The position numbers and the translations under genes were made by a program. DNA of 37,890 bases from a virus (Duplodnaviria; Caudoviricetes), in the IMG/VR virus record IMGVR_UViG_3300005573_001184, positions 1 through 37,890 of that record, one strand, 5' to 3'. This document shows, piece by piece, positions 1 through 37,890 of this stretch. Position 1 is the stretch's first letter, and the number at the start of each line of letters is the position of its first letter. The notes under the pieces are model-generated. The model did no database searches and was not told the DNA's origin. It was given only the letters and a program-made list of their open reading frames with translations.

Positions 1-173
1 ATTGGCGTCTTCACTCCAACCCACGGCCAGTACTCGAACGAGTCCAAGTACGTTGAAGGCGGTGTCCCTGAACCTCCCGGAAGATGCGCGACCTTACGTC
101 GCGATACCATCGAGTTCGCGCTAAGCGATACAAGAACAACCGTCAGACTCAGTATGGCTAATAGCGTTCTCAT
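1..173 (-). CDS. 5' part of a protein with a signal-peptide-like N-terminus, tail region (runs off the window)
   Basis: Not in the ORF track. ATG at 173 overlaps the TGA of the upstream gene (ATGA) and reads MRTLLAILSLTVVLVSLSANSMVSRRKVAHLPGGSGTPPSTYLDSFEYWPW... with no stop before base 1. Confidence 0.7.
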   Translation of the reverse strand, partial: MRTLLAILSLTVVLVSLSANSMVSRRKVAHLPGGSGTPPSTYLDSFEYWPWVGVKTP

Positions 174-3100
174 TTGAAGTACTCAAAACTGACGGCCACG
201 TTGGCCTGTTCAGTTGCGTTCCCGGTGGACCCAAACGAATCCACGTACATCTTCGTGATTGTCCCGTTCGTCAAGGCAGTAGGCACCGGCGAATAAATGT
301 TGGTCTTCCACTGGCTTGGAATCGTCAGCGTCTTGTCTGAGCCGGATGCATTAGCAAGCCAATGGACATGCGATTTGTGTATGTTGGCAGCACCATTTGT
401 CGCATGCAAGAATGTCACATTGGCCGTCACAGAATCGTATGAACTCGCTTTGTTCATATCAACGTACGTCAATACTCCAGAACCCATGCTTGCAACGACG
501 TTATTTGCCACTGTCACAAGACCGGCGAAGTAGTTGGTAGCCCCTGAACCAGACTGAACAAGGCCAGCTCCAGCCCCATTTGCCACTTCGATTCCTCGAT
601 AGTCATAAGCTGATGTCAATGTTGGACGTACATAAATACCTCTTGTTACACCGTTGGCACCACCTGTTTGATTTATCGCATCATTCACATCTATGCCGCT
701 ATAAGATGCTGTTCCAGATGTCGGAGAAAAACTCATTCTAGCGTAGATATTGGCGTGTATTCCCGAAGTCGGGCCGCTGATAGCGTTTCCGACGAATGCC
801 CTCATGTATCCACCACTTGATTGCGGATAAGCGTAAAATGACAGGTTTCCACCAGCAGAGTCAGATACTGACCACGAAGTTCCACTGAACGGGAACATCC
901 AGTCGCACGAGGTACCAAACTTAACCCCGTTCGTCCATTGACTGAGGTATCCATAAGTTGTGGAGCTGGAGGAATCGTAGGTCAACCCTGTGGCCCCAGC
1001 AAATGTTCCTGAGGAATTATACTGAATCTGCTTGTCGCTACCACCCGGTGAACTGCCCGAAACGGATACCCATGACAGAGTGCCGGACCCATTGTTCTTC
1101 AGGAAACCAGAAGCATTTGCCGAAGGCCACGTGTATGCAACTGATCCGAGATTAACCGAAATCTGGTCGAAGTTCGTCACAAACGAAATGTTTGTGCCAG
1201 AGGTGAATCGCATGGGATTTGCCTGTGAATCAATCAACTGTTGGAACGTTCTGTAGCGCGGAACGTTGAAGTTCTCCGTCCATATCCCGAAATCGTCCAG
1301 ATACATTGCGTCTTCATACAATGGCAAGAAATAAATTTGTACCTGTTGCGTGACCGAGGAGACAACATCTACCCTTATATGAGTTGAGTCAATAACCTCA
1401 GTAATGGTAGCGTTGTAGGGAGTACTCGTGGCGACCTGAATATGTCTTCCAACGGTATTCGCTGGAGGATATGCTTGACTTAGAGTTATAATGTCAGAAC
1501 CGCTCACAAGGTCACCATATACCCACAATCCCTGCCAGTAGCAGGCAAGGTAGAGTGTCGTTGTACCCGAAGGCACGGTCCCCGAACCACCCATCCAGAC
1601 CCATCTATTGCGGTCTGCTCTTGGGCCCTTTATAATTGTGGATTGGCTAATTATACTGGCCACGTTGTTTCCTGACTGATCACGTATGAAAAAGTTAAGA
1701 TAATCCAGTCCGCCCCAGTAATCCGTATCAGGAATGTAAAACCAACCGCCAACATAAATGGTCTTATTAACGAGCTTGGAAGTTAGCGAGCTGTGGAATG
1801 GTATGTAAATGTATGTGTTATACCAATTCGTATAAGGCCACAATACAAGACTTGATGGGCTTGATCTGTAGATTGTGTTGGTGTAGAACATCTGGGCATA
1901 GGTTCCTCCGACAACAGCGCCTTGAGACCATATATTTGTTCCATATGAAAATTGCGGATCCGGGAAAAGATTCTTCGGCCATAGATAAGTTGGCGAATCC
2001 TGAGGCCAATAAGGAGTACCATCGTTCCACTCCGTTTTCGTGGTCACTACATCCAGATTCGCGGAGTTCGCAGTAAACGCAACGGATTGGCCGCCACCGT
2101 TGACTTTCATCTTCACGTCCCGTGCCCTATCAAATACAATCTTAGGGTATGGACTTCCACCTGATGTCGATATCACTCCAAAGTCACTTTGAGTAACAAT
2201 CCAACCAGAGTTATCATAGAAAATCTTCGTGCCTGTCGCTGAGTATGTTCCTGGAGTCACATCAGTGTCGAGTCTCACAACTATGTATCTTGCAAATCTT
2301 GTCCCGTTATAGGCCGTAGAAATTTCCCATGTGCCGTTCATACTTGCGTATATTCCGGAAAATCCTGCCAGTGTAACGGTGTATGCGGATGTCCCAGAAT
2401 TCCATGTGCCAAAGATGTTGGTTGATGGCTTTGGAATCAAGGATGCAGTGCTTCTGTCGCTCGTAAGGAACCCACTCCATAGTGGCACACCATCAATTGT
2501 AGCACCAGAGCAGTTAAGAACGTTGCTAACGCTGCCTGAAACTATACCCGGAGGTACCCCGACAGCATGGACCAATGATCCTGCCCTGATCGTTCTCGCC
2601 CCGTTGAGATCAGGCAATGAAGTACAGCCAGATATTGTGACCGTTGCCCCGAGTGGATAATTGTAAGGCTTTGGGAGTTCCAGCACAACGGAACGCTGAT
2701 CGGAGAGAACCGTAATTGAACTCACATCATTCGTTCTGGAGAATCCAAGATAAGCGTCATGCGAATTCAGCTCCATATACATGGGACTGAATCTCATCCT
2801 GTCCCCCGAGAGGTCAAGAGCCACTTCTGTGCAGCCTTGTATATCACCTGAAAAGTCAAGAAAGTCACCGTGATGCCTAAAACCAATGTCCGGACCGCCC
2901 TCAGCTTTGTATCCGTAAATCTTGTGCGCTTGCGCCTGTATATCGTCCAATGGAATCAGCGTAATTGACCCCCGGATGTTCCATAGATTTGCCCAACCGT
3001 TGCCAAGACACGCTGTCACCTGACCAATTTGGCAGAGTCTGAACGTCAGGTTCTCCTCAGTGTATCTGCTCGCCTCATATCTGACTATGCCGTTTGCTCT

Positions 3101-4126
3101 TTGCCAGTATGATCCGGAAGATCCATGAGCACCTACGAACGTCATATTTTTTATGTCTATCTGGTTGCCAAATACAAAAAACGCTGGGAGCGATTGCATC
3201 GAAGTATTTGTAGCGTAGATGTAGGTAGATTGATCCCCTGCACCAAGAAGCTCCATGTGAATATCGCCGGCATGTGTAATTTGCGGCTTTACATGCGACA
3301 CAAAAATTGGGCTGTCCACTCGGTACTTTCCGGGAGGGAAGAAGAGCTTACATGGAATCGTGTTGCTTGCGACATTTATGGCCTGCTGAATGTAAGAGCT
3401 ATCATCTGACCACGCTTCGCGGGTCGCCCCAAACCACCTAACATTAAGAAAAGTTCCAGAATCTGTATAACGGTTCCAGTACCCAGAGCTTCCGGCAAAG
3501 CATGTACCGCCGTTTGCAGTGCCGGTCGATGTCCAGTAAAACCATCCTCCGCCACCGTCATTAGCACTCCAATAGCCGTTTACGTATGCGTTTGTCTTGC
3601 TACCTGAGCCCGCTATTGTTGCAAGCTCCGAGACCGTATTGCAGATAAAGAAATTGGCAGCGGTTATCTGACTCTCAAGTGGAATCCGGCCAGTCCCTAC
3701 AATTGTGTTGGTTGACAAAGCTGTCAACGTCGAGCTCAGCGGTTGCTTGTTATTCAGCTGGGTTTGGATCGGAGACGTGACACCGTCGAGGTATCCGAAC
3801 TCGGTGGCGTCAACCGATGTAATGCCCTTGAATTGGTTGGCATTCACTACGCCGGTCCCGTCGTACTTCAGCGTTGCCCCACTCCCGACACCCATCGTAG
3901 CGCTCGTATTTGTCCCGCTGAGCAGGCTTCCAAAGCCCGCGGAGCCAGCGCCAATCGGCGCCCACGTCGGCGTGCCAGACCCGCCGATCGTGAGCACGTC
4001 GTTCACGTTCCCGCTGGGGACGTCGTTGGTGGTTATGATGTGCCGTTTCACCGCCGGGTAATCCGCCCCGAGCGCAATGGCTCCGCACAGCGCGGAGCCG
4101 AGCAAAAATCGCAGAATCCGTTTCAT
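170..4126 (-). CDS. Tailspike/tail fibre with pectate-lyase-like beta-helix (putative depolymerase) and carbohydrate-binding-like modules, ~1318 aa
   Basis: Start taken at MKRILRF (ATG 4126), 2 nt after the upstream stop. Motifs: TEFGYLDGVTSPIQTQLN (tail fibre), GYWSANDGGGGWFYW, NVRWFGA...DDSSYIQQAIN...LFFPPGKY (pectate_lyase_3-type cap), NLFPDPQF (CBM-like), PGGSDKQIQYN. G/S/T-rich throughout. Confidence 0.8.
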   Translation of the reverse strand: MKRILRFLLGSALCGAIALGADYPAVKRHIITTNDVPSGNVNDVLTIGGSGTPTWAPIGAGSAGFGSLLSGTNTSATMGVGSGATLKYDGTGVVNANQFKGITSVDATEFGYLDGVTSPIQTQLNNKQPLSSTLTALSTNTIVGTGRIPLESQITAANFFICNTVSELATIAGSGSKTNAYVNGYWSANDGGGGWFYWTSTGTANGGTCFAGSSGYWNRYTDSGTFLNVRWFGATREAWSDDSSYIQQAINVASNTIPCKLFFPPGKYRVDSPIFVSHVKPQITHAGDIHMELLGAGDQSTYIYATNTSMQSLPAFFVFGNQIDIKNMTFVGAHGSSGSYWQRANGIVRYEASRYTEENLTFRLCQIGQVTACLGNGWANLWNIRGSITLIPLDDIQAQAHKIYGYKAEGGPDIGFRHHGDFLDFSGDIQGCTEVALDLSGDRMRFSPMYMELNSHDAYLGFSRTNDVSSITVLSDQRSVVLELPKPYNYPLGATVTISGCTSLPDLNGARTIRAGSLVHAVGVPPGIVSGSVSNVLNCSGATIDGVPLWSGFLTSDRSTASLIPKPSTNIFGTWNSGTSAYTVTLAGFSGIYASMNGTWEISTAYNGTRFARYIVVRLDTDVTPGTYSATGTKIFYDNSGWIVTQSDFGVISTSGGSPYPKIVFDRARDVKMKVNGGGQSVAFTANSANLDVVTTKTEWNDGTPYWPQDSPTYLWPKNLFPDPQFSYGTNIWSQGAVVGGTYAQMFYTNTIYRSSPSSLVLWPYTNWYNTYIYIPFHSSLTSKLVNKTIYVGGWFYIPDTDYWGGLDYLNFFIRDQSGNNVASIISQSTIIKGPRADRNRWVWMGGSGTVPSGTTTLYLACYWQGLWVYGDLVSGSDIITLSQAYPPANTVGRHIQVATSTPYNATITEVIDSTHIRVDVVSSVTQQVQIYFLPLYEDAMYLDDFGIWTENFNVPRYRTFQQLIDSQANPMRFTSGTNISFVTNFDQISVNLGSVAYTWPSANASGFLKNNGSGTLSWVSVSGSSPGGSDKQIQYNSSGTFAGATGLTYDSSSSTTYGYLSQWTNGVKFGTSCDWMFPFSGTSWSVSDSAGGNLSFYAYPQSSGGYMRAFVGNAISGPTSGIHANIYARMSFSPTSGTASYSGIDVNDAINQTGGANGVTRGIYVRPTLTSAYDYRGIEVANGAGAGLVQSGSGATNYFAGLVTVANNVVASMGSGVLTYVDMNKASSYDSVTANVTFLHATNGAANIHKSHVHWLANASGSDKTLTIPSQWKTNIYSPVPTALTNGTITKMYVDSFGSTGNATEQANVAVSFEYFK

Positions 4127-4128
4127 TT

Positions 4129-4488
4129 TCAGTCGATGATCTTGTCCCATGTAGATGTCGCAGAGTTCCAAAGCCAAGTATCGCCGGTGTCTTTTCGGTA
4201 GTAGATGCCGCAGTTGCCAGTTGGCGGTTCGGTTGGATCAGCGGTGCCGCAAGTAACGCCGCCACCGCCGCTGGCTACGGCTTGTGTTAAGCACGCGAGG
4301 AGTTCCGCCATGGTTTGCGTGAGCTGGCCCGGCGTCATGGCAGCAGCGCAGCATTGCTCAAGTCTATCGAGTGCAGGACAGTCGGACATAGGATCGAGAA
4401 GTGTTATGGCCTCGGCAAGGCCGTTAACCGCGTTTACCAGCGACTGGAACGGCGTCAAGTAACCGTCACAACCAGCGAAGTTGAGCAT
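4129..4488 (-). CDS. Small Cys-rich virion-region protein
   Basis: 119 aa ORF between capsid and tailspike. C-terminal GTADPTEPP...IYYRKDTGDTWLWN resembles a tail-fibre repeat. 7 Cys. Confidence 0.65.
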   Translation of the reverse strand: MLNFAGCDGYLTPFQSLVNAVNGLAEAITLLDPMSDCPALDRLEQCCAAAMTPGQLTQTMAELLACLTQAVASGGGGVTCGTADPTEPPTGNCGIYYRKDTGDTWLWNSATSTWDKIID

Positions 4489-4502
4489 AAACGGTCATGG
4501 TT

Positions 4503-4534
4503 GGGCGCGGCCCGGTAAGAGCCGCGCCCTTTTT
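4503..4534. terminator. GC-rich hairpin after the capsid gene (terminator/attenuator or mRNA stabiliser)
   Basis: GGGCGCGGC-N9-GCCGCGCCC followed by TTTTT on +. On the minus (sense) strand the stem extends to 11 bp with a G-U pair but has no U-tract. Confidence 0.55.
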
Positions 4535-4543
4535 CACTGAACG

Positions 4544-6139
4544 TTAGACACACTCCATCGTGAGGTCAACTGTGCCCACCGTAGCATCGCTCAGCACGAG
4601 GTCGTCGTTGCCATCCCCGTCCTTGTCCGCAGCGGACCAAGTACCAAGGAGCTTGGCAACCGCGTTGTTGTTAAGCGCAGCTGCGAGTGCGCTCACCGTG
4701 TCGTACCTGCTGGAGCCCAGCCCTGTGTTAACGGGCGTGCCGTCGATGACTATCACGCCGCCAACGAGCCGGATCTGTTCCTCTCCAGAGCAACCGGGGT
4801 TCGTCCACCACAGGTCGCAAGGTTCATTGTCGGAACTGTAGTACTGCGTCTCGCCGGTAGGAGCAGTGTTGCATGTCTGGATCTCAGGCACGCAAGGCGG
4901 TTCACGCCGGTGGAACAGCGCCACGGACCACTCTGGATGAGCTGGTTTCCACGCGACTTCAAAGTCGGCGAAGAACACACCCTTGTTCCGGCGGATGTTC
5001 TCGCAGCCGATGTTGTCCACAGCAAACTGCCATTTGCCGGCCAAATCGCGGGCCATGAACGGCATCTGCGGATGAACGGACTCGGCCTGCGCGACGTACA
5101 ACGTAGCGGCACCGGGATGCCAAATGTGACTGATCTGGAACTGAGCTTTCTCGAACGTAGGATTTACCTCCATCCGAAGGCCGTGGCCGCTCTGCCAGTT
5201 CTCAGTACCGTCGGTTTCCTCGGCTGACACGTTCCTGTACGGCAGCACGAGCTGGTATCGGTATTTGCCCGAGACCTGGCCAACGTACATGAACCTCAGG
5301 TTGAACGGATCCACCGCAACGGTGTAGTTCCCAATCTGCCCCGAGAGACCGTACCGCCAGTAATCGTTTGCCGTGGTCCAATCCGTGTACCGCCAGTAAG
5401 CGTTGAGCCCGTTTGACGTGGCCGTGTTGGCCTGTTTGTCGAGCTCCCACACGGTTTCCATGTCGGTGATCAGTTCGATCAATCGCGGGAAGCTGTCGCC
5501 GAATGTGCGATCCTGCATGTAACCGTCGAGCGTCAGCGGCATGACGAGGCGTTGCAACAGTTGCGGCGCAAGCTTGTAAACGTTGTTTGGGTCGACGTTT
5601 GTGTCGAGGTAAATCTCGTTGTCGCCGCTGGTTACCCATTCCATGGTAAACGAGTCCATGCTCTTGTTCGCCACGATCTTACGTTTTGCATGCTGCGCAG
5701 CGCGTTTCTTGATGTAGTAGGACATGATCGTGTCCGCGGCGAAGGCCAGAATATCGTTGATGATCTGTGCCAGGTGTTCCTCGGCATGAGACGCGTCACG
5801 TATTTGATCGAAGCACAAGACCTGTGTCTTGATGCTCCGCGTTTCCTTGAAGACCATGAACCGGCTGTTTCCCCAGCCGATCGTGTCAGATTCAGGATCG
5901 CAAGGGGTGCCCTTGCAAGCCTCGTATTCCTTCGCAACCCATTCCCGTGTCGGATTGGCAAACACCATCTCATAGCGGTCGAAATACTGGGTGTTGCCCA
6001 TGAAACTTGGCCATTTCTCGGTTTTCACCTTTCCAAGCCAAGTTCCGGACATCGGGTGGATCGCCTTGATCACATCCTCCTGGAAGTGAGGGGTCTGATC
6101 GACCAGAAAATTTACGAACTTCTTTGTGCAGTCTGCCAT
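4544..6139 (-). CDS. Major capsid protein (putative) with C-terminal extension
   Basis: 531 aa. Canonical position after portal and scaffold, own upstream promoter/leader and a downstream hairpin. Assigned mainly by synteny and size. Confidence 0.75.
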   Translation of the reverse strand: MADCTKKFVNFLVDQTPHFQEDVIKAIHPMSGTWLGKVKTEKWPSFMGNTQYFDRYEMVFANPTREWVAKEYEACKGTPCDPESDTIGWGNSRFMVFKETRSIKTQVLCFDQIRDASHAEEHLAQIINDILAFAADTIMSYYIKKRAAQHAKRKIVANKSMDSFTMEWVTSGDNEIYLDTNVDPNNVYKLAPQLLQRLVMPLTLDGYMQDRTFGDSFPRLIELITDMETVWELDKQANTATSNGLNAYWRYTDWTTANDYWRYGLSGQIGNYTVAVDPFNLRFMYVGQVSGKYRYQLVLPYRNVSAEETDGTENWQSGHGLRMEVNPTFEKAQFQISHIWHPGAATLYVAQAESVHPQMPFMARDLAGKWQFAVDNIGCENIRRNKGVFFADFEVAWKPAHPEWSVALFHRREPPCVPEIQTCNTAPTGETQYYSSDNEPCDLWWTNPGCSGEEQIRLVGGVIVIDGTPVNTGLGSSRYDTVSALAAALNNNAVAKLLGTWSAADKDGDGNDDLVLSDATVGTVDLTMECV

Positions 6140-6288
6140 ACGCCAATCAAAAGCAAAAAGTTTAACTTCGCTTTCGGTTGGCGAAGCCGACGTGGCGGTT
6201 CAGCCGCAACGTTGCTGCAGGCGCAGCATCGGCCCGGGCTGCGAAGCCCGTACGGCACCCGACGCGACTCGGGTATTACGCTGGCGAC
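6140..6288 (-). ncRNA. Highly structured 5' leader of the capsid gene (candidate cis-regulatory RNA)
   Basis: Consecutive stems on the minus strand: ACCCGA/TCGGGT, CGGGCT/AGCCCG, GCCGATG/CGTCGGC enclosing CTGC/GCAG and GCGG/CCGC, then CTTCGC/GCGAAG. Confidence 0.45.
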
Positions 6289-6317
6289 AACTTGAACACG
6301 TTCCAGCTATTTGTCAA
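6289..6317 (-). promoter_or_regulatory. Possible sigma70-type promoter for the capsid gene
   Basis: TTGACA-N17-CAAGTT; perfect -35, weak -10. Confidence 0.35.
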
Positions 6318-6324
6318 GGAAAAT

Positions 6325-7482
6325 TTACGAAAGATAATCTTCAAGGGCGGCCAGCCCGACTTTTTTCTTCTGCGCACGTTCCGTAGCGGCTTGGCCGGCT
6401 CCGACTTTCGGGCTGCTGGATTTGAACGACTCGATTTCTTTCTCGAGCTCTTGAACGCGCTTTTGGAGGCGCACCCTGTCATAGGCGAGAGGGCCAAATG
6501 CCGCTGCCATGTTGCGGACAGCGGCCTGAACGCGGACCAGTTCCTCCTCCGGGAGGCCATCCGGATTCAGGAACGCGGTGTCGGCGACCTTGGCGAATTT
6601 CTCAGCGACTTCAGCGAGTTCAGAATCCTCCTTGAAATCGAACAGGTCAGGCCGTTTTGCAGCATGTTCCTCGACCGTTTGCGACCAAATTTGCTGAAGT
6701 CGTTCAGCTCTTTTGGTGCGCTGCTCGATGGCCTGCTTCTTGTAGTCCTCCGCTGCCTGCACAGACATGTCGTATGCCTGGCCAATCTCGGTGATCTCGT
6801 GCATTACCCAAGGCGCCTTTTCATCGAACAGTTCTTGCGCCAGTTGGAATGCCTGATTTGGATCCTGCCGCCAAAGCGCGTACAGCCTGTTAACATCCTG
6901 CGGCGTTCCAAGGCGCTCGCCGCCCTGCACCGGCAGTTTTTGCACGATCTGCGAGAGCGTCGCGATCTTCTGTTCGATCGGTTTGAGATAGCGCTCTTTG
7001 TACTCCGGCGAACTCGTATAATCCACCTGCTTAAGCGTTTCCTGCAGAGCCGCGTTCTCCTTTTCAAGCGCTTCAAGGCGCGCCTTAAGCTCGGTTGTTA
7101 CCTTGGCGTGCTCAGCCTTCAGCTTGTCGTACGCGGTTCGAAGCCGGCGAACACCCTCGCCTTCGGTCTTGCCTTCGGTTTTTTGCGCGTCAGGAACCGG
7201 CGGCAGCGCGTCCTCGATCGCGCTTGCAGCGTCTGCAGGCGGCTTTGGTTCTGGCTGCTTGCTTTTGTCCTCGATCGCAGTTTCCGCAGCCGGCGGAGGC
7301 TGAGGCGCCTTGCTCTTGTCTTCTGGCGCCGTTGGCGGTTCGGGCTGGGGTTCAGGCGCTGGCTCGCCCATGTAATCGCCAAGCTGCCGCTTGGCTGTCA
7401 CACGCGGCTCGGGTTTCGCGGTAACAGGCGTGCCTGGCAACGCCCCGGCGTCTGGTTTTGGTGCTTCCGTTGTCTTCGGCAT
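6325..7482 (-). CDS. Capsid scaffolding protein (putative), ~385 aa
   Basis: Start at MPKTTEAPK (ATG 7482). P/E/A-rich disordered N-terminus followed by long coiled coils; lies between portal and capsid. Confidence 0.75.
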   Translation of the reverse strand: MPKTTEAPKPDAGALPGTPVTAKPEPRVTAKRQLGDYMGEPAPEPQPEPPTAPEDKSKAPQPPPAAETAIEDKSKQPEPKPPADAASAIEDALPPVPDAQKTEGKTEGEGVRRLRTAYDKLKAEHAKVTTELKARLEALEKENAALQETLKQVDYTSSPEYKERYLKPIEQKIATLSQIVQKLPVQGGERLGTPQDVNRLYALWRQDPNQAFQLAQELFDEKAPWVMHEITEIGQAYDMSVQAAEDYKKQAIEQRTKRAERLQQIWSQTVEEHAAKRPDLFDFKEDSELAEVAEKFAKVADTAFLNPDGLPEEELVRVQAAVRNMAAAFGPLAYDRVRLQKRVQELEKEIESFKSSSPKVGAGQAATERAQKKKVGLAALEDYLS

Positions 7483-7483
7483 A

Positions 7484-7738
7484 CTATTCCTTGTTAGGCA
7501 GGTTAAAGTTCGGAGCTTTGGGCTCAATCTGTGGGTCAGACAATGACAAGGCCATCCGCACGACCTCGAAAGCGCCCGCAATGTAAGCGGCACCGTTCTC
7601 GTCGTACGCATGGCGCTGCGAAATCTCCAATAGGCAATCGGAGAGAATCTGTGCCGTCTCGGGGCGCTCGGCCCATTTCCGGGCGGTTTCTCTTCCAATT
7701 TCCGTTGACGTCCAACGTTCTACTGGTCGAAGTTTCAT
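7484..7738 (-). CDS. Hypothetical protein (portal-scaffold intervening gene)
   Basis: 84 aa, ATGA-coupled to the portal stop, ends 1 nt before the scaffold start. Confidence 0.7.
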   Translation of the reverse strand: MKLRPVERWTSTEIGRETARKWAERPETAQILSDCLLEISQRHAYDENGAAYIAGAFEVVRMALSLSDPQIEPKAPNFNLPNKE

Positions 7739-9990
7739 TGTTCAGTTTGCTGCTGCGGCGCGCTTTCCTGCGGCGCGTTTTGGGTTGCTTGCATCTTGCT
7801 CTGAAGTCGTTTAGCGGCGAGGTCCGCCGCGGTTTTGTAGTCCTTGGCTTCGATTTCAGCTTGAAGCTTGAGCTTCTCAGCAGCAAGCCTCTGCTGCGAA
7901 GCCATCTCGCGCTGGCGCATCCTTTGCTCTGCTGCAGCTTCCTGTGCGCGAACTTTCGCGGCAGTCATCTCGTCTATCGCGCGCACCTTTGCGGCGACGT
8001 CAGGCGGCAACTGCCCTTGCGGCACCTGCGACGCCAACTGCTGGATCGCGGCCATCACACTCTGCAATTGAGCCATAAGTTGCCTTGCTTCCGGCCTGGC
8101 ACCGGCGATGCTCGATCTTTCTAGCACGCCGCCGATGTGCTGAGCCACGTTCACCAAACCGATCGCCGTTTCCTGTGACGGTACGATCTGGTTCGACATC
8201 AACTGGCTGACTCGGTTGCCGAGTATGGAAAGCAGAACGGTCGCGTACTCGATCGGGTCCACGTCATCCGGCACGATTACCGGGCCGCCCTGAGCCAACG
8301 TGCCGAACGCGAGTGTGGCGAACCGCGCCGTGTTTGACGGTGGCGGCTCGGTCTCTGGCACAAGTTCCATCGCTTTGTCTGGATCGTCGGTGTGCGCCAG
8401 AGTAAAGTCGCGGAGAATGATCCGCTGGCTTTGTGGCGGGTAAAGCTGAAGAGCAGCCATGAGCTCGTTCACCTGCGATATTTCGAGCACCTTGTTTCCG
8501 CCACCAATTGCGCGTTCCGGAGTTACTTCCCAACGCTCGAACTCGAGCGCGTCTTCTGAGATACCATCCTTCCTGAGGCCCTCTTGGAATGCTTTTACGT
8601 CCTTGTCGGTGCTGCCAGACAACGTGAACCGTCTGCAGATTTCGCGGTATTGCTTCTGCCGATAAATCGACTGCATTTGGACAAGCGAGGTTAGAAGCAC
8701 GCCAGCTTGCTGGACCTGCGCCAGAACTTGCGTGGCCGTCATCTCTTTCCTTGTGCCGGCGTCCGGGTCGGCAATGAATGACGCGCTGTTCTCGTTGATC
8801 AGTTGCCGCAACATGGCGTATCCAGCATTGATCAGGTTGTGGTCCACTGCGTACCGCTCCTGAGCGGGAACGTACTCGATACCGCGCGGCAGGATTGACA
8901 TGTTAGCGAGCATGACCATCGCCAGCTTGTCCCTGTCTTCCTCGCCTATGTTGCGGAACAGTTGGTTGCACGCCTCGAAAAGCGAATCCATCCAACGGCA
9001 GAACAGCCGGTTCGTCATGTTAAGGACCGGGTACAGCAAGTAGCCCATTCCGCGAACGCTGTGGTAACGGAATGGGGCGACATTACCGCCGTCTGCGTAC
9101 TGGACGTGCAAGATTTGGTCAATCGACGTAGCAAATCCGGATCTCTGCTGGTAAAGGAACTCGGCCTTGCCGGCCTTGCCGGAGTCTCGAACGTCTTGGA
9201 TTATCGACAGTTCCCAGCGCGGTTCGTCTTCGTCGTCAGTTAGCTGGTAGAACCACCACAGCTTGGCCGTCGGGATCAGGTCACTGGCATAGTACAAGCC
9301 GTTTTGTTTGAACTGCTCCGCCAGTTTTTCAGGAAAATCGTAATCAGTCCGACCGTGGTCTTGGAATTGATCGTCAGCAAGAGAAGCGATCAGGCGCTTG
9401 ACGGCTGGCACGTTCCAGCCGGGATCAACGTTTTTGCCGCTGATCTTACGAAGCAGCTCTGCGGCGCTTGCCTCTTGGTACACCGCGAAGAACGACACGT
9501 TGCTGAAGTCCACGTAAGCGTTCGTCGGGACTTTCAGGTCCTCGATGCTGAGAAGCACCGGACACCACGCGTGGCGGTCGTCCCACATGCTCGGGCCCCT
9601 GCCATGAATGACCACGTTGGCGTCTGCTCCGCGGAGTATCTCGTAGAACCGCATCGATCCCCGGAGAATTCTGTTCAGGCGATTGGTGACCTCGTACGAG
9701 ACAATTTCAGCCTTGGACTTGTCCTTAAGATCAACGCTGACCTTGAAAAAACGCCCGTTACGCATTGTAGCCTGGGCGAGCTGGCGGCGTGCCTCGTGAG
9801 CGACTCTGGGCGCAATCAACGGCTGCACGTTGGTGAAGATGTGATTTTCTTCCGCCTCTTTTTCCGTCCACGGCGGAGCACCGTTGTAGAGGTCGTTTAG
9901 AGCAGCGCGGTTTGCAGCGCGCCCTTTGGCGTCTTCGCGCTTGAGGTGCTCCACTATGTCGCGGATTTTCTCTGGATCAGATATTCTCAT
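7735..9990 (-). CDS. Portal protein (head-tail connector)
   Basis: 751 aa helical protein with LYNGAPPW near the N-terminus, KEMTATQV motif and Q/A-rich C-terminal coiled coil, as in podovirus-type portals. Synteny with scaffold and capsid. Confidence 0.8.
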   Translation of the reverse strand: MRISDPEKIRDIVEHLKREDAKGRAANRAALNDLYNGAPPWTEKEAEENHIFTNVQPLIAPRVAHEARRQLAQATMRNGRFFKVSVDLKDKSKAEIVSYEVTNRLNRILRGSMRFYEILRGADANVVIHGRGPSMWDDRHAWCPVLLSIEDLKVPTNAYVDFSNVSFFAVYQEASAAELLRKISGKNVDPGWNVPAVKRLIASLADDQFQDHGRTDYDFPEKLAEQFKQNGLYYASDLIPTAKLWWFYQLTDDEDEPRWELSIIQDVRDSGKAGKAEFLYQQRSGFATSIDQILHVQYADGGNVAPFRYHSVRGMGYLLYPVLNMTNRLFCRWMDSLFEACNQLFRNIGEEDRDKLAMVMLANMSILPRGIEYVPAQERYAVDHNLINAGYAMLRQLINENSASFIADPDAGTRKEMTATQVLAQVQQAGVLLTSLVQMQSIYRQKQYREICRRFTLSGSTDKDVKAFQEGLRKDGISEDALEFERWEVTPERAIGGGNKVLEISQVNELMAALQLYPPQSQRIILRDFTLAHTDDPDKAMELVPETEPPPSNTARFATLAFGTLAQGGPVIVPDDVDPIEYATVLLSILGNRVSQLMSNQIVPSQETAIGLVNVAQHIGGVLERSSIAGARPEARQLMAQLQSVMAAIQQLASQVPQGQLPPDVAAKVRAIDEMTAAKVRAQEAAAEQRMRQREMASQQRLAAEKLKLQAEIEAKDYKTAADLAAKRLQSKMQATQNAPQESAPQQQTEQ

Positions 9991-10027
9991 AGTGCGGTTC
10001 TACTATTCAAATGTGCCATGAATACGG

Positions 10028-10444
10028 TCAGACTGTCAACATGAGTTTACGCATGATGTCGCTGGTGTGCACATTGAAGACCTTAGGCACAATCACGATT
10101 TCTGCTCCGACCTCCTTTGCTACGGCAACTTCGCTTTTATTGAGCGTCTCTGGCGTGTAATCCCCGCCCTTCACCCAGACATTTGGACGCAGCTCAAGCA
10201 GCAGTCTCGTGACGCGCATTTCATCGAAGACTACAACTTCATCCACGTAACGGACGGATTCAAGCGCGAATTTTCTTGCCTCGACTGGCTGCAACGGGTG
10301 GCCGACCCCCTTCAACAGGAGAACGGATTCGTCAGAGTTAAGCCCGACGATAAGCTTATGACCCCGCCTTGCAGCCTCCCTCAGCAGGGCAATGTGACCG
10401 GCGTGAAGAATCTCGAAACAACCGTTGGTGAATACCGTTTTCAT
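10028..10444 (-). CDS. hldC: Sugar-phosphate nucleotidyltransferase, HldC/RfaE domain II-like (ADP-heptose synthase adenylyltransferase)
   Basis: VFTNGCFEILHAGH (HxGH), LIVGLNSDESV..LKG, YVDEVVVFDE, VKGGDY. Confidence 0.85.
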   Translation of the reverse strand: MKTVFTNGCFEILHAGHIALLREAARRGHKLIVGLNSDESVLLLKGVGHPLQPVEARKFALESVRYVDEVVVFDEMRVTRLLLELRPNVWVKGGDYTPETLNKSEVAVAKEVGAEIVIVPKVFNVHTSDIMRKLMLTV

Positions 10445-10461
10445 GACTTCATGGCCTTACT

Positions 10462-11328
10462 TTAACCGTGAAATTTTGGTGCATTGCACTTCCGGCATAT
10501 CGGCGGCATAGCATCGATGTCCAACGCGGCATGCGCCTTGCGCATTTCGACAAACCGTGGACCATTGATGATGTCAACCAGCCGCTTTTGTTTGATATTG
10601 CCGTAGATAGTTTCGCCTGTGAGATCGAAACAGCACTGGCCAACGTCGCCGTTGTTATAGATGTAAACGTGGGTCATCGCGCGGTCGCATATTTTTCGCG
10701 GCATGTCAGCGGTGATTTCTTCGCCGACAGAATCGCGGATCAAACCTCCGAAATTACTGAAGCATCCAAAGCAACATGGGACGCCGCGCTTGGCGCACTC
10801 GTCGGAAAGCAGGCCTTTGTCGTCGATCGTCTTTGAGAATTGACACATTGTGACGGAAATCTCCGTGTTCGATTTGAGCTTGCGCTTTATCTCGAGCGCG
10901 GAATCGACATTCCTCCATACGACGTCCCAATCCAAGCCTGTATTGGCTTTAAGATGCTCTCTGGTCCCGCCTTGAATCGAGAATATCAGGTGATCGACAT
11001 TGCCAGCGCCAAGAATGGGTTCTACGCATTCCGGGGTCGCCAACAATCCGTTCGTGTAGATTGTAACTTTTAGCGTGGGGTAATTGTCAGCGATGCCTTT
11101 TACAAAGCTAGGCATTCTACTATCAGCGAACGGATCGCCGTTGATGAACGGACAAAGACGTGTAACTCCGACTTCGACGATTTGTTCGATTGCCAACCAA
11201 AACAACGGAGTCGGCATTGTGCCTAGCGGACGTTTTGTCAGGCGCCGCGGGCACATACCACAGTGCGCAGGGCATGCGGTTGTGGTCTCAACTTGCGACA
11301 AGTTTGCGGTGATACTCGAAGGTGTCAT
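10462..11328 (-). CDS. Radical SAM protein with SPASM/twitch domain
   Basis: CPAHCGMC (CxxxCxxC), NGDPF, YTNGLL, C-terminal C...GDVGQCCFD...GNI...CRKC. Confidence 0.9.
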   Translation of the reverse strand: MTPSSITANLSQVETTTACPAHCGMCPRRLTKRPLGTMPTPLFWLAIEQIVEVGVTRLCPFINGDPFADSRMPSFVKGIADNYPTLKVTIYTNGLLATPECVEPILGAGNVDHLIFSIQGGTREHLKANTGLDWDVVWRNVDSALEIKRKLKSNTEISVTMCQFSKTIDDKGLLSDECAKRGVPCCFGCFSNFGGLIRDSVGEEITADMPRKICDRAMTHVYIYNNGDVGQCCFDLTGETIYGNIKQKRLVDIINGPRFVEMRKAHAALDIDAMPPICRKCNAPKFHG

Positions 11329-11881
11329 AGAAGGCGTTTGCTCTTTGTTGGTCCTCTTCCGTTTTGGTGTGGGTCATACACACGCTCCGGTTCGGCCCGA
11401 GCCTAACGACCTTCAGGCCGGTTGTATCTGGCCATTCGTGCACTCGGTGGATCCAGCGAACGCATGTCCTGTGCAATTTCGGTTGCCAATCAGGCCAATT
11501 CACCCAGTCTTGGACGGTGCCGTTTCGAAGAAGAACCGTGTTCCGCCTCGGCAATTCGACGATGTCGCAGTCGCATAGCACAAGGATTTTAAGCGCGGCC
11601 CACAATTCTGGCGTCAGATTTTCGTCTGTGTCGATGTGAAGGATCCACCCCGGACGCGCACATTCAACCGCGAAATTTCTTTGCCCGGCAAAATCAGCGT
11701 TAAGCGGTCTTTTGATGTATTTGGCGAACCCCTCCTTGTATCCCTCGATTCCGTCTTCTGCGCCTTCATCAAGAACGACGATGGCTTGGTCTATCCATTG
11801 CTCAGCCGTATCCATCATCTGTCTGAACTGCTCTGGTTTGTATTTGGCGATGCACACCAATGTCAATGCAGGCGTTTGCAT
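11288..11881 (-). CDS. Glycosyltransferase family 2 (WaaE/KdtX-like)
   Basis: DFAGQRNFA, WILHIDTDE (DxD), WPDWQPKL, VHE. Confidence 0.85.
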   Translation of the reverse strand: MQTPALTLVCIAKYKPEQFRQMMDTAEQWIDQAIVVLDEGAEDGIEGYKEGFAKYIKRPLNADFAGQRNFAVECARPGWILHIDTDENLTPELWAALKILVLCDCDIVELPRRNTVLLRNGTVQDWVNWPDWQPKLHRTCVRWIHRVHEWPDTTGLKVVRLGPNRSVCMTHTKTEEDQQRANAFYDTFEYHRKLVAS

Positions 11882-12417
11882 ACGAACAACCTAGTCTTTC
11901 TGAGGATTTGAATTCTATCCTTGGCTTGTTCGGCGAACATGTCTATTGCGACCTTCGGACAATCCGACTTTTCGTTGTGCCACGTATAATCATCGGCAAT
12001 CACTATTCCACCGTTACGTACGACGCGATACGCCTCGGTCAGGTCATGGATCACGTCGAAGGCTTCGTGGCTGCCATCTATAAACACCACATCGTATCTT
12101 TCGCTGTCCAAACATCGCCATGCTTGCCATGCATCCATCTTGTACACGGTAATGCGATCGGCATACTTGGCGGTGTTGGCACTGAACCTTGCCAATAGGA
12201 AAGCCGTGTCCAAATCCGATTGGTCAGCGCCGCCCTTGAAGTGATCAATCGCAACCAGTTCTGCCATCGGACAGTGCTGCATAAACCATACCGTTGACCT
12301 TCCCTCGAAACTTCCGACCTCGACGATTCTCAGCGCGTTGGTAGGCACGACAGCAGCCATCTCTGATTCGATGTCCGCGAACCAATCGTACCTGAATGTG
12401 TTGGGCGTAAAGTTCAT
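11863..12417 (-). CDS. Class I SAM-dependent methyltransferase (Methyltransf_24-like)
   Basis: VEVGSFEGRS, AIDHF, VFIDGSH, GGIVIADDY. Confidence 0.88.
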   Translation of the reverse strand: MNFTPNTFRYDWFADIESEMAAVVPTNALRIVEVGSFEGRSTVWFMQHCPMAELVAIDHFKGGADQSDLDTAFLLARFSANTAKYADRITVYKMDAWQAWRCLDSERYDVVFIDGSHEAFDVIHDLTEAYRVVRNGGIVIADDYTWHNEKSDCPKVAIDMFAEQAKDRIQILRKTRLFVCKRLH

Positions 12418-15185
12418 AGGTACGCTTTTATGATGTCTTCCGTCATCGCCGCCGTTCTATCCCACGTGAACCGCCGGGCATAGGACTCGGCCGTCAGCGA
12501 ACGCCTCGTGTACTCTTTTGCTTCGAGTTCGGCGGTCGCCCGTAGAACATAAACGAGGTGTCCCGCGTCTGGCGCGGCCCATTTACCAGTTTTAGGATGA
12601 ACATCGTCATCGCGCAGGACTTCGGAATGTTTCACGTAGAACGCGAATGAATCGTCCGTGAACTCACGCAACCCCGCGTAGTTGATTGCAATCGGCACAA
12701 CTCCATGCGCCATGGCTTCTTGAACGTGAAGTTCCCAGCCGCCAGGAGCTGGATTTACAATAAAATGCAGTGAATCGTACCATTCGGCCATCTCTTCATC
12801 GGTCAGATACCTGTTGATGGCCACAAATCTACTGTCATTCGGCAAGTCAGGCCACGGCCCATCGTAGCCTTTGATCTGCAATTGGGCGAGACCAGGCTTT
12901 GGAAACGCTTTCACGAAGGCTTCAATGATCTGTTTCAACATCTTCCGCCGTTGTGACGGCTCGCTCATACGCATCGCGCAGCCGTACACAATGGGGATTC
13001 CGAACTTCCTGGGTTTTTTCCGCTTGTGCAGTCCGGTGTTAATGCCGAGATCAATCCTGTGTACTGGCACAATAACTCCGGAACTGACCATGACGTCGCG
13101 ACAGTAATTTGACGGCACGATAACACATCGCGCTTGGTTTAGCGTCTTTACGGCCTTGCGAGGGAGCGAACTGCTTTCCCAGATTGTTATCACAATGTCG
13201 CCGTCGCGTGCGGTATCCATTATGATGGGTATGGCGTCAAAAACAACTCTGCATTTTGCGCCCGTTGCGGACTCATGCAAGTTAAATGGATGCTTGCCGT
13301 ACGTTTCGTCAGAACGTGTCGGTACCCATACGGGCAGGACCGTCTTAAACCGTTTGGCCACTTCATACGCCCACCGTCCAATCCCGCTGTTGACGTCGCG
13401 AAGAGCGGCCCACTCTATAGTTGGCCGAAATTCAACGTCAGGTAACGGCCCACATGCACCGTAATTGAACCCCTCGTAGTTGAAAAAGCAATTCTGTGCA
13501 ATCGGCGTAAACTCCACGACCGCAGGTTTCCCCATCCCCACAGCAATCGCCAGCGGAGCGGATTGATTGCCGATGAATAGCGAACAACCGGCAATGATGG
13601 AAGCTGCTTCCATCAGGTCTTTTGTGGGTATATACGCAACGTCTCCACAGTCCGCCACAAACGCTTCGTACTCTTTCGGTGTACCGATAAACCCTGCTAT
13701 ACCTCGGTACTTTTCGATAATTTTCGGCCAAGGAAACTCTGGATTATGATAACGCAATGACCTCGCCATGACGACAGCAGGGGCTTTCTCGCTCGGCTCA
13801 GCCCAAAGCCATGGCGTCGAATCAATCCATGTCGGCAGACCACACTGTTTCAGATGAAGCGCAGACAACCGCCAGTGCCGGTGGACCCCAAGTTGTTCTC
13901 CGTGAATTAAGTGTCTGAATTCATCGAGCATGACCGCGTCTTTTGGCGGGCAGTCAGCAAATTCAGCGTCTTTGATGTAAGGCTGGTTTTTCAGAAGCGG
14001 GATGATCAGATCTGCGCGCTCTTTGGTCATCGGCTCGCGCGTGATATATGGCGCGGCGTCTTTGCATCTGGTCAGCACGATTTTACCGCCGCCAAGTGCC
14101 CTGATCGCGGGCAACGAGTAAATGATGTCGCCCAAATCGCCACTATGACAAAACACACGTTCGCTGCTTGCCGAAGTCAGCGGCAGACATTTGATCGTCG
14201 TTTGTGCGGATAACCGTGCTTCAGGCGGCTCAGTATCGGATTCGACATCTCGCGGATCATTTGTCGGTGGTTGATCTACATTTTTGGTTTCTGGAGCTAA
14301 TTCGGCATTAGCTTTTGTATCCCGTCGCGAAACCTCTGCAGTCGCGCCAGATTTGTCGCCATTGGTTGTCGTCGAAACTTTCTGGTCGGCTACTCCGCTG
14401 GGTTGCGGCTTGTCTTTCGCGCGAACGTCAGAGTCAAAGGACGTCGAAAGTAGGTTTACAACGTCACCGAACTTGTCGGTGTGCACGAGAACTGCGTTCG
14501 GGTTGATGTCGCTCTTTTCCGTCCATCTGAGCGGAGCGCGGTTCCTTCCAAGCCGGAACTGGATCAGATCAGTGCAGCCAATGTTACGCGGTCCGAGCAG
14601 CCGCGAGAGAACCACATCGAATGGCTTGTCCATGTTGTCGATCACGGCGTTGATCATCTCGCGCTGGAGAGCTTTTGAGTACACAGCAACCCCGTTCACG
14701 CCGACTGACGGCAACGGAGGCCTTCCTTTGATGCAGGCCCCGAACACGAGTTTCCCAGATTCCTTAAAGGCCTTGTACAACTCGGAAGTCCATGTGTTCT
14801 TAGTAGGCACCGAGTCTGGTTCCCAGAACAGCCACGCGTCAACGTCATATGTTTCAACCGCGTTGTACGCGCAGATGAACGCAGCGTTTGGCCCAGCCGG
14901 CCATTCCTTGCTTCCCGGGAACGCTAGCTGCGGCACAACCTCGACCCTGTCAGCCAGCGGTGAAGCAAGCTGTTTAAGCACGATGATCCTGTTGCCGCCG
15001 AGGTTGTCTGGCAGCAGGAGCATCACTCCTGCTTTAGGAGCTTCCAGCCTGCATGCCCAAGCAAGCGTTTTGATCGCAAGCTTGTAGTCCTCTCCGCAGA
15101 CCGGCATTACAAGGGCGAACCGCTTCAAGGGTTCATTATCCAGCAGTTCGACGGAAGTGATTCTAATGTTTCCTGGCTCGTCCAT
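12414..15185 (-). CDS. Three-domain glycosyltransferase: GT-A-like + GT9 heptosyltransferase-like + GT4 (GT-B)
   Basis: N-terminal WLFWEPDSVP/NGVAVY/FDV domain; S/T/D/P-rich linker; SGDLGDIIYSLP...LFIGNQSAPLAIA (GT9-like); C-terminal WES, GWELHVQEAMAHG, FTWDRTA (GT4-like). Confidence 0.8.
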   Translation of the reverse strand: MDEPGNIRITSVELLDNEPLKRFALVMPVCGEDYKLAIKTLAWACRLEAPKAGVMLLLPDNLGGNRIIVLKQLASPLADRVEVVPQLAFPGSKEWPAGPNAAFICAYNAVETYDVDAWLFWEPDSVPTKNTWTSELYKAFKESGKLVFGACIKGRPPLPSVGVNGVAVYSKALQREMINAVIDNMDKPFDVVLSRLLGPRNIGCTDLIQFRLGRNRAPLRWTEKSDINPNAVLVHTDKFGDVVNLLSTSFDSDVRAKDKPQPSGVADQKVSTTTNGDKSGATAEVSRRDTKANAELAPETKNVDQPPTNDPRDVESDTEPPEARLSAQTTIKCLPLTSASSERVFCHSGDLGDIIYSLPAIRALGGGKIVLTRCKDAAPYITREPMTKERADLIIPLLKNQPYIKDAEFADCPPKDAVMLDEFRHLIHGEQLGVHRHWRLSALHLKQCGLPTWIDSTPWLWAEPSEKAPAVVMARSLRYHNPEFPWPKIIEKYRGIAGFIGTPKEYEAFVADCGDVAYIPTKDLMEAASIIAGCSLFIGNQSAPLAIAVGMGKPAVVEFTPIAQNCFFNYEGFNYGACGPLPDVEFRPTIEWAALRDVNSGIGRWAYEVAKRFKTVLPVWVPTRSDETYGKHPFNLHESATGAKCRVVFDAIPIIMDTARDGDIVITIWESSSLPRKAVKTLNQARCVIVPSNYCRDVMVSSGVIVPVHRIDLGINTGLHKRKKPRKFGIPIVYGCAMRMSEPSQRRKMLKQIIEAFVKAFPKPGLAQLQIKGYDGPWPDLPNDSRFVAINRYLTDEEMAEWYDSLHFIVNPAPGGWELHVQEAMAHGVVPIAINYAGLREFTDDSFAFYVKHSEVLRDDDVHPKTGKWAAPDAGHLVYVLRATAELEAKEYTRRSLTAESYARRFTWDRTAAMTEDIIKAYL

Positions 15186-15481
15186 CTTAGTATGTGATCG
15201 AGGTCAACATGCACTTTCAGGCCAATCAGACAATCGCATGCCCGGCAAATTCCGATTTTGTCATCAAACTCGAGCGACAAATCCTGCCCTGACGCCGCTT
15301 CCCATGCTTTTCGTGTCGCCAGCATCGGCGCCTTGAGGCGGTGGTTCGGCGCGTTTTTCGGGCACTGCAGGCAGATTTTGGCCCGGGCAATCGCTACTTC
15401 TCGCGGCACCGGCGCTTTCCGTTGGCCGAACAGCTCCAGCAGCGCAGCTGCGCCACGACTATAGTGGCTTAGTTTTCCCAC
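15125..15481 (-). CDS. Hypothetical Cys-rich (zinc-binding?) protein
   Basis: 118 aa, GTG start overlapping the upstream gene; CLQCPKN, CRACDC, PSNCW. Confidence 0.65.
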   Translation of the reverse strand: MGKLSHYSRGAAALLELFGQRKAPVPREVAIARAKICLQCPKNAPNHRLKAPMLATRKAWEAASGQDLSLEFDDKIGICRACDCLIGLKVHVDLDHILRWTSQETLESLPSNCWIMNP

Positions 15482-15815
15482 AACCGGCGCATCCTTTCTT
15501 CTGTTTTATGACGGCGACACCGAGAACCGGGCTGACCGCTCCCGGAATTCCACCCGGTGCCGCCGTCGGTGTGGCCTCACGCAAATCAAGCGGGAGGCCA
15601 AGCTCTTTCCTCTTCGCGACCAGAACGTCCATCTGGCAATCCTCGAACGCCCAGCGCGGCAGACCGTTCCGGCGCCTGTAGTTGGACAATGCCAAAGCGG
15701 TTTCCCAGAAACCGTCCCGCGATACTACCGCCCCGGTTTTTTCGTCCTTGTAGGACCATTTGCCGCCGTGCTGTATGGCAAGATTCAGTGGTCTTATGAA
15801 TGGATCAGTCTTCAT
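15459..15815 (-). CDS. Hypothetical protein
   Basis: 118 aa, ATGA-coupled to the terminase stop; ends in KKGCAGCG. Confidence 0.65.
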   Translation of the reverse strand: MKTDPFIRPLNLAIQHGGKWSYKDEKTGAVVSRDGFWETALALSNYRRRNGLPRWAFEDCQMDVLVAKRKELGLPLDLREATPTAAPGGIPGAVSPVLGVAVIKQKKGCAGCGKTKPL

Positions 15816-17578
15816 GCTGGAACAAGCTCGTGCGCCCTCGCGGCCTCGAGGAACGCGCGCTGCGTTTTTTCAAGCCATTCAACTCTGTCGATTGATCTCT
15901 TGGACGGATGTTGCGCACCAATCTCGAAGCCGTTGCGCCGGGCAACCTCAAGCGCGATAACAAACGCGTCGAACAGGTCCGGTGACCTGCCCATGCGCCG
16001 TCGTGTATCGATCTTCTTCTCAACGTCCTGCTTGCCGTCTTTCGTGACGAAGTACTCACGCAACGCGCCCTCTTCAAAAACGCTGATTGGCAATTGCCGG
16101 ATTTGCCCGCAGGTGATGGCGTGTCGGGCCGCAAACCACAACGACGTCACCATCTTGCCGTACAGGTCGCGCTCGCTGCGTTCTGGATCGCCAGCGGCAG
16201 GCCTGTCCGGAGGCCGTCCACCAAAGTCAATTGCGTGGATGTTCGGGCTCCACGCTCGCGCTATTGCTACGCCAACGGAGCCATGACCCGTGGCGTCAAA
16301 GCCGAATCGCGAAGGCTTTATGTTGTTCGCCACCGCGTAATCCCTGACGAAGTATCCGATTTGGTCCTCAGCGGTCATTGGTTTGCCCGTTTCGTCAACC
16401 TTTCCGCTTACCAACGGAACGATGATTGGCCCATCGGTCACAGCTGCGATTCTGTAACCGTAAACGTCGGTGCCAATGGTAAGCCTGATCAGAACCGTTC
16501 TGTCGCCGTCTTCCATGGACAGCGCAGGGTCAAGCCCGACAACGTCGATCAGGTCGCCGGAGCCGTCCCATACGACCTCGCCGAATGCATTGCCTCGCTC
16601 GCACATAGGTTTCGTGATCACACGCCGGCTACCGACGCCCTTGGGCATGATGCCCATGTTCATCATTTGGAATTGCCACGAATCCTCGCCGAACCGGAGC
16701 TTGTCTTCCTCAAGCTGCTTTGGCGTGATCAAGTACGGGTATTTGACTCCATCTGGGCCGAAGTTCGGTCCATCAGGTCCGTAGAGCTGAATCGTGACAG
16801 AATTGCTCCCCACGGCCTTCCAAGTGCAGGTCTTTCGTGGTTGAACGAAACCGTCCCAGCCTCCGAGTTCTTTTGCCGGCTCTGCAATGACTCCGAGGGC
16901 GTCCATTGGGTCCTTCGGATTCCCAAGCGCAACGAACTTCGTGACGGGGCTTTTACGCAGATTCGCCGTTGCGTCCCAGAATGACCGCGGCATAAGGCTC
17001 GCTTCGTCAAAGATGCCGATCAACCTCTCATTATGCAGGCCGACGTATGAACCAATGCCAACCCAGTTGTCGCCAAGCTTGCAGGCGAGGCCGATGATAG
17101 CGTCCTTTGAAACCTTGATTTCGTCTTCAGACGGTTGCGCCGCGAAAATCTTAAATTCGCTCTCGACGATGTAGCCGGGCGCGGTTGGCCGCAGTGCCTT
17201 CACCTTGTGCAAGATTTCTGTGAGCGCACCCCAAACGCGGAGACGGAGCCCAGACAGGGTAATGGAGGAACAGAGGATGCTCGTGCCTTTGGGGTGCGCA
17301 AAAAATTCTGCGTAGGCGCACATCGCAGCCGTGTATGTCTTTCCGGAGGCGGCTGGCCCGAGTATTGCGACCGTATCGTGCAGCGGCCACTCGTTGATGA
17401 TCAACTCCGAATAGGAATTGAAGTCAAACCACGGCGCGAGGTGCTTGATTAGCTCACGAAAATGGTGGACCGGGCCGAGCCCGATCTTGGTGCCACCAAC
17501 ATCGTAGTATCCGCCGCGAGCGTACATGAAAGCCTCGACTTCGGCCGGGTCGGTTGTGTTCCAAACCCTGCCGTACAT
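15812..17578 (-). CDS. terL: Terminase large subunit, ~588 aa
   Basis: Walker A GPAASGKT, Walker B GIFDEAS, motif C LGNP, RNase H-like nuclease VGLDPA...GD, FDATG, SPDLFDA. Start chosen at MYGRVW (17578), downstream of the putative promoter. Confidence 0.92.
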   Translation of the reverse strand: MYGRVWNTTDPAEVEAFMYARGGYYDVGGTKIGLGPVHHFRELIKHLAPWFDFNSYSELIINEWPLHDTVAILGPAASGKTYTAAMCAYAEFFAHPKGTSILCSSITLSGLRLRVWGALTEILHKVKALRPTAPGYIVESEFKIFAAQPSEDEIKVSKDAIIGLACKLGDNWVGIGSYVGLHNERLIGIFDEASLMPRSFWDATANLRKSPVTKFVALGNPKDPMDALGVIAEPAKELGGWDGFVQPRKTCTWKAVGSNSVTIQLYGPDGPNFGPDGVKYPYLITPKQLEEDKLRFGEDSWQFQMMNMGIMPKGVGSRRVITKPMCERGNAFGEVVWDGSGDLIDVVGLDPALSMEDGDRTVLIRLTIGTDVYGYRIAAVTDGPIIVPLVSGKVDETGKPMTAEDQIGYFVRDYAVANNIKPSRFGFDATGHGSVGVAIARAWSPNIHAIDFGGRPPDRPAAGDPERSERDLYGKMVTSLWFAARHAITCGQIRQLPISVFEEGALREYFVTKDGKQDVEKKIDTRRRMGRSPDLFDAFVIALEVARRNGFEIGAQHPSKRSIDRVEWLEKTQRAFLEAARAHELVPA

Positions 17579-17617
17579 CGTCAAGTTTCTGGCACCTTGT
17601 TTTCGCGCCACGTCGCA

Positions 17618-17645
17618 ACAATACGCATTTGCTGATCGACTGCAA
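17618..17645 (-). promoter_or_regulatory. Putative promoter for the terL/virion operon
   Basis: TTGCAG-N16-TATTGT in the AT-rich divergent intergenic region. Confidence 0.4.
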
Positions 17646-17666
17646 GAAAAAAATGCATAATTTTGC

Positions 17667-17694
17667 TTGACACGTTTTCGGCGTTGTGTATCGT
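17667..17694 (+). promoter_or_regulatory. Putative sigma70 promoter for the replication operon (leaderless)
   Basis: TTGACA-N16-TATCGT with an upstream A-tract; ATG lies 7 nt after the -10. Confidence 0.55.
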
Positions 17695-17701
17695 GCCCGA
17701 C

Positions 17702-17920
17702 ATGAACGAGAAATGGGAGCGACAACTTCGCTGGAAGGCAAAGATGATCGCTGCGGGCCGGTGTCCGAACTGTGGAAAGCGCATGGACACTCCGCGTTCA
17801 CGTTGCAGCAGATGTCTCACCAAGGTTCGCGAGTCGGCAAGGAAGCGACTTAATTGCAAGCGGCGCTACCGCGCTGCATCTTACCTGTTCGAAGGGGCTG
17901 CTGACTATGCCGAGGTTTAG
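17702..17920 (+). CDS. Small basic zinc-finger protein
   Basis: 72 aa from MNEKW; CPNC...CSRC, Arg/Lys-rich. Confidence 0.7.
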   Translation: MNEKWERQLRWKAKMIAAGRCPNCGKRMDTPRSRCSRCLTKVRESARKRLNCKRRYRAASYLFEGAADYAEV

Positions 17921-18335
17921 CCAAGCTGATTACATTGCTTATTTGGCCCGGCGAAAAGCTTCCGAGCGTGTACAAAGCAAGGCCGACGACGAAGAGGCCG
18001 GGATCCACGAAGCAATCATTTCAGAGTGCCGGCGGCTTGGTCTGTATTACGTACACAGCAGAATGGACAAACCGAGCACCGCGACCGTCGGCACGCCGGA
18101 TTTCATTATTGCGCTTCCGCACGGCAAGACCTTGTGGATCGAAGCAAAATCCAGACAGGGCAAGCTTCGGACCGAACAGGCTGCTGCAGCAGTTTGGCTC
18201 GCCAAGCTTGGACACAATTTCCGGATCGTTCGATCGGTGACAGAGGCGATCCGATGCATAAATGATGCGATAGAAAAAGCGGAGACGGAAAATGGAGACG
18301 AAAAACATTCAGGAAGACAGCAGGGAGTTCTTTGA
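17907..18335 (+). CDS. VRR-NUC domain nuclease / Holliday junction resolvase-like
   Basis: Start MPRFSQ (17907); GTPDFII...LWIEAKS..GKLRTEQ...VRS. Confidence 0.85.
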   Translation: MPRFSQADYIAYLARRKASERVQSKADDEEAGIHEAIISECRRLGLYYVHSRMDKPSTATVGTPDFIIALPHGKTLWIEAKSRQGKLRTEQAAAAVWLAKLGHNFRIVRSVTEAIRCINDAIEKAETENGDEKHSGRQQGVL

Positions 18336-19614
18336 GTATGGCTTCGTAGGTTCGTTCATCCAAAGCCCGCAAGGCGCAGCTGACGCGGCTGTGGCATGTG
18401 GTTTGGCAAGCCCAGAGTTCATCCTGAACCAAACCCTGCAGTGCATCTACGAAACCGGCCTTTTGATGATCAAGGACGGTGTCCATATTGATCAAGCCAC
18501 GATTTATGGCGAGGTCACCAAACGCTTCCCTGAAATCGACAAGGCGGCTCTTGCATCGACGATCAGCCGCGCCTTGGATGTTGCGGTTGCGCCGTCTGCG
18601 GCGGACTACTATGCAAAGGCGATTGTTGAGTTTCACATCACACACAAGATCGTGCATGAAGTCAACAGGCTGAAGGGTGAGTGCCAGACAATCAAAGAGC
18701 CAGCGAGGTTTGCGGAGCGGATCGCGCAACGTTTTCTTGGCATCGCTCAGATCGGCACTGACGCCGAGAGCCTCCTTATCTCTGCGCCGTCTGCAATCGC
18801 AAAGGCAACCGAAAGGCTGGAGGAAATAGAGGACGCCACGTCGAACAGCGTAGCGAAGTTCGATATTCCATCGTTGGACAAAACGGTCATGCTGCTGCCG
18901 AAGATGCTTGTCACAATCGCCGCGCGCCCAAGCATAGGCAAGACGGCGCTTGCCGGACAGCTTGCGCTGAACGCAGCTAGGAGCGGCATTCCGACTTTGT
19001 TCGTAACGCTTGAGATGCCGGTTGGCGACATTGTCCAGCGCATGCTGGCGCACATGTCGGGTGTCTCATTCAGAAGCATAAGGCACGGGATGCATCCAGA
19101 TGAGCTTGACAAGTTCATAGAAGCAAAGCGCGCGTTTGCAAAGCTGCCGATTTATTTCATCGAACGCGGAACTATCACAGCCAGCACGATCGCATCGCAC
19201 GCGTCGCGGCTGGCTGAGACCAGCGGCGTAAAGCTGCTGATCATCGACTATGTGCAGCTTGTCCTGACGGATAAAAAGTGCGACACCCGCGAGCTCGAGG
19301 TGGCCTACGTGTACGACGCACTTCGGCGTCTTACGACCGATGCTGGAATCGCAACGGTGGCGCTTGCCCAACTGAACCGCGAATCCGAAAAGACAGACAG
19401 AAGACCGAAGCTTTCGGACATACGCGAGACCGGGAAAGCGGAGGCCGATAGCGATGCCGTGTTGCTCATGCACAGGCCGAAAGAAGGCATCTGCGAGAAT
19501 GAAGTGGACATTATCGTTGGCAAGAACCGCAACGGCCAGCTCGGCACTGCATACACCGAGTTTCAGGGCGAGTATTTCAGATTCATTGAACGCAAGCCTG
19601 TCACGGACATCTGA
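18292..19614 (+). CDS. dnaB: DnaB-like replicative helicase
   Basis: AARPSIGKT, TLEM, IIDYVQL, LAQLNR, PKLSDIRETG, KNRNG. Confidence 0.95.
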   Translation: METKNIQEDSREFFEYGFVGSFIQSPQGAADAAVACGLASPEFILNQTLQCIYETGLLMIKDGVHIDQATIYGEVTKRFPEIDKAALASTISRALDVAVAPSAADYYAKAIVEFHITHKIVHEVNRLKGECQTIKEPARFAERIAQRFLGIAQIGTDAESLLISAPSAIAKATERLEEIEDATSNSVAKFDIPSLDKTVMLLPKMLVTIAARPSIGKTALAGQLALNAARSGIPTLFVTLEMPVGDIVQRMLAHMSGVSFRSIRHGMHPDELDKFIEAKRAFAKLPIYFIERGTITASTIASHASRLAETSGVKLLIIDYVQLVLTDKKCDTRELEVAYVYDALRRLTTDAGIATVALAQLNRESEKTDRRPKLSDIRETGKAEADSDAVLLMHRPKEGICENEVDIIVGKNRNGQLGTAYTEFQGEYFRFIERKPVTDI

Positions 19615-19642
19615 TACGCGAAAAGGTCTCTGAGGATTGCTT

Positions 19643-19671
19643 TTGACACAACGAGCTATTTTTGGCAGATT
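19643..19671 (+). promoter_or_regulatory. Putative promoter upstream of the methylase
   Basis: TTGACA-N17-CAGATT, intergenic. Confidence 0.4.
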
Positions 19672-19731
19672 ATCGGCGGAAGGTACCGACCGAGACGCTG
19701 TGCCATCAACGCTGTGCCACCGCTGCACGAT

Positions 19732-20628
19732 ATGAAAATCGAGAGACTGCGTGCACCTTTTCCGTACTACGGCGGAAAGGGCACGATGGTCGCCAAACTG
19801 ACACTGTTGGTTCCCTCCGGCGGTAAGCCGTATTGTGAACCCTTCTGCGGGGCTGCGTCGCTGTTCTTCAGCCGTCAACCTGCGCCGGTCGAGGTGTTGA
19901 ACGACTTGGACGGGGACGTAGTGAACGTGTTTCGGTGCCTGCAAAACAAGGACACGTTCGAGGAGCTGCGGCATCGGCTTATGTGGACGCCGTACGCACG
20001 GGCCGAGTTTGAACGCGCGCTTGAAACGCTGAAAGAACCGAGCGCCGACAAGATTACACGCGCTTGGGCGTTTATGGTCGCGCGCAATCAAGGTTTCAGT
20101 GGTCTTGCGGATACCGTCGGAAGATGGGGCAGGGCGTTTGTGTCAACCCTTGGCGCTGCCCGAACAACGAACAGGTGGGTGATGCGGCTGTGCATGCTGG
20201 ACGCTTGGCGATGGCGCCTGATGCGCGTGCAGATCGGTTGCAGGGACGCTCTGGAAGTCATAAAGTACTGGGATAACCACGATGCCGTCTTCTACTGTGA
20301 TCCTCCGTATGTTCACGAGACGCGCGTTAAGGGTGCGACCAACGTGTACGCTCACGAAATGTCGGAAGAACAGCATCGAGCCCTTGTTGACACACTTTTG
20401 AACGTGTCCGGCGCCGTTGTTCTATCCGGCTACGAGCATCCGGTGTATTGGCCGCTCGAAAATGCGGGTTGGGAAAGGACCGAGTTTAAAACATCTTGTC
20501 ATGCGGCTAGCCGTGGGCGTGGCACAGCGATACGTGGCGAAGGTGCGGCAACATCACTGGTACCGCGAACCGAAATCGTATGGCGCAACAAGCGGGCGGT
20601 CGAGTTGACGGCATCAAAATCTGCTTGA
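19732..20628 (+). CDS. DNA adenine methyltransferase, Dam/D12 class, orphan
   Basis: FPYYGGK, YCEPFCG, VLNDLD, FYCDPPY, LSGY. Start at MKIERL (19732). Target sequence cannot be determined from the sequence. Confidence 0.92.
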   Translation: MKIERLRAPFPYYGGKGTMVAKLTLLVPSGGKPYCEPFCGAASLFFSRQPAPVEVLNDLDGDVVNVFRCLQNKDTFEELRHRLMWTPYARAEFERALETLKEPSADKITRAWAFMVARNQGFSGLADTVGRWGRAFVSTLGAARTTNRWVMRLCMLDAWRWRLMRVQIGCRDALEVIKYWDNHDAVFYCDPPYVHETRVKGATNVYAHEMSEEQHRALVDTLLNVSGAVVLSGYEHPVYWPLENAGWERTEFKTSCHAASRGRGTAIRGEGAATSLVPRTEIVWRNKRAVELTASKSA

Positions 20629-20653
20629 CACGGCGGCCAAGTTTCGGTAGATT
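20625..20653 (+). promoter_or_regulatory. Putative sigma70 promoter upstream of the replication initiator
   Basis: TTGACA-N17-TAGATT. Confidence 0.55.
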
Positions 20654-20847
20654 CCCGGCAGACTGTACGATGAAACGGGAAACCATAACCGCAAAATCGA
20701 ACGCCCCCGCCGCAACCCGATGGCAAGGGACGGCAGCCGGTTCTGTTTCCCTCCGGTCGTACGGGGGCGCCAATTTAGTGCCGGGCTGGGTGCCATACCT
20801 GCCCGGTTTCTTCGTTATAACCACACAAAAGGAAAGGAAGTGACAAC

Positions 20848-22038
20848 ATGAAGGAATCATGCATTCCGCATCCAGCTAATGCTCGGTTCAACATCACGCG
20901 GCCTGAGTATGTTCTCATTTGCCGGAACGACCGTTGCGCCGCGTGCCTGCTCTCGTTTTTCGAGTACTGGCATAATATCAAGCTTGAGCATGCGAAAAAA
21001 GCCGCGCGGGCTAACGATATCGCAGAAATGCACGGAGATGCTCGCACACAGGACGAAAGCCTGTGGCAGTTCCACACGATCAAAGAAATGGAGCTCGGCA
21101 TCGCGTACATGTTTACGCAAAAACCAATCTCAAAGGCACTATCGCTTCTCTGCGACCTTGGGTTCATCGTCCGGGGGCGCAACCCGAACCCAAGGTACAA
21201 GTTCGACAGAACGACGTGGATAATGCTGAAGCCGGAAGCTGTAACGGCTGCACTTGAGAAAGTTTATCCGAAGATGGAGAACTCCGCAATGCACGACGGA
21301 AATACGCCTCACCGTGAGGCATATACGCCTCACGGTGAGGCATATCTCCTTGACACTGACGTCGCGCAAAGTCCTTGTAAGTGCACGGAAAATGAAGCAC
21401 TTACAAATGACGAAAAAATCGAAAATCCGGACAAGATTACTTACAAGATTACTACGGAGACTACTCTCCCAGAGAGAGAGCGAGAGGCGGAAACGGCGCC
21501 TTCGGCGCCAGAACCGGTAATAGCGCTTCCAGATGCTAGGAGCTACTGGAACAGAACCATGCCAGAACAAACAGAGATTCCTAAAGGCCCTTCTGACGAA
21601 GAAATCCAGAGATGGGCAGAGGATGTAAGAAAGAACGGTGCAGACTACACCGACGATGAAATTAAGTCCGCAAGAATACGTTGCCGGCTTGACCAATGGC
21701 TGTGGCGCGGCAGGCCGTGCGCGGATTGGCGGCTGATGCTTGAGGACCGGATCCAGGTCATGAGGAACACATTCGGCAAGTTTGGCGGTTCAAAGCCGTC
21801 GAACGGGTCAAACGGGAACGGCAAAGAGAAACCGATGTCGCCATACCTGATGTACAAGCTCAGGGACGAGCTTCGGGAAAAGTTGGACGAGGTTTATGAG
21901 CAGCTCAAGTGCGTGCAGGATGAAGACCGCAGAAGGCCGTTGCTTGAGCAAAAGGAGAAGCTTCGCAAGCGGATTGAGTCGCTCGAAGCAAAACTCGAAG
22001 CCGCGGCAGTCGGTGGCTCCGACGAATCGGATGGTTAA
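20848..22038 (+). CDS. Replication initiator / replisome organiser (winged-helix N-terminus)
   Basis: 396 aa; RNPNPRYKFDRTTW wing, KITYKITTETT linker, internal DNA repeats, AAGGAAAGGAAG RBS, near DnaB. Confidence 0.75.
   Translation: MKESCIPHPANARFNITRPEYVLICRNDRCAACLLSFFEYWHNIKLEHAKKAARANDIAEMHGDARTQDESLWQFHTIKEMELGIAYMFTQKPISKALSLLCDLGFIVRGRNPNPRYKFDRTTWIMLKPEAVTAALEKVYPKMENSAMHDGNTPHREAYTPHGEAYLLDTDVAQSPCKCTENEALTNDEKIENPDKITYKITTETTLPEREREAETAPSAPEPVIALPDARSYWNRTMPEQTEIPKGPSDEEIQRWAEDVRKNGADYTDDEIKSARIRCRLDQWLWRGRPCADWRLMLEDRIQVMRNTFGKFGGSKPSNGSNGNGKEKPMSPYLMYKLRDELREKLDEVYEQLKCVQDEDRRRPLLEQKEKLRKRIESLEAKLEAAAVGGSDESDG
21303..21465. repeat. Iteron-like repeats inside the initiator gene (candidate replication origin)
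   Basis: Palindromes GCCTCACCGTGAGGC (21306-21320) and GCCTCACGGTGAGGC (21327-21341) at a 21-bp period; inverted repeat TTGTAAGTGC-N12-GCACTTACAA (21375-21406); ACAAGATTACT twice (21431, 21443). Confidence 0.7.
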
Positions 22039-22059
22039 CCGAACCCACAGGCTCTGCAA

Positions 22060-22590
22060 ATGACTAGCCGAATACTTCAGCTCTTGCAGGAACGATACTC
22101 GCCAGAACGTGGCTGGATTCTCATACCGGAGCTGCGGATTGGAACCGGGTTCGGCAAGGACAAAGAACAACGTCTTGACGCGTGGGCAATCTGTTGCTGG
22201 CAAACAAGAGAACCGGACGGGCCGGCAATCGTTCGGCTGTCGGTGCACACTGTAGCCTTCGAGATCAAGATCAGCCGCAACGATGCGCTCCAGGAGTTCC
22301 GAAACCCCGACAAGCGGTGGCATGCACATGGTATAGCACACCAGTTCTTTTTCGTAGCACCACAGGGCGTAATAGAAAAGGAATGGCTTGAGTCCGACGA
22401 AGGCCTGCTTGAACTCCGCGGAGACAGGCTCGAGTGCATCAAACAAGCCGCTGTTAGGCCTATCGGAATGCCGCGCTGGACGTTCGTCGCGTCGATCGTG
22501 AGAAGGCTTGCGAACAGCGGCTCCACGCCCAGCAGAGCCGCCGACGAAGATCAGAAACCAGGCGCAGCATGTACACCCTTGGCTGACTAA
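22060..22590 (+). CDS. MmcB-like PD-(D/E)XK nuclease
   Basis: ELRIGTG...RLDAWAI...AFEIKISRND...QFFFVAP...GLLE. Confidence 0.75.
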   Translation: MTSRILQLLQERYSPERGWILIPELRIGTGFGKDKEQRLDAWAICCWQTREPDGPAIVRLSVHTVAFEIKISRNDALQEFRNPDKRWHAHGIAHQFFFVAPQGVIEKEWLESDEGLLELRGDRLECIKQAAVRPIGMPRWTFVASIVRRLANSGSTPSRAADEDQKPGAACTPLAD

Positions 22591-22844
22591 GGAATTACAC
22601 CTTGTTCGCCCGTTGTTAGTTGTCGATGCGAAAAAAGTGTGACGCGAAGTTCACTCCTGGAAAGGCGCAAAAAGCGAAGGCTTCGGACCTGCATCAAATG
22701 AATGTAACACAAAATCCACCGCCAAGAAAGTGCAAAAGATTGAAAATTTCGCGTTTTTACCGTGGCGTGCATAGGACAGTTGAACTCGGCGACTCAAGTG
22801 TTTGGTGCGGGAGCAGTGCGTGAAAACAATTTGCGAAATTGCAC

Positions 22845-22874
22845 TTGACAGGAGAGCGCGTGGTGTGTTATTGT
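22845..22874 (+). promoter_or_regulatory. Putative promoter of the accessory operon
   Basis: TTGACA-N18-TATTGT with TGn extended -10, 14 nt upstream of ATG 22889. Confidence 0.55.
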
Positions 22875-22888
22875 GCAGCAGAAACAAT

Positions 22889-23341
22889 ATGAGCGAACAA
22901 CGTAGCAACGATGATGTGCAGACCGGGAAACAAAACCGCGATTGTCCGACGCAGGAAGCAGTAACGGAAAGCGAGGCGAACTCGCTGGTGGCCGACTTCT
23001 ATAGTTCGCTGCGTGCAGAGACGATCGTGCGCGTCAGTAACGGAGAAGCGCGGATTCTGTTTCCATTCCGAGACAGGCACAGCTACGCAGTTGAAATCCT
23101 AATTAGACGCGCAGGCGGTGAGTAGCTGCTGGACGACGCGGGCACTACATTCATGCGCCTGGACCACGACGTCGGCTGCGCTCGCTCACCGAGATTTGTA
23201 AACGCGATCGTGTTGCTGGCGCGGCCTTACGACGTGGATTTCGACGGCGCCGTGCTCAAAACGAATTCAAGCCCTGGTCAGGTCGTTCGCAGGATGCGGG
23301 ACCTGCTCGAGGCGATATTGGCAGTAAACGCAATGGTATGA
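22889..23341 (+). pseudogene. DUF1828-like gene interrupted by an in-frame TAG at 23123-23125
   Basis: The two ORFs share a frame. Joined they read RILFPFRDRHSYAVEILIRRAGGE*LLDDAGTTFMRL...LLEAILAVN, resembling the DUF1828 PF.D...i.i....y.l.D.G.T..L pattern. Confidence 0.6.
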
Positions 23342-23556
23342 GAACAAAGGCGAAGGATCAGACTGAGTCATCGCACCAGAATGTTGGTGCGGGGTTGCTC
23401 ACGAGAACAGAGCTGGCTCGCGAGCTTAAAATCAGTACGGCTACGATAACGCGGCTCGTCAAGCAAGGACTGCCGCACATTCCAGTCGGACCGCGCTCAG
23501 TGCGGTTCGATTTAACTGAAGTGGTGGCGTGGCTCAAAGAAAGGATTAGAGCATGA
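23338..23556 (+). CDS. Helix-turn-helix DNA-binding protein (excisionase/AlpA-like)
   Basis: LLTRTELARELKISTATITRLVKQGLPHIPVGPRSVRFDLTEVVAWL. Confidence 0.85.
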   Translation: MRTKAKDQTESSHQNVGAGLLTRTELARELKISTATITRLVKQGLPHIPVGPRSVRFDLTEVVAWLKERIRA

Positions 23557-24119
23557 AGACCCCATTGTTTTTCCCGTTCAGGTACGATTTGGCGATTGAG
23601 TTCGTCTCGCTCACATTGGCGCGTCACGGCAGGCAAAGGAGGATCGACGAGATCGCTGTGCTGGCATACCTGTGCGATCGCGTAGCCATTGCGCGGATGA
23701 ACAGGCCGATCATCGGCGGGCACTACGTCGCGACCCTGGATGGTCCCATGATCAGCGAAGTTTACGACATGCTTGACGCTGACACCATAGAGTTTCGCGT
23801 GCCGTACGCTGATCTGGAGCGGCCGTTCGCCAAACAGGACCTCTCAGTCAAGTTGTTGTGCGATCCGGACAGACAGGATCTCTCGGAAGAGCAATTTGCC
23901 GTAGTTACCGACGTCGGGGACAGTTTCGCTAACATGGCAAAGCATGAGCTGGAGAATTGGTGTGCGGAGAACTGTCCCGAATATGGTGACCTGACAGTAT
24001 CTGAGTTTACGCTCATCAGGCTCGACCGTGTGGTGGCGATTCTTGGGAAAACGAACAGGGAAATTGCAGAGATTACGCGGAAGGCCAACGAGCTGTCACC
24101 GTTGCCTTTTTTGGTTTAA
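23553..24119 (+). CDS. Panacea/SocA (DUF4065)-like antitoxin-domain protein, copy 1
   Basis: LAYLCDR..IARMNRPIIGGHYVATLDGPMISEVYD, LSEEQ...V, ELENWC..NCPEY. Confidence 0.75.
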   Translation: MKTPLFFPFRYDLAIEFVSLTLARHGRQRRIDEIAVLAYLCDRVAIARMNRPIIGGHYVATLDGPMISEVYDMLDADTIEFRVPYADLERPFAKQDLSVKLLCDPDRQDLSEEQFAVVTDVGDSFANMAKHELENWCAENCPEYGDLTVSEFTLIRLDRVVAILGKTNREIAEITRKANELSPLPFLV

Positions 24120-24134
24120 CCCGAACCCTGCAAC

Positions 24135-24722
24135 ATGGCAACGTCAATATCATTCCCGTTCAACTTGGACAAGGCTGTATCAGTGATGTGCAATCTGCTT
24201 GGTCGCTCCAAGGTGCCGGTTGACATCAACAGGCTTGTTACGATGCTTTACCTGATTGACAGGCACGCAATCGCACGGCGCAACTTTCCCGTGATCGGTG
24301 GCTCATATTACTCTACCGAGAGCGGGCCTGTGATTGGCGAGGCGTACGAAATCGTACTGTCTGAGGCTGCGTTCGGACAAGACGGGCTCCTGAACAGGTG
24401 GATTGCGCGCGACCTTGTCGGTTGGTGTGTGAAGCTGCAATCCGAATATCTGCCTGGATCGCTCGGCGGAGACGACATTCACATCGTGGATGTTGTGTAC
24501 AAGGGCTGGTCGGATTTGACTGCGCATGGGCTGCGCGTCTGGTGCAAAGAGCATTGTGCCGAGGGCATGCCGTACCAGGAGCCATTTGTGAAGATCGACC
24601 TTGAAAAGCTTTTCATGGTGCTTGGCAAGACGCCTGACGACTTTGGTGCGGTCAGGGAAAGGCTTGTTCATGGCATTCTCGCCGGTTCCACGCTGGCTCA
24701 AATGACAAAAATTTCTTCTTGA
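24135..24722 (+). CDS. Panacea/SocA (DUF4065)-like antitoxin-domain protein, copy 2
   Basis: FNLDKA...MLYLIDRHAIARRNFPVIGGSYYSTESGPVIGEAYE; clear paralog of the preceding gene. Confidence 0.75.
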   Translation: MATSISFPFNLDKAVSVMCNLLGRSKVPVDINRLVTMLYLIDRHAIARRNFPVIGGSYYSTESGPVIGEAYEIVLSEAAFGQDGLLNRWIARDLVGWCVKLQSEYLPGSLGGDDIHIVDVVYKGWSDLTAHGLRVWCKEHCAEGMPYQEPFVKIDLEKLFMVLGKTPDDFGAVRERLVHGILAGSTLAQMTKISS

Positions 24723-25746
24723 CAGAACTCCGGTTTTATGTTCTTTTTTGCGCGTGTATGACATACAGGTCTGGCGAAACGAGCCAAGGGAAGAACGGCA
24801 CAGCAGGTGCCGGCAGCCGGAGGCTTTTCTCGCTGGACTCACTTCTTATCGCTGGACCATTGGCCTCTTCTTTGGCCATTTGCGGAGCGTTGGCTTGCGT
24901 CCACCCAACCACACACATACCCTTGACACCGGCATCCTCCTACGTTCCGCGCATGACCGCGCGCTGTGCAGAACATCCGGAGCGCATGCACAGCGAGCCC
25001 GTGCATCAGCACGTTCCATTGGGCTCCCTTCCGCGGTGCTCCGGCGAGATTTCCTTGGGTGATGAACCCGCCGCGGGACAGGGTCTTTCTGGGATTCTTT
25101 CTTCCCTGTCCCGCCTTGAATTTTCCCATGGTACGGGGATATTCGTGCCAGTCGCAATGGCAGCGACAAGCCAATATCAGGCGTTGCCACCGGCGTGCTC
25201 AAGGTATCGATTGATACCATCGCCGGCCAGTTAGACCGAGGCGAAGCGAGCTGAATGCTCCGTAGGCCAGCCGTAGGGCGGTAATATCGGCCCTGGAAAA
25301 TCAACAAAGCGATTCCGTCCGGCCACGCAAGTGGAGAACCGGCCCGCGTCAGTCCTGCCCGGCAGGAAGGCTTTCTTGGTACCGTCACTAAGACGGCGCG
25401 CTTACCGCTGACCGCAGTGTGTCTATGAGCTGATACCAAGTCTGGCTTGCCAAACAAGCGGCGTACCCAACATCAACACGCCCCACCGCCAACCACAACC
25501 GGCGGGGCGTAGCGCCTTGCACACCAGCCCGCCTGCCAGTGCAACCCCGCTTCTCCACCCCGCCAAGCTCTCCCCGTTCCTTTCACCACGGAGTCGCCCG
25601 CACAGCCTCGCCGCACCGCCCGTTATTTTGCTGCGCCGCCTTTGCTTTTCTCCCCGCTTTCCTTCCCGGCGCCAGCACTGCCCTGTGGAGGTTTTCCCAG
25701 CTTCGCTCCGCCCTCGGCGGTGGCCCCTTCAACGCTGACGGAGGCT

Positions 25747-25980
25747 GGGGCCCCGGGGGGGTGGGGGCGTGGGGGCCGGGGGTCTGGCGCGGCGAAAGAG
25801 ATTCCCTACCGGCTGGGCTGGGCGAGCGGGCAGGGCGACCGGACCGACTGGGCGACCGACCAAGTGGCCGGGCTGAACCAGCCGGGCTGGTGGACCTGGC
25901 GGAGCGACTGACGGAGCGAGTGACCAGGTGACCGGGCTGGTGACTGGGCGCTGGTGGTGGCGACCGGGCCTGAGCACCGG
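25747..25980 (+). repeat. G-run cluster followed by degenerate GAC(C/T)GG-type short repeats (candidate packaging/terminus region)
   Basis: G7-T-G5-CGT-G5-CC-G5 at 25755-25782, then many GACCGG/GACTGG/GGGCTGG units. Confidence 0.5.
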
Positions 25981-26073
25981 CGCTGACCTGGCGCGCGCAT
26001 GGCCAAGCGCAGCCTGTGGAGCGCAGGCGCTCAATGCGCCAAGCTCCAGCGGCAGGAGCACTGCGCTGCAGCA

Positions 26074-26457
26074 CTACGCTCCTGGCGCTGCGGGCGATCC
26101 AGGCTCTGACTCTGGCTCTGGCGCCGGCGCTGCAGGCAATGCGGATGGCGTTGGCGCTGACTCCGCCGCCCCGGGCTCTACCAGCTCCAGCAACTGCATC
26201 CGAGCCGCTAATGCACGGTTCAGATGGCGGTAGGCACGCTTTGAGACCTTGGACGGCACCCGGACTCCAGGCAATGGGCGATTCATGGCGATGCGCTCAC
26301 GCTCGGCGGCGCAATCCCAAGCTTTGACCAGCTCGGCCACAGCATGGGATTGAGCTTTATCCGGTTGGCCATCAATGCTTTGGGCGAGTGCAAGCGCGAG
26401 TCGATAGACTTCGCGGCGGAGCGCTTTAGCTTCGGCGGCGGTGTAAGACGCACCCAT
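26074..26457 (-). CDS. Hypothetical helical protein, possible terminase small subunit
   Basis: 127 aa from MGASYT. Helical core (AELVKAWDCAAERERIAMNRPLPG) with a P/A/E tail. Same strand as terL and next to the G-rich repeat region. Function is inference only. Confidence 0.5.
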   Translation of the reverse strand: MGASYTAAEAKALRREVYRLALALAQSIDGQPDKAQSHAVAELVKAWDCAAERERIAMNRPLPGVRVPSKVSKRAYRHLNRALAARMQLLELVEPGAAESAPTPSALPAAPAPEPESEPGSPAAPGA

Positions 26458-26629
26458 AGTTTGGGGCAAGACTACCACAGAACCGACGGAAAGGCAAGCA
26501 AGGCCAGTTGGCATGGACGGCGGATTGGAAGGCGCAGGAACGCAGCGCAACGGCGGTCAGGTCTCTGGACGTCCGGCGACGTCCGGGCTGATGCGGTAGC
26601 AGCCTGGGCTTGGGCTTCCCGGCTGCGGC

Positions 26630-26721
26630 ATGCGTGATTTTCACGCATTGTGGTTGATTTTCACGCATCGCAAAGCGTTGGTGCGCAGAGGCTTACGGAA
26701 GTATGCGTGAAATTCACGCAT
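26630..26721. promoter_or_regulatory. Three palindromic operator/UAS sites ATGCGTGA-N3-TCACGCAT
   Basis: Perfect copies at 26630-26648 and 26703-26721; degenerate copy at 26650-26668. Confidence 0.75.
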
Positions 26722-26775
26722 TTCGGCTTTAGGCGCCGGCAAGGCAAAAAATCTACGATTTTGCAAGTCGTTGGC

Positions 26776-26788
26776 CATCAAGGGGTTG
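26776..26788 (+). promoter_or_regulatory. IHF-like binding site
   Basis: CATCAAGGGGTTG versus consensus WATCAANNNNTTR (1 mismatch), between the palindromes and the -24/-12 element. Confidence 0.45.
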
Positions 26789-26815
26789 GCGCCACAACCA
26801 AAGTAGCGCAAAAAC

Positions 26816-26831
26816 TGGCATGGCACGTGCT
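26816..26831 (+). promoter_or_regulatory. Sigma54-type -24/-12 promoter
   Basis: TGGCATGGCACGTGCT versus TGGCACG-N4-TTGCW; GG and GC correctly spaced. Confidence 0.65.
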
Positions 26832-26844
26832 TTTTTACCTGCTG

Positions 26845-26890
26845 CCTTGCCCGAAACGGCGCCCGGGCAGGGTCAAGTGAACCTGGCGCC
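26845..26890 (+). ncRNA. H-type pseudoknot motif II, copy 1
   Basis: Stem CCTTGCCCG/CGGGCAGGG, loop AAAC-GGCGCC, linker with TGAAC, distal GGCGCC, then AGGAG RBS. Confidence 0.6.
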
Positions 26891-26906
26891 ACAGGAGAAA
26901 GGAAAA

Positions 26907-27644
26907 ATGAACGAATCGCAACTTATCCGATTCAGGGCGGTCATCAGGTCGCTCAGCGAATCTACGGCGGTCACACTGACCGCCGAAGGGCTGGTCGCCC
27001 GCGTTAGTGGGCGCTGCTCGCCCTATCGCAGTCACCGAACGGTCAACCACCACTGGGTGGACAAGAAGGAAGGCTGGCACGCCGTCAACAATCGCTATCA
27101 GATAGTAATCAATCCTCCCTCGGAACTCGACATAGTCCCGATGTTGGGCGGGACGCATCCCCACCATAAGCTGCGGTGGGAGCGGCATTTGCTTCCACGC
27201 CCACTCCTGGAGCCGTTGCTCCAGGAATTCACTAGGTGGATCGGGGTTCGGTTTCCCCAGTTCCCACCGCTTGTGTCCTGCGCGCTCCCGGTGCCGGAGC
27301 TCGCGATGTTTACCGGCGGCGGCAAGCCGGTCTTCTGCTTCCAGTCAGCAGACTGGATCCACAATGAGTGCATTCAGGGCGAGGGCTGGCGCGCTTATCG
27401 CGCTGGAGACGAAACGCCGGACGATTGGCCGGTAATTGTTCCACCGGCAAACTTGCCGGGACTCGCAATCCTCGCCGGCGGGTGCCCCTCGGGCAACCCA
27501 ATCCAGTCGCCACACGGGTGGTACGACCGCCCATGGTCGCTGGTCGCAGTGAAACGTCCCGACGTGGACATCATGTCGAAGGCGGGGAGTGCCACCAACC
27601 TGCCTCTGGGCCGGTGGTGGATCACGGTCGATGACACGCACTGA
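26907..27644 (+). CDS. Hypothetical early protein, 245 aa (Trp/Pro-rich)
   Basis: ATG 26907 after AGGAGAAAGGAAAA. Confidence 0.75.
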   Translation: MNESQLIRFRAVIRSLSESTAVTLTAEGLVARVSGRCSPYRSHRTVNHHWVDKKEGWHAVNNRYQIVINPPSELDIVPMLGGTHPHHKLRWERHLLPRPLLEPLLQEFTRWIGVRFPQFPPLVSCALPVPELAMFTGGGKPVFCFQSADWIHNECIQGEGWRAYRAGDETPDDWPVIVPPANLPGLAILAGGCPSGNPIQSPHGWYDRPWSLVAVKRPDVDIMSKAGSATNLPLGRWWITVDDTH

Positions 27645-27650
27645 ATCTCC

Positions 27651-27688
27651 AGGACCGGCGGACCACAGCCCGCCGGTCCTTCTCGTTT
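27651..27688 (+). terminator. Terminator-like hairpin
   Basis: AGGACCGGCGG-N8-CCGCCGGTCCT then TCTCGTTT, 6 nt after the stop codon. Confidence 0.5.
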
Positions 27689-27689
27689 G

Positions 27690-27745
27690 CTGACCCTCGG
27701 CGCGGCGCCCCGGGCAACCGGGGTGCCGGGCCGGCGATCAGCCGG
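27690..27745 (+). ncRNA. Repeated structured motif I, copy A
   Basis: CTGACC-CTC-GGCGC-[GGCGCCCCGG GCAA CCGGGGTGCC]-GGGCCGGC-GATCAG-CCGG. Confidence 0.6.
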
Positions 27746-27820
27746 ACAAACGCGGTTACCTGCGCAAAGATCGGCCGGGCACAGCGCAATTACTTGCGCT
27801 GTTGCTTGCGCAGAGACGCA

Positions 27821-27863
27821 CTGCCCGCAAAGGCGCCCGGGCAGAGCACATGAACTAGGCGCC
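27821..27863 (+). ncRNA. H-type pseudoknot motif II, copy 2
   Basis: CTGCCCG-CAAA-GGCGCC-CGGGCAG...TGAAC..GGCGCC then GGAGG. Confidence 0.6.
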
Positions 27864-27881
27864 GGAGGAAAGGGAACAAAA

Positions 27882-28244
27882 ATGAACACTGGGTATAAGT
27901 TGGTTCGGGTGTACAAAGGCAGGAGATACAGCATGGCTTGCCCCCGTCAAGGGGAAGTCGAATACGAACCGGGGAAAGTGGTGCGGTCCCGCCCCGGGTG
28001 CGGTCCGCTTGCAGTGTTTGATTGCGAACAAGATGCACGCAGAGCATTCGACGCGTGCAGAGAGATGCACCTGGAGATGTGGCGGTGTGAGTACACTCGG
28101 ACCAAACGCCGGTTGATGATGCCGGACCGCAAGGTTTACCGGCTCTGGACGCGGTGGCAGTATTTGGTATGGGGGCCACCGCTGCCGGTGACACCCGGCA
28201 CCGACTATGCGGTGTCGGTGCGGTTGGTCGAGCGGATCGCCTAG
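27882..28244 (+). CDS. Hypothetical early protein, 120 aa
   Basis: ATG 27882 after GGAGGAAAGGGAAC; distant paralog of 30813..31355. Confidence 0.75.
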   Translation: MNTGYKLVRVYKGRRYSMACPRQGEVEYEPGKVVRSRPGCGPLAVFDCEQDARRAFDACREMHLEMWRCEYTRTKRRLMMPDRKVYRLWTRWQYLVWGPPLPVTPGTDYAVSVRLVERIA

Positions 28245-28264
28245 CCCCTCCACGGTCAGCGGCG

Positions 28265-28321
28265 CTGACCATCGACGCGGTGCTCTGGGCTGACCGGAGC
28301 ACCGGGCCGGCGGTTAGCCGG
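28265..28321 (+). ncRNA. Repeated structured motif I, copy B
   Basis: CTGACC-ATC-GACGC-[GGTGCTCTGG GCTGA CCGGAGCACC]-GGGCCGGC-GGTTAG-CCGG. Confidence 0.6.
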
Positions 28322-28364
28322 ACAAACGCGCAATTACTTGCGTGGTTGCTTGCGCAGAGACGCA

Positions 28365-28409
28365 CTGCCCGTAAAGGCGCCCGGGCAGGACAGAGTGAAC
28401 CAAGGCGTC
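28365..28409 (+). ncRNA. H-type pseudoknot motif II, copy 3
   Basis: CTGCCCG-TAAA-GGCGCC-CGGGCAG...TGAAC...GGCGTC then AGGAG. Confidence 0.6.
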
Positions 28410-28423
28410 ACAGGAGAAAGAAA

Positions 28424-29407
28424 ATGAGAACGATCACACTCAATTGCAATTCAGTCCTCGAGGGCATAGAGCTCCTCGAGGGTAGCACCCAGCTCGTAAT
28501 CGGGCTGGGCGAATCCGGGCGCGGGCGGCGGTTCACCGCCGTCCCCGTCCCGGGAAACAGCCGGATCCAGTGGATCCGGCATCCGGGCGAGTATGCTCGG
28601 CTTGTCTTTCCCAATGGGGCAACGAACTGGCCGGTGCCAGTTCGTGAGACCCACAACACCACCGATGGTTCCCGCTGGGAACCCGTCGTCGAATTCCGCG
28701 GCTGGGTTCTGGCCGCGGGACAAGCGGACAGCAACGACCTGCTGGTCCGGATCCCGGACCAGTCAGGGTTCCGGGGCTCGTGGTCGCTCGAGACCACGGG
28801 CCAGGTCATTCGCCTGGCGGAGGGCTTCTCCGCCCAAGGCGATGCGGGGAGAATGGGCGGCGGCCCGGACGTTTTGCTCCGGGTCAGTCCCGGGGCGGTG
28901 ATCACCATCCGCCGATCCGGTCGGCTCTACGGCAAGCCGGCCGTAGGCGTGTGGCGCTGGAACGGCGCCAGCCTCGAGCGGCGCGTCGAGGTGGTGGACC
29001 CATTGGGCGCGGGCGCTCCCGAGTGGGGGCGCGGGGAGCCCAAGCCGATGGCGAGCCAGTTCGCCCTCGGCGGGGGCGACTCAATCCAGACCGGCACCGC
29101 CGAGCAGTGCCGGGCCTACTTCCAGGCCGAGCGAGAAAGGATCGCTCGGCTGATCTCCGACTGGCTTGCGGGCGAATCGGCCCGCAAAGCCGAGGCCGAA
29201 CGGCGTGCGGCTGAAGAGGCCGCACGCAAGACGGCTGAAGAGGCAGCCGCTCGTGCGGCGGCTGAGGAAGCCGCTCGCCAACGCGAGCGCGAAGTTCGCG
29301 CCGCTTGCCAGTTCGCCGGGATTACCCCGGCGATATTCGCCGCCATGTCGCCGAAAGAACAACGTTTGGCGGTCCATCGGGCCCGGCTCGCCGGGCTCCT
29401 CAAGTAG
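28424..29407 (+). CDS. Hypothetical early protein, 327 aa, with C-terminal A/E/R-rich helix
   Basis: ATG 28424 after AGGAGAAAG; Gly-rich beta-type N-terminus, EEAARK-type helical repeats. Confidence 0.75.
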   Translation: MRTITLNCNSVLEGIELLEGSTQLVIGLGESGRGRRFTAVPVPGNSRIQWIRHPGEYARLVFPNGATNWPVPVRETHNTTDGSRWEPVVEFRGWVLAAGQADSNDLLVRIPDQSGFRGSWSLETTGQVIRLAEGFSAQGDAGRMGGGPDVLLRVSPGAVITIRRSGRLYGKPAVGVWRWNGASLERRVEVVDPLGAGAPEWGRGEPKPMASQFALGGGDSIQTGTAEQCRAYFQAERERIARLISDWLAGESARKAEAERRAAEEAARKTAEEAAARAAAEEAARQREREVRAACQFAGITPAIFAAMSPKEQRLAVHRARLAGLLK

Positions 29408-29415
29408 CCACAATC

Positions 29416-29455
29416 GCCCGCGGGAATGCCATGTCCTCGCGGGCAAACCTTTTTG
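29416..29455 (+). terminator. Terminator-like hairpin
   Basis: GCCCGCG-GGA...TCC-T-CGCGGGC followed by AAACCTTTTT. Confidence 0.4.
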
Positions 29456-29458
29456 GGA

Positions 29459-29514
29459 CTGATCTCCGACGCGACGTCCCGGTCATCCGGGACGCCTGGC
29501 CGGCGATCAGCCGG
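29459..29514 (+). ncRNA. Repeated structured motif I, copy C
   Basis: CTGATC-TCC-GACGC-[GACGTCCCGG TCAT CCGGGACGCC]-TGGCCGGC-GATCAG-CCGG. Confidence 0.6.
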
Positions 29515-29594
29515 GGCAACCCCGCGGTCAGTTGCGCAGACCGCGGAAACACGAACCAGCCGATAGCGCAGTCGGCACCGGAAAATATGGAAAA

Positions 29595-29984
29595 ATGAGC
29601 ACGCTAAATCTAACCCAGCATGTGGCAACGCCCCAGCAGATCGCTGACGGTGTTGTGGAACCGTCAGACGAAACCAAACAGCGCATCAAAGCGCTGTTAA
29701 CGTTCGAGGAAATTCCGAAGTGCGATGAAGTCGAACGTCGGGCAAACGAACTGGCCAGCATTGCCAAGGCCAGCGGCCACGCCAACGCCCTTATCGGAGG
29801 GGCGCCGTGGTTCATGGCGCCGTTGGAACGGGCGCTTGTGTATGCCGGCATCATGCCGGTGTACTCGTTCTCGCAGCGTCGGTCGATCGAGCGCATCGAC
29901 GACGCCGGGAAAGTCATTAAATCGACAGAGTTCGTTCACATCGGCTTCATCCCGGTGTGGGGAACGTTCCAACGCGGACGGTAG
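29595..29984 (+). CDS. Conserved phage protein resembling Csx20-type ring nucleases, 129 aa
   Basis: LNLTQHVATPQQ...ALIGG...PVYSFSQRRSIE...GKVIKSTEFVHIGF. The CDS is solid; the family resemblance is from memory. Confidence 0.6.
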   Translation: MSTLNLTQHVATPQQIADGVVEPSDETKQRIKALLTFEEIPKCDEVERRANELASIAKASGHANALIGGAPWFMAPLERALVYAGIMPVYSFSQRRSIERIDDAGKVIKSTEFVHIGFIPVWGTFQRGR

Positions 29985-29986
29985 CC

Positions 29987-30187
29987 ATGCGCGACAAGAT
30001 CGAATTGATCGTGGCGCTCGATACGCTTGAGGATGGCTTGCGCGAACGTATCGGCGCACGATTGCCTCCGGAGAACGTGCCGCGCAAGGCAGCGTTGCGG
30101 GCAATCAAACGACTTGCGCGAGACCAACAGGAGCTCAACAGAGCCCTCCAGGTCATGCGCAGAATGATCGCGAGATACGAACAATGA
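29987..30187 (+). CDS. Hypothetical coiled-coil protein, 66 aa
   Basis: ATG 2 nt after the previous stop; ATGA overlap with the next gene. Confidence 0.65.
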   Translation: MRDKIELIVALDTLEDGLRERIGARLPPENVPRKAALRAIKRLARDQQELNRALQVMRRMIARYEQ

Positions 30188-30381
30188 AGGCCAAGATCAT
30201 GATGATACTCGAACGCCGGGGCAAGTGGTATTACTTGCCTCAAACGATTGATGCCAGCCCCGGCCAGAAACTACCGAACGGCGACGTGATCATCGCCGTC
30301 GGCAACACCCGCCGCCAAGCGGAGATTACTTGCCGAATGCACAATGGACGCAATAGGAGGAAACATGCACAGGCACCTTAA
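30184..30381 (+). CDS. Hypothetical protein, 65 aa
   Basis: ATGA-coupled ORF in a tight run of small genes. Confidence 0.6.
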   Translation: MKAKIMMILERRGKWYYLPQTIDASPGQKLPNGDVIIAVGNTRRQAEITCRMHNGRNRRKHAQAP

Positions 30382-30586
30382 AAAATTAGTTGACACAGCG
30401 CGAAAACACGGGTATTATGCACCCGTGAAAGAGCACAATAAAATCATTCAGGAGATTGCGGATGACCTGTACCGGCACCGCAATGCGGAGGAAGCCTTAG
30501 ACTGCGCCATCTGCGATATGCTGCGGGAAGCAATCCGCGTGCTGGCACAGATCGAGGATCAACAGCAAAAACAGGAGACAAAATGA
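30365..30586 (+). CDS. Hypothetical helical protein (alternative leaderless GTG start at 30425)
   Basis: GGAGG RBS before ATG 30365; ATGA overlap with the next gene. Confidence 0.6.
   Translation: MHRHLKKLVDTARKHGYYAPVKEHNKIIQEIADDLYRHRNAEEALDCAICDMLREAIRVLAQIEDQQQKQETK
30390..30418 (+). promoter_or_regulatory. Near-consensus sigma70 promoter
   Basis: TTGACA-N17-TATTAT with upstream TTAAAAAATT. Confidence 0.65.
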
Positions 30587-30816
30587 GACTTTCAATCAAT
30601 TGGTATCCGACGCGGTCGTTCAACATGCCCGTCGGATGCAGCACAAACGATTTAAACCCGGACTATCCCTGTCTGGGCTGCGGGCAAATGACCTGCAGCG
30701 AGTCCGGATATTGTCCGGACTGCGAGGACGTTCGCTGCGGGCACTGCATGCGCCCGCTGGATCCGGACGGATTTTGTCCGAAATGCGATGAACCACCAAT
30801 GGAGGATACACGATGA
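30583..30816 (+). CDS. Small double zinc-ribbon protein
   Basis: CLGC, CPDC, CGHC, CPKC; AGGAG RBS. Confidence 0.7.
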   Translation: MRLSINWYPTRSFNMPVGCSTNDLNPDYPCLGCGQMTCSESGYCPDCEDVRCGHCMRPLDPDGFCPKCDEPPMEDTR

Positions 30817-31355
30817 AATCACGCAAAACACAACACGCCTTCAAAGCTTTCAGCTTTGATGGTATGAATTACTTTTCGTTGTCGATGCGGTGGCCCAACA
30901 GGTACATGTACCGGCTGGAAGAATGGAACGTGCCAGATAAATGCTGTGGACCGTTCTGCGTCACACTTCACGAAGCAACTGCGGTTCAGCTTGCCAAGCA
31001 AGAAAGTATCCGGGCAGCAACGCAAGTATGGAAGGTTGAATACGCCCCATCCAAAGAACAAGCAATGTGGGTGCACACCGGATTTAGAACCCGGTACAAT
31101 CCTAAAAAGTTGCCTGCTGGAACGGTGCTAGCAAGCGGCATACTGCTTGTAACGCCATGCTCGCCAATATTCGGCGCCGAATTCCTGCAATATCACCAAT
31201 GGTTCCGGGATAACTGGAACGCGGCACGCACCTTTATCGACCCCGCCTGTATTGCAGAACACGTAGCGGAGCGAATGAGCAGGACGTTAGGCCACCAAAT
31301 ACATCCGACAAGGATTTTAGAGCTCGTAGAGGATTATCTTAGTCGTTGCCTGTAA
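30813..31355 (+). CDS. Hypothetical protein, 180 aa
   Basis: GGAGG RBS, ATGA overlap; N-terminal part resembles the 27882..28244 product. Confidence 0.72.
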   Translation: MKSRKTQHAFKAFSFDGMNYFSLSMRWPNRYMYRLEEWNVPDKCCGPFCVTLHEATAVQLAKQESIRAATQVWKVEYAPSKEQAMWVHTGFRTRYNPKKLPAGTVLASGILLVTPCSPIFGAEFLQYHQWFRDNWNAARTFIDPACIAEHVAERMSRTLGHQIHPTRILELVEDYLSRCL

Positions 31356-31392
31356 TCTACTAGTTTGTAAACCCTAAAGACAAAGGAAACGT

Positions 31393-32718
31393 ATGAGCAC
31401 AGAAACCAACAATGAGCAAGTCGCACTAACGAAACCCGAAACGCAGCTGCCTGCTCCTGGACCGAGTATGGCGGTTGAAAAAGCGAGCGATCAGCAAGTG
31501 GCGCCAGCGGCGGCGCCGCCGGCTGATCCGCTCGAAGCCCGCGCCCGCGCTGTCGGCGAACTGTCGATCAGCGGCGTGGTTAAAGCGTCCACCCTGAAAC
31601 TGACAAAGCGGGAGAATGATGAGCTGACGGCGGATTTCCCAGACGAAGCGATCGAGTTGGGCGCTGGCGGAAACCCAACGTTGTTGTACATAAGCCATGC
31701 TTATCTAAGACAGCGCCTTAATAAGGTGCTTGGGCTCGGTGAAGCCGTCTTCATCGGACTCAAGCATTGGGCCGAAGAAAGCATGCAGAAAACGAAGTAC
31801 GGCATGCGCAAGGTAGTCCGCATCTATTACCAAGGCCAATTATTCGTGCGGGGCGTCATGGTCGGTGAAGGACTCGGGGACGCAATCTACTACCCCGATA
31901 ACGCCTCGCAGACGTACTCCGATTGTTTTGAGGCCGCCAAGAGCAACGCTTTCAGACGGGCCTGCAAGCACTTCGGTGTTGGTCTCCAGGTCTGGTTGCC
32001 AGAATGGATTGCTGGTTGGAAACAGCGGCACCCGGACAAACTCGCCGCGGCGTACGCCAAGGCGGGAATCCCGCCGACAGACGAAGACAAGGCTATAATC
32101 GACGCGTGGCGCGCTAAGCAGAAAGACGTCGTGGCTCATCCGGTTCAGCCGGTGGCAGAGCAGCCTGCGCAGGAAACTCCAGAAGAAAAACGGCAACGCT
32201 GGATAAAGATGTGCCTTGAGGCAGCTGGCGGTCAAAAGGCTATTGTTGAGGAAGTCCTGGAACTCATGGGCAAGCTCGAGCCGATGCAGGGGCTCGATAA
32301 CTTGCCGCTCGACGCTGTACCGAAAACCAAAAAGGAAGCTGATGCTATCCTCGAGGGCATTCGGGCACAGTACGAAGCCATCCAGACCGGGCTCGGCAAG
32401 GCGGATCGCGCCGAGCCTCCTGCTGAGACCGCGCCACCAGACGTTTCGGGCGCGCCAAGCCATGGCGATTCTGAGGTCATCCTCGAGGGAGCGCTGGCTA
32501 AGCTCTTGAAGAAGCCGGCAAAGAATGGAGGCATGCGCTATTCTGTCTGCGTCGAGCGCGAGCCCGGCGAACAGGGAGAATGGGCGGCAACGTTCGACCA
32601 ACAAGACGGTGCGCTGCTCGAATCGTTGCACGAGGGAACGCACATCAAAGTCCGTTGCGTCCACGGAAAGTACGGGCTGACCATTATCAAAAAGGGGATC
32701 ACCGTGGTCCAGCAATGA
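31393..32718 (+). CDS. Rad52/Mgm101(Sak)-like single-strand annealing protein with C-terminal extra domains
   Basis: YISHAYLRQRLNKVLG...EAAKSNAFRRACKHFGVGLQVW.PEWIAGWK; OB-like C-terminus. Confidence 0.8.
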   Translation: MSTETNNEQVALTKPETQLPAPGPSMAVEKASDQQVAPAAAPPADPLEARARAVGELSISGVVKASTLKLTKRENDELTADFPDEAIELGAGGNPTLLYISHAYLRQRLNKVLGLGEAVFIGLKHWAEESMQKTKYGMRKVVRIYYQGQLFVRGVMVGEGLGDAIYYPDNASQTYSDCFEAAKSNAFRRACKHFGVGLQVWLPEWIAGWKQRHPDKLAAAYAKAGIPPTDEDKAIIDAWRAKQKDVVAHPVQPVAEQPAQETPEEKRQRWIKMCLEAAGGQKAIVEEVLELMGKLEPMQGLDNLPLDAVPKTKKEADAILEGIRAQYEAIQTGLGKADRAEPPAETAPPDVSGAPSHGDSEVILEGALAKLLKKPAKNGGMRYSVCVEREPGEQGEWAATFDQQDGALLESLHEGTHIKVRCVHGKYGLTIIKKGITVVQQ

Positions 32719-32870
32719 TTTACGTGTGCCGAGCGGACGTGGCCGGGGAGCCTCCACCCCATCGCCTCATGCACTCCCATCGGTCTGGTAATCTGCGAAC
32801 CCACCACGCCGTTGTCTCCTGCGGCCTCTGGTGGGCGGCACACAAATCCAACGTGGAGAATGGCATATGA
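32715..32870 (+). CDS. Small hypothetical protein, 51 aa
   Basis: ATGA overlaps with both neighbours. Confidence 0.4.
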   Translation: MIYVCRADVAGEPPPHRLMHSHRSGNLRTHHAVVSCGLWWAAHKSNVENGI

Positions 32871-33658
32871 ACGAAACACAACATTGGTACAAACCGGACG
32901 GGACGCCCATGCACTTCGTCGAGCTTAAGACACGTGCTGGAACGCGTCCGACCACGATACGCGACGCGCGCCTTCTCGGGCTTTACCCTTCTGTGACGAC
33001 CGTGCTCAAGGACGTGCTGCGAAAGCCGGGCCTGGAAAGATACTTCGTCAGACAAGCTGTTCTGGCAGTTGCCACGGCGCCGGACATTCCTGGCGAATCG
33101 ATCGACGATAAGATTACGCGCGTGCTCGAGGTCGAGCGACAGCAGGACCAAGAGGGTGCACAAGCGCGCGACCTTGGGTCACTGGTGCATGAACTAATCC
33201 ACTCACATTTGATGGGGAAAGATTGGGGGCCGGGCGTTGACGAGCTCCCAGACGGACCAGCGTACCTTAAAGCGGCAATGTCCGCTATAGAACAGTTCGG
33301 CAAGGCAGTCGCTTCCGAATTTGTAGTGATCGGCCCCGGATTCGCCGGCACCGTGGACTTGCTGACAGAACGTGACGGTGTCAAAACCGTCATCGACTTC
33401 AAGACCTGCAAAGAACTTCCAAAAGCGTCATGGCCAGAGCATCGCTTGCAACTAGCCGCCTATGCCTCGCGCATCGGGGGTGTGACTCAGACCTGCAACG
33501 TGTATCTCTCAACGACTTGTCCAGGCGGCGTCATTCCTTGCGTCAATGAAAACTGGCAAAAGGATTACGAGGTCTTCAAGAAGGTGTTCGACGTCTGGTG
33601 CTGGATGCAGAATTACTATCCGGCGCCGAAACCTGAACAGCAAAGCAATGGAGCGTAG
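32867..33658 (+). CDS. PD-(D/E)XK exonuclease, partner of the annealase
   Basis: YPSVTTVL, GSLVHELI, FAGTVDLL, VIDFKT, LQLAAYA. Confidence 0.88.
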   Translation: MNETQHWYKPDGTPMHFVELKTRAGTRPTTIRDARLLGLYPSVTTVLKDVLRKPGLERYFVRQAVLAVATAPDIPGESIDDKITRVLEVERQQDQEGAQARDLGSLVHELIHSHLMGKDWGPGVDELPDGPAYLKAAMSAIEQFGKAVASEFVVIGPGFAGTVDLLTERDGVKTVIDFKTCKELPKASWPEHRLQLAAYASRIGGVTQTCNVYLSTTCPGGVIPCVNENWQKDYEVFKKVFDVWCWMQNYYPAPKPEQQSNGA

Positions 33659-33715
33659 CATGCACGAGCAAGAGCTGTTGATGGCAGCCTACATCGTCCT
33701 GCTGCTGACGGCGTA

Positions 33716-36700
33716 CTACTTGGCTTCCAGACGCTGAGCGTAGGCCTGCTTATCCCACTGCTGGCGTGTCATTATCATCGCGCGTTCGCGCAGGCGCGCC
33801 ATGACCTCGCGGACGCGCGCTTCCTTTTGCTCCGGTCGCTTGCTGTCGAATCCCTCCCGTTTCAACTGCGGCAGCAGGTATTTGCCCATCAGGTCGCCCA
33901 AGTTCCGCAGGTACATCTCTCGAAACTTGTCTGGCATCAAAATGTCCACCGCGCTTTTGCCGCTCCCAAAGTGGATGGTCGGGTTGTAGCCGCCGAGGTC
34001 GAGTTGATACGAATCAACAAGGTCGCGGACTTCGGGCGGTGCGGCTTGTCTCACCTCTCGAACACGGTCGAACTCAGCTTGCCGGCGTTTGCGTTCGAGG
34101 CCCGGCGTACGCTCAAATTTCTTGGGCGCCGTCACCTGCGGCAGCGCCTTGCGATACACCTCCGCCATGCGCGCGATAGGCAGTTCATCGAACAACACGC
34201 CGTACTGCTTGCGCGCTATGGCGTTCTGTTTTTCAACGACGTCTTCCCAGTACTTCTGGCTATAGACGTTCAACCCCAACGGCGTGAGCGCGCCGGCTGC
34301 AACCATCGCCGGCATGGTGTCTTCATCGTACGCCTCGCCCATGGACACAATGCCAAGTGGCGTTGCCCGGCGCATGATTAGATCTACCAGATTGACCTTA
34401 CGGCCAAGGTAGTCCTCGCCAATGGCAAATTCCCAAGGTCCGCTGACCAACGGCCCGGCGTGCCCCCAAAGCCACCGGATAATGGGATTGTCAATGCCAC
34501 CCTCACGGATCGATTTGCCTCGTCGCTCCCAGTCGGCGAGGCGCATGCCCAGCTTCAACCAACTGAGTATGACGTGGCTAAAGCCGATGTGGAACGAACC
34601 CCAGCGCGTGCGGACGATGACATCGAAGTTGCCTTTCGAGAACCGCCGCATGGTCTCCTCAGGCGATGAACCTTGGAGCAGGTCAGTAACGAACGCCAGC
34701 CCAATCCAACTGATCATCATGGTCGTGACAGCCTGTCGGGCGTGGGAAGCAGTCGGCGCGCTGGCAAAAATGTTCGCCAAAGCGTTCGCGCTGGCGACGT
34801 AGTATCTCGGTGCCAGCATTAAGATCGACGCTACGTCGCGTGCGCCCCGGCTCCAACCCATCAGGTCAAGCCGCGCTTGCCCCAGCAGGTTGCGGAGGTC
34901 CTCGAGCCCGCGGAAAGCGTTCAGCCTGCCTTGGCTGTCGTGGTAGGACTCACGCATCGTCTGCCACATGGTCAGGGCAAGGTAGTCGAGCGTCGCGGAA
35001 AATCCAGCGCTGCTCCGCCGGAACGCCTCGCCAAAGTACGCCGCTTTCGTGAATATATTGCTCATTCGCGCGGCCTGCAGGTATTCGATCGGCTCGCCCA
35101 GCGGGAACCCCATTTCGGACATTTCTCTGGCGAGCTTATCCCAATCCTTGCCCCGCTTCAGGAGCTCATCCAGGTAGTCAGGGTTCCTGAAGATCGCGTA
35201 GAACCCAAACGCGCATGCCTTGAAATATTCTCCAATCCGACCGCGTACCAGAAGCCAGGCTGCGCCCAGCACAGCAAGCGTCGCGTTCTGCGACACGTCA
35301 AGCGATAGCATCGCAAGTTTGGACGCGTCATTCGCCTCCAGGAACGCCTTGATTGTCCCACGGCGCTCGGCTGATACCCATTTGACGATTTTCTTCGCAG
35401 TCTCATAGTCGTAGAAGCGCTGGCTAAACGCACCGCGCTCGGGCCGGTAAAAGCCCGGCGGTCCAAGCTGCGCATGCTCCTCGATCGCCTCGAACTGCGT
35501 TGGGTACTTCTCCTTCAAATCACTGTCCAGCTTCCGGTAGGCCTTCTGCGCCGCTTTGGCCTGCTCCGGTGAAGTGGCGTTCTCAATTGCGCGTCTTGCG
35601 TCAGCGAGCTGCGGGAACGCGCTCTCGATCAATTGTCGTCTATAGTCCTTGACGGTCAGACCCTGCAAGGACGGCTCGCTCAGGAGCCGCTTGTTTATCG
35701 CGGTATCGTACAGACTCCTTATCTCGTGTGCTATCACCACGCGCAAGTCCGACGCATACTTCACGCCAGACTCAATGGCTCCGACTTGCGTTGGACTCCG
35801 GCGGAACCGCATGTGCGTGCCCACAGCAGACGGCACCGCTACGATTGGCACGCCGGCACGCGGCGCTGGCTCGAACAATGCCAACCGCGGGAAATGGACG
35901 ATAGTCCCAAGCGGCCCGCGGTTCTCCATGTTCACATCCATTACCTCGCCGGCCCGCTCGACGCCCTCTTTCTCCGCCAGATACCTGACCAATCCTTCAA
36001 TGTCGTTGGCGTACTGGATGGCAAGCTCGCTGATTCTCTTTGGCAACGGAAACAAGTTTGGCGACCGGAGGTGCGCCTCGATTATGTCGCTGGCGATTTC
36101 CCCGAGCTTGTGTTCCTTGATGAAGTCGTCAAAATTTCCGCCCTCGGTGAGAGCGTTGTAAACTTTGCGCGCAGCGGCTAACATTTCAGGATTGTAGTTG
36201 CCTTTCTTATCTGGCCCGAACGCGGCTGCAAGCTCACGGTACTTGTACGCCATCCACTGCGCGTGCCCGTTCACGATTGACTTCATCATGTTCGCCGCCG
36301 ACAAGGCAAGGTCGGCAGGATGCATGAAGACGCCCATAAACCGCCCGGGCGAGATCAATCGCCCAAGGACCGGAATTCGCTCGATGCCGCGAGCGTAAAT
36401 CTCCGATTTCAAGTCGTGCATGGGCGGCAAGGGTGGAAGGTCAAGACCGGTCAGCGGCAATGGCCCTCCGGGCGGCTTTGGCCCGGCTATCCAGCCTTTG
36501 CGCTGGAGCCAACCAACGATGTCGCCTTGGAAACCAGCCCGGCGGAGGGCATTGTGAACGAACGCAACCGCAGGGTGGACTATGCCAAGCTGTTGTCCGG
36601 CAGTGCTGCTGGGCTGCTCCGCAACAGGACGCTCCTTGGAGGCCCCAGAGGGCGCTTCCGGTTTGGCCGGGCCCTCTGGCCCTGCCTCCGGCTTCTTCTC

Positions 36701-37890
36701 CGCCTCGGCAAGAATTTGCTTGGCCCATCGGACGGCAGCGTCACGCGTGTACCAGACATACCACCGCTTACCGTCAGGTGACTTGTAAATCGTGAGCTCC
36801 TCTTTAGGCCGATACTCGGAATGCAGGCTATCAAGGAAATTCAGCGCTCGCTTCTTCGTCTCATAGACATGCGGCCAAGAAAACTGGCTTACGAGCCCCA
36901 ACCACTGCGATTCCGGCGTCGCCAGAATCTGCTTAGCCTTTTCGACATTGCGCTGTCTCTCCTGTTCTTCCTCCCGCGCTCTTTCTTTCTCGCGTACCGC
37001 GGTGTATTCCTCGGACAGCTCTTTCAACCGACGGTATTCAGCCTCAAGATCGGCCGGGGCGTACTTGCTCCTCTCTGCAAGAGCCTTCGCGAACCGGCGC
37101 TCCTCCTCAGGCAAGTACCGAAGCTCATCGACTTTCCTCAGAAACTCCTTCGCCCGCCTTTCCGCCGCGTACCACTCCACGTGTTTTGCAACCAGCTCAG
37201 GAAGCGATTTCTCCTCGTACGCCAAGGTATCCCATTCTCTCAGGAACGCGTTGCCAGCCTCCAACTCGTTTAATCCCTGGCGCTTGGCTTCCCCCATCCA
37301 TTCCCGCTCCGCACGCTCGTACGCTGTTTTGTCTCCGAGTCTCGCGCGTTCCCAAGCCGCCGCGATGGGATTCTTTGATGTCAACCGGTCTTCGCTCTCC
37401 GCCATACGAACCGTGGCATCGACGGCGTCGTATGCTTCCATCGCCGCGTCTATTTTACTTGAAACCTCCGCAAGCTGAGCATGGATTTCCTTCCAACGCT
37501 TGGAGCCTCTCTTGGCGTTCTCCAGCTGACTCAGGAGTTCCTTGTGCTTTGCGCCCAAATCATCAAGCGTTTTCCGAGCCTTCCTCCGTTCCTCCTCTAG
37601 TGCCATTCGTTCCGGCGTCCCTTTTGCGGGCGTCTTGCGCTGGTATGGTTCGGTTGGCGCCTCGGCTGCTGCTGTGTCGGGTCTCGTCTCCGGTGCCACC
37701 GCGGTCTCGCCAACCGCTGGCGCGGTCGGTTTCTGCCCTGTCCGTGCAAGTGCCTGTTCCAGTGTCTCCTTCTTCGGGTCAAACTCAGGAAGATACCACG
37801 ACGTGCCGTCTGCGAATTCGCCCCTCACCGTGAACGTGCCCGGTTTGATTCCGTTTTCTCCGTAGTACTGCACGCGCACGCCCTCTGGAA
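33716..37890 (-). CDS. Very large internal virion/ejection-type protein, 3' part (>1390 aa, 5' end outside the window)
   Basis: Frame open to the window edge. Helical, E/K/R/A-rich, with hydrophobic segments and a GEDYLGRK-type C-terminal region like large polyvalent phage proteins. Same strand as the virion genes. Confidence 0.65.
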   Translation of the reverse strand, partial: PEGVRVQYYGENGIKPGTFTVRGEFADGTSWYLPEFDPKKETLEQALARTGQKPTAPAVGETAVAPETRPDTAAAEAPTEPYQRKTPAKGTPERMALEEERRKARKTLDDLGAKHKELLSQLENAKRGSKRWKEIHAQLAEVSSKIDAAMEAYDAVDATVRMAESEDRLTSKNPIAAAWERARLGDKTAYERAEREWMGEAKRQGLNELEAGNAFLREWDTLAYEEKSLPELVAKHVEWYAAERRAKEFLRKVDELRYLPEEERRFAKALAERSKYAPADLEAEYRRLKELSEEYTAVREKERAREEEQERQRNVEKAKQILATPESQWLGLVSQFSWPHVYETKKRALNFLDSLHSEYRPKEELTIYKSPDGKRWYVWYTRDAAVRWAKQILAEAEKKPEAGPEGPAKPEAPSGASKERPVAEQPSSTAGQQLGIVHPAVAFVHNALRRAGFQGDIVGWLQRKGWIAGPKPPGGPLPLTGLDLPPLPPMHDLKSEIYARGIERIPVLGRLISPGRFMGVFMHPADLALSAANMMKSIVNGHAQWMAYKYRELAAAFGPDKKGNYNPEMLAAARKVYNALTEGGNFDDFIKEHKLGEIASDIIEAHLRSPNLFPLPKRISELAIQYANDIEGLVRYLAEKEGVERAGEVMDVNMENRGPLGTIVHFPRLALFEPAPRAGVPIVAVPSAVGTHMRFRRSPTQVGAIESGVKYASDLRVVIAHEIRSLYDTAINKRLLSEPSLQGLTVKDYRRQLIESAFPQLADARRAIENATSPEQAKAAQKAYRKLDSDLKEKYPTQFEAIEEHAQLGPPGFYRPERGAFSQRFYDYETAKKIVKWVSAERRGTIKAFLEANDASKLAMLSLDVSQNATLAVLGAAWLLVRGRIGEYFKACAFGFYAIFRNPDYLDELLKRGKDWDKLAREMSEMGFPLGEPIEYLQAARMSNIFTKAAYFGEAFRRSSAGFSATLDYLALTMWQTMRESYHDSQGRLNAFRGLEDLRNLLGQARLDLMGWSRGARDVASILMLAPRYYVASANALANIFASAPTASHARQAVTTMMISWIGLAFVTDLLQGSSPEETMRRFSKGNFDVIVRTRWGSFHIGFSHVILSWLKLGMRLADWERRGKSIREGGIDNPIIRWLWGHAGPLVSGPWEFAIGEDYLGRKVNLVDLIMRRATPLGIVSMGEAYDEDTMPAMVAAGALTPLGLNVYSQKYWEDVVEKQNAIARKQYGVLFDELPIARMAEVYRKALPQVTAPKKFERTPGLERKRRQAEFDRVREVRQAAPPEVRDLVDSYQLDLGGYNPTIHFGSGKSAVDILMPDKFREMYLRNLGDLMGKYLLPQLKREGFDSKRPEQKEARVREVMARLRERAMIMTRQQWDKQAYAQRLEAK

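Follow-up and report, generated by a model that had tools for sequence, protein, structure and literature searches.

We analyzed a stretch of DNA of 37,890 bases (the window), which is one whole virus record (Duplodnaviria; Caudoviricetes; IMGVR_UViG_3300005573_001184). A family scan of 34 ORFs identified a large terminase, a DnaB helicase, a DNA methylase, a Mgm101-like recombinase and an exonuclease. The region discussed here was present in two DNA runs labelled hot-spring metagenome, and no RNA run was found among its listed holders. It occupies the leading end of a cluster of small plus-strand genes that matched no family, an organization that would correspond to the usual look of a phage early region. 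The features of this cluster located below are on the plus strand, except for a palindromic repeat. Three 20-nt copies of this repeat (repeat family D7, 26630..26722) are followed by a site read off the sequence (26776..26788), which we take to be IHF-like (one mismatch to the consensus), and by a sigma54-like -24/-12 promoter (26816..26831), one of two plus-strand matches to this pattern in the window. Judging from their position, the palindromic repeats are likely activator (enhancer) sites of this promoter. With the usual sigma54 spacing, transcription would presumably start at approximately 26841-26844, a few bases from the first copy of a small structured element, designated motif II. Copy 1 begins approximately 14 nt below the -24/-12 box and would therefore sit at the transcript start. 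It is the only copy in the window with such a site upstream, and no sigma70-type promoter was detected at any of the copies (three sites were found in 25000-34000, all beyond 30300).

Motif II is represented by three copies of 43-46 nt, each located just 5' to the Shine-Dalgarno sequence (SD) of one of three neighboring genes. Copy 1 (26845..26890) precedes the SD (26893..26897) of gene 1 (26907..27644), which codes for 245 aa and has four relatives with 50-87% identity. Gene 1 is followed by a terminator-like hairpin with a weak U tract (27651..27680) and by copy A (27690..27754) of a multi-stem repeat distinct from motif II, designated motif I. Copy 2 of motif II (27821..27863), the SD at 27864..27868 and gene 2 (27882..28244, 120 aa) come next, and then motif I copy B (28265..28330), motif II copy 3 (28365..28409), the SD at 28412..28416 and gene 3 (28424..29407, 327 aa), so that copies 2 and 3 are both preceded by motif I. 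Motif I copy C (29459..29526) has no motif II after it, and gene 4 (29595..29984) codes for 129 aa. Genes 1-3 are mutually dissimilar and had no Pfam, PHROG or NCBIfam family. Gene 3 had no match among cultured phages by BLAST; relatives of its N-terminal domain were found in other phage-like loci. Gene 4 matched Csx20 weakly (E 1e-5, short of the cut-off) and is possibly a ring-nuclease-like anti-defense protein; phage csx20 homologs are mentioned in the available text of PMC13551039.

Geometry and non-coding status of motif II

An earlier note on this DNA had described the three copies as H-type pseudoknots with a stem 1 (S1), a 4-nt A-rich loop 1 (L1), a GGCGCC stem 2 (S2) and a loop 2 (L2) of zero length, and all of these parts were recovered. 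In copy 1, S1 pairs 26845-26853 with 26864-26872 (9 bp, or 10 bp with one possible G-U pair), L1 is AAAC and S2 pairs 26858-26863 with 26885-26890 (6 bp). The corresponding elements of copy 2 are 27821-27827/27838-27844 (7 bp), CAAA and 27832-27837/27858-27863 (6 bp), and those of copy 3 are 28365-28371/28382-28388 (7 bp), UAAA and 28376-28381/28404-28409 (6 bp including one G-U). L2 was 0 nt and UGAAC was present in loop 3 (L3) in each of the three, which confirms the invariance claimed for this word. The single C-to-U change in S2 keeps its pair, as had been stated, in the form of the G-U of copy 3. The SD starts 2, 0 and 2 nt after the end of S2 in copies 1, 2 and 3, respectively, in agreement with the 0-2 nt previously given, and the AUG follows S2 by 16, 18 and 14 nt.

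A strict descriptor that included the SD matched three times in the window and never in 200 dinucleotide shuffles; when the SD was left out of the descriptor, six matches appeared in 200 shuffles. That the knot is repeated once per cistron, as the earlier note had it, is also supported. A covariance model built from the three copies scored them at 72-80 bits and the next site in the window at 10 bits, indicating no fourth copy. Two of the genes have frames that extend back through the copies. Because relatives of both genes start at the AUG 3' of the copy, N-terminal coding extensions were dropped and we consider the copies non-coding. A caveat absent from the earlier note concerns S2: GGCGCC is self-complementary, so that two direct repeats of it pair automatically. 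As this sequence is palindromic and no compensatory change was found among the three copies (the one S2 change is G-C to G-U), the window taken alone gives poor support for S2, and no proof. When two knots from another phage locus, L146, were included (see below), the stems of the five copies contained five internal G-U pairs and no A-C, a bias that favors a fold of plus-strand RNA.

Further copies and look-alike knots

We searched for additional copies in several ways. A pattern scan of metagenomes returned 14 stretches, that is, the window itself and 13 sequences without S1, which were judged to be chance matches. Scans of viral contigs with S2 fixed revealed no convincing knot among the matches listed (119 of approximately 140 loci), and L065, which looked similar, was rejected since it lies within a coding frame. 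With S1 fixed, 43 loci were found, and none of the 30 distinct matches inspected by eye had S2. When the motif was compared with cultured phages and plasmids by BLAST, all matches were partial and had E>=1, and sixty stretches (approximately 1.1 Mb) from 26 of 50 related virus records contained no new copy. One model (R1) had matches in three of five bacterial genomes at E<=0.01; these were also rejected, L397 being antisense to a coding frame and without an SD, and L398 and L399 lacking S2.

Copies of motif II were also detected in hot-spring contigs. A contig of run X2 carried a copy with 7 differences in 55 nt upstream of a start reading MNEASLK, which is the N-terminus of P0027, a relative with 50% identity to gene 1. 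Another hot-spring contig contained a copy behind a different U-rich upstream sequence. A contig of run X2 also joined 26872, in the copy-1 region, to 28456, inside gene 3. A second joint, from 27885 to 29558, had only 30 letters on one side. On this weak evidence, motif II repeats may serve as recombination joints, similar to the PeSL cassettes discussed below.

A close structural match was found when loci were fetched by protein homology, which yielded 22 viral loci for gene 3, 79 for gene 4, and 29 genome loci for the gene 3 family. A descriptor blind to the L3 sequence was applied to the first 101 loci (668 kb), in which it had sites in six loci, and one of these, L146, a distant phage locus fetched by homology to gene 3, contained two knots in consecutive intergenic regions. 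The first (L146a) precedes the gene 3 homolog. Both have an L1 of 3-4 A, an S2 of 7 bp, an L2 of zero length and an L3 of 13 nt that includes UG(A/G)A three bases 5' of S2 (UGAAC was relaxed to this form only after L146 was seen), and the AUG is located 15-16 nt after S2. L146a follows a sigma54-like box and is situated approximately 15 nt further from the predicted start than copy 1, and L146b follows a strong terminator-like hairpin. In all five copies (three in the window and two in L146), the SD is outside both stems and the AUG is 14-18 nt after S2. The S2 strands of L146 are non-palindromic. Between L146a and L146b, 5 of 19 pairs differ, of which two are compensatory (one of them in S2), three are one-sided and none is broken. 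Pairs in the five copies were counted by coordinates because MAFFT misaligned the copies; the first and third pairs of S1 (G-C and C-G) were identical in all five, and the window and L146 stems differed at most pairs. Covariation, whose absence in homologs the earlier note had named as a refutation, was found solely in this structural look-alike, and neither covariation among the window copies nor a fourth copy in the window came to light.

The strict descriptor with SD found only the two L146 sites (plus re-fetches) in 335 loci (1.14 Mb), and a scan with an L146-type pattern returned 17 loci with L146 itself as the sole true match. Since the covariance model from the window copies failed to detect the L146 knots, and UGAAC was relaxed after L146 was seen, L146 is a close structural match with a shared gene neighbor rather than a proven homolog, and convergence may account for the similarity. 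Other knot candidates were dismissed: L141 and L148 lie inside ORFs, and L147 and L354 were judged chance matches from their listing. Knots of different geometry, near an SD or intergenic, were observed in L213 (two sites), L254, L313 and L316 and left unassigned. L142 and L143 may represent a third lineage, but their knots overlap an ORF end. Motif II is therefore rare, with two lineages and possibly three.

Hammerheads in the same slot and comparison with known RNA families

Relatives of the N-terminal domain of gene 3 have hammerheads upstream in several cases and a knot in one (L146). Among 41 loci with gene 3 homologs, five had a hammerhead core no more than 130 nt from the start (approximately two lineages), five a sigma70-like promoter, five one of two other repeats, and L146 the knot; the remainder had no hammerhead, sigma70-like promoter, other repeat or knot. 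A descriptor for type I hammerheads gave 21 sites, duplicates included, in related loci. Hammerheads occurred before consecutive SDs in L138, L140, L142, L143 and L269, some directly after a terminator-like hairpin as in L146b, and upstream of the gene 3 family in L138, L140, L142, L143 and L148. Twister-P1 matches were present in the neighboring loci L293 and L150. The hammerhead arrangement in these loci is that described by Perreault et al. (PMC3088659), who, in the available text, report in vitro cleavage of 2-kb transcript fragments by clustered phage hammerheads and propose that single-gene messages result. Motif II resembles these clusters in that one structured RNA is found per intergenic region near the starts of changing genes, and differs in having another fold and no hammerhead core. 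In the window, the type I descriptor had no match, and the core words CUGAnGA and GAAA were absent from the motif II copies.

Several other known systems were compared with motif II. Promoter-stem-loop (PeSL) cassettes of T4-type phages were reportedly described by Arbiol and co-workers in 2010. Like motif II, PeSLs are short repeats between small variable genes and act as exchange points (Comeau et al. 2014, PMC4122927); as presented there, they are composite terminator/promoter units, whereas motif II is an SD-adjacent pseudoknot without a sigma70-type promoter. The DUF1874 motif (Weinberg et al. 2017, PMC5737381) also occurs in consecutive intergenic regions that are potential 5' UTRs (three for motif II and two for L146), but in the accessible part of that work it is a multistem structure with a conserved internal loop, in contrast to the two-stem knot without Rfam match considered here. 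Thus, in its general organization motif II is of an already known kind, in which each intergenic region of a variable phage gene cluster has a single structured element, as for hammerheads, PeSLs and DUF1874. The T4 gene 32 operator is likewise a phage H-type pseudoknot upstream of a start site (PMC10690425). It is a single copy that autoregulates the gene for an ssDNA-binding protein, whereas motif II has three copies before unrelated genes and an L1 of 3-4 nt; no SSB-family match was found among the three downstream genes. The gene 32 knot has a zero-length L2 and a 1-nt L1. A description of motif II was not found in the literature searched, which included six supplementary files of Fremin 2023 without any match to motif strings; the parts of the Fremin 2023 and Weinberg 2017 supplements outside this scope could hold the motif.

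Rfam 15 gave no match in the window at the gathering score, and none of the 14 matches at E<=10 overlapped any motif II copy, with the limit that Rfam covariance models omit pseudoknot pairs and have limited sensitivity to small knots. When seven loci were compared with Rfam at E<=1, neither of the two matches fell on the L146 knots. The earlier note had not recognized the element as SAM-II, preQ1, guanidine-III, SAH or pistol, in agreement with the absence of Rfam matches on the copies. In size, topology and SD-adjacent position motif II is similar to the SAM-II/V, preQ1-I/II/III and guanidine-III aptamers, but it differs in having no Rfam match, an SD outside S2 and no linked metabolic or transport genes. 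HDV-like and theta ribozymes are nested double pseudoknots in which P3, L3 and P1.1 are placed between P2 and the 3' strand of P1. With L2 of 0 nt in all five copies there is no room for P3, and HDV-like membership was ruled out by the lack of P3 and P1.1. Membership in the pistol or twister classes was also dropped.

Candidate roles of the knot

We favor, at a probability of about 40%, the explanation that the knot is a constitutive leader that would shield the 5' end of each cistron and keep its SD open. Each copy would fold in the mRNA into a compact H-type pseudoknot, a fixed module whatever small gene follows. The sigma54-like promoter would start an early transcript almost at copy 1, and this transcript would read past the terminator-like hairpins and be cut or trimmed between genes by some agent. 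The knot would then form the 5' end of the message of each gene, like the hairpin left by a cleaved hammerhead in related phages. The UG(A/G)A of L3 likely braces the knot against the conserved first and third pairs of S1, and the repeats likely double as joints at which recombination exchanges the downstream gene. That the L146 knots were found with a descriptor blind to L3, yet both contain UG(A/G)A, would count for the leader reading, as would the G-U bias toward the plus strand, the pair-preserving changes in L146, the slot shared with hammerheads and the hot-spring copy before MNEASLK. Against a flush cap is L146a, which under the sigma54 reading would have approximately 15 unpaired A-rich bases 5' of S1. 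A role as a 3'-end shield for the upstream gene was rejected, as the transcripts of copy 1 and L146a contain no gene upstream of the knot.

The two proposed outputs of such a leader were considered separately. With the knot locked, predicted SD openness increased from 0.37 to 0.79 for copy 1 and from 0.49 to 0.81 for copy 2, a gain that is partly built in since locked bases are removed as pairing partners. At 65 C it was equal or higher at all six sites. At 37 C there was no gain at three of the six sites (copy 3, L146a and L146b) and a small one at a fourth; in copy 1, the region of the AUG became less open. With regard to protection, pseudoknotted xrRNA folds halt nucleases that act 5'-3', among them bacterial RNase J1 in vitro (MacFadden et al. 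2018, PMC5760640), and a similar activity was proposed for motif II. Flaviviral xrRNAs are three-way junctions that form a ring around the 5' end and are found in the 3' UTRs of eukaryotic RNA viruses. Because xrRNAs, according to the available text of PMC5760640, block RNase J1 by this ring-like fold and not by stability alone, true exonuclease blocking by motif II is a guess.

The context also raises two options that the earlier note did not mention, a slot shared with self-cleaving ribozymes and a protein-bound operator. As an alternative to the leader, a phage-encoded repressor would bind the knot beside the SD as its operator and shut off the early genes together. Several co-expressed genes have this fold directly next to their SD, at 14-18 nt from the AUG and thus within the likely 30S footprint, gene 4 is weakly Csx20-like, and there are precedents in Aca2, which blocks ribosome binding via a structured 5' UTR motif (PMC13551039), and in gp32, which binds a pseudoknot upstream of its own gene (PMC10690425). 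However, a search for a candidate protein gave none (genes 1-3 have no family, and the sole HTH protein found, at 23338-23556, is encoded in another gene cluster), the window and L146 stems differ at most pairs, and elsewhere the same slot is filled by hammerheads and plain promoters. We consider an operator unlikely.

Rather unlikely, too, is a translation enhancer, a role offered in the earlier note, in which the knot would recruit ribosomal protein S1 or the 30S subunit (standby), raising initiation at the adjacent SD with no role in stability. The constant spacing between knot and AUG in all five copies is consistent with this role, and tisB mRNA needs a 5' pseudoknot for S1 and 30S binding (PMC7708055). 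However, the tisB standby site is needed since the RBS is sequestered 100 nt away; such help is not obviously needed by motif II, because its SDs are strong, purine-rich and directly adjacent to the knot.

As a third possibility, motif II would represent a small self-cleaving ribozyme of a new type, occupying the hammerhead slot and converting an early transcript to single-gene messages. Hammerheads hold the same slot before the same gene family, twister-P1 matches occur in L293 and L150, and a search near such genes yielded pistol, hatchet and twister-sister (PMC10085705, as far as its text was available). On the other side, the window and L146 copies have approximately seven bases in common (two S1 pairs and UGRA). 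This is few for a catalytic core. In addition, P3 and P1.1 are lacking, no Rfam ribozyme matched, and a larger and more elaborate candidate is motif I, which lies 5' of copies 2 and 3. We regard self-cleavage as improbable, and it is equally doubtful that an H-type knot of 45 nt, with UG(A/G)A as its core, forms a new ribozyme class that is interchangeable with hammerheads and stays as the 5' end of the message.

The repeat might also act at the DNA level, as a recombination or protein-binding site of attC type, with RNA pairing a by-product of palindromes. Both the inverted repeat of S1 and the GGCGCC palindrome would fit, as would the contig with a joint between the copy-1 region and the interior of gene 3, and an attC-like role was raised for a motif in consecutive intergenic regions by Weinberg et al. 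2017 (PMC5737381, in its accessible part). These observations are countered by the L146 S2 strands, which are non-palindromic and show a compensatory change, by wobble pairs that are G-U on the sense strand, by a position tied to the SD, and by the absence of any integrase family among the 34 ORFs scanned. An attC site is a ssDNA hairpin accompanied by an integron integrase, although some integrons lack one. A purely DNA-level repeat therefore seems very unlikely.

Finally, the riboswitch-like element suggested in the earlier note, here an ON-type switch in which a small ligand would stabilize the knot and free the SD, scarcely seems probable. In its favor, H-type knots are common aptamer folds, locking the knot raises SD openness in copies 1 and 2, and part of the SD of copy 1 is covered by an alternative helix of 4 bp. 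The idea was nevertheless poorly supported and is disfavored because the SD is outside the stems in all five copies, no SD-covering alternative helix is common to them (copy 3, L146a and L146b, as noted, show no gain at 37 C), and the genes that follow are unrelated to one another, swappable and linked by no metabolic theme, to which few conserved loop bases and the lack of an Rfam match can be added.

The purpose of structured RNAs before consecutive early phage genes is stated as unexplained in the available text of PMC3088659 and PMC10085705. The weight of motif II in this question is limited by its rarity (two lineages, possibly three) and by thin covariation. The occurrence of a knot and a hammerhead in the same slot before the same gene family allows a direct comparison, with cleavage, 5' protection or translation as candidates for the shared output. 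If motif II cleaves, it would be a new ribozyme class. Should it instead stop RNase J, a hot-spring virus would have supplied a compact stabilizer of mRNA and a natural counterpart of xrRNAs in phages.

Motif I and its resemblance to twister-P1

The window carries a second repeat, motif I, a multi-stem element with three copies on the plus strand (27690-27754, 28265-28330 and 29459-29526, the last designated copy C). Its variable hairpin shows covariation among these copies, and the loop of its second hairpin is able to pair with upstream sequence. When compared by eye, the scaffold was similar to the twister-P1 consensus; however, the UAA and GAGGG of twister are absent from motif I, and no match to it was found in Rfam. 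A further variant was present in two DNA sequencing runs, X1 and X2, and no copies were detected in the other loci examined. Motif I may be a better ribozyme candidate than motif II, the predicted H-type pseudoknot ("knot") adjoining the SDs of genes 1-3.

Candidate knots and other repeats before SDs

Candidate knots with a 7-bp S1, a 5-bp S2 and UGAA/UGGA were identified on the plus strand of two compared loci (L142, 3829; L143, 6201) and represent a possible third lineage of motif II-type knot. Both overlap the 3' end of an ORF. Between the two loci, the 25 codons upstream of the knot differ by synonymous changes only (n=8); the overlap itself contains five non-synonymous changes and one synonymous change, and those within stems preserve pairing.

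The arrays bearing these candidate knots also contain hammerheads. Hammerhead-like RNA arrays, with up to five per array, occurred in seven loci (L269, L256, L138, L140, L142, L143 and L148); each such RNA is followed by an SD, and the majority score below the Rfam gathering score. Consecutive SDs in L150, L154 and L302 are preceded by a multistem repeat with the ends GGCTAGG and CTCAACC, whose sole Rfam match was a weak one to RAGATH-36 in one copy (29 bits, cut-off 70). Two further unnamed repeats lie immediately 5' of the SDs of gene-3 homologues (L292, L293 and L298; L137, 1958 and 4001).

Promoter-like sites and other gene clusters

The knot arrays of the window and of L146, a distant phage locus with two knots of motif II geometry, both begin downstream of a sigma54-like -24/-12 box accompanied by an IHF-like site (window 26630-26831; box region of L146, 3889-3903), and three palindromic repeats are additionally located upstream in the window. 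Virus record G023 had 11 sigma54-like boxes, compared with 0 in the reversed control.

Elsewhere in the window, two tandem genes matching the SocA/Panacea-domain antitoxin family (23553-24722) are situated downstream of an HTH gene, inside the replication cluster. Family matches also revealed a minus-strand cluster adjoining terminase (10028-15185), encoding a cytidylyltransferase, a radical SAM/SPASM protein, two glycosyltransferases and a methyltransferase, which possibly serves virion or DNA modification.

Gene 4 and its upstream region

Gene 4 (29595-29984) lacks a clear SD. Following motif I copy C, and ahead of this gene, the place of motif II is taken by two hairpins (29520-29580) whose loops are complementary to each other. 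The small product of gene 4 is weakly similar to Csx20; viral contigs contain 177 stretches related to it, and it is a possible phage ring nuclease that would counter type III CRISPR.

Follow-up and report, generated by a model that had tools for sequence, protein, structure and literature searches.

Three elements of about 56 nt, here called motif I, recur in the gaps between small early genes of this phage, and the question the locus raises is what they do there. Motif I is a real structured repeat and is apparently uncatalogued. Most likely, judging from modelled folds and substrate rules, it is an mRNA-processing stem.

The early-gene array and its intergenic regions

The window (the whole stretch of DNA analysed) is an entire viral record of 37,890 bases, classed as linear with an estimated completeness of 40%. 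By annotation, the - strand carries the terminase and virion genes, and the + strand those for DnaB, a methyltransferase, an exonuclease and a Rad52/Mgm101-like protein. The motif I array occupies a + strand run of small early genes, genes 1 to 4, of which the first three belong to no family: gene 1 (26907..27644, 245 aa) has homologues on hammerhead-bearing contigs, gene 2 (27882..28244, 120 aa) has a single relative at 74% identity, and gene 3 (28424..29407, 327 aa) has homologues that are flanked by hammerhead sequences in other phages. Gene 4 (29595..29984, 129 aa) is a candidate cA4 ring nuclease with a weak Csx20-like match that falls below the family cut-off (25.7 bits; cut-off 70). It has 195 related loci in viral contigs and a homologue in Rhodothermus phage RM378. 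Csx20 degrades cA4 and is present in five cultured phages, according to a preprint (bioRxiv 10.1101/2024.09.24.614671); going by sequence similarity, the gene 4 relatives may be a widespread anti-type III CRISPR family. Open frames cross copies A and B of motif I into the following genes. Since the sole gene 2 relative aligns just from the ATG on, these frames were treated as non-coding.

Motif I is confined to intergenic slots, each copy (all on the + strand) lying between a stop codon and the leader of the next gene. The copies start 20-51 nt after the stop codon and end 80-137 nt from the next start codon. Copies A and C are directly preceded by a hairpin with a U-rich tail: before A, a terminator-like 11-bp hairpin (27651..27689, +), and before C a hairpin with a U-tract (29416..29456, +) that a strain variant keeps with a different sequence. 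After copy A come two UUAC-loop hairpins (27751..27799, +), a degenerate tandem duplication of ~33 nt, with a single counterpart after copy B (28328-28343).

A second repeat, motif II, is a predicted H-type pseudoknot placed directly before the ribosome site. It lies just 5' of the gene 1 ribosome-binding site (26845..26890, +) and in the leaders of gene 2 (27821..27863, +) and gene 3 (28365..28409, +, with one wobble change in the loop partner), and has a 7-9-bp stem, a 4-nt loop 1, a 6-bp loop pairing and a 13-15-nt loop 3 containing an invariant TGAAC. No match to motif II was found in Rfam or in viral contigs (pattern: 0). The array opens with gene 1, which is preceded by motif II and lacks motif I. 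The leader after copy C (29524-29577) holds two hairpins whose self-complementary GCGC loops could kiss.

No sigma-70-type promoter was found in 26900-30300, and four promoter-like sites were found in 22000-34000. Upstream of gene 1 (26624-26726 and 26815-26832) stand repeated, operator-like palindromes of the ATGCGTGA type, and the same region shows a GG-N10-GC spacing like that of the sigma-54 promoter consensus. Several other features of the window and its relatives may be recorded here. Two tandem genes for SocA/Panacea-domain antitoxins occupy 23553-24119 and 24135-24722. A 26-bp inverted repeat within the replication initiator gene (21298-21349) is a likely origin; in relative L194 a different tandem palindrome stands at the corresponding position. 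Adjoining the terminase, 10028-15185 is a cluster of heptose adenylyltransferase-like, radical SAM/SPASM, methyltransferase and glycosyltransferase genes. In a related phage (G003:C1:29000-31276) the terminase frame is 785 aa long, with an insertion of ~160 codons relative to that of the window, possibly an intein.

Array content was compared in strain contigs from two DNA runs labelled hot-spring metagenome, both covering the array region and one of them possibly the source of the record. A partial fourth variant of motif I, its left half with another central-stem sequence, is on a contig in both runs; in X2 it runs into window sequence 3' of copy C, and the 195 letters that precede it do not resemble the window. 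Strain joints were found at 26872>28456, 26906>27384 and 27885>29558, and there is a loose end at copy C. The joints lie for the most part at motif II and at ribosome sites, and none of those listed is in motif I. In the case of protein P0001, other sequence precedes gene 4, so that, together with the joints, cassette content is seen to vary.

Rod fold, covariation and homologue searches

The consensus and positions given in the earlier note hold for all three copies: A at 27690..27745, B at 28265..28321 (57 nt, with a 5-nt loop) and C at 29459..29514. Each can fold into a 24-position ladder in which 22 positions are paired and two are 1x1 mismatches (N-C and G-G); an invariant CCGG tail comes after it. 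RNAalifold on the three copies yields the same rod. More than 80% of its pairs are G-C. Conservation peaks at the rod foot; the central stem is identical at 13-18 of 24 positions with pairing kept, and three of its pairs change on both sides, as does one pair of the outer helix, in line with the covariation that the earlier note had described in both places. The exceptions it listed are also present, an A-C pair in the central stem of copy C and a C-A mismatch in the outer helix of copy A, and beyond these the middle helix has an A-C opposition in both B and C, while a C-U occurs in C. Over the three copies, 92.4% of the cells of the 22-pair rod pair (slid controls, 24-46%), and of the 22 pairs four change on both sides, four on one side and 11 are invariant. 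This level of covariation was reached by 16 of 500 shuffles, a count that is not a probability, and with three full sequences it is suggestive rather than proof. Minimum free energy z-scores against 300 dinucleotide shuffles were -4.3 (A), -5.1 (B) and -3.2 (C).

The fold had been proposed to be either an interrupted rod or a pseudoknot with the CCGGC/GCCGG loop. The rod of ~24 positions stands; the pseudoknot is not sterically possible in full by sequence geometry. G58 belongs to both pairings, CUGAYC/GRUYAG and CCGGC/GCCGG, and 0 nt would remain for the loop that has to cross the first helix; the two are therefore mutually exclusive alternatives. In isolation, as RNA, the rod is predicted to beat a two-hairpin alternative by 1-4 kcal/mol. 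In context, the outer helix is predicted to form with a probability of 0.84-1.0 in copy C and of 0.48-0.76 for its first four pairs in copy A. The rod of copy B is predicted at 0.00-0.03, since an upstream hairpin (28254..28270, +) takes its first six bases and competes with it. Under either outer pairing, the central hairpin has a predicted probability near 1 in A and B; in C this applies to most of its pairs. In every copy the 5' hexamer could pair with an alternative partner, and such partners are common in GC-rich sequence. Wobble-type oppositions, G-U and A-C, number 5 and 4 on the + strand and thus show no strand bias, so the acting strand is taken from gene direction only. Copy C folds better on the - strand.

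No homologue of motif I was found outside its own phage population in any of the following searches. A covariance model run over the window gave no fourth copy, the best non-self hit scoring 14.5 bits against 84-90 bits for the training copies. A strict pattern had 0 matches in viral contigs, and a 17-nt 3' pattern had 73 loci, none with the 5' half and the rod. In metagenomes, a pattern matched at least 120 loci. The model was applied to 100 of them and gave a top score of 22 bits; when the 120 were folded, the best 25 resembled chance matches. Since the pattern was loose and 4 of 64 parts were scanned, this is a weak negative. Among 185,579 species genomes there were 11 loci (best, 26.7 bits), with the central stem unpaired in the eight alignments listed. 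The best score at 80 + 22 loci near gene 4 and gene 3 homologues was 16 bits, in an apparent coding region, and that in nine whole records (G001-G009) was 15.3 bits. Nhmmer with motifs I and II over 846 kb returned nothing under E=2, and BLASTN against phages and plasmids returned partial matches only (E at least 0.06). The nearest terminase relatives (98% and 58%) are fragments without the cassette region. No Rfam family matched the window at the gathering threshold, and the 12 sub-threshold matches at E<=10 include no ribozyme. We found no description of motif I in the literature, where the candidate-RNA supplements of comparative screens could hold one.

Hammerheads in the same slots of other phages

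Alignments of two cassette genes served to search viral contigs: that of gene 4 gave 195 loci, of which 80 were kept, and that of gene 3 gave 22. Four IMG/VR contigs carry homologues of genes 1, 3 and 4. We applied a hammerhead descriptor to 110 loci and to the window. It detected 14 distinct type I hammerhead sites in six contigs (L216, L218, L220, L221, L271 and L286, with five tandem sites in the last) and 0 in the window; a whole-record pattern agrees. A type I hammerhead lies directly upstream of the gene 3 homologue in all four contigs (three by descriptor, one by repeat) and directly downstream in three of the four. Three of the 14 sites follow a hairpin and U-tract, which is the layout of copies A and C. 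All 3' products open with a small GC hairpin that lies 23-28 nt from the start codon; the stem and loop of the L221 hairpin are nearly those of the motif I 3' hairpin. Rfam scored three of the 14, below the gathering score; where tested, all were missed or sub-gathering.

One hammerhead phage (G005, the source of L218) is the only complete record among the four contigs with homologues of genes 1, 3 and 4. It has no terminase match with the window, which points to a shared early-gene pool rather than close kinship with the window phage. Its hammerheads cut 23-27 nt from the start codon, as compared with the 80-137 nt that separate the end of motif I from the start codon. Tandem hammerheads flanking prophage genes cleave native polycistronic constructs in vitro (PMC3088659). 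By analogy, we infer that the slot of motif I would be a place where messages are cut. The likeness to tandem type I hammerheads (PMC3088659; RF00163) consists of the slot around homologous genes and, sometimes, of the preceding hairpin and U-tract, whereas motif I has neither the CUGANGA/GAAA core nor a three-way junction and lies farther from the start codon.

Candidate roles of motif I

RNase III-type processing was the first suggestion of the earlier note, whose interpretation is partly borne out. The idea of mRNA cutting is supported by the hammerheads in the same slots of gene-sharing phages and by the one cutting register that fits 3/3 copies. The E. coli and Aquifex enzymes favour AU or UA at proximal-box positions 2 and 4, where G-C is inhibitory, and position 4 adjoins the cut (PMC1540722, PMC3074117). 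One set of proximal and distal boxes with an 11-bp helix suffices (PMC1540722), and the Aquifex enzyme is independent of distal-box sequence (PMC3074117). We scanned 32 registers of the rod (15 upward and 17 downward) by these rules. A cut after C6 is the sole register of the 32 with AU or UA at positions 4 and 2 in all three copies, position 3 being G-C or G-U, and it uses the rod's only two invariant A-U pairs. The match was made post hoc, and given two invariant A-U pairs we estimate a chance of ~1 in 10 for it. Above this C6|U7 register lie 23 ladder positions, including the two 1x1 mismatches, where a helix of at least 11 bp is needed. The E. coli distal-box UA/UG is lacking, as positions 10-11 are G-C or A-C and then C-G.

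Since a single register fits the proximal-box rules in all copies, an RNase III stem is the best reading. We tentatively hold that motif I is a processing stem in mRNA that may be cut by host RNase III near the rod foot (C^UGA), at a confidence short of an even chance; its copies likely mark where a long mRNA would be cut into single-gene pieces. The predicted cuts, which as RNase III cuts would leave a 5'-phosphate, a 3'-OH and a 2-nt overhang, are 27690|27691 and 27742|27743 in copy A, 28265|28266 and 28318|28319 in copy B, and 29459|29460 and 29511|29512 in copy C. Copy B, its rod nearly absent in context, is predicted to be a poor substrate. Below the predicted cut no helix is conserved, in contrast to idealised substrates, which have 22 bp centred on the cut (PMC3867540), and the cut leaves the CCGG tail and the G-G mismatch unexplained. 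RNase III cutting in the middle of the rod, at the G-G mismatch, would release the 3' hairpin; it was rejected because G-C antideterminants would occupy proximal-box positions 2 and 4 in all copies.

In outline, transcription would read through the weak terminator-like hairpin, and the rod would then fold, placing the invariant A-U pairs at proximal-box positions 4 and 2 with 23 helix positions above them. After cutting, the upstream message would end in its own hairpin (at A and C) and the downstream message would begin with structure before the pseudoknot and the ribosome site. The distal stem would need only to pair, so it would drift with compensation. As a by-product, the motif I repeats would supply homology for cassette swapping.

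Phage RNase III stems, R1.1 (an RNase III site of T7 early mRNA) and its minimal substrate, share with motif I a rod some two helical turns long that lies between genes in an early polycistronic region, a variable loop, and AU or UA at proximal-box positions 2 and 4 in one register. Motif I differs from R1.1-type stems in its share of G-C pairs (>80%), in a register at the foot with no conserved helix below and in lacking the E. coli distal-box UA/UG. The PeSL cassettes of T4-type phages (PMC2839356, PMC4122927) likewise have repeated intergenic stem-loops around small unknown genes, and, judging from the joints in the strain contigs, may share with motif I the strain-level gain, loss and replacement of genes at repeats. 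The strong sigma-70-like promoter of the PeSL cassette is absent from the motif I intergenic regions, and motif I is a long covarying rod after a terminator-like hairpin, not the terminator itself. Overall, motif I agrees with two sequence rules for RNase III substrates but departs from the E. coli distal-box rule, and it lacks the defining features of hammerheads, HDV-like ribozymes, PeSL promoters and attC sites.

An uncut stabiliser or insulator, whose rod or two-hairpin fold blocks exonucleases or binds a protein and tunes the stability of neighbouring cistrons, is unlikely. In its favour, the folds are very stable, the central hairpin is predicted to form in context whichever outer pairing wins, and a GC-rich rod gives few RNase III-compatible registers. 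A plain barrier, however, would not require conserved foot and tail sequence; A and C already have an upstream 3' hairpin, and the relatives have a cutter in the same slot.

That last observation also bears on a new class of small self-cleaving ribozyme taking the place of the hammerhead, which we judge rather improbable. In this proposal cleavage would fall near the G-G pair, within an internal loop of G-G, A-C and N-C, and the CCGG tail would refold into a protective 5' CCGGC/GCCGG hairpin on the downstream product. The slots are equivalent to hammerhead slots, hammerhead 3' products start with a short GC hairpin (that of L221 nearly like motif I's), and the invariant tail can pair with four conserved partners. 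Positive structural evidence for this suggestion of the earlier note was not found. Conserved unpaired nucleotides are almost absent and A residues few, whereas known nucleolytic ribozymes have highly conserved unpaired cores (PMC6765202). The full pseudoknot is impossible, and copy A has G in place of the A in the A-C pair. No Rfam ribozyme matched at E<=10, a weak exclusion since the Rfam gathering threshold missed the hammerheads of related phages. Were motif I to self-cleave, it would be a new ribozyme class.

Known classes were compared with motif I individually. The hammerhead core is CUGANGA and GAAA around three stems, and the intergenic regions contain no CTGANGA, with 0 descriptor hits in the window. 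The HDV-like fold is a nested double pseudoknot (P1-P2-P3-P1.1-P4) with a catalytic C; a descriptor for HDV-like and theta ribozymes, run with no positive control, gave 0 hits on both strands of the four intergenic regions, and no Rfam match appeared at E<=10. Twister, twister-sister, pistol and hatchet are absent among the 12 Rfam matches at E<=10 (Rfam scores real hammerheads weakly), and no fit to their consensus features was seen by eye.

We think it improbable that motif I acts in antitermination or as a conformational switch, be it put/nut-like or bound by a protein, and so allows polymerase through the terminator-like hairpin that comes next. The two folds are near-isoenergetic, the 5' hexamer has an alternative partner in each copy, and there are terminator-like hairpins within the array. 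But motif I is 3' of the nearest of these and so cannot prevent that termination co-transcriptionally, the prevalence of alternative partners in GC-rich sequence weakens the second point, and no antiterminator protein was identified.

Equally improbable is a DNA element, such as an attC-like recombination hairpin, a REP-like mobile palindrome or a hairpin promoter, and the earlier note's single-stranded DNA recombination hairpin is not supported. The dyad-symmetric foot, the wobbles without strand bias and the strain contig that switches from unrelated to window-like DNA at copy C would suit such an element. However, DNA parameters at 37 C favour two separate hairpins over the rod for B and C, the listed strain joints are not in motif I, no multi-copy host repeat was found among the 185,579 species genomes, and the Rad52-like protein (31393-32718) could recombine the repeats without special structure. 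Integron attC sites have extrahelical bases, an asymmetric spacer, a GTT-type box and a cognate integron integrase. Motif I shares with them an imperfect palindrome of ~57 nt just past the stop codon, and differs in having symmetric 1x1 mismatches, no extrahelical bases, no asymmetric spacer and a GTT-type box end in B only. No tyrosine recombinase (PF00589) or RNA polymerase was found in the contig, which may be incomplete. A virion RNA polymerase with a hairpin promoter was rejected because the 1387-aa protein looks like virion proteins, some of which contain LPD38, and shows no sign of being a polymerase.

If motif I is a cut site, as the RNase III reading has it, then homologous early genes, including that of the candidate anti-CRISPR ring nuclease, would be served by interchangeable cutting devices: some phages would use a ribozyme, and the window phage a substrate of a host enzyme. 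The question of why phages place self-cleaving ribozymes between early genes would then become testable by swapping one for the other.
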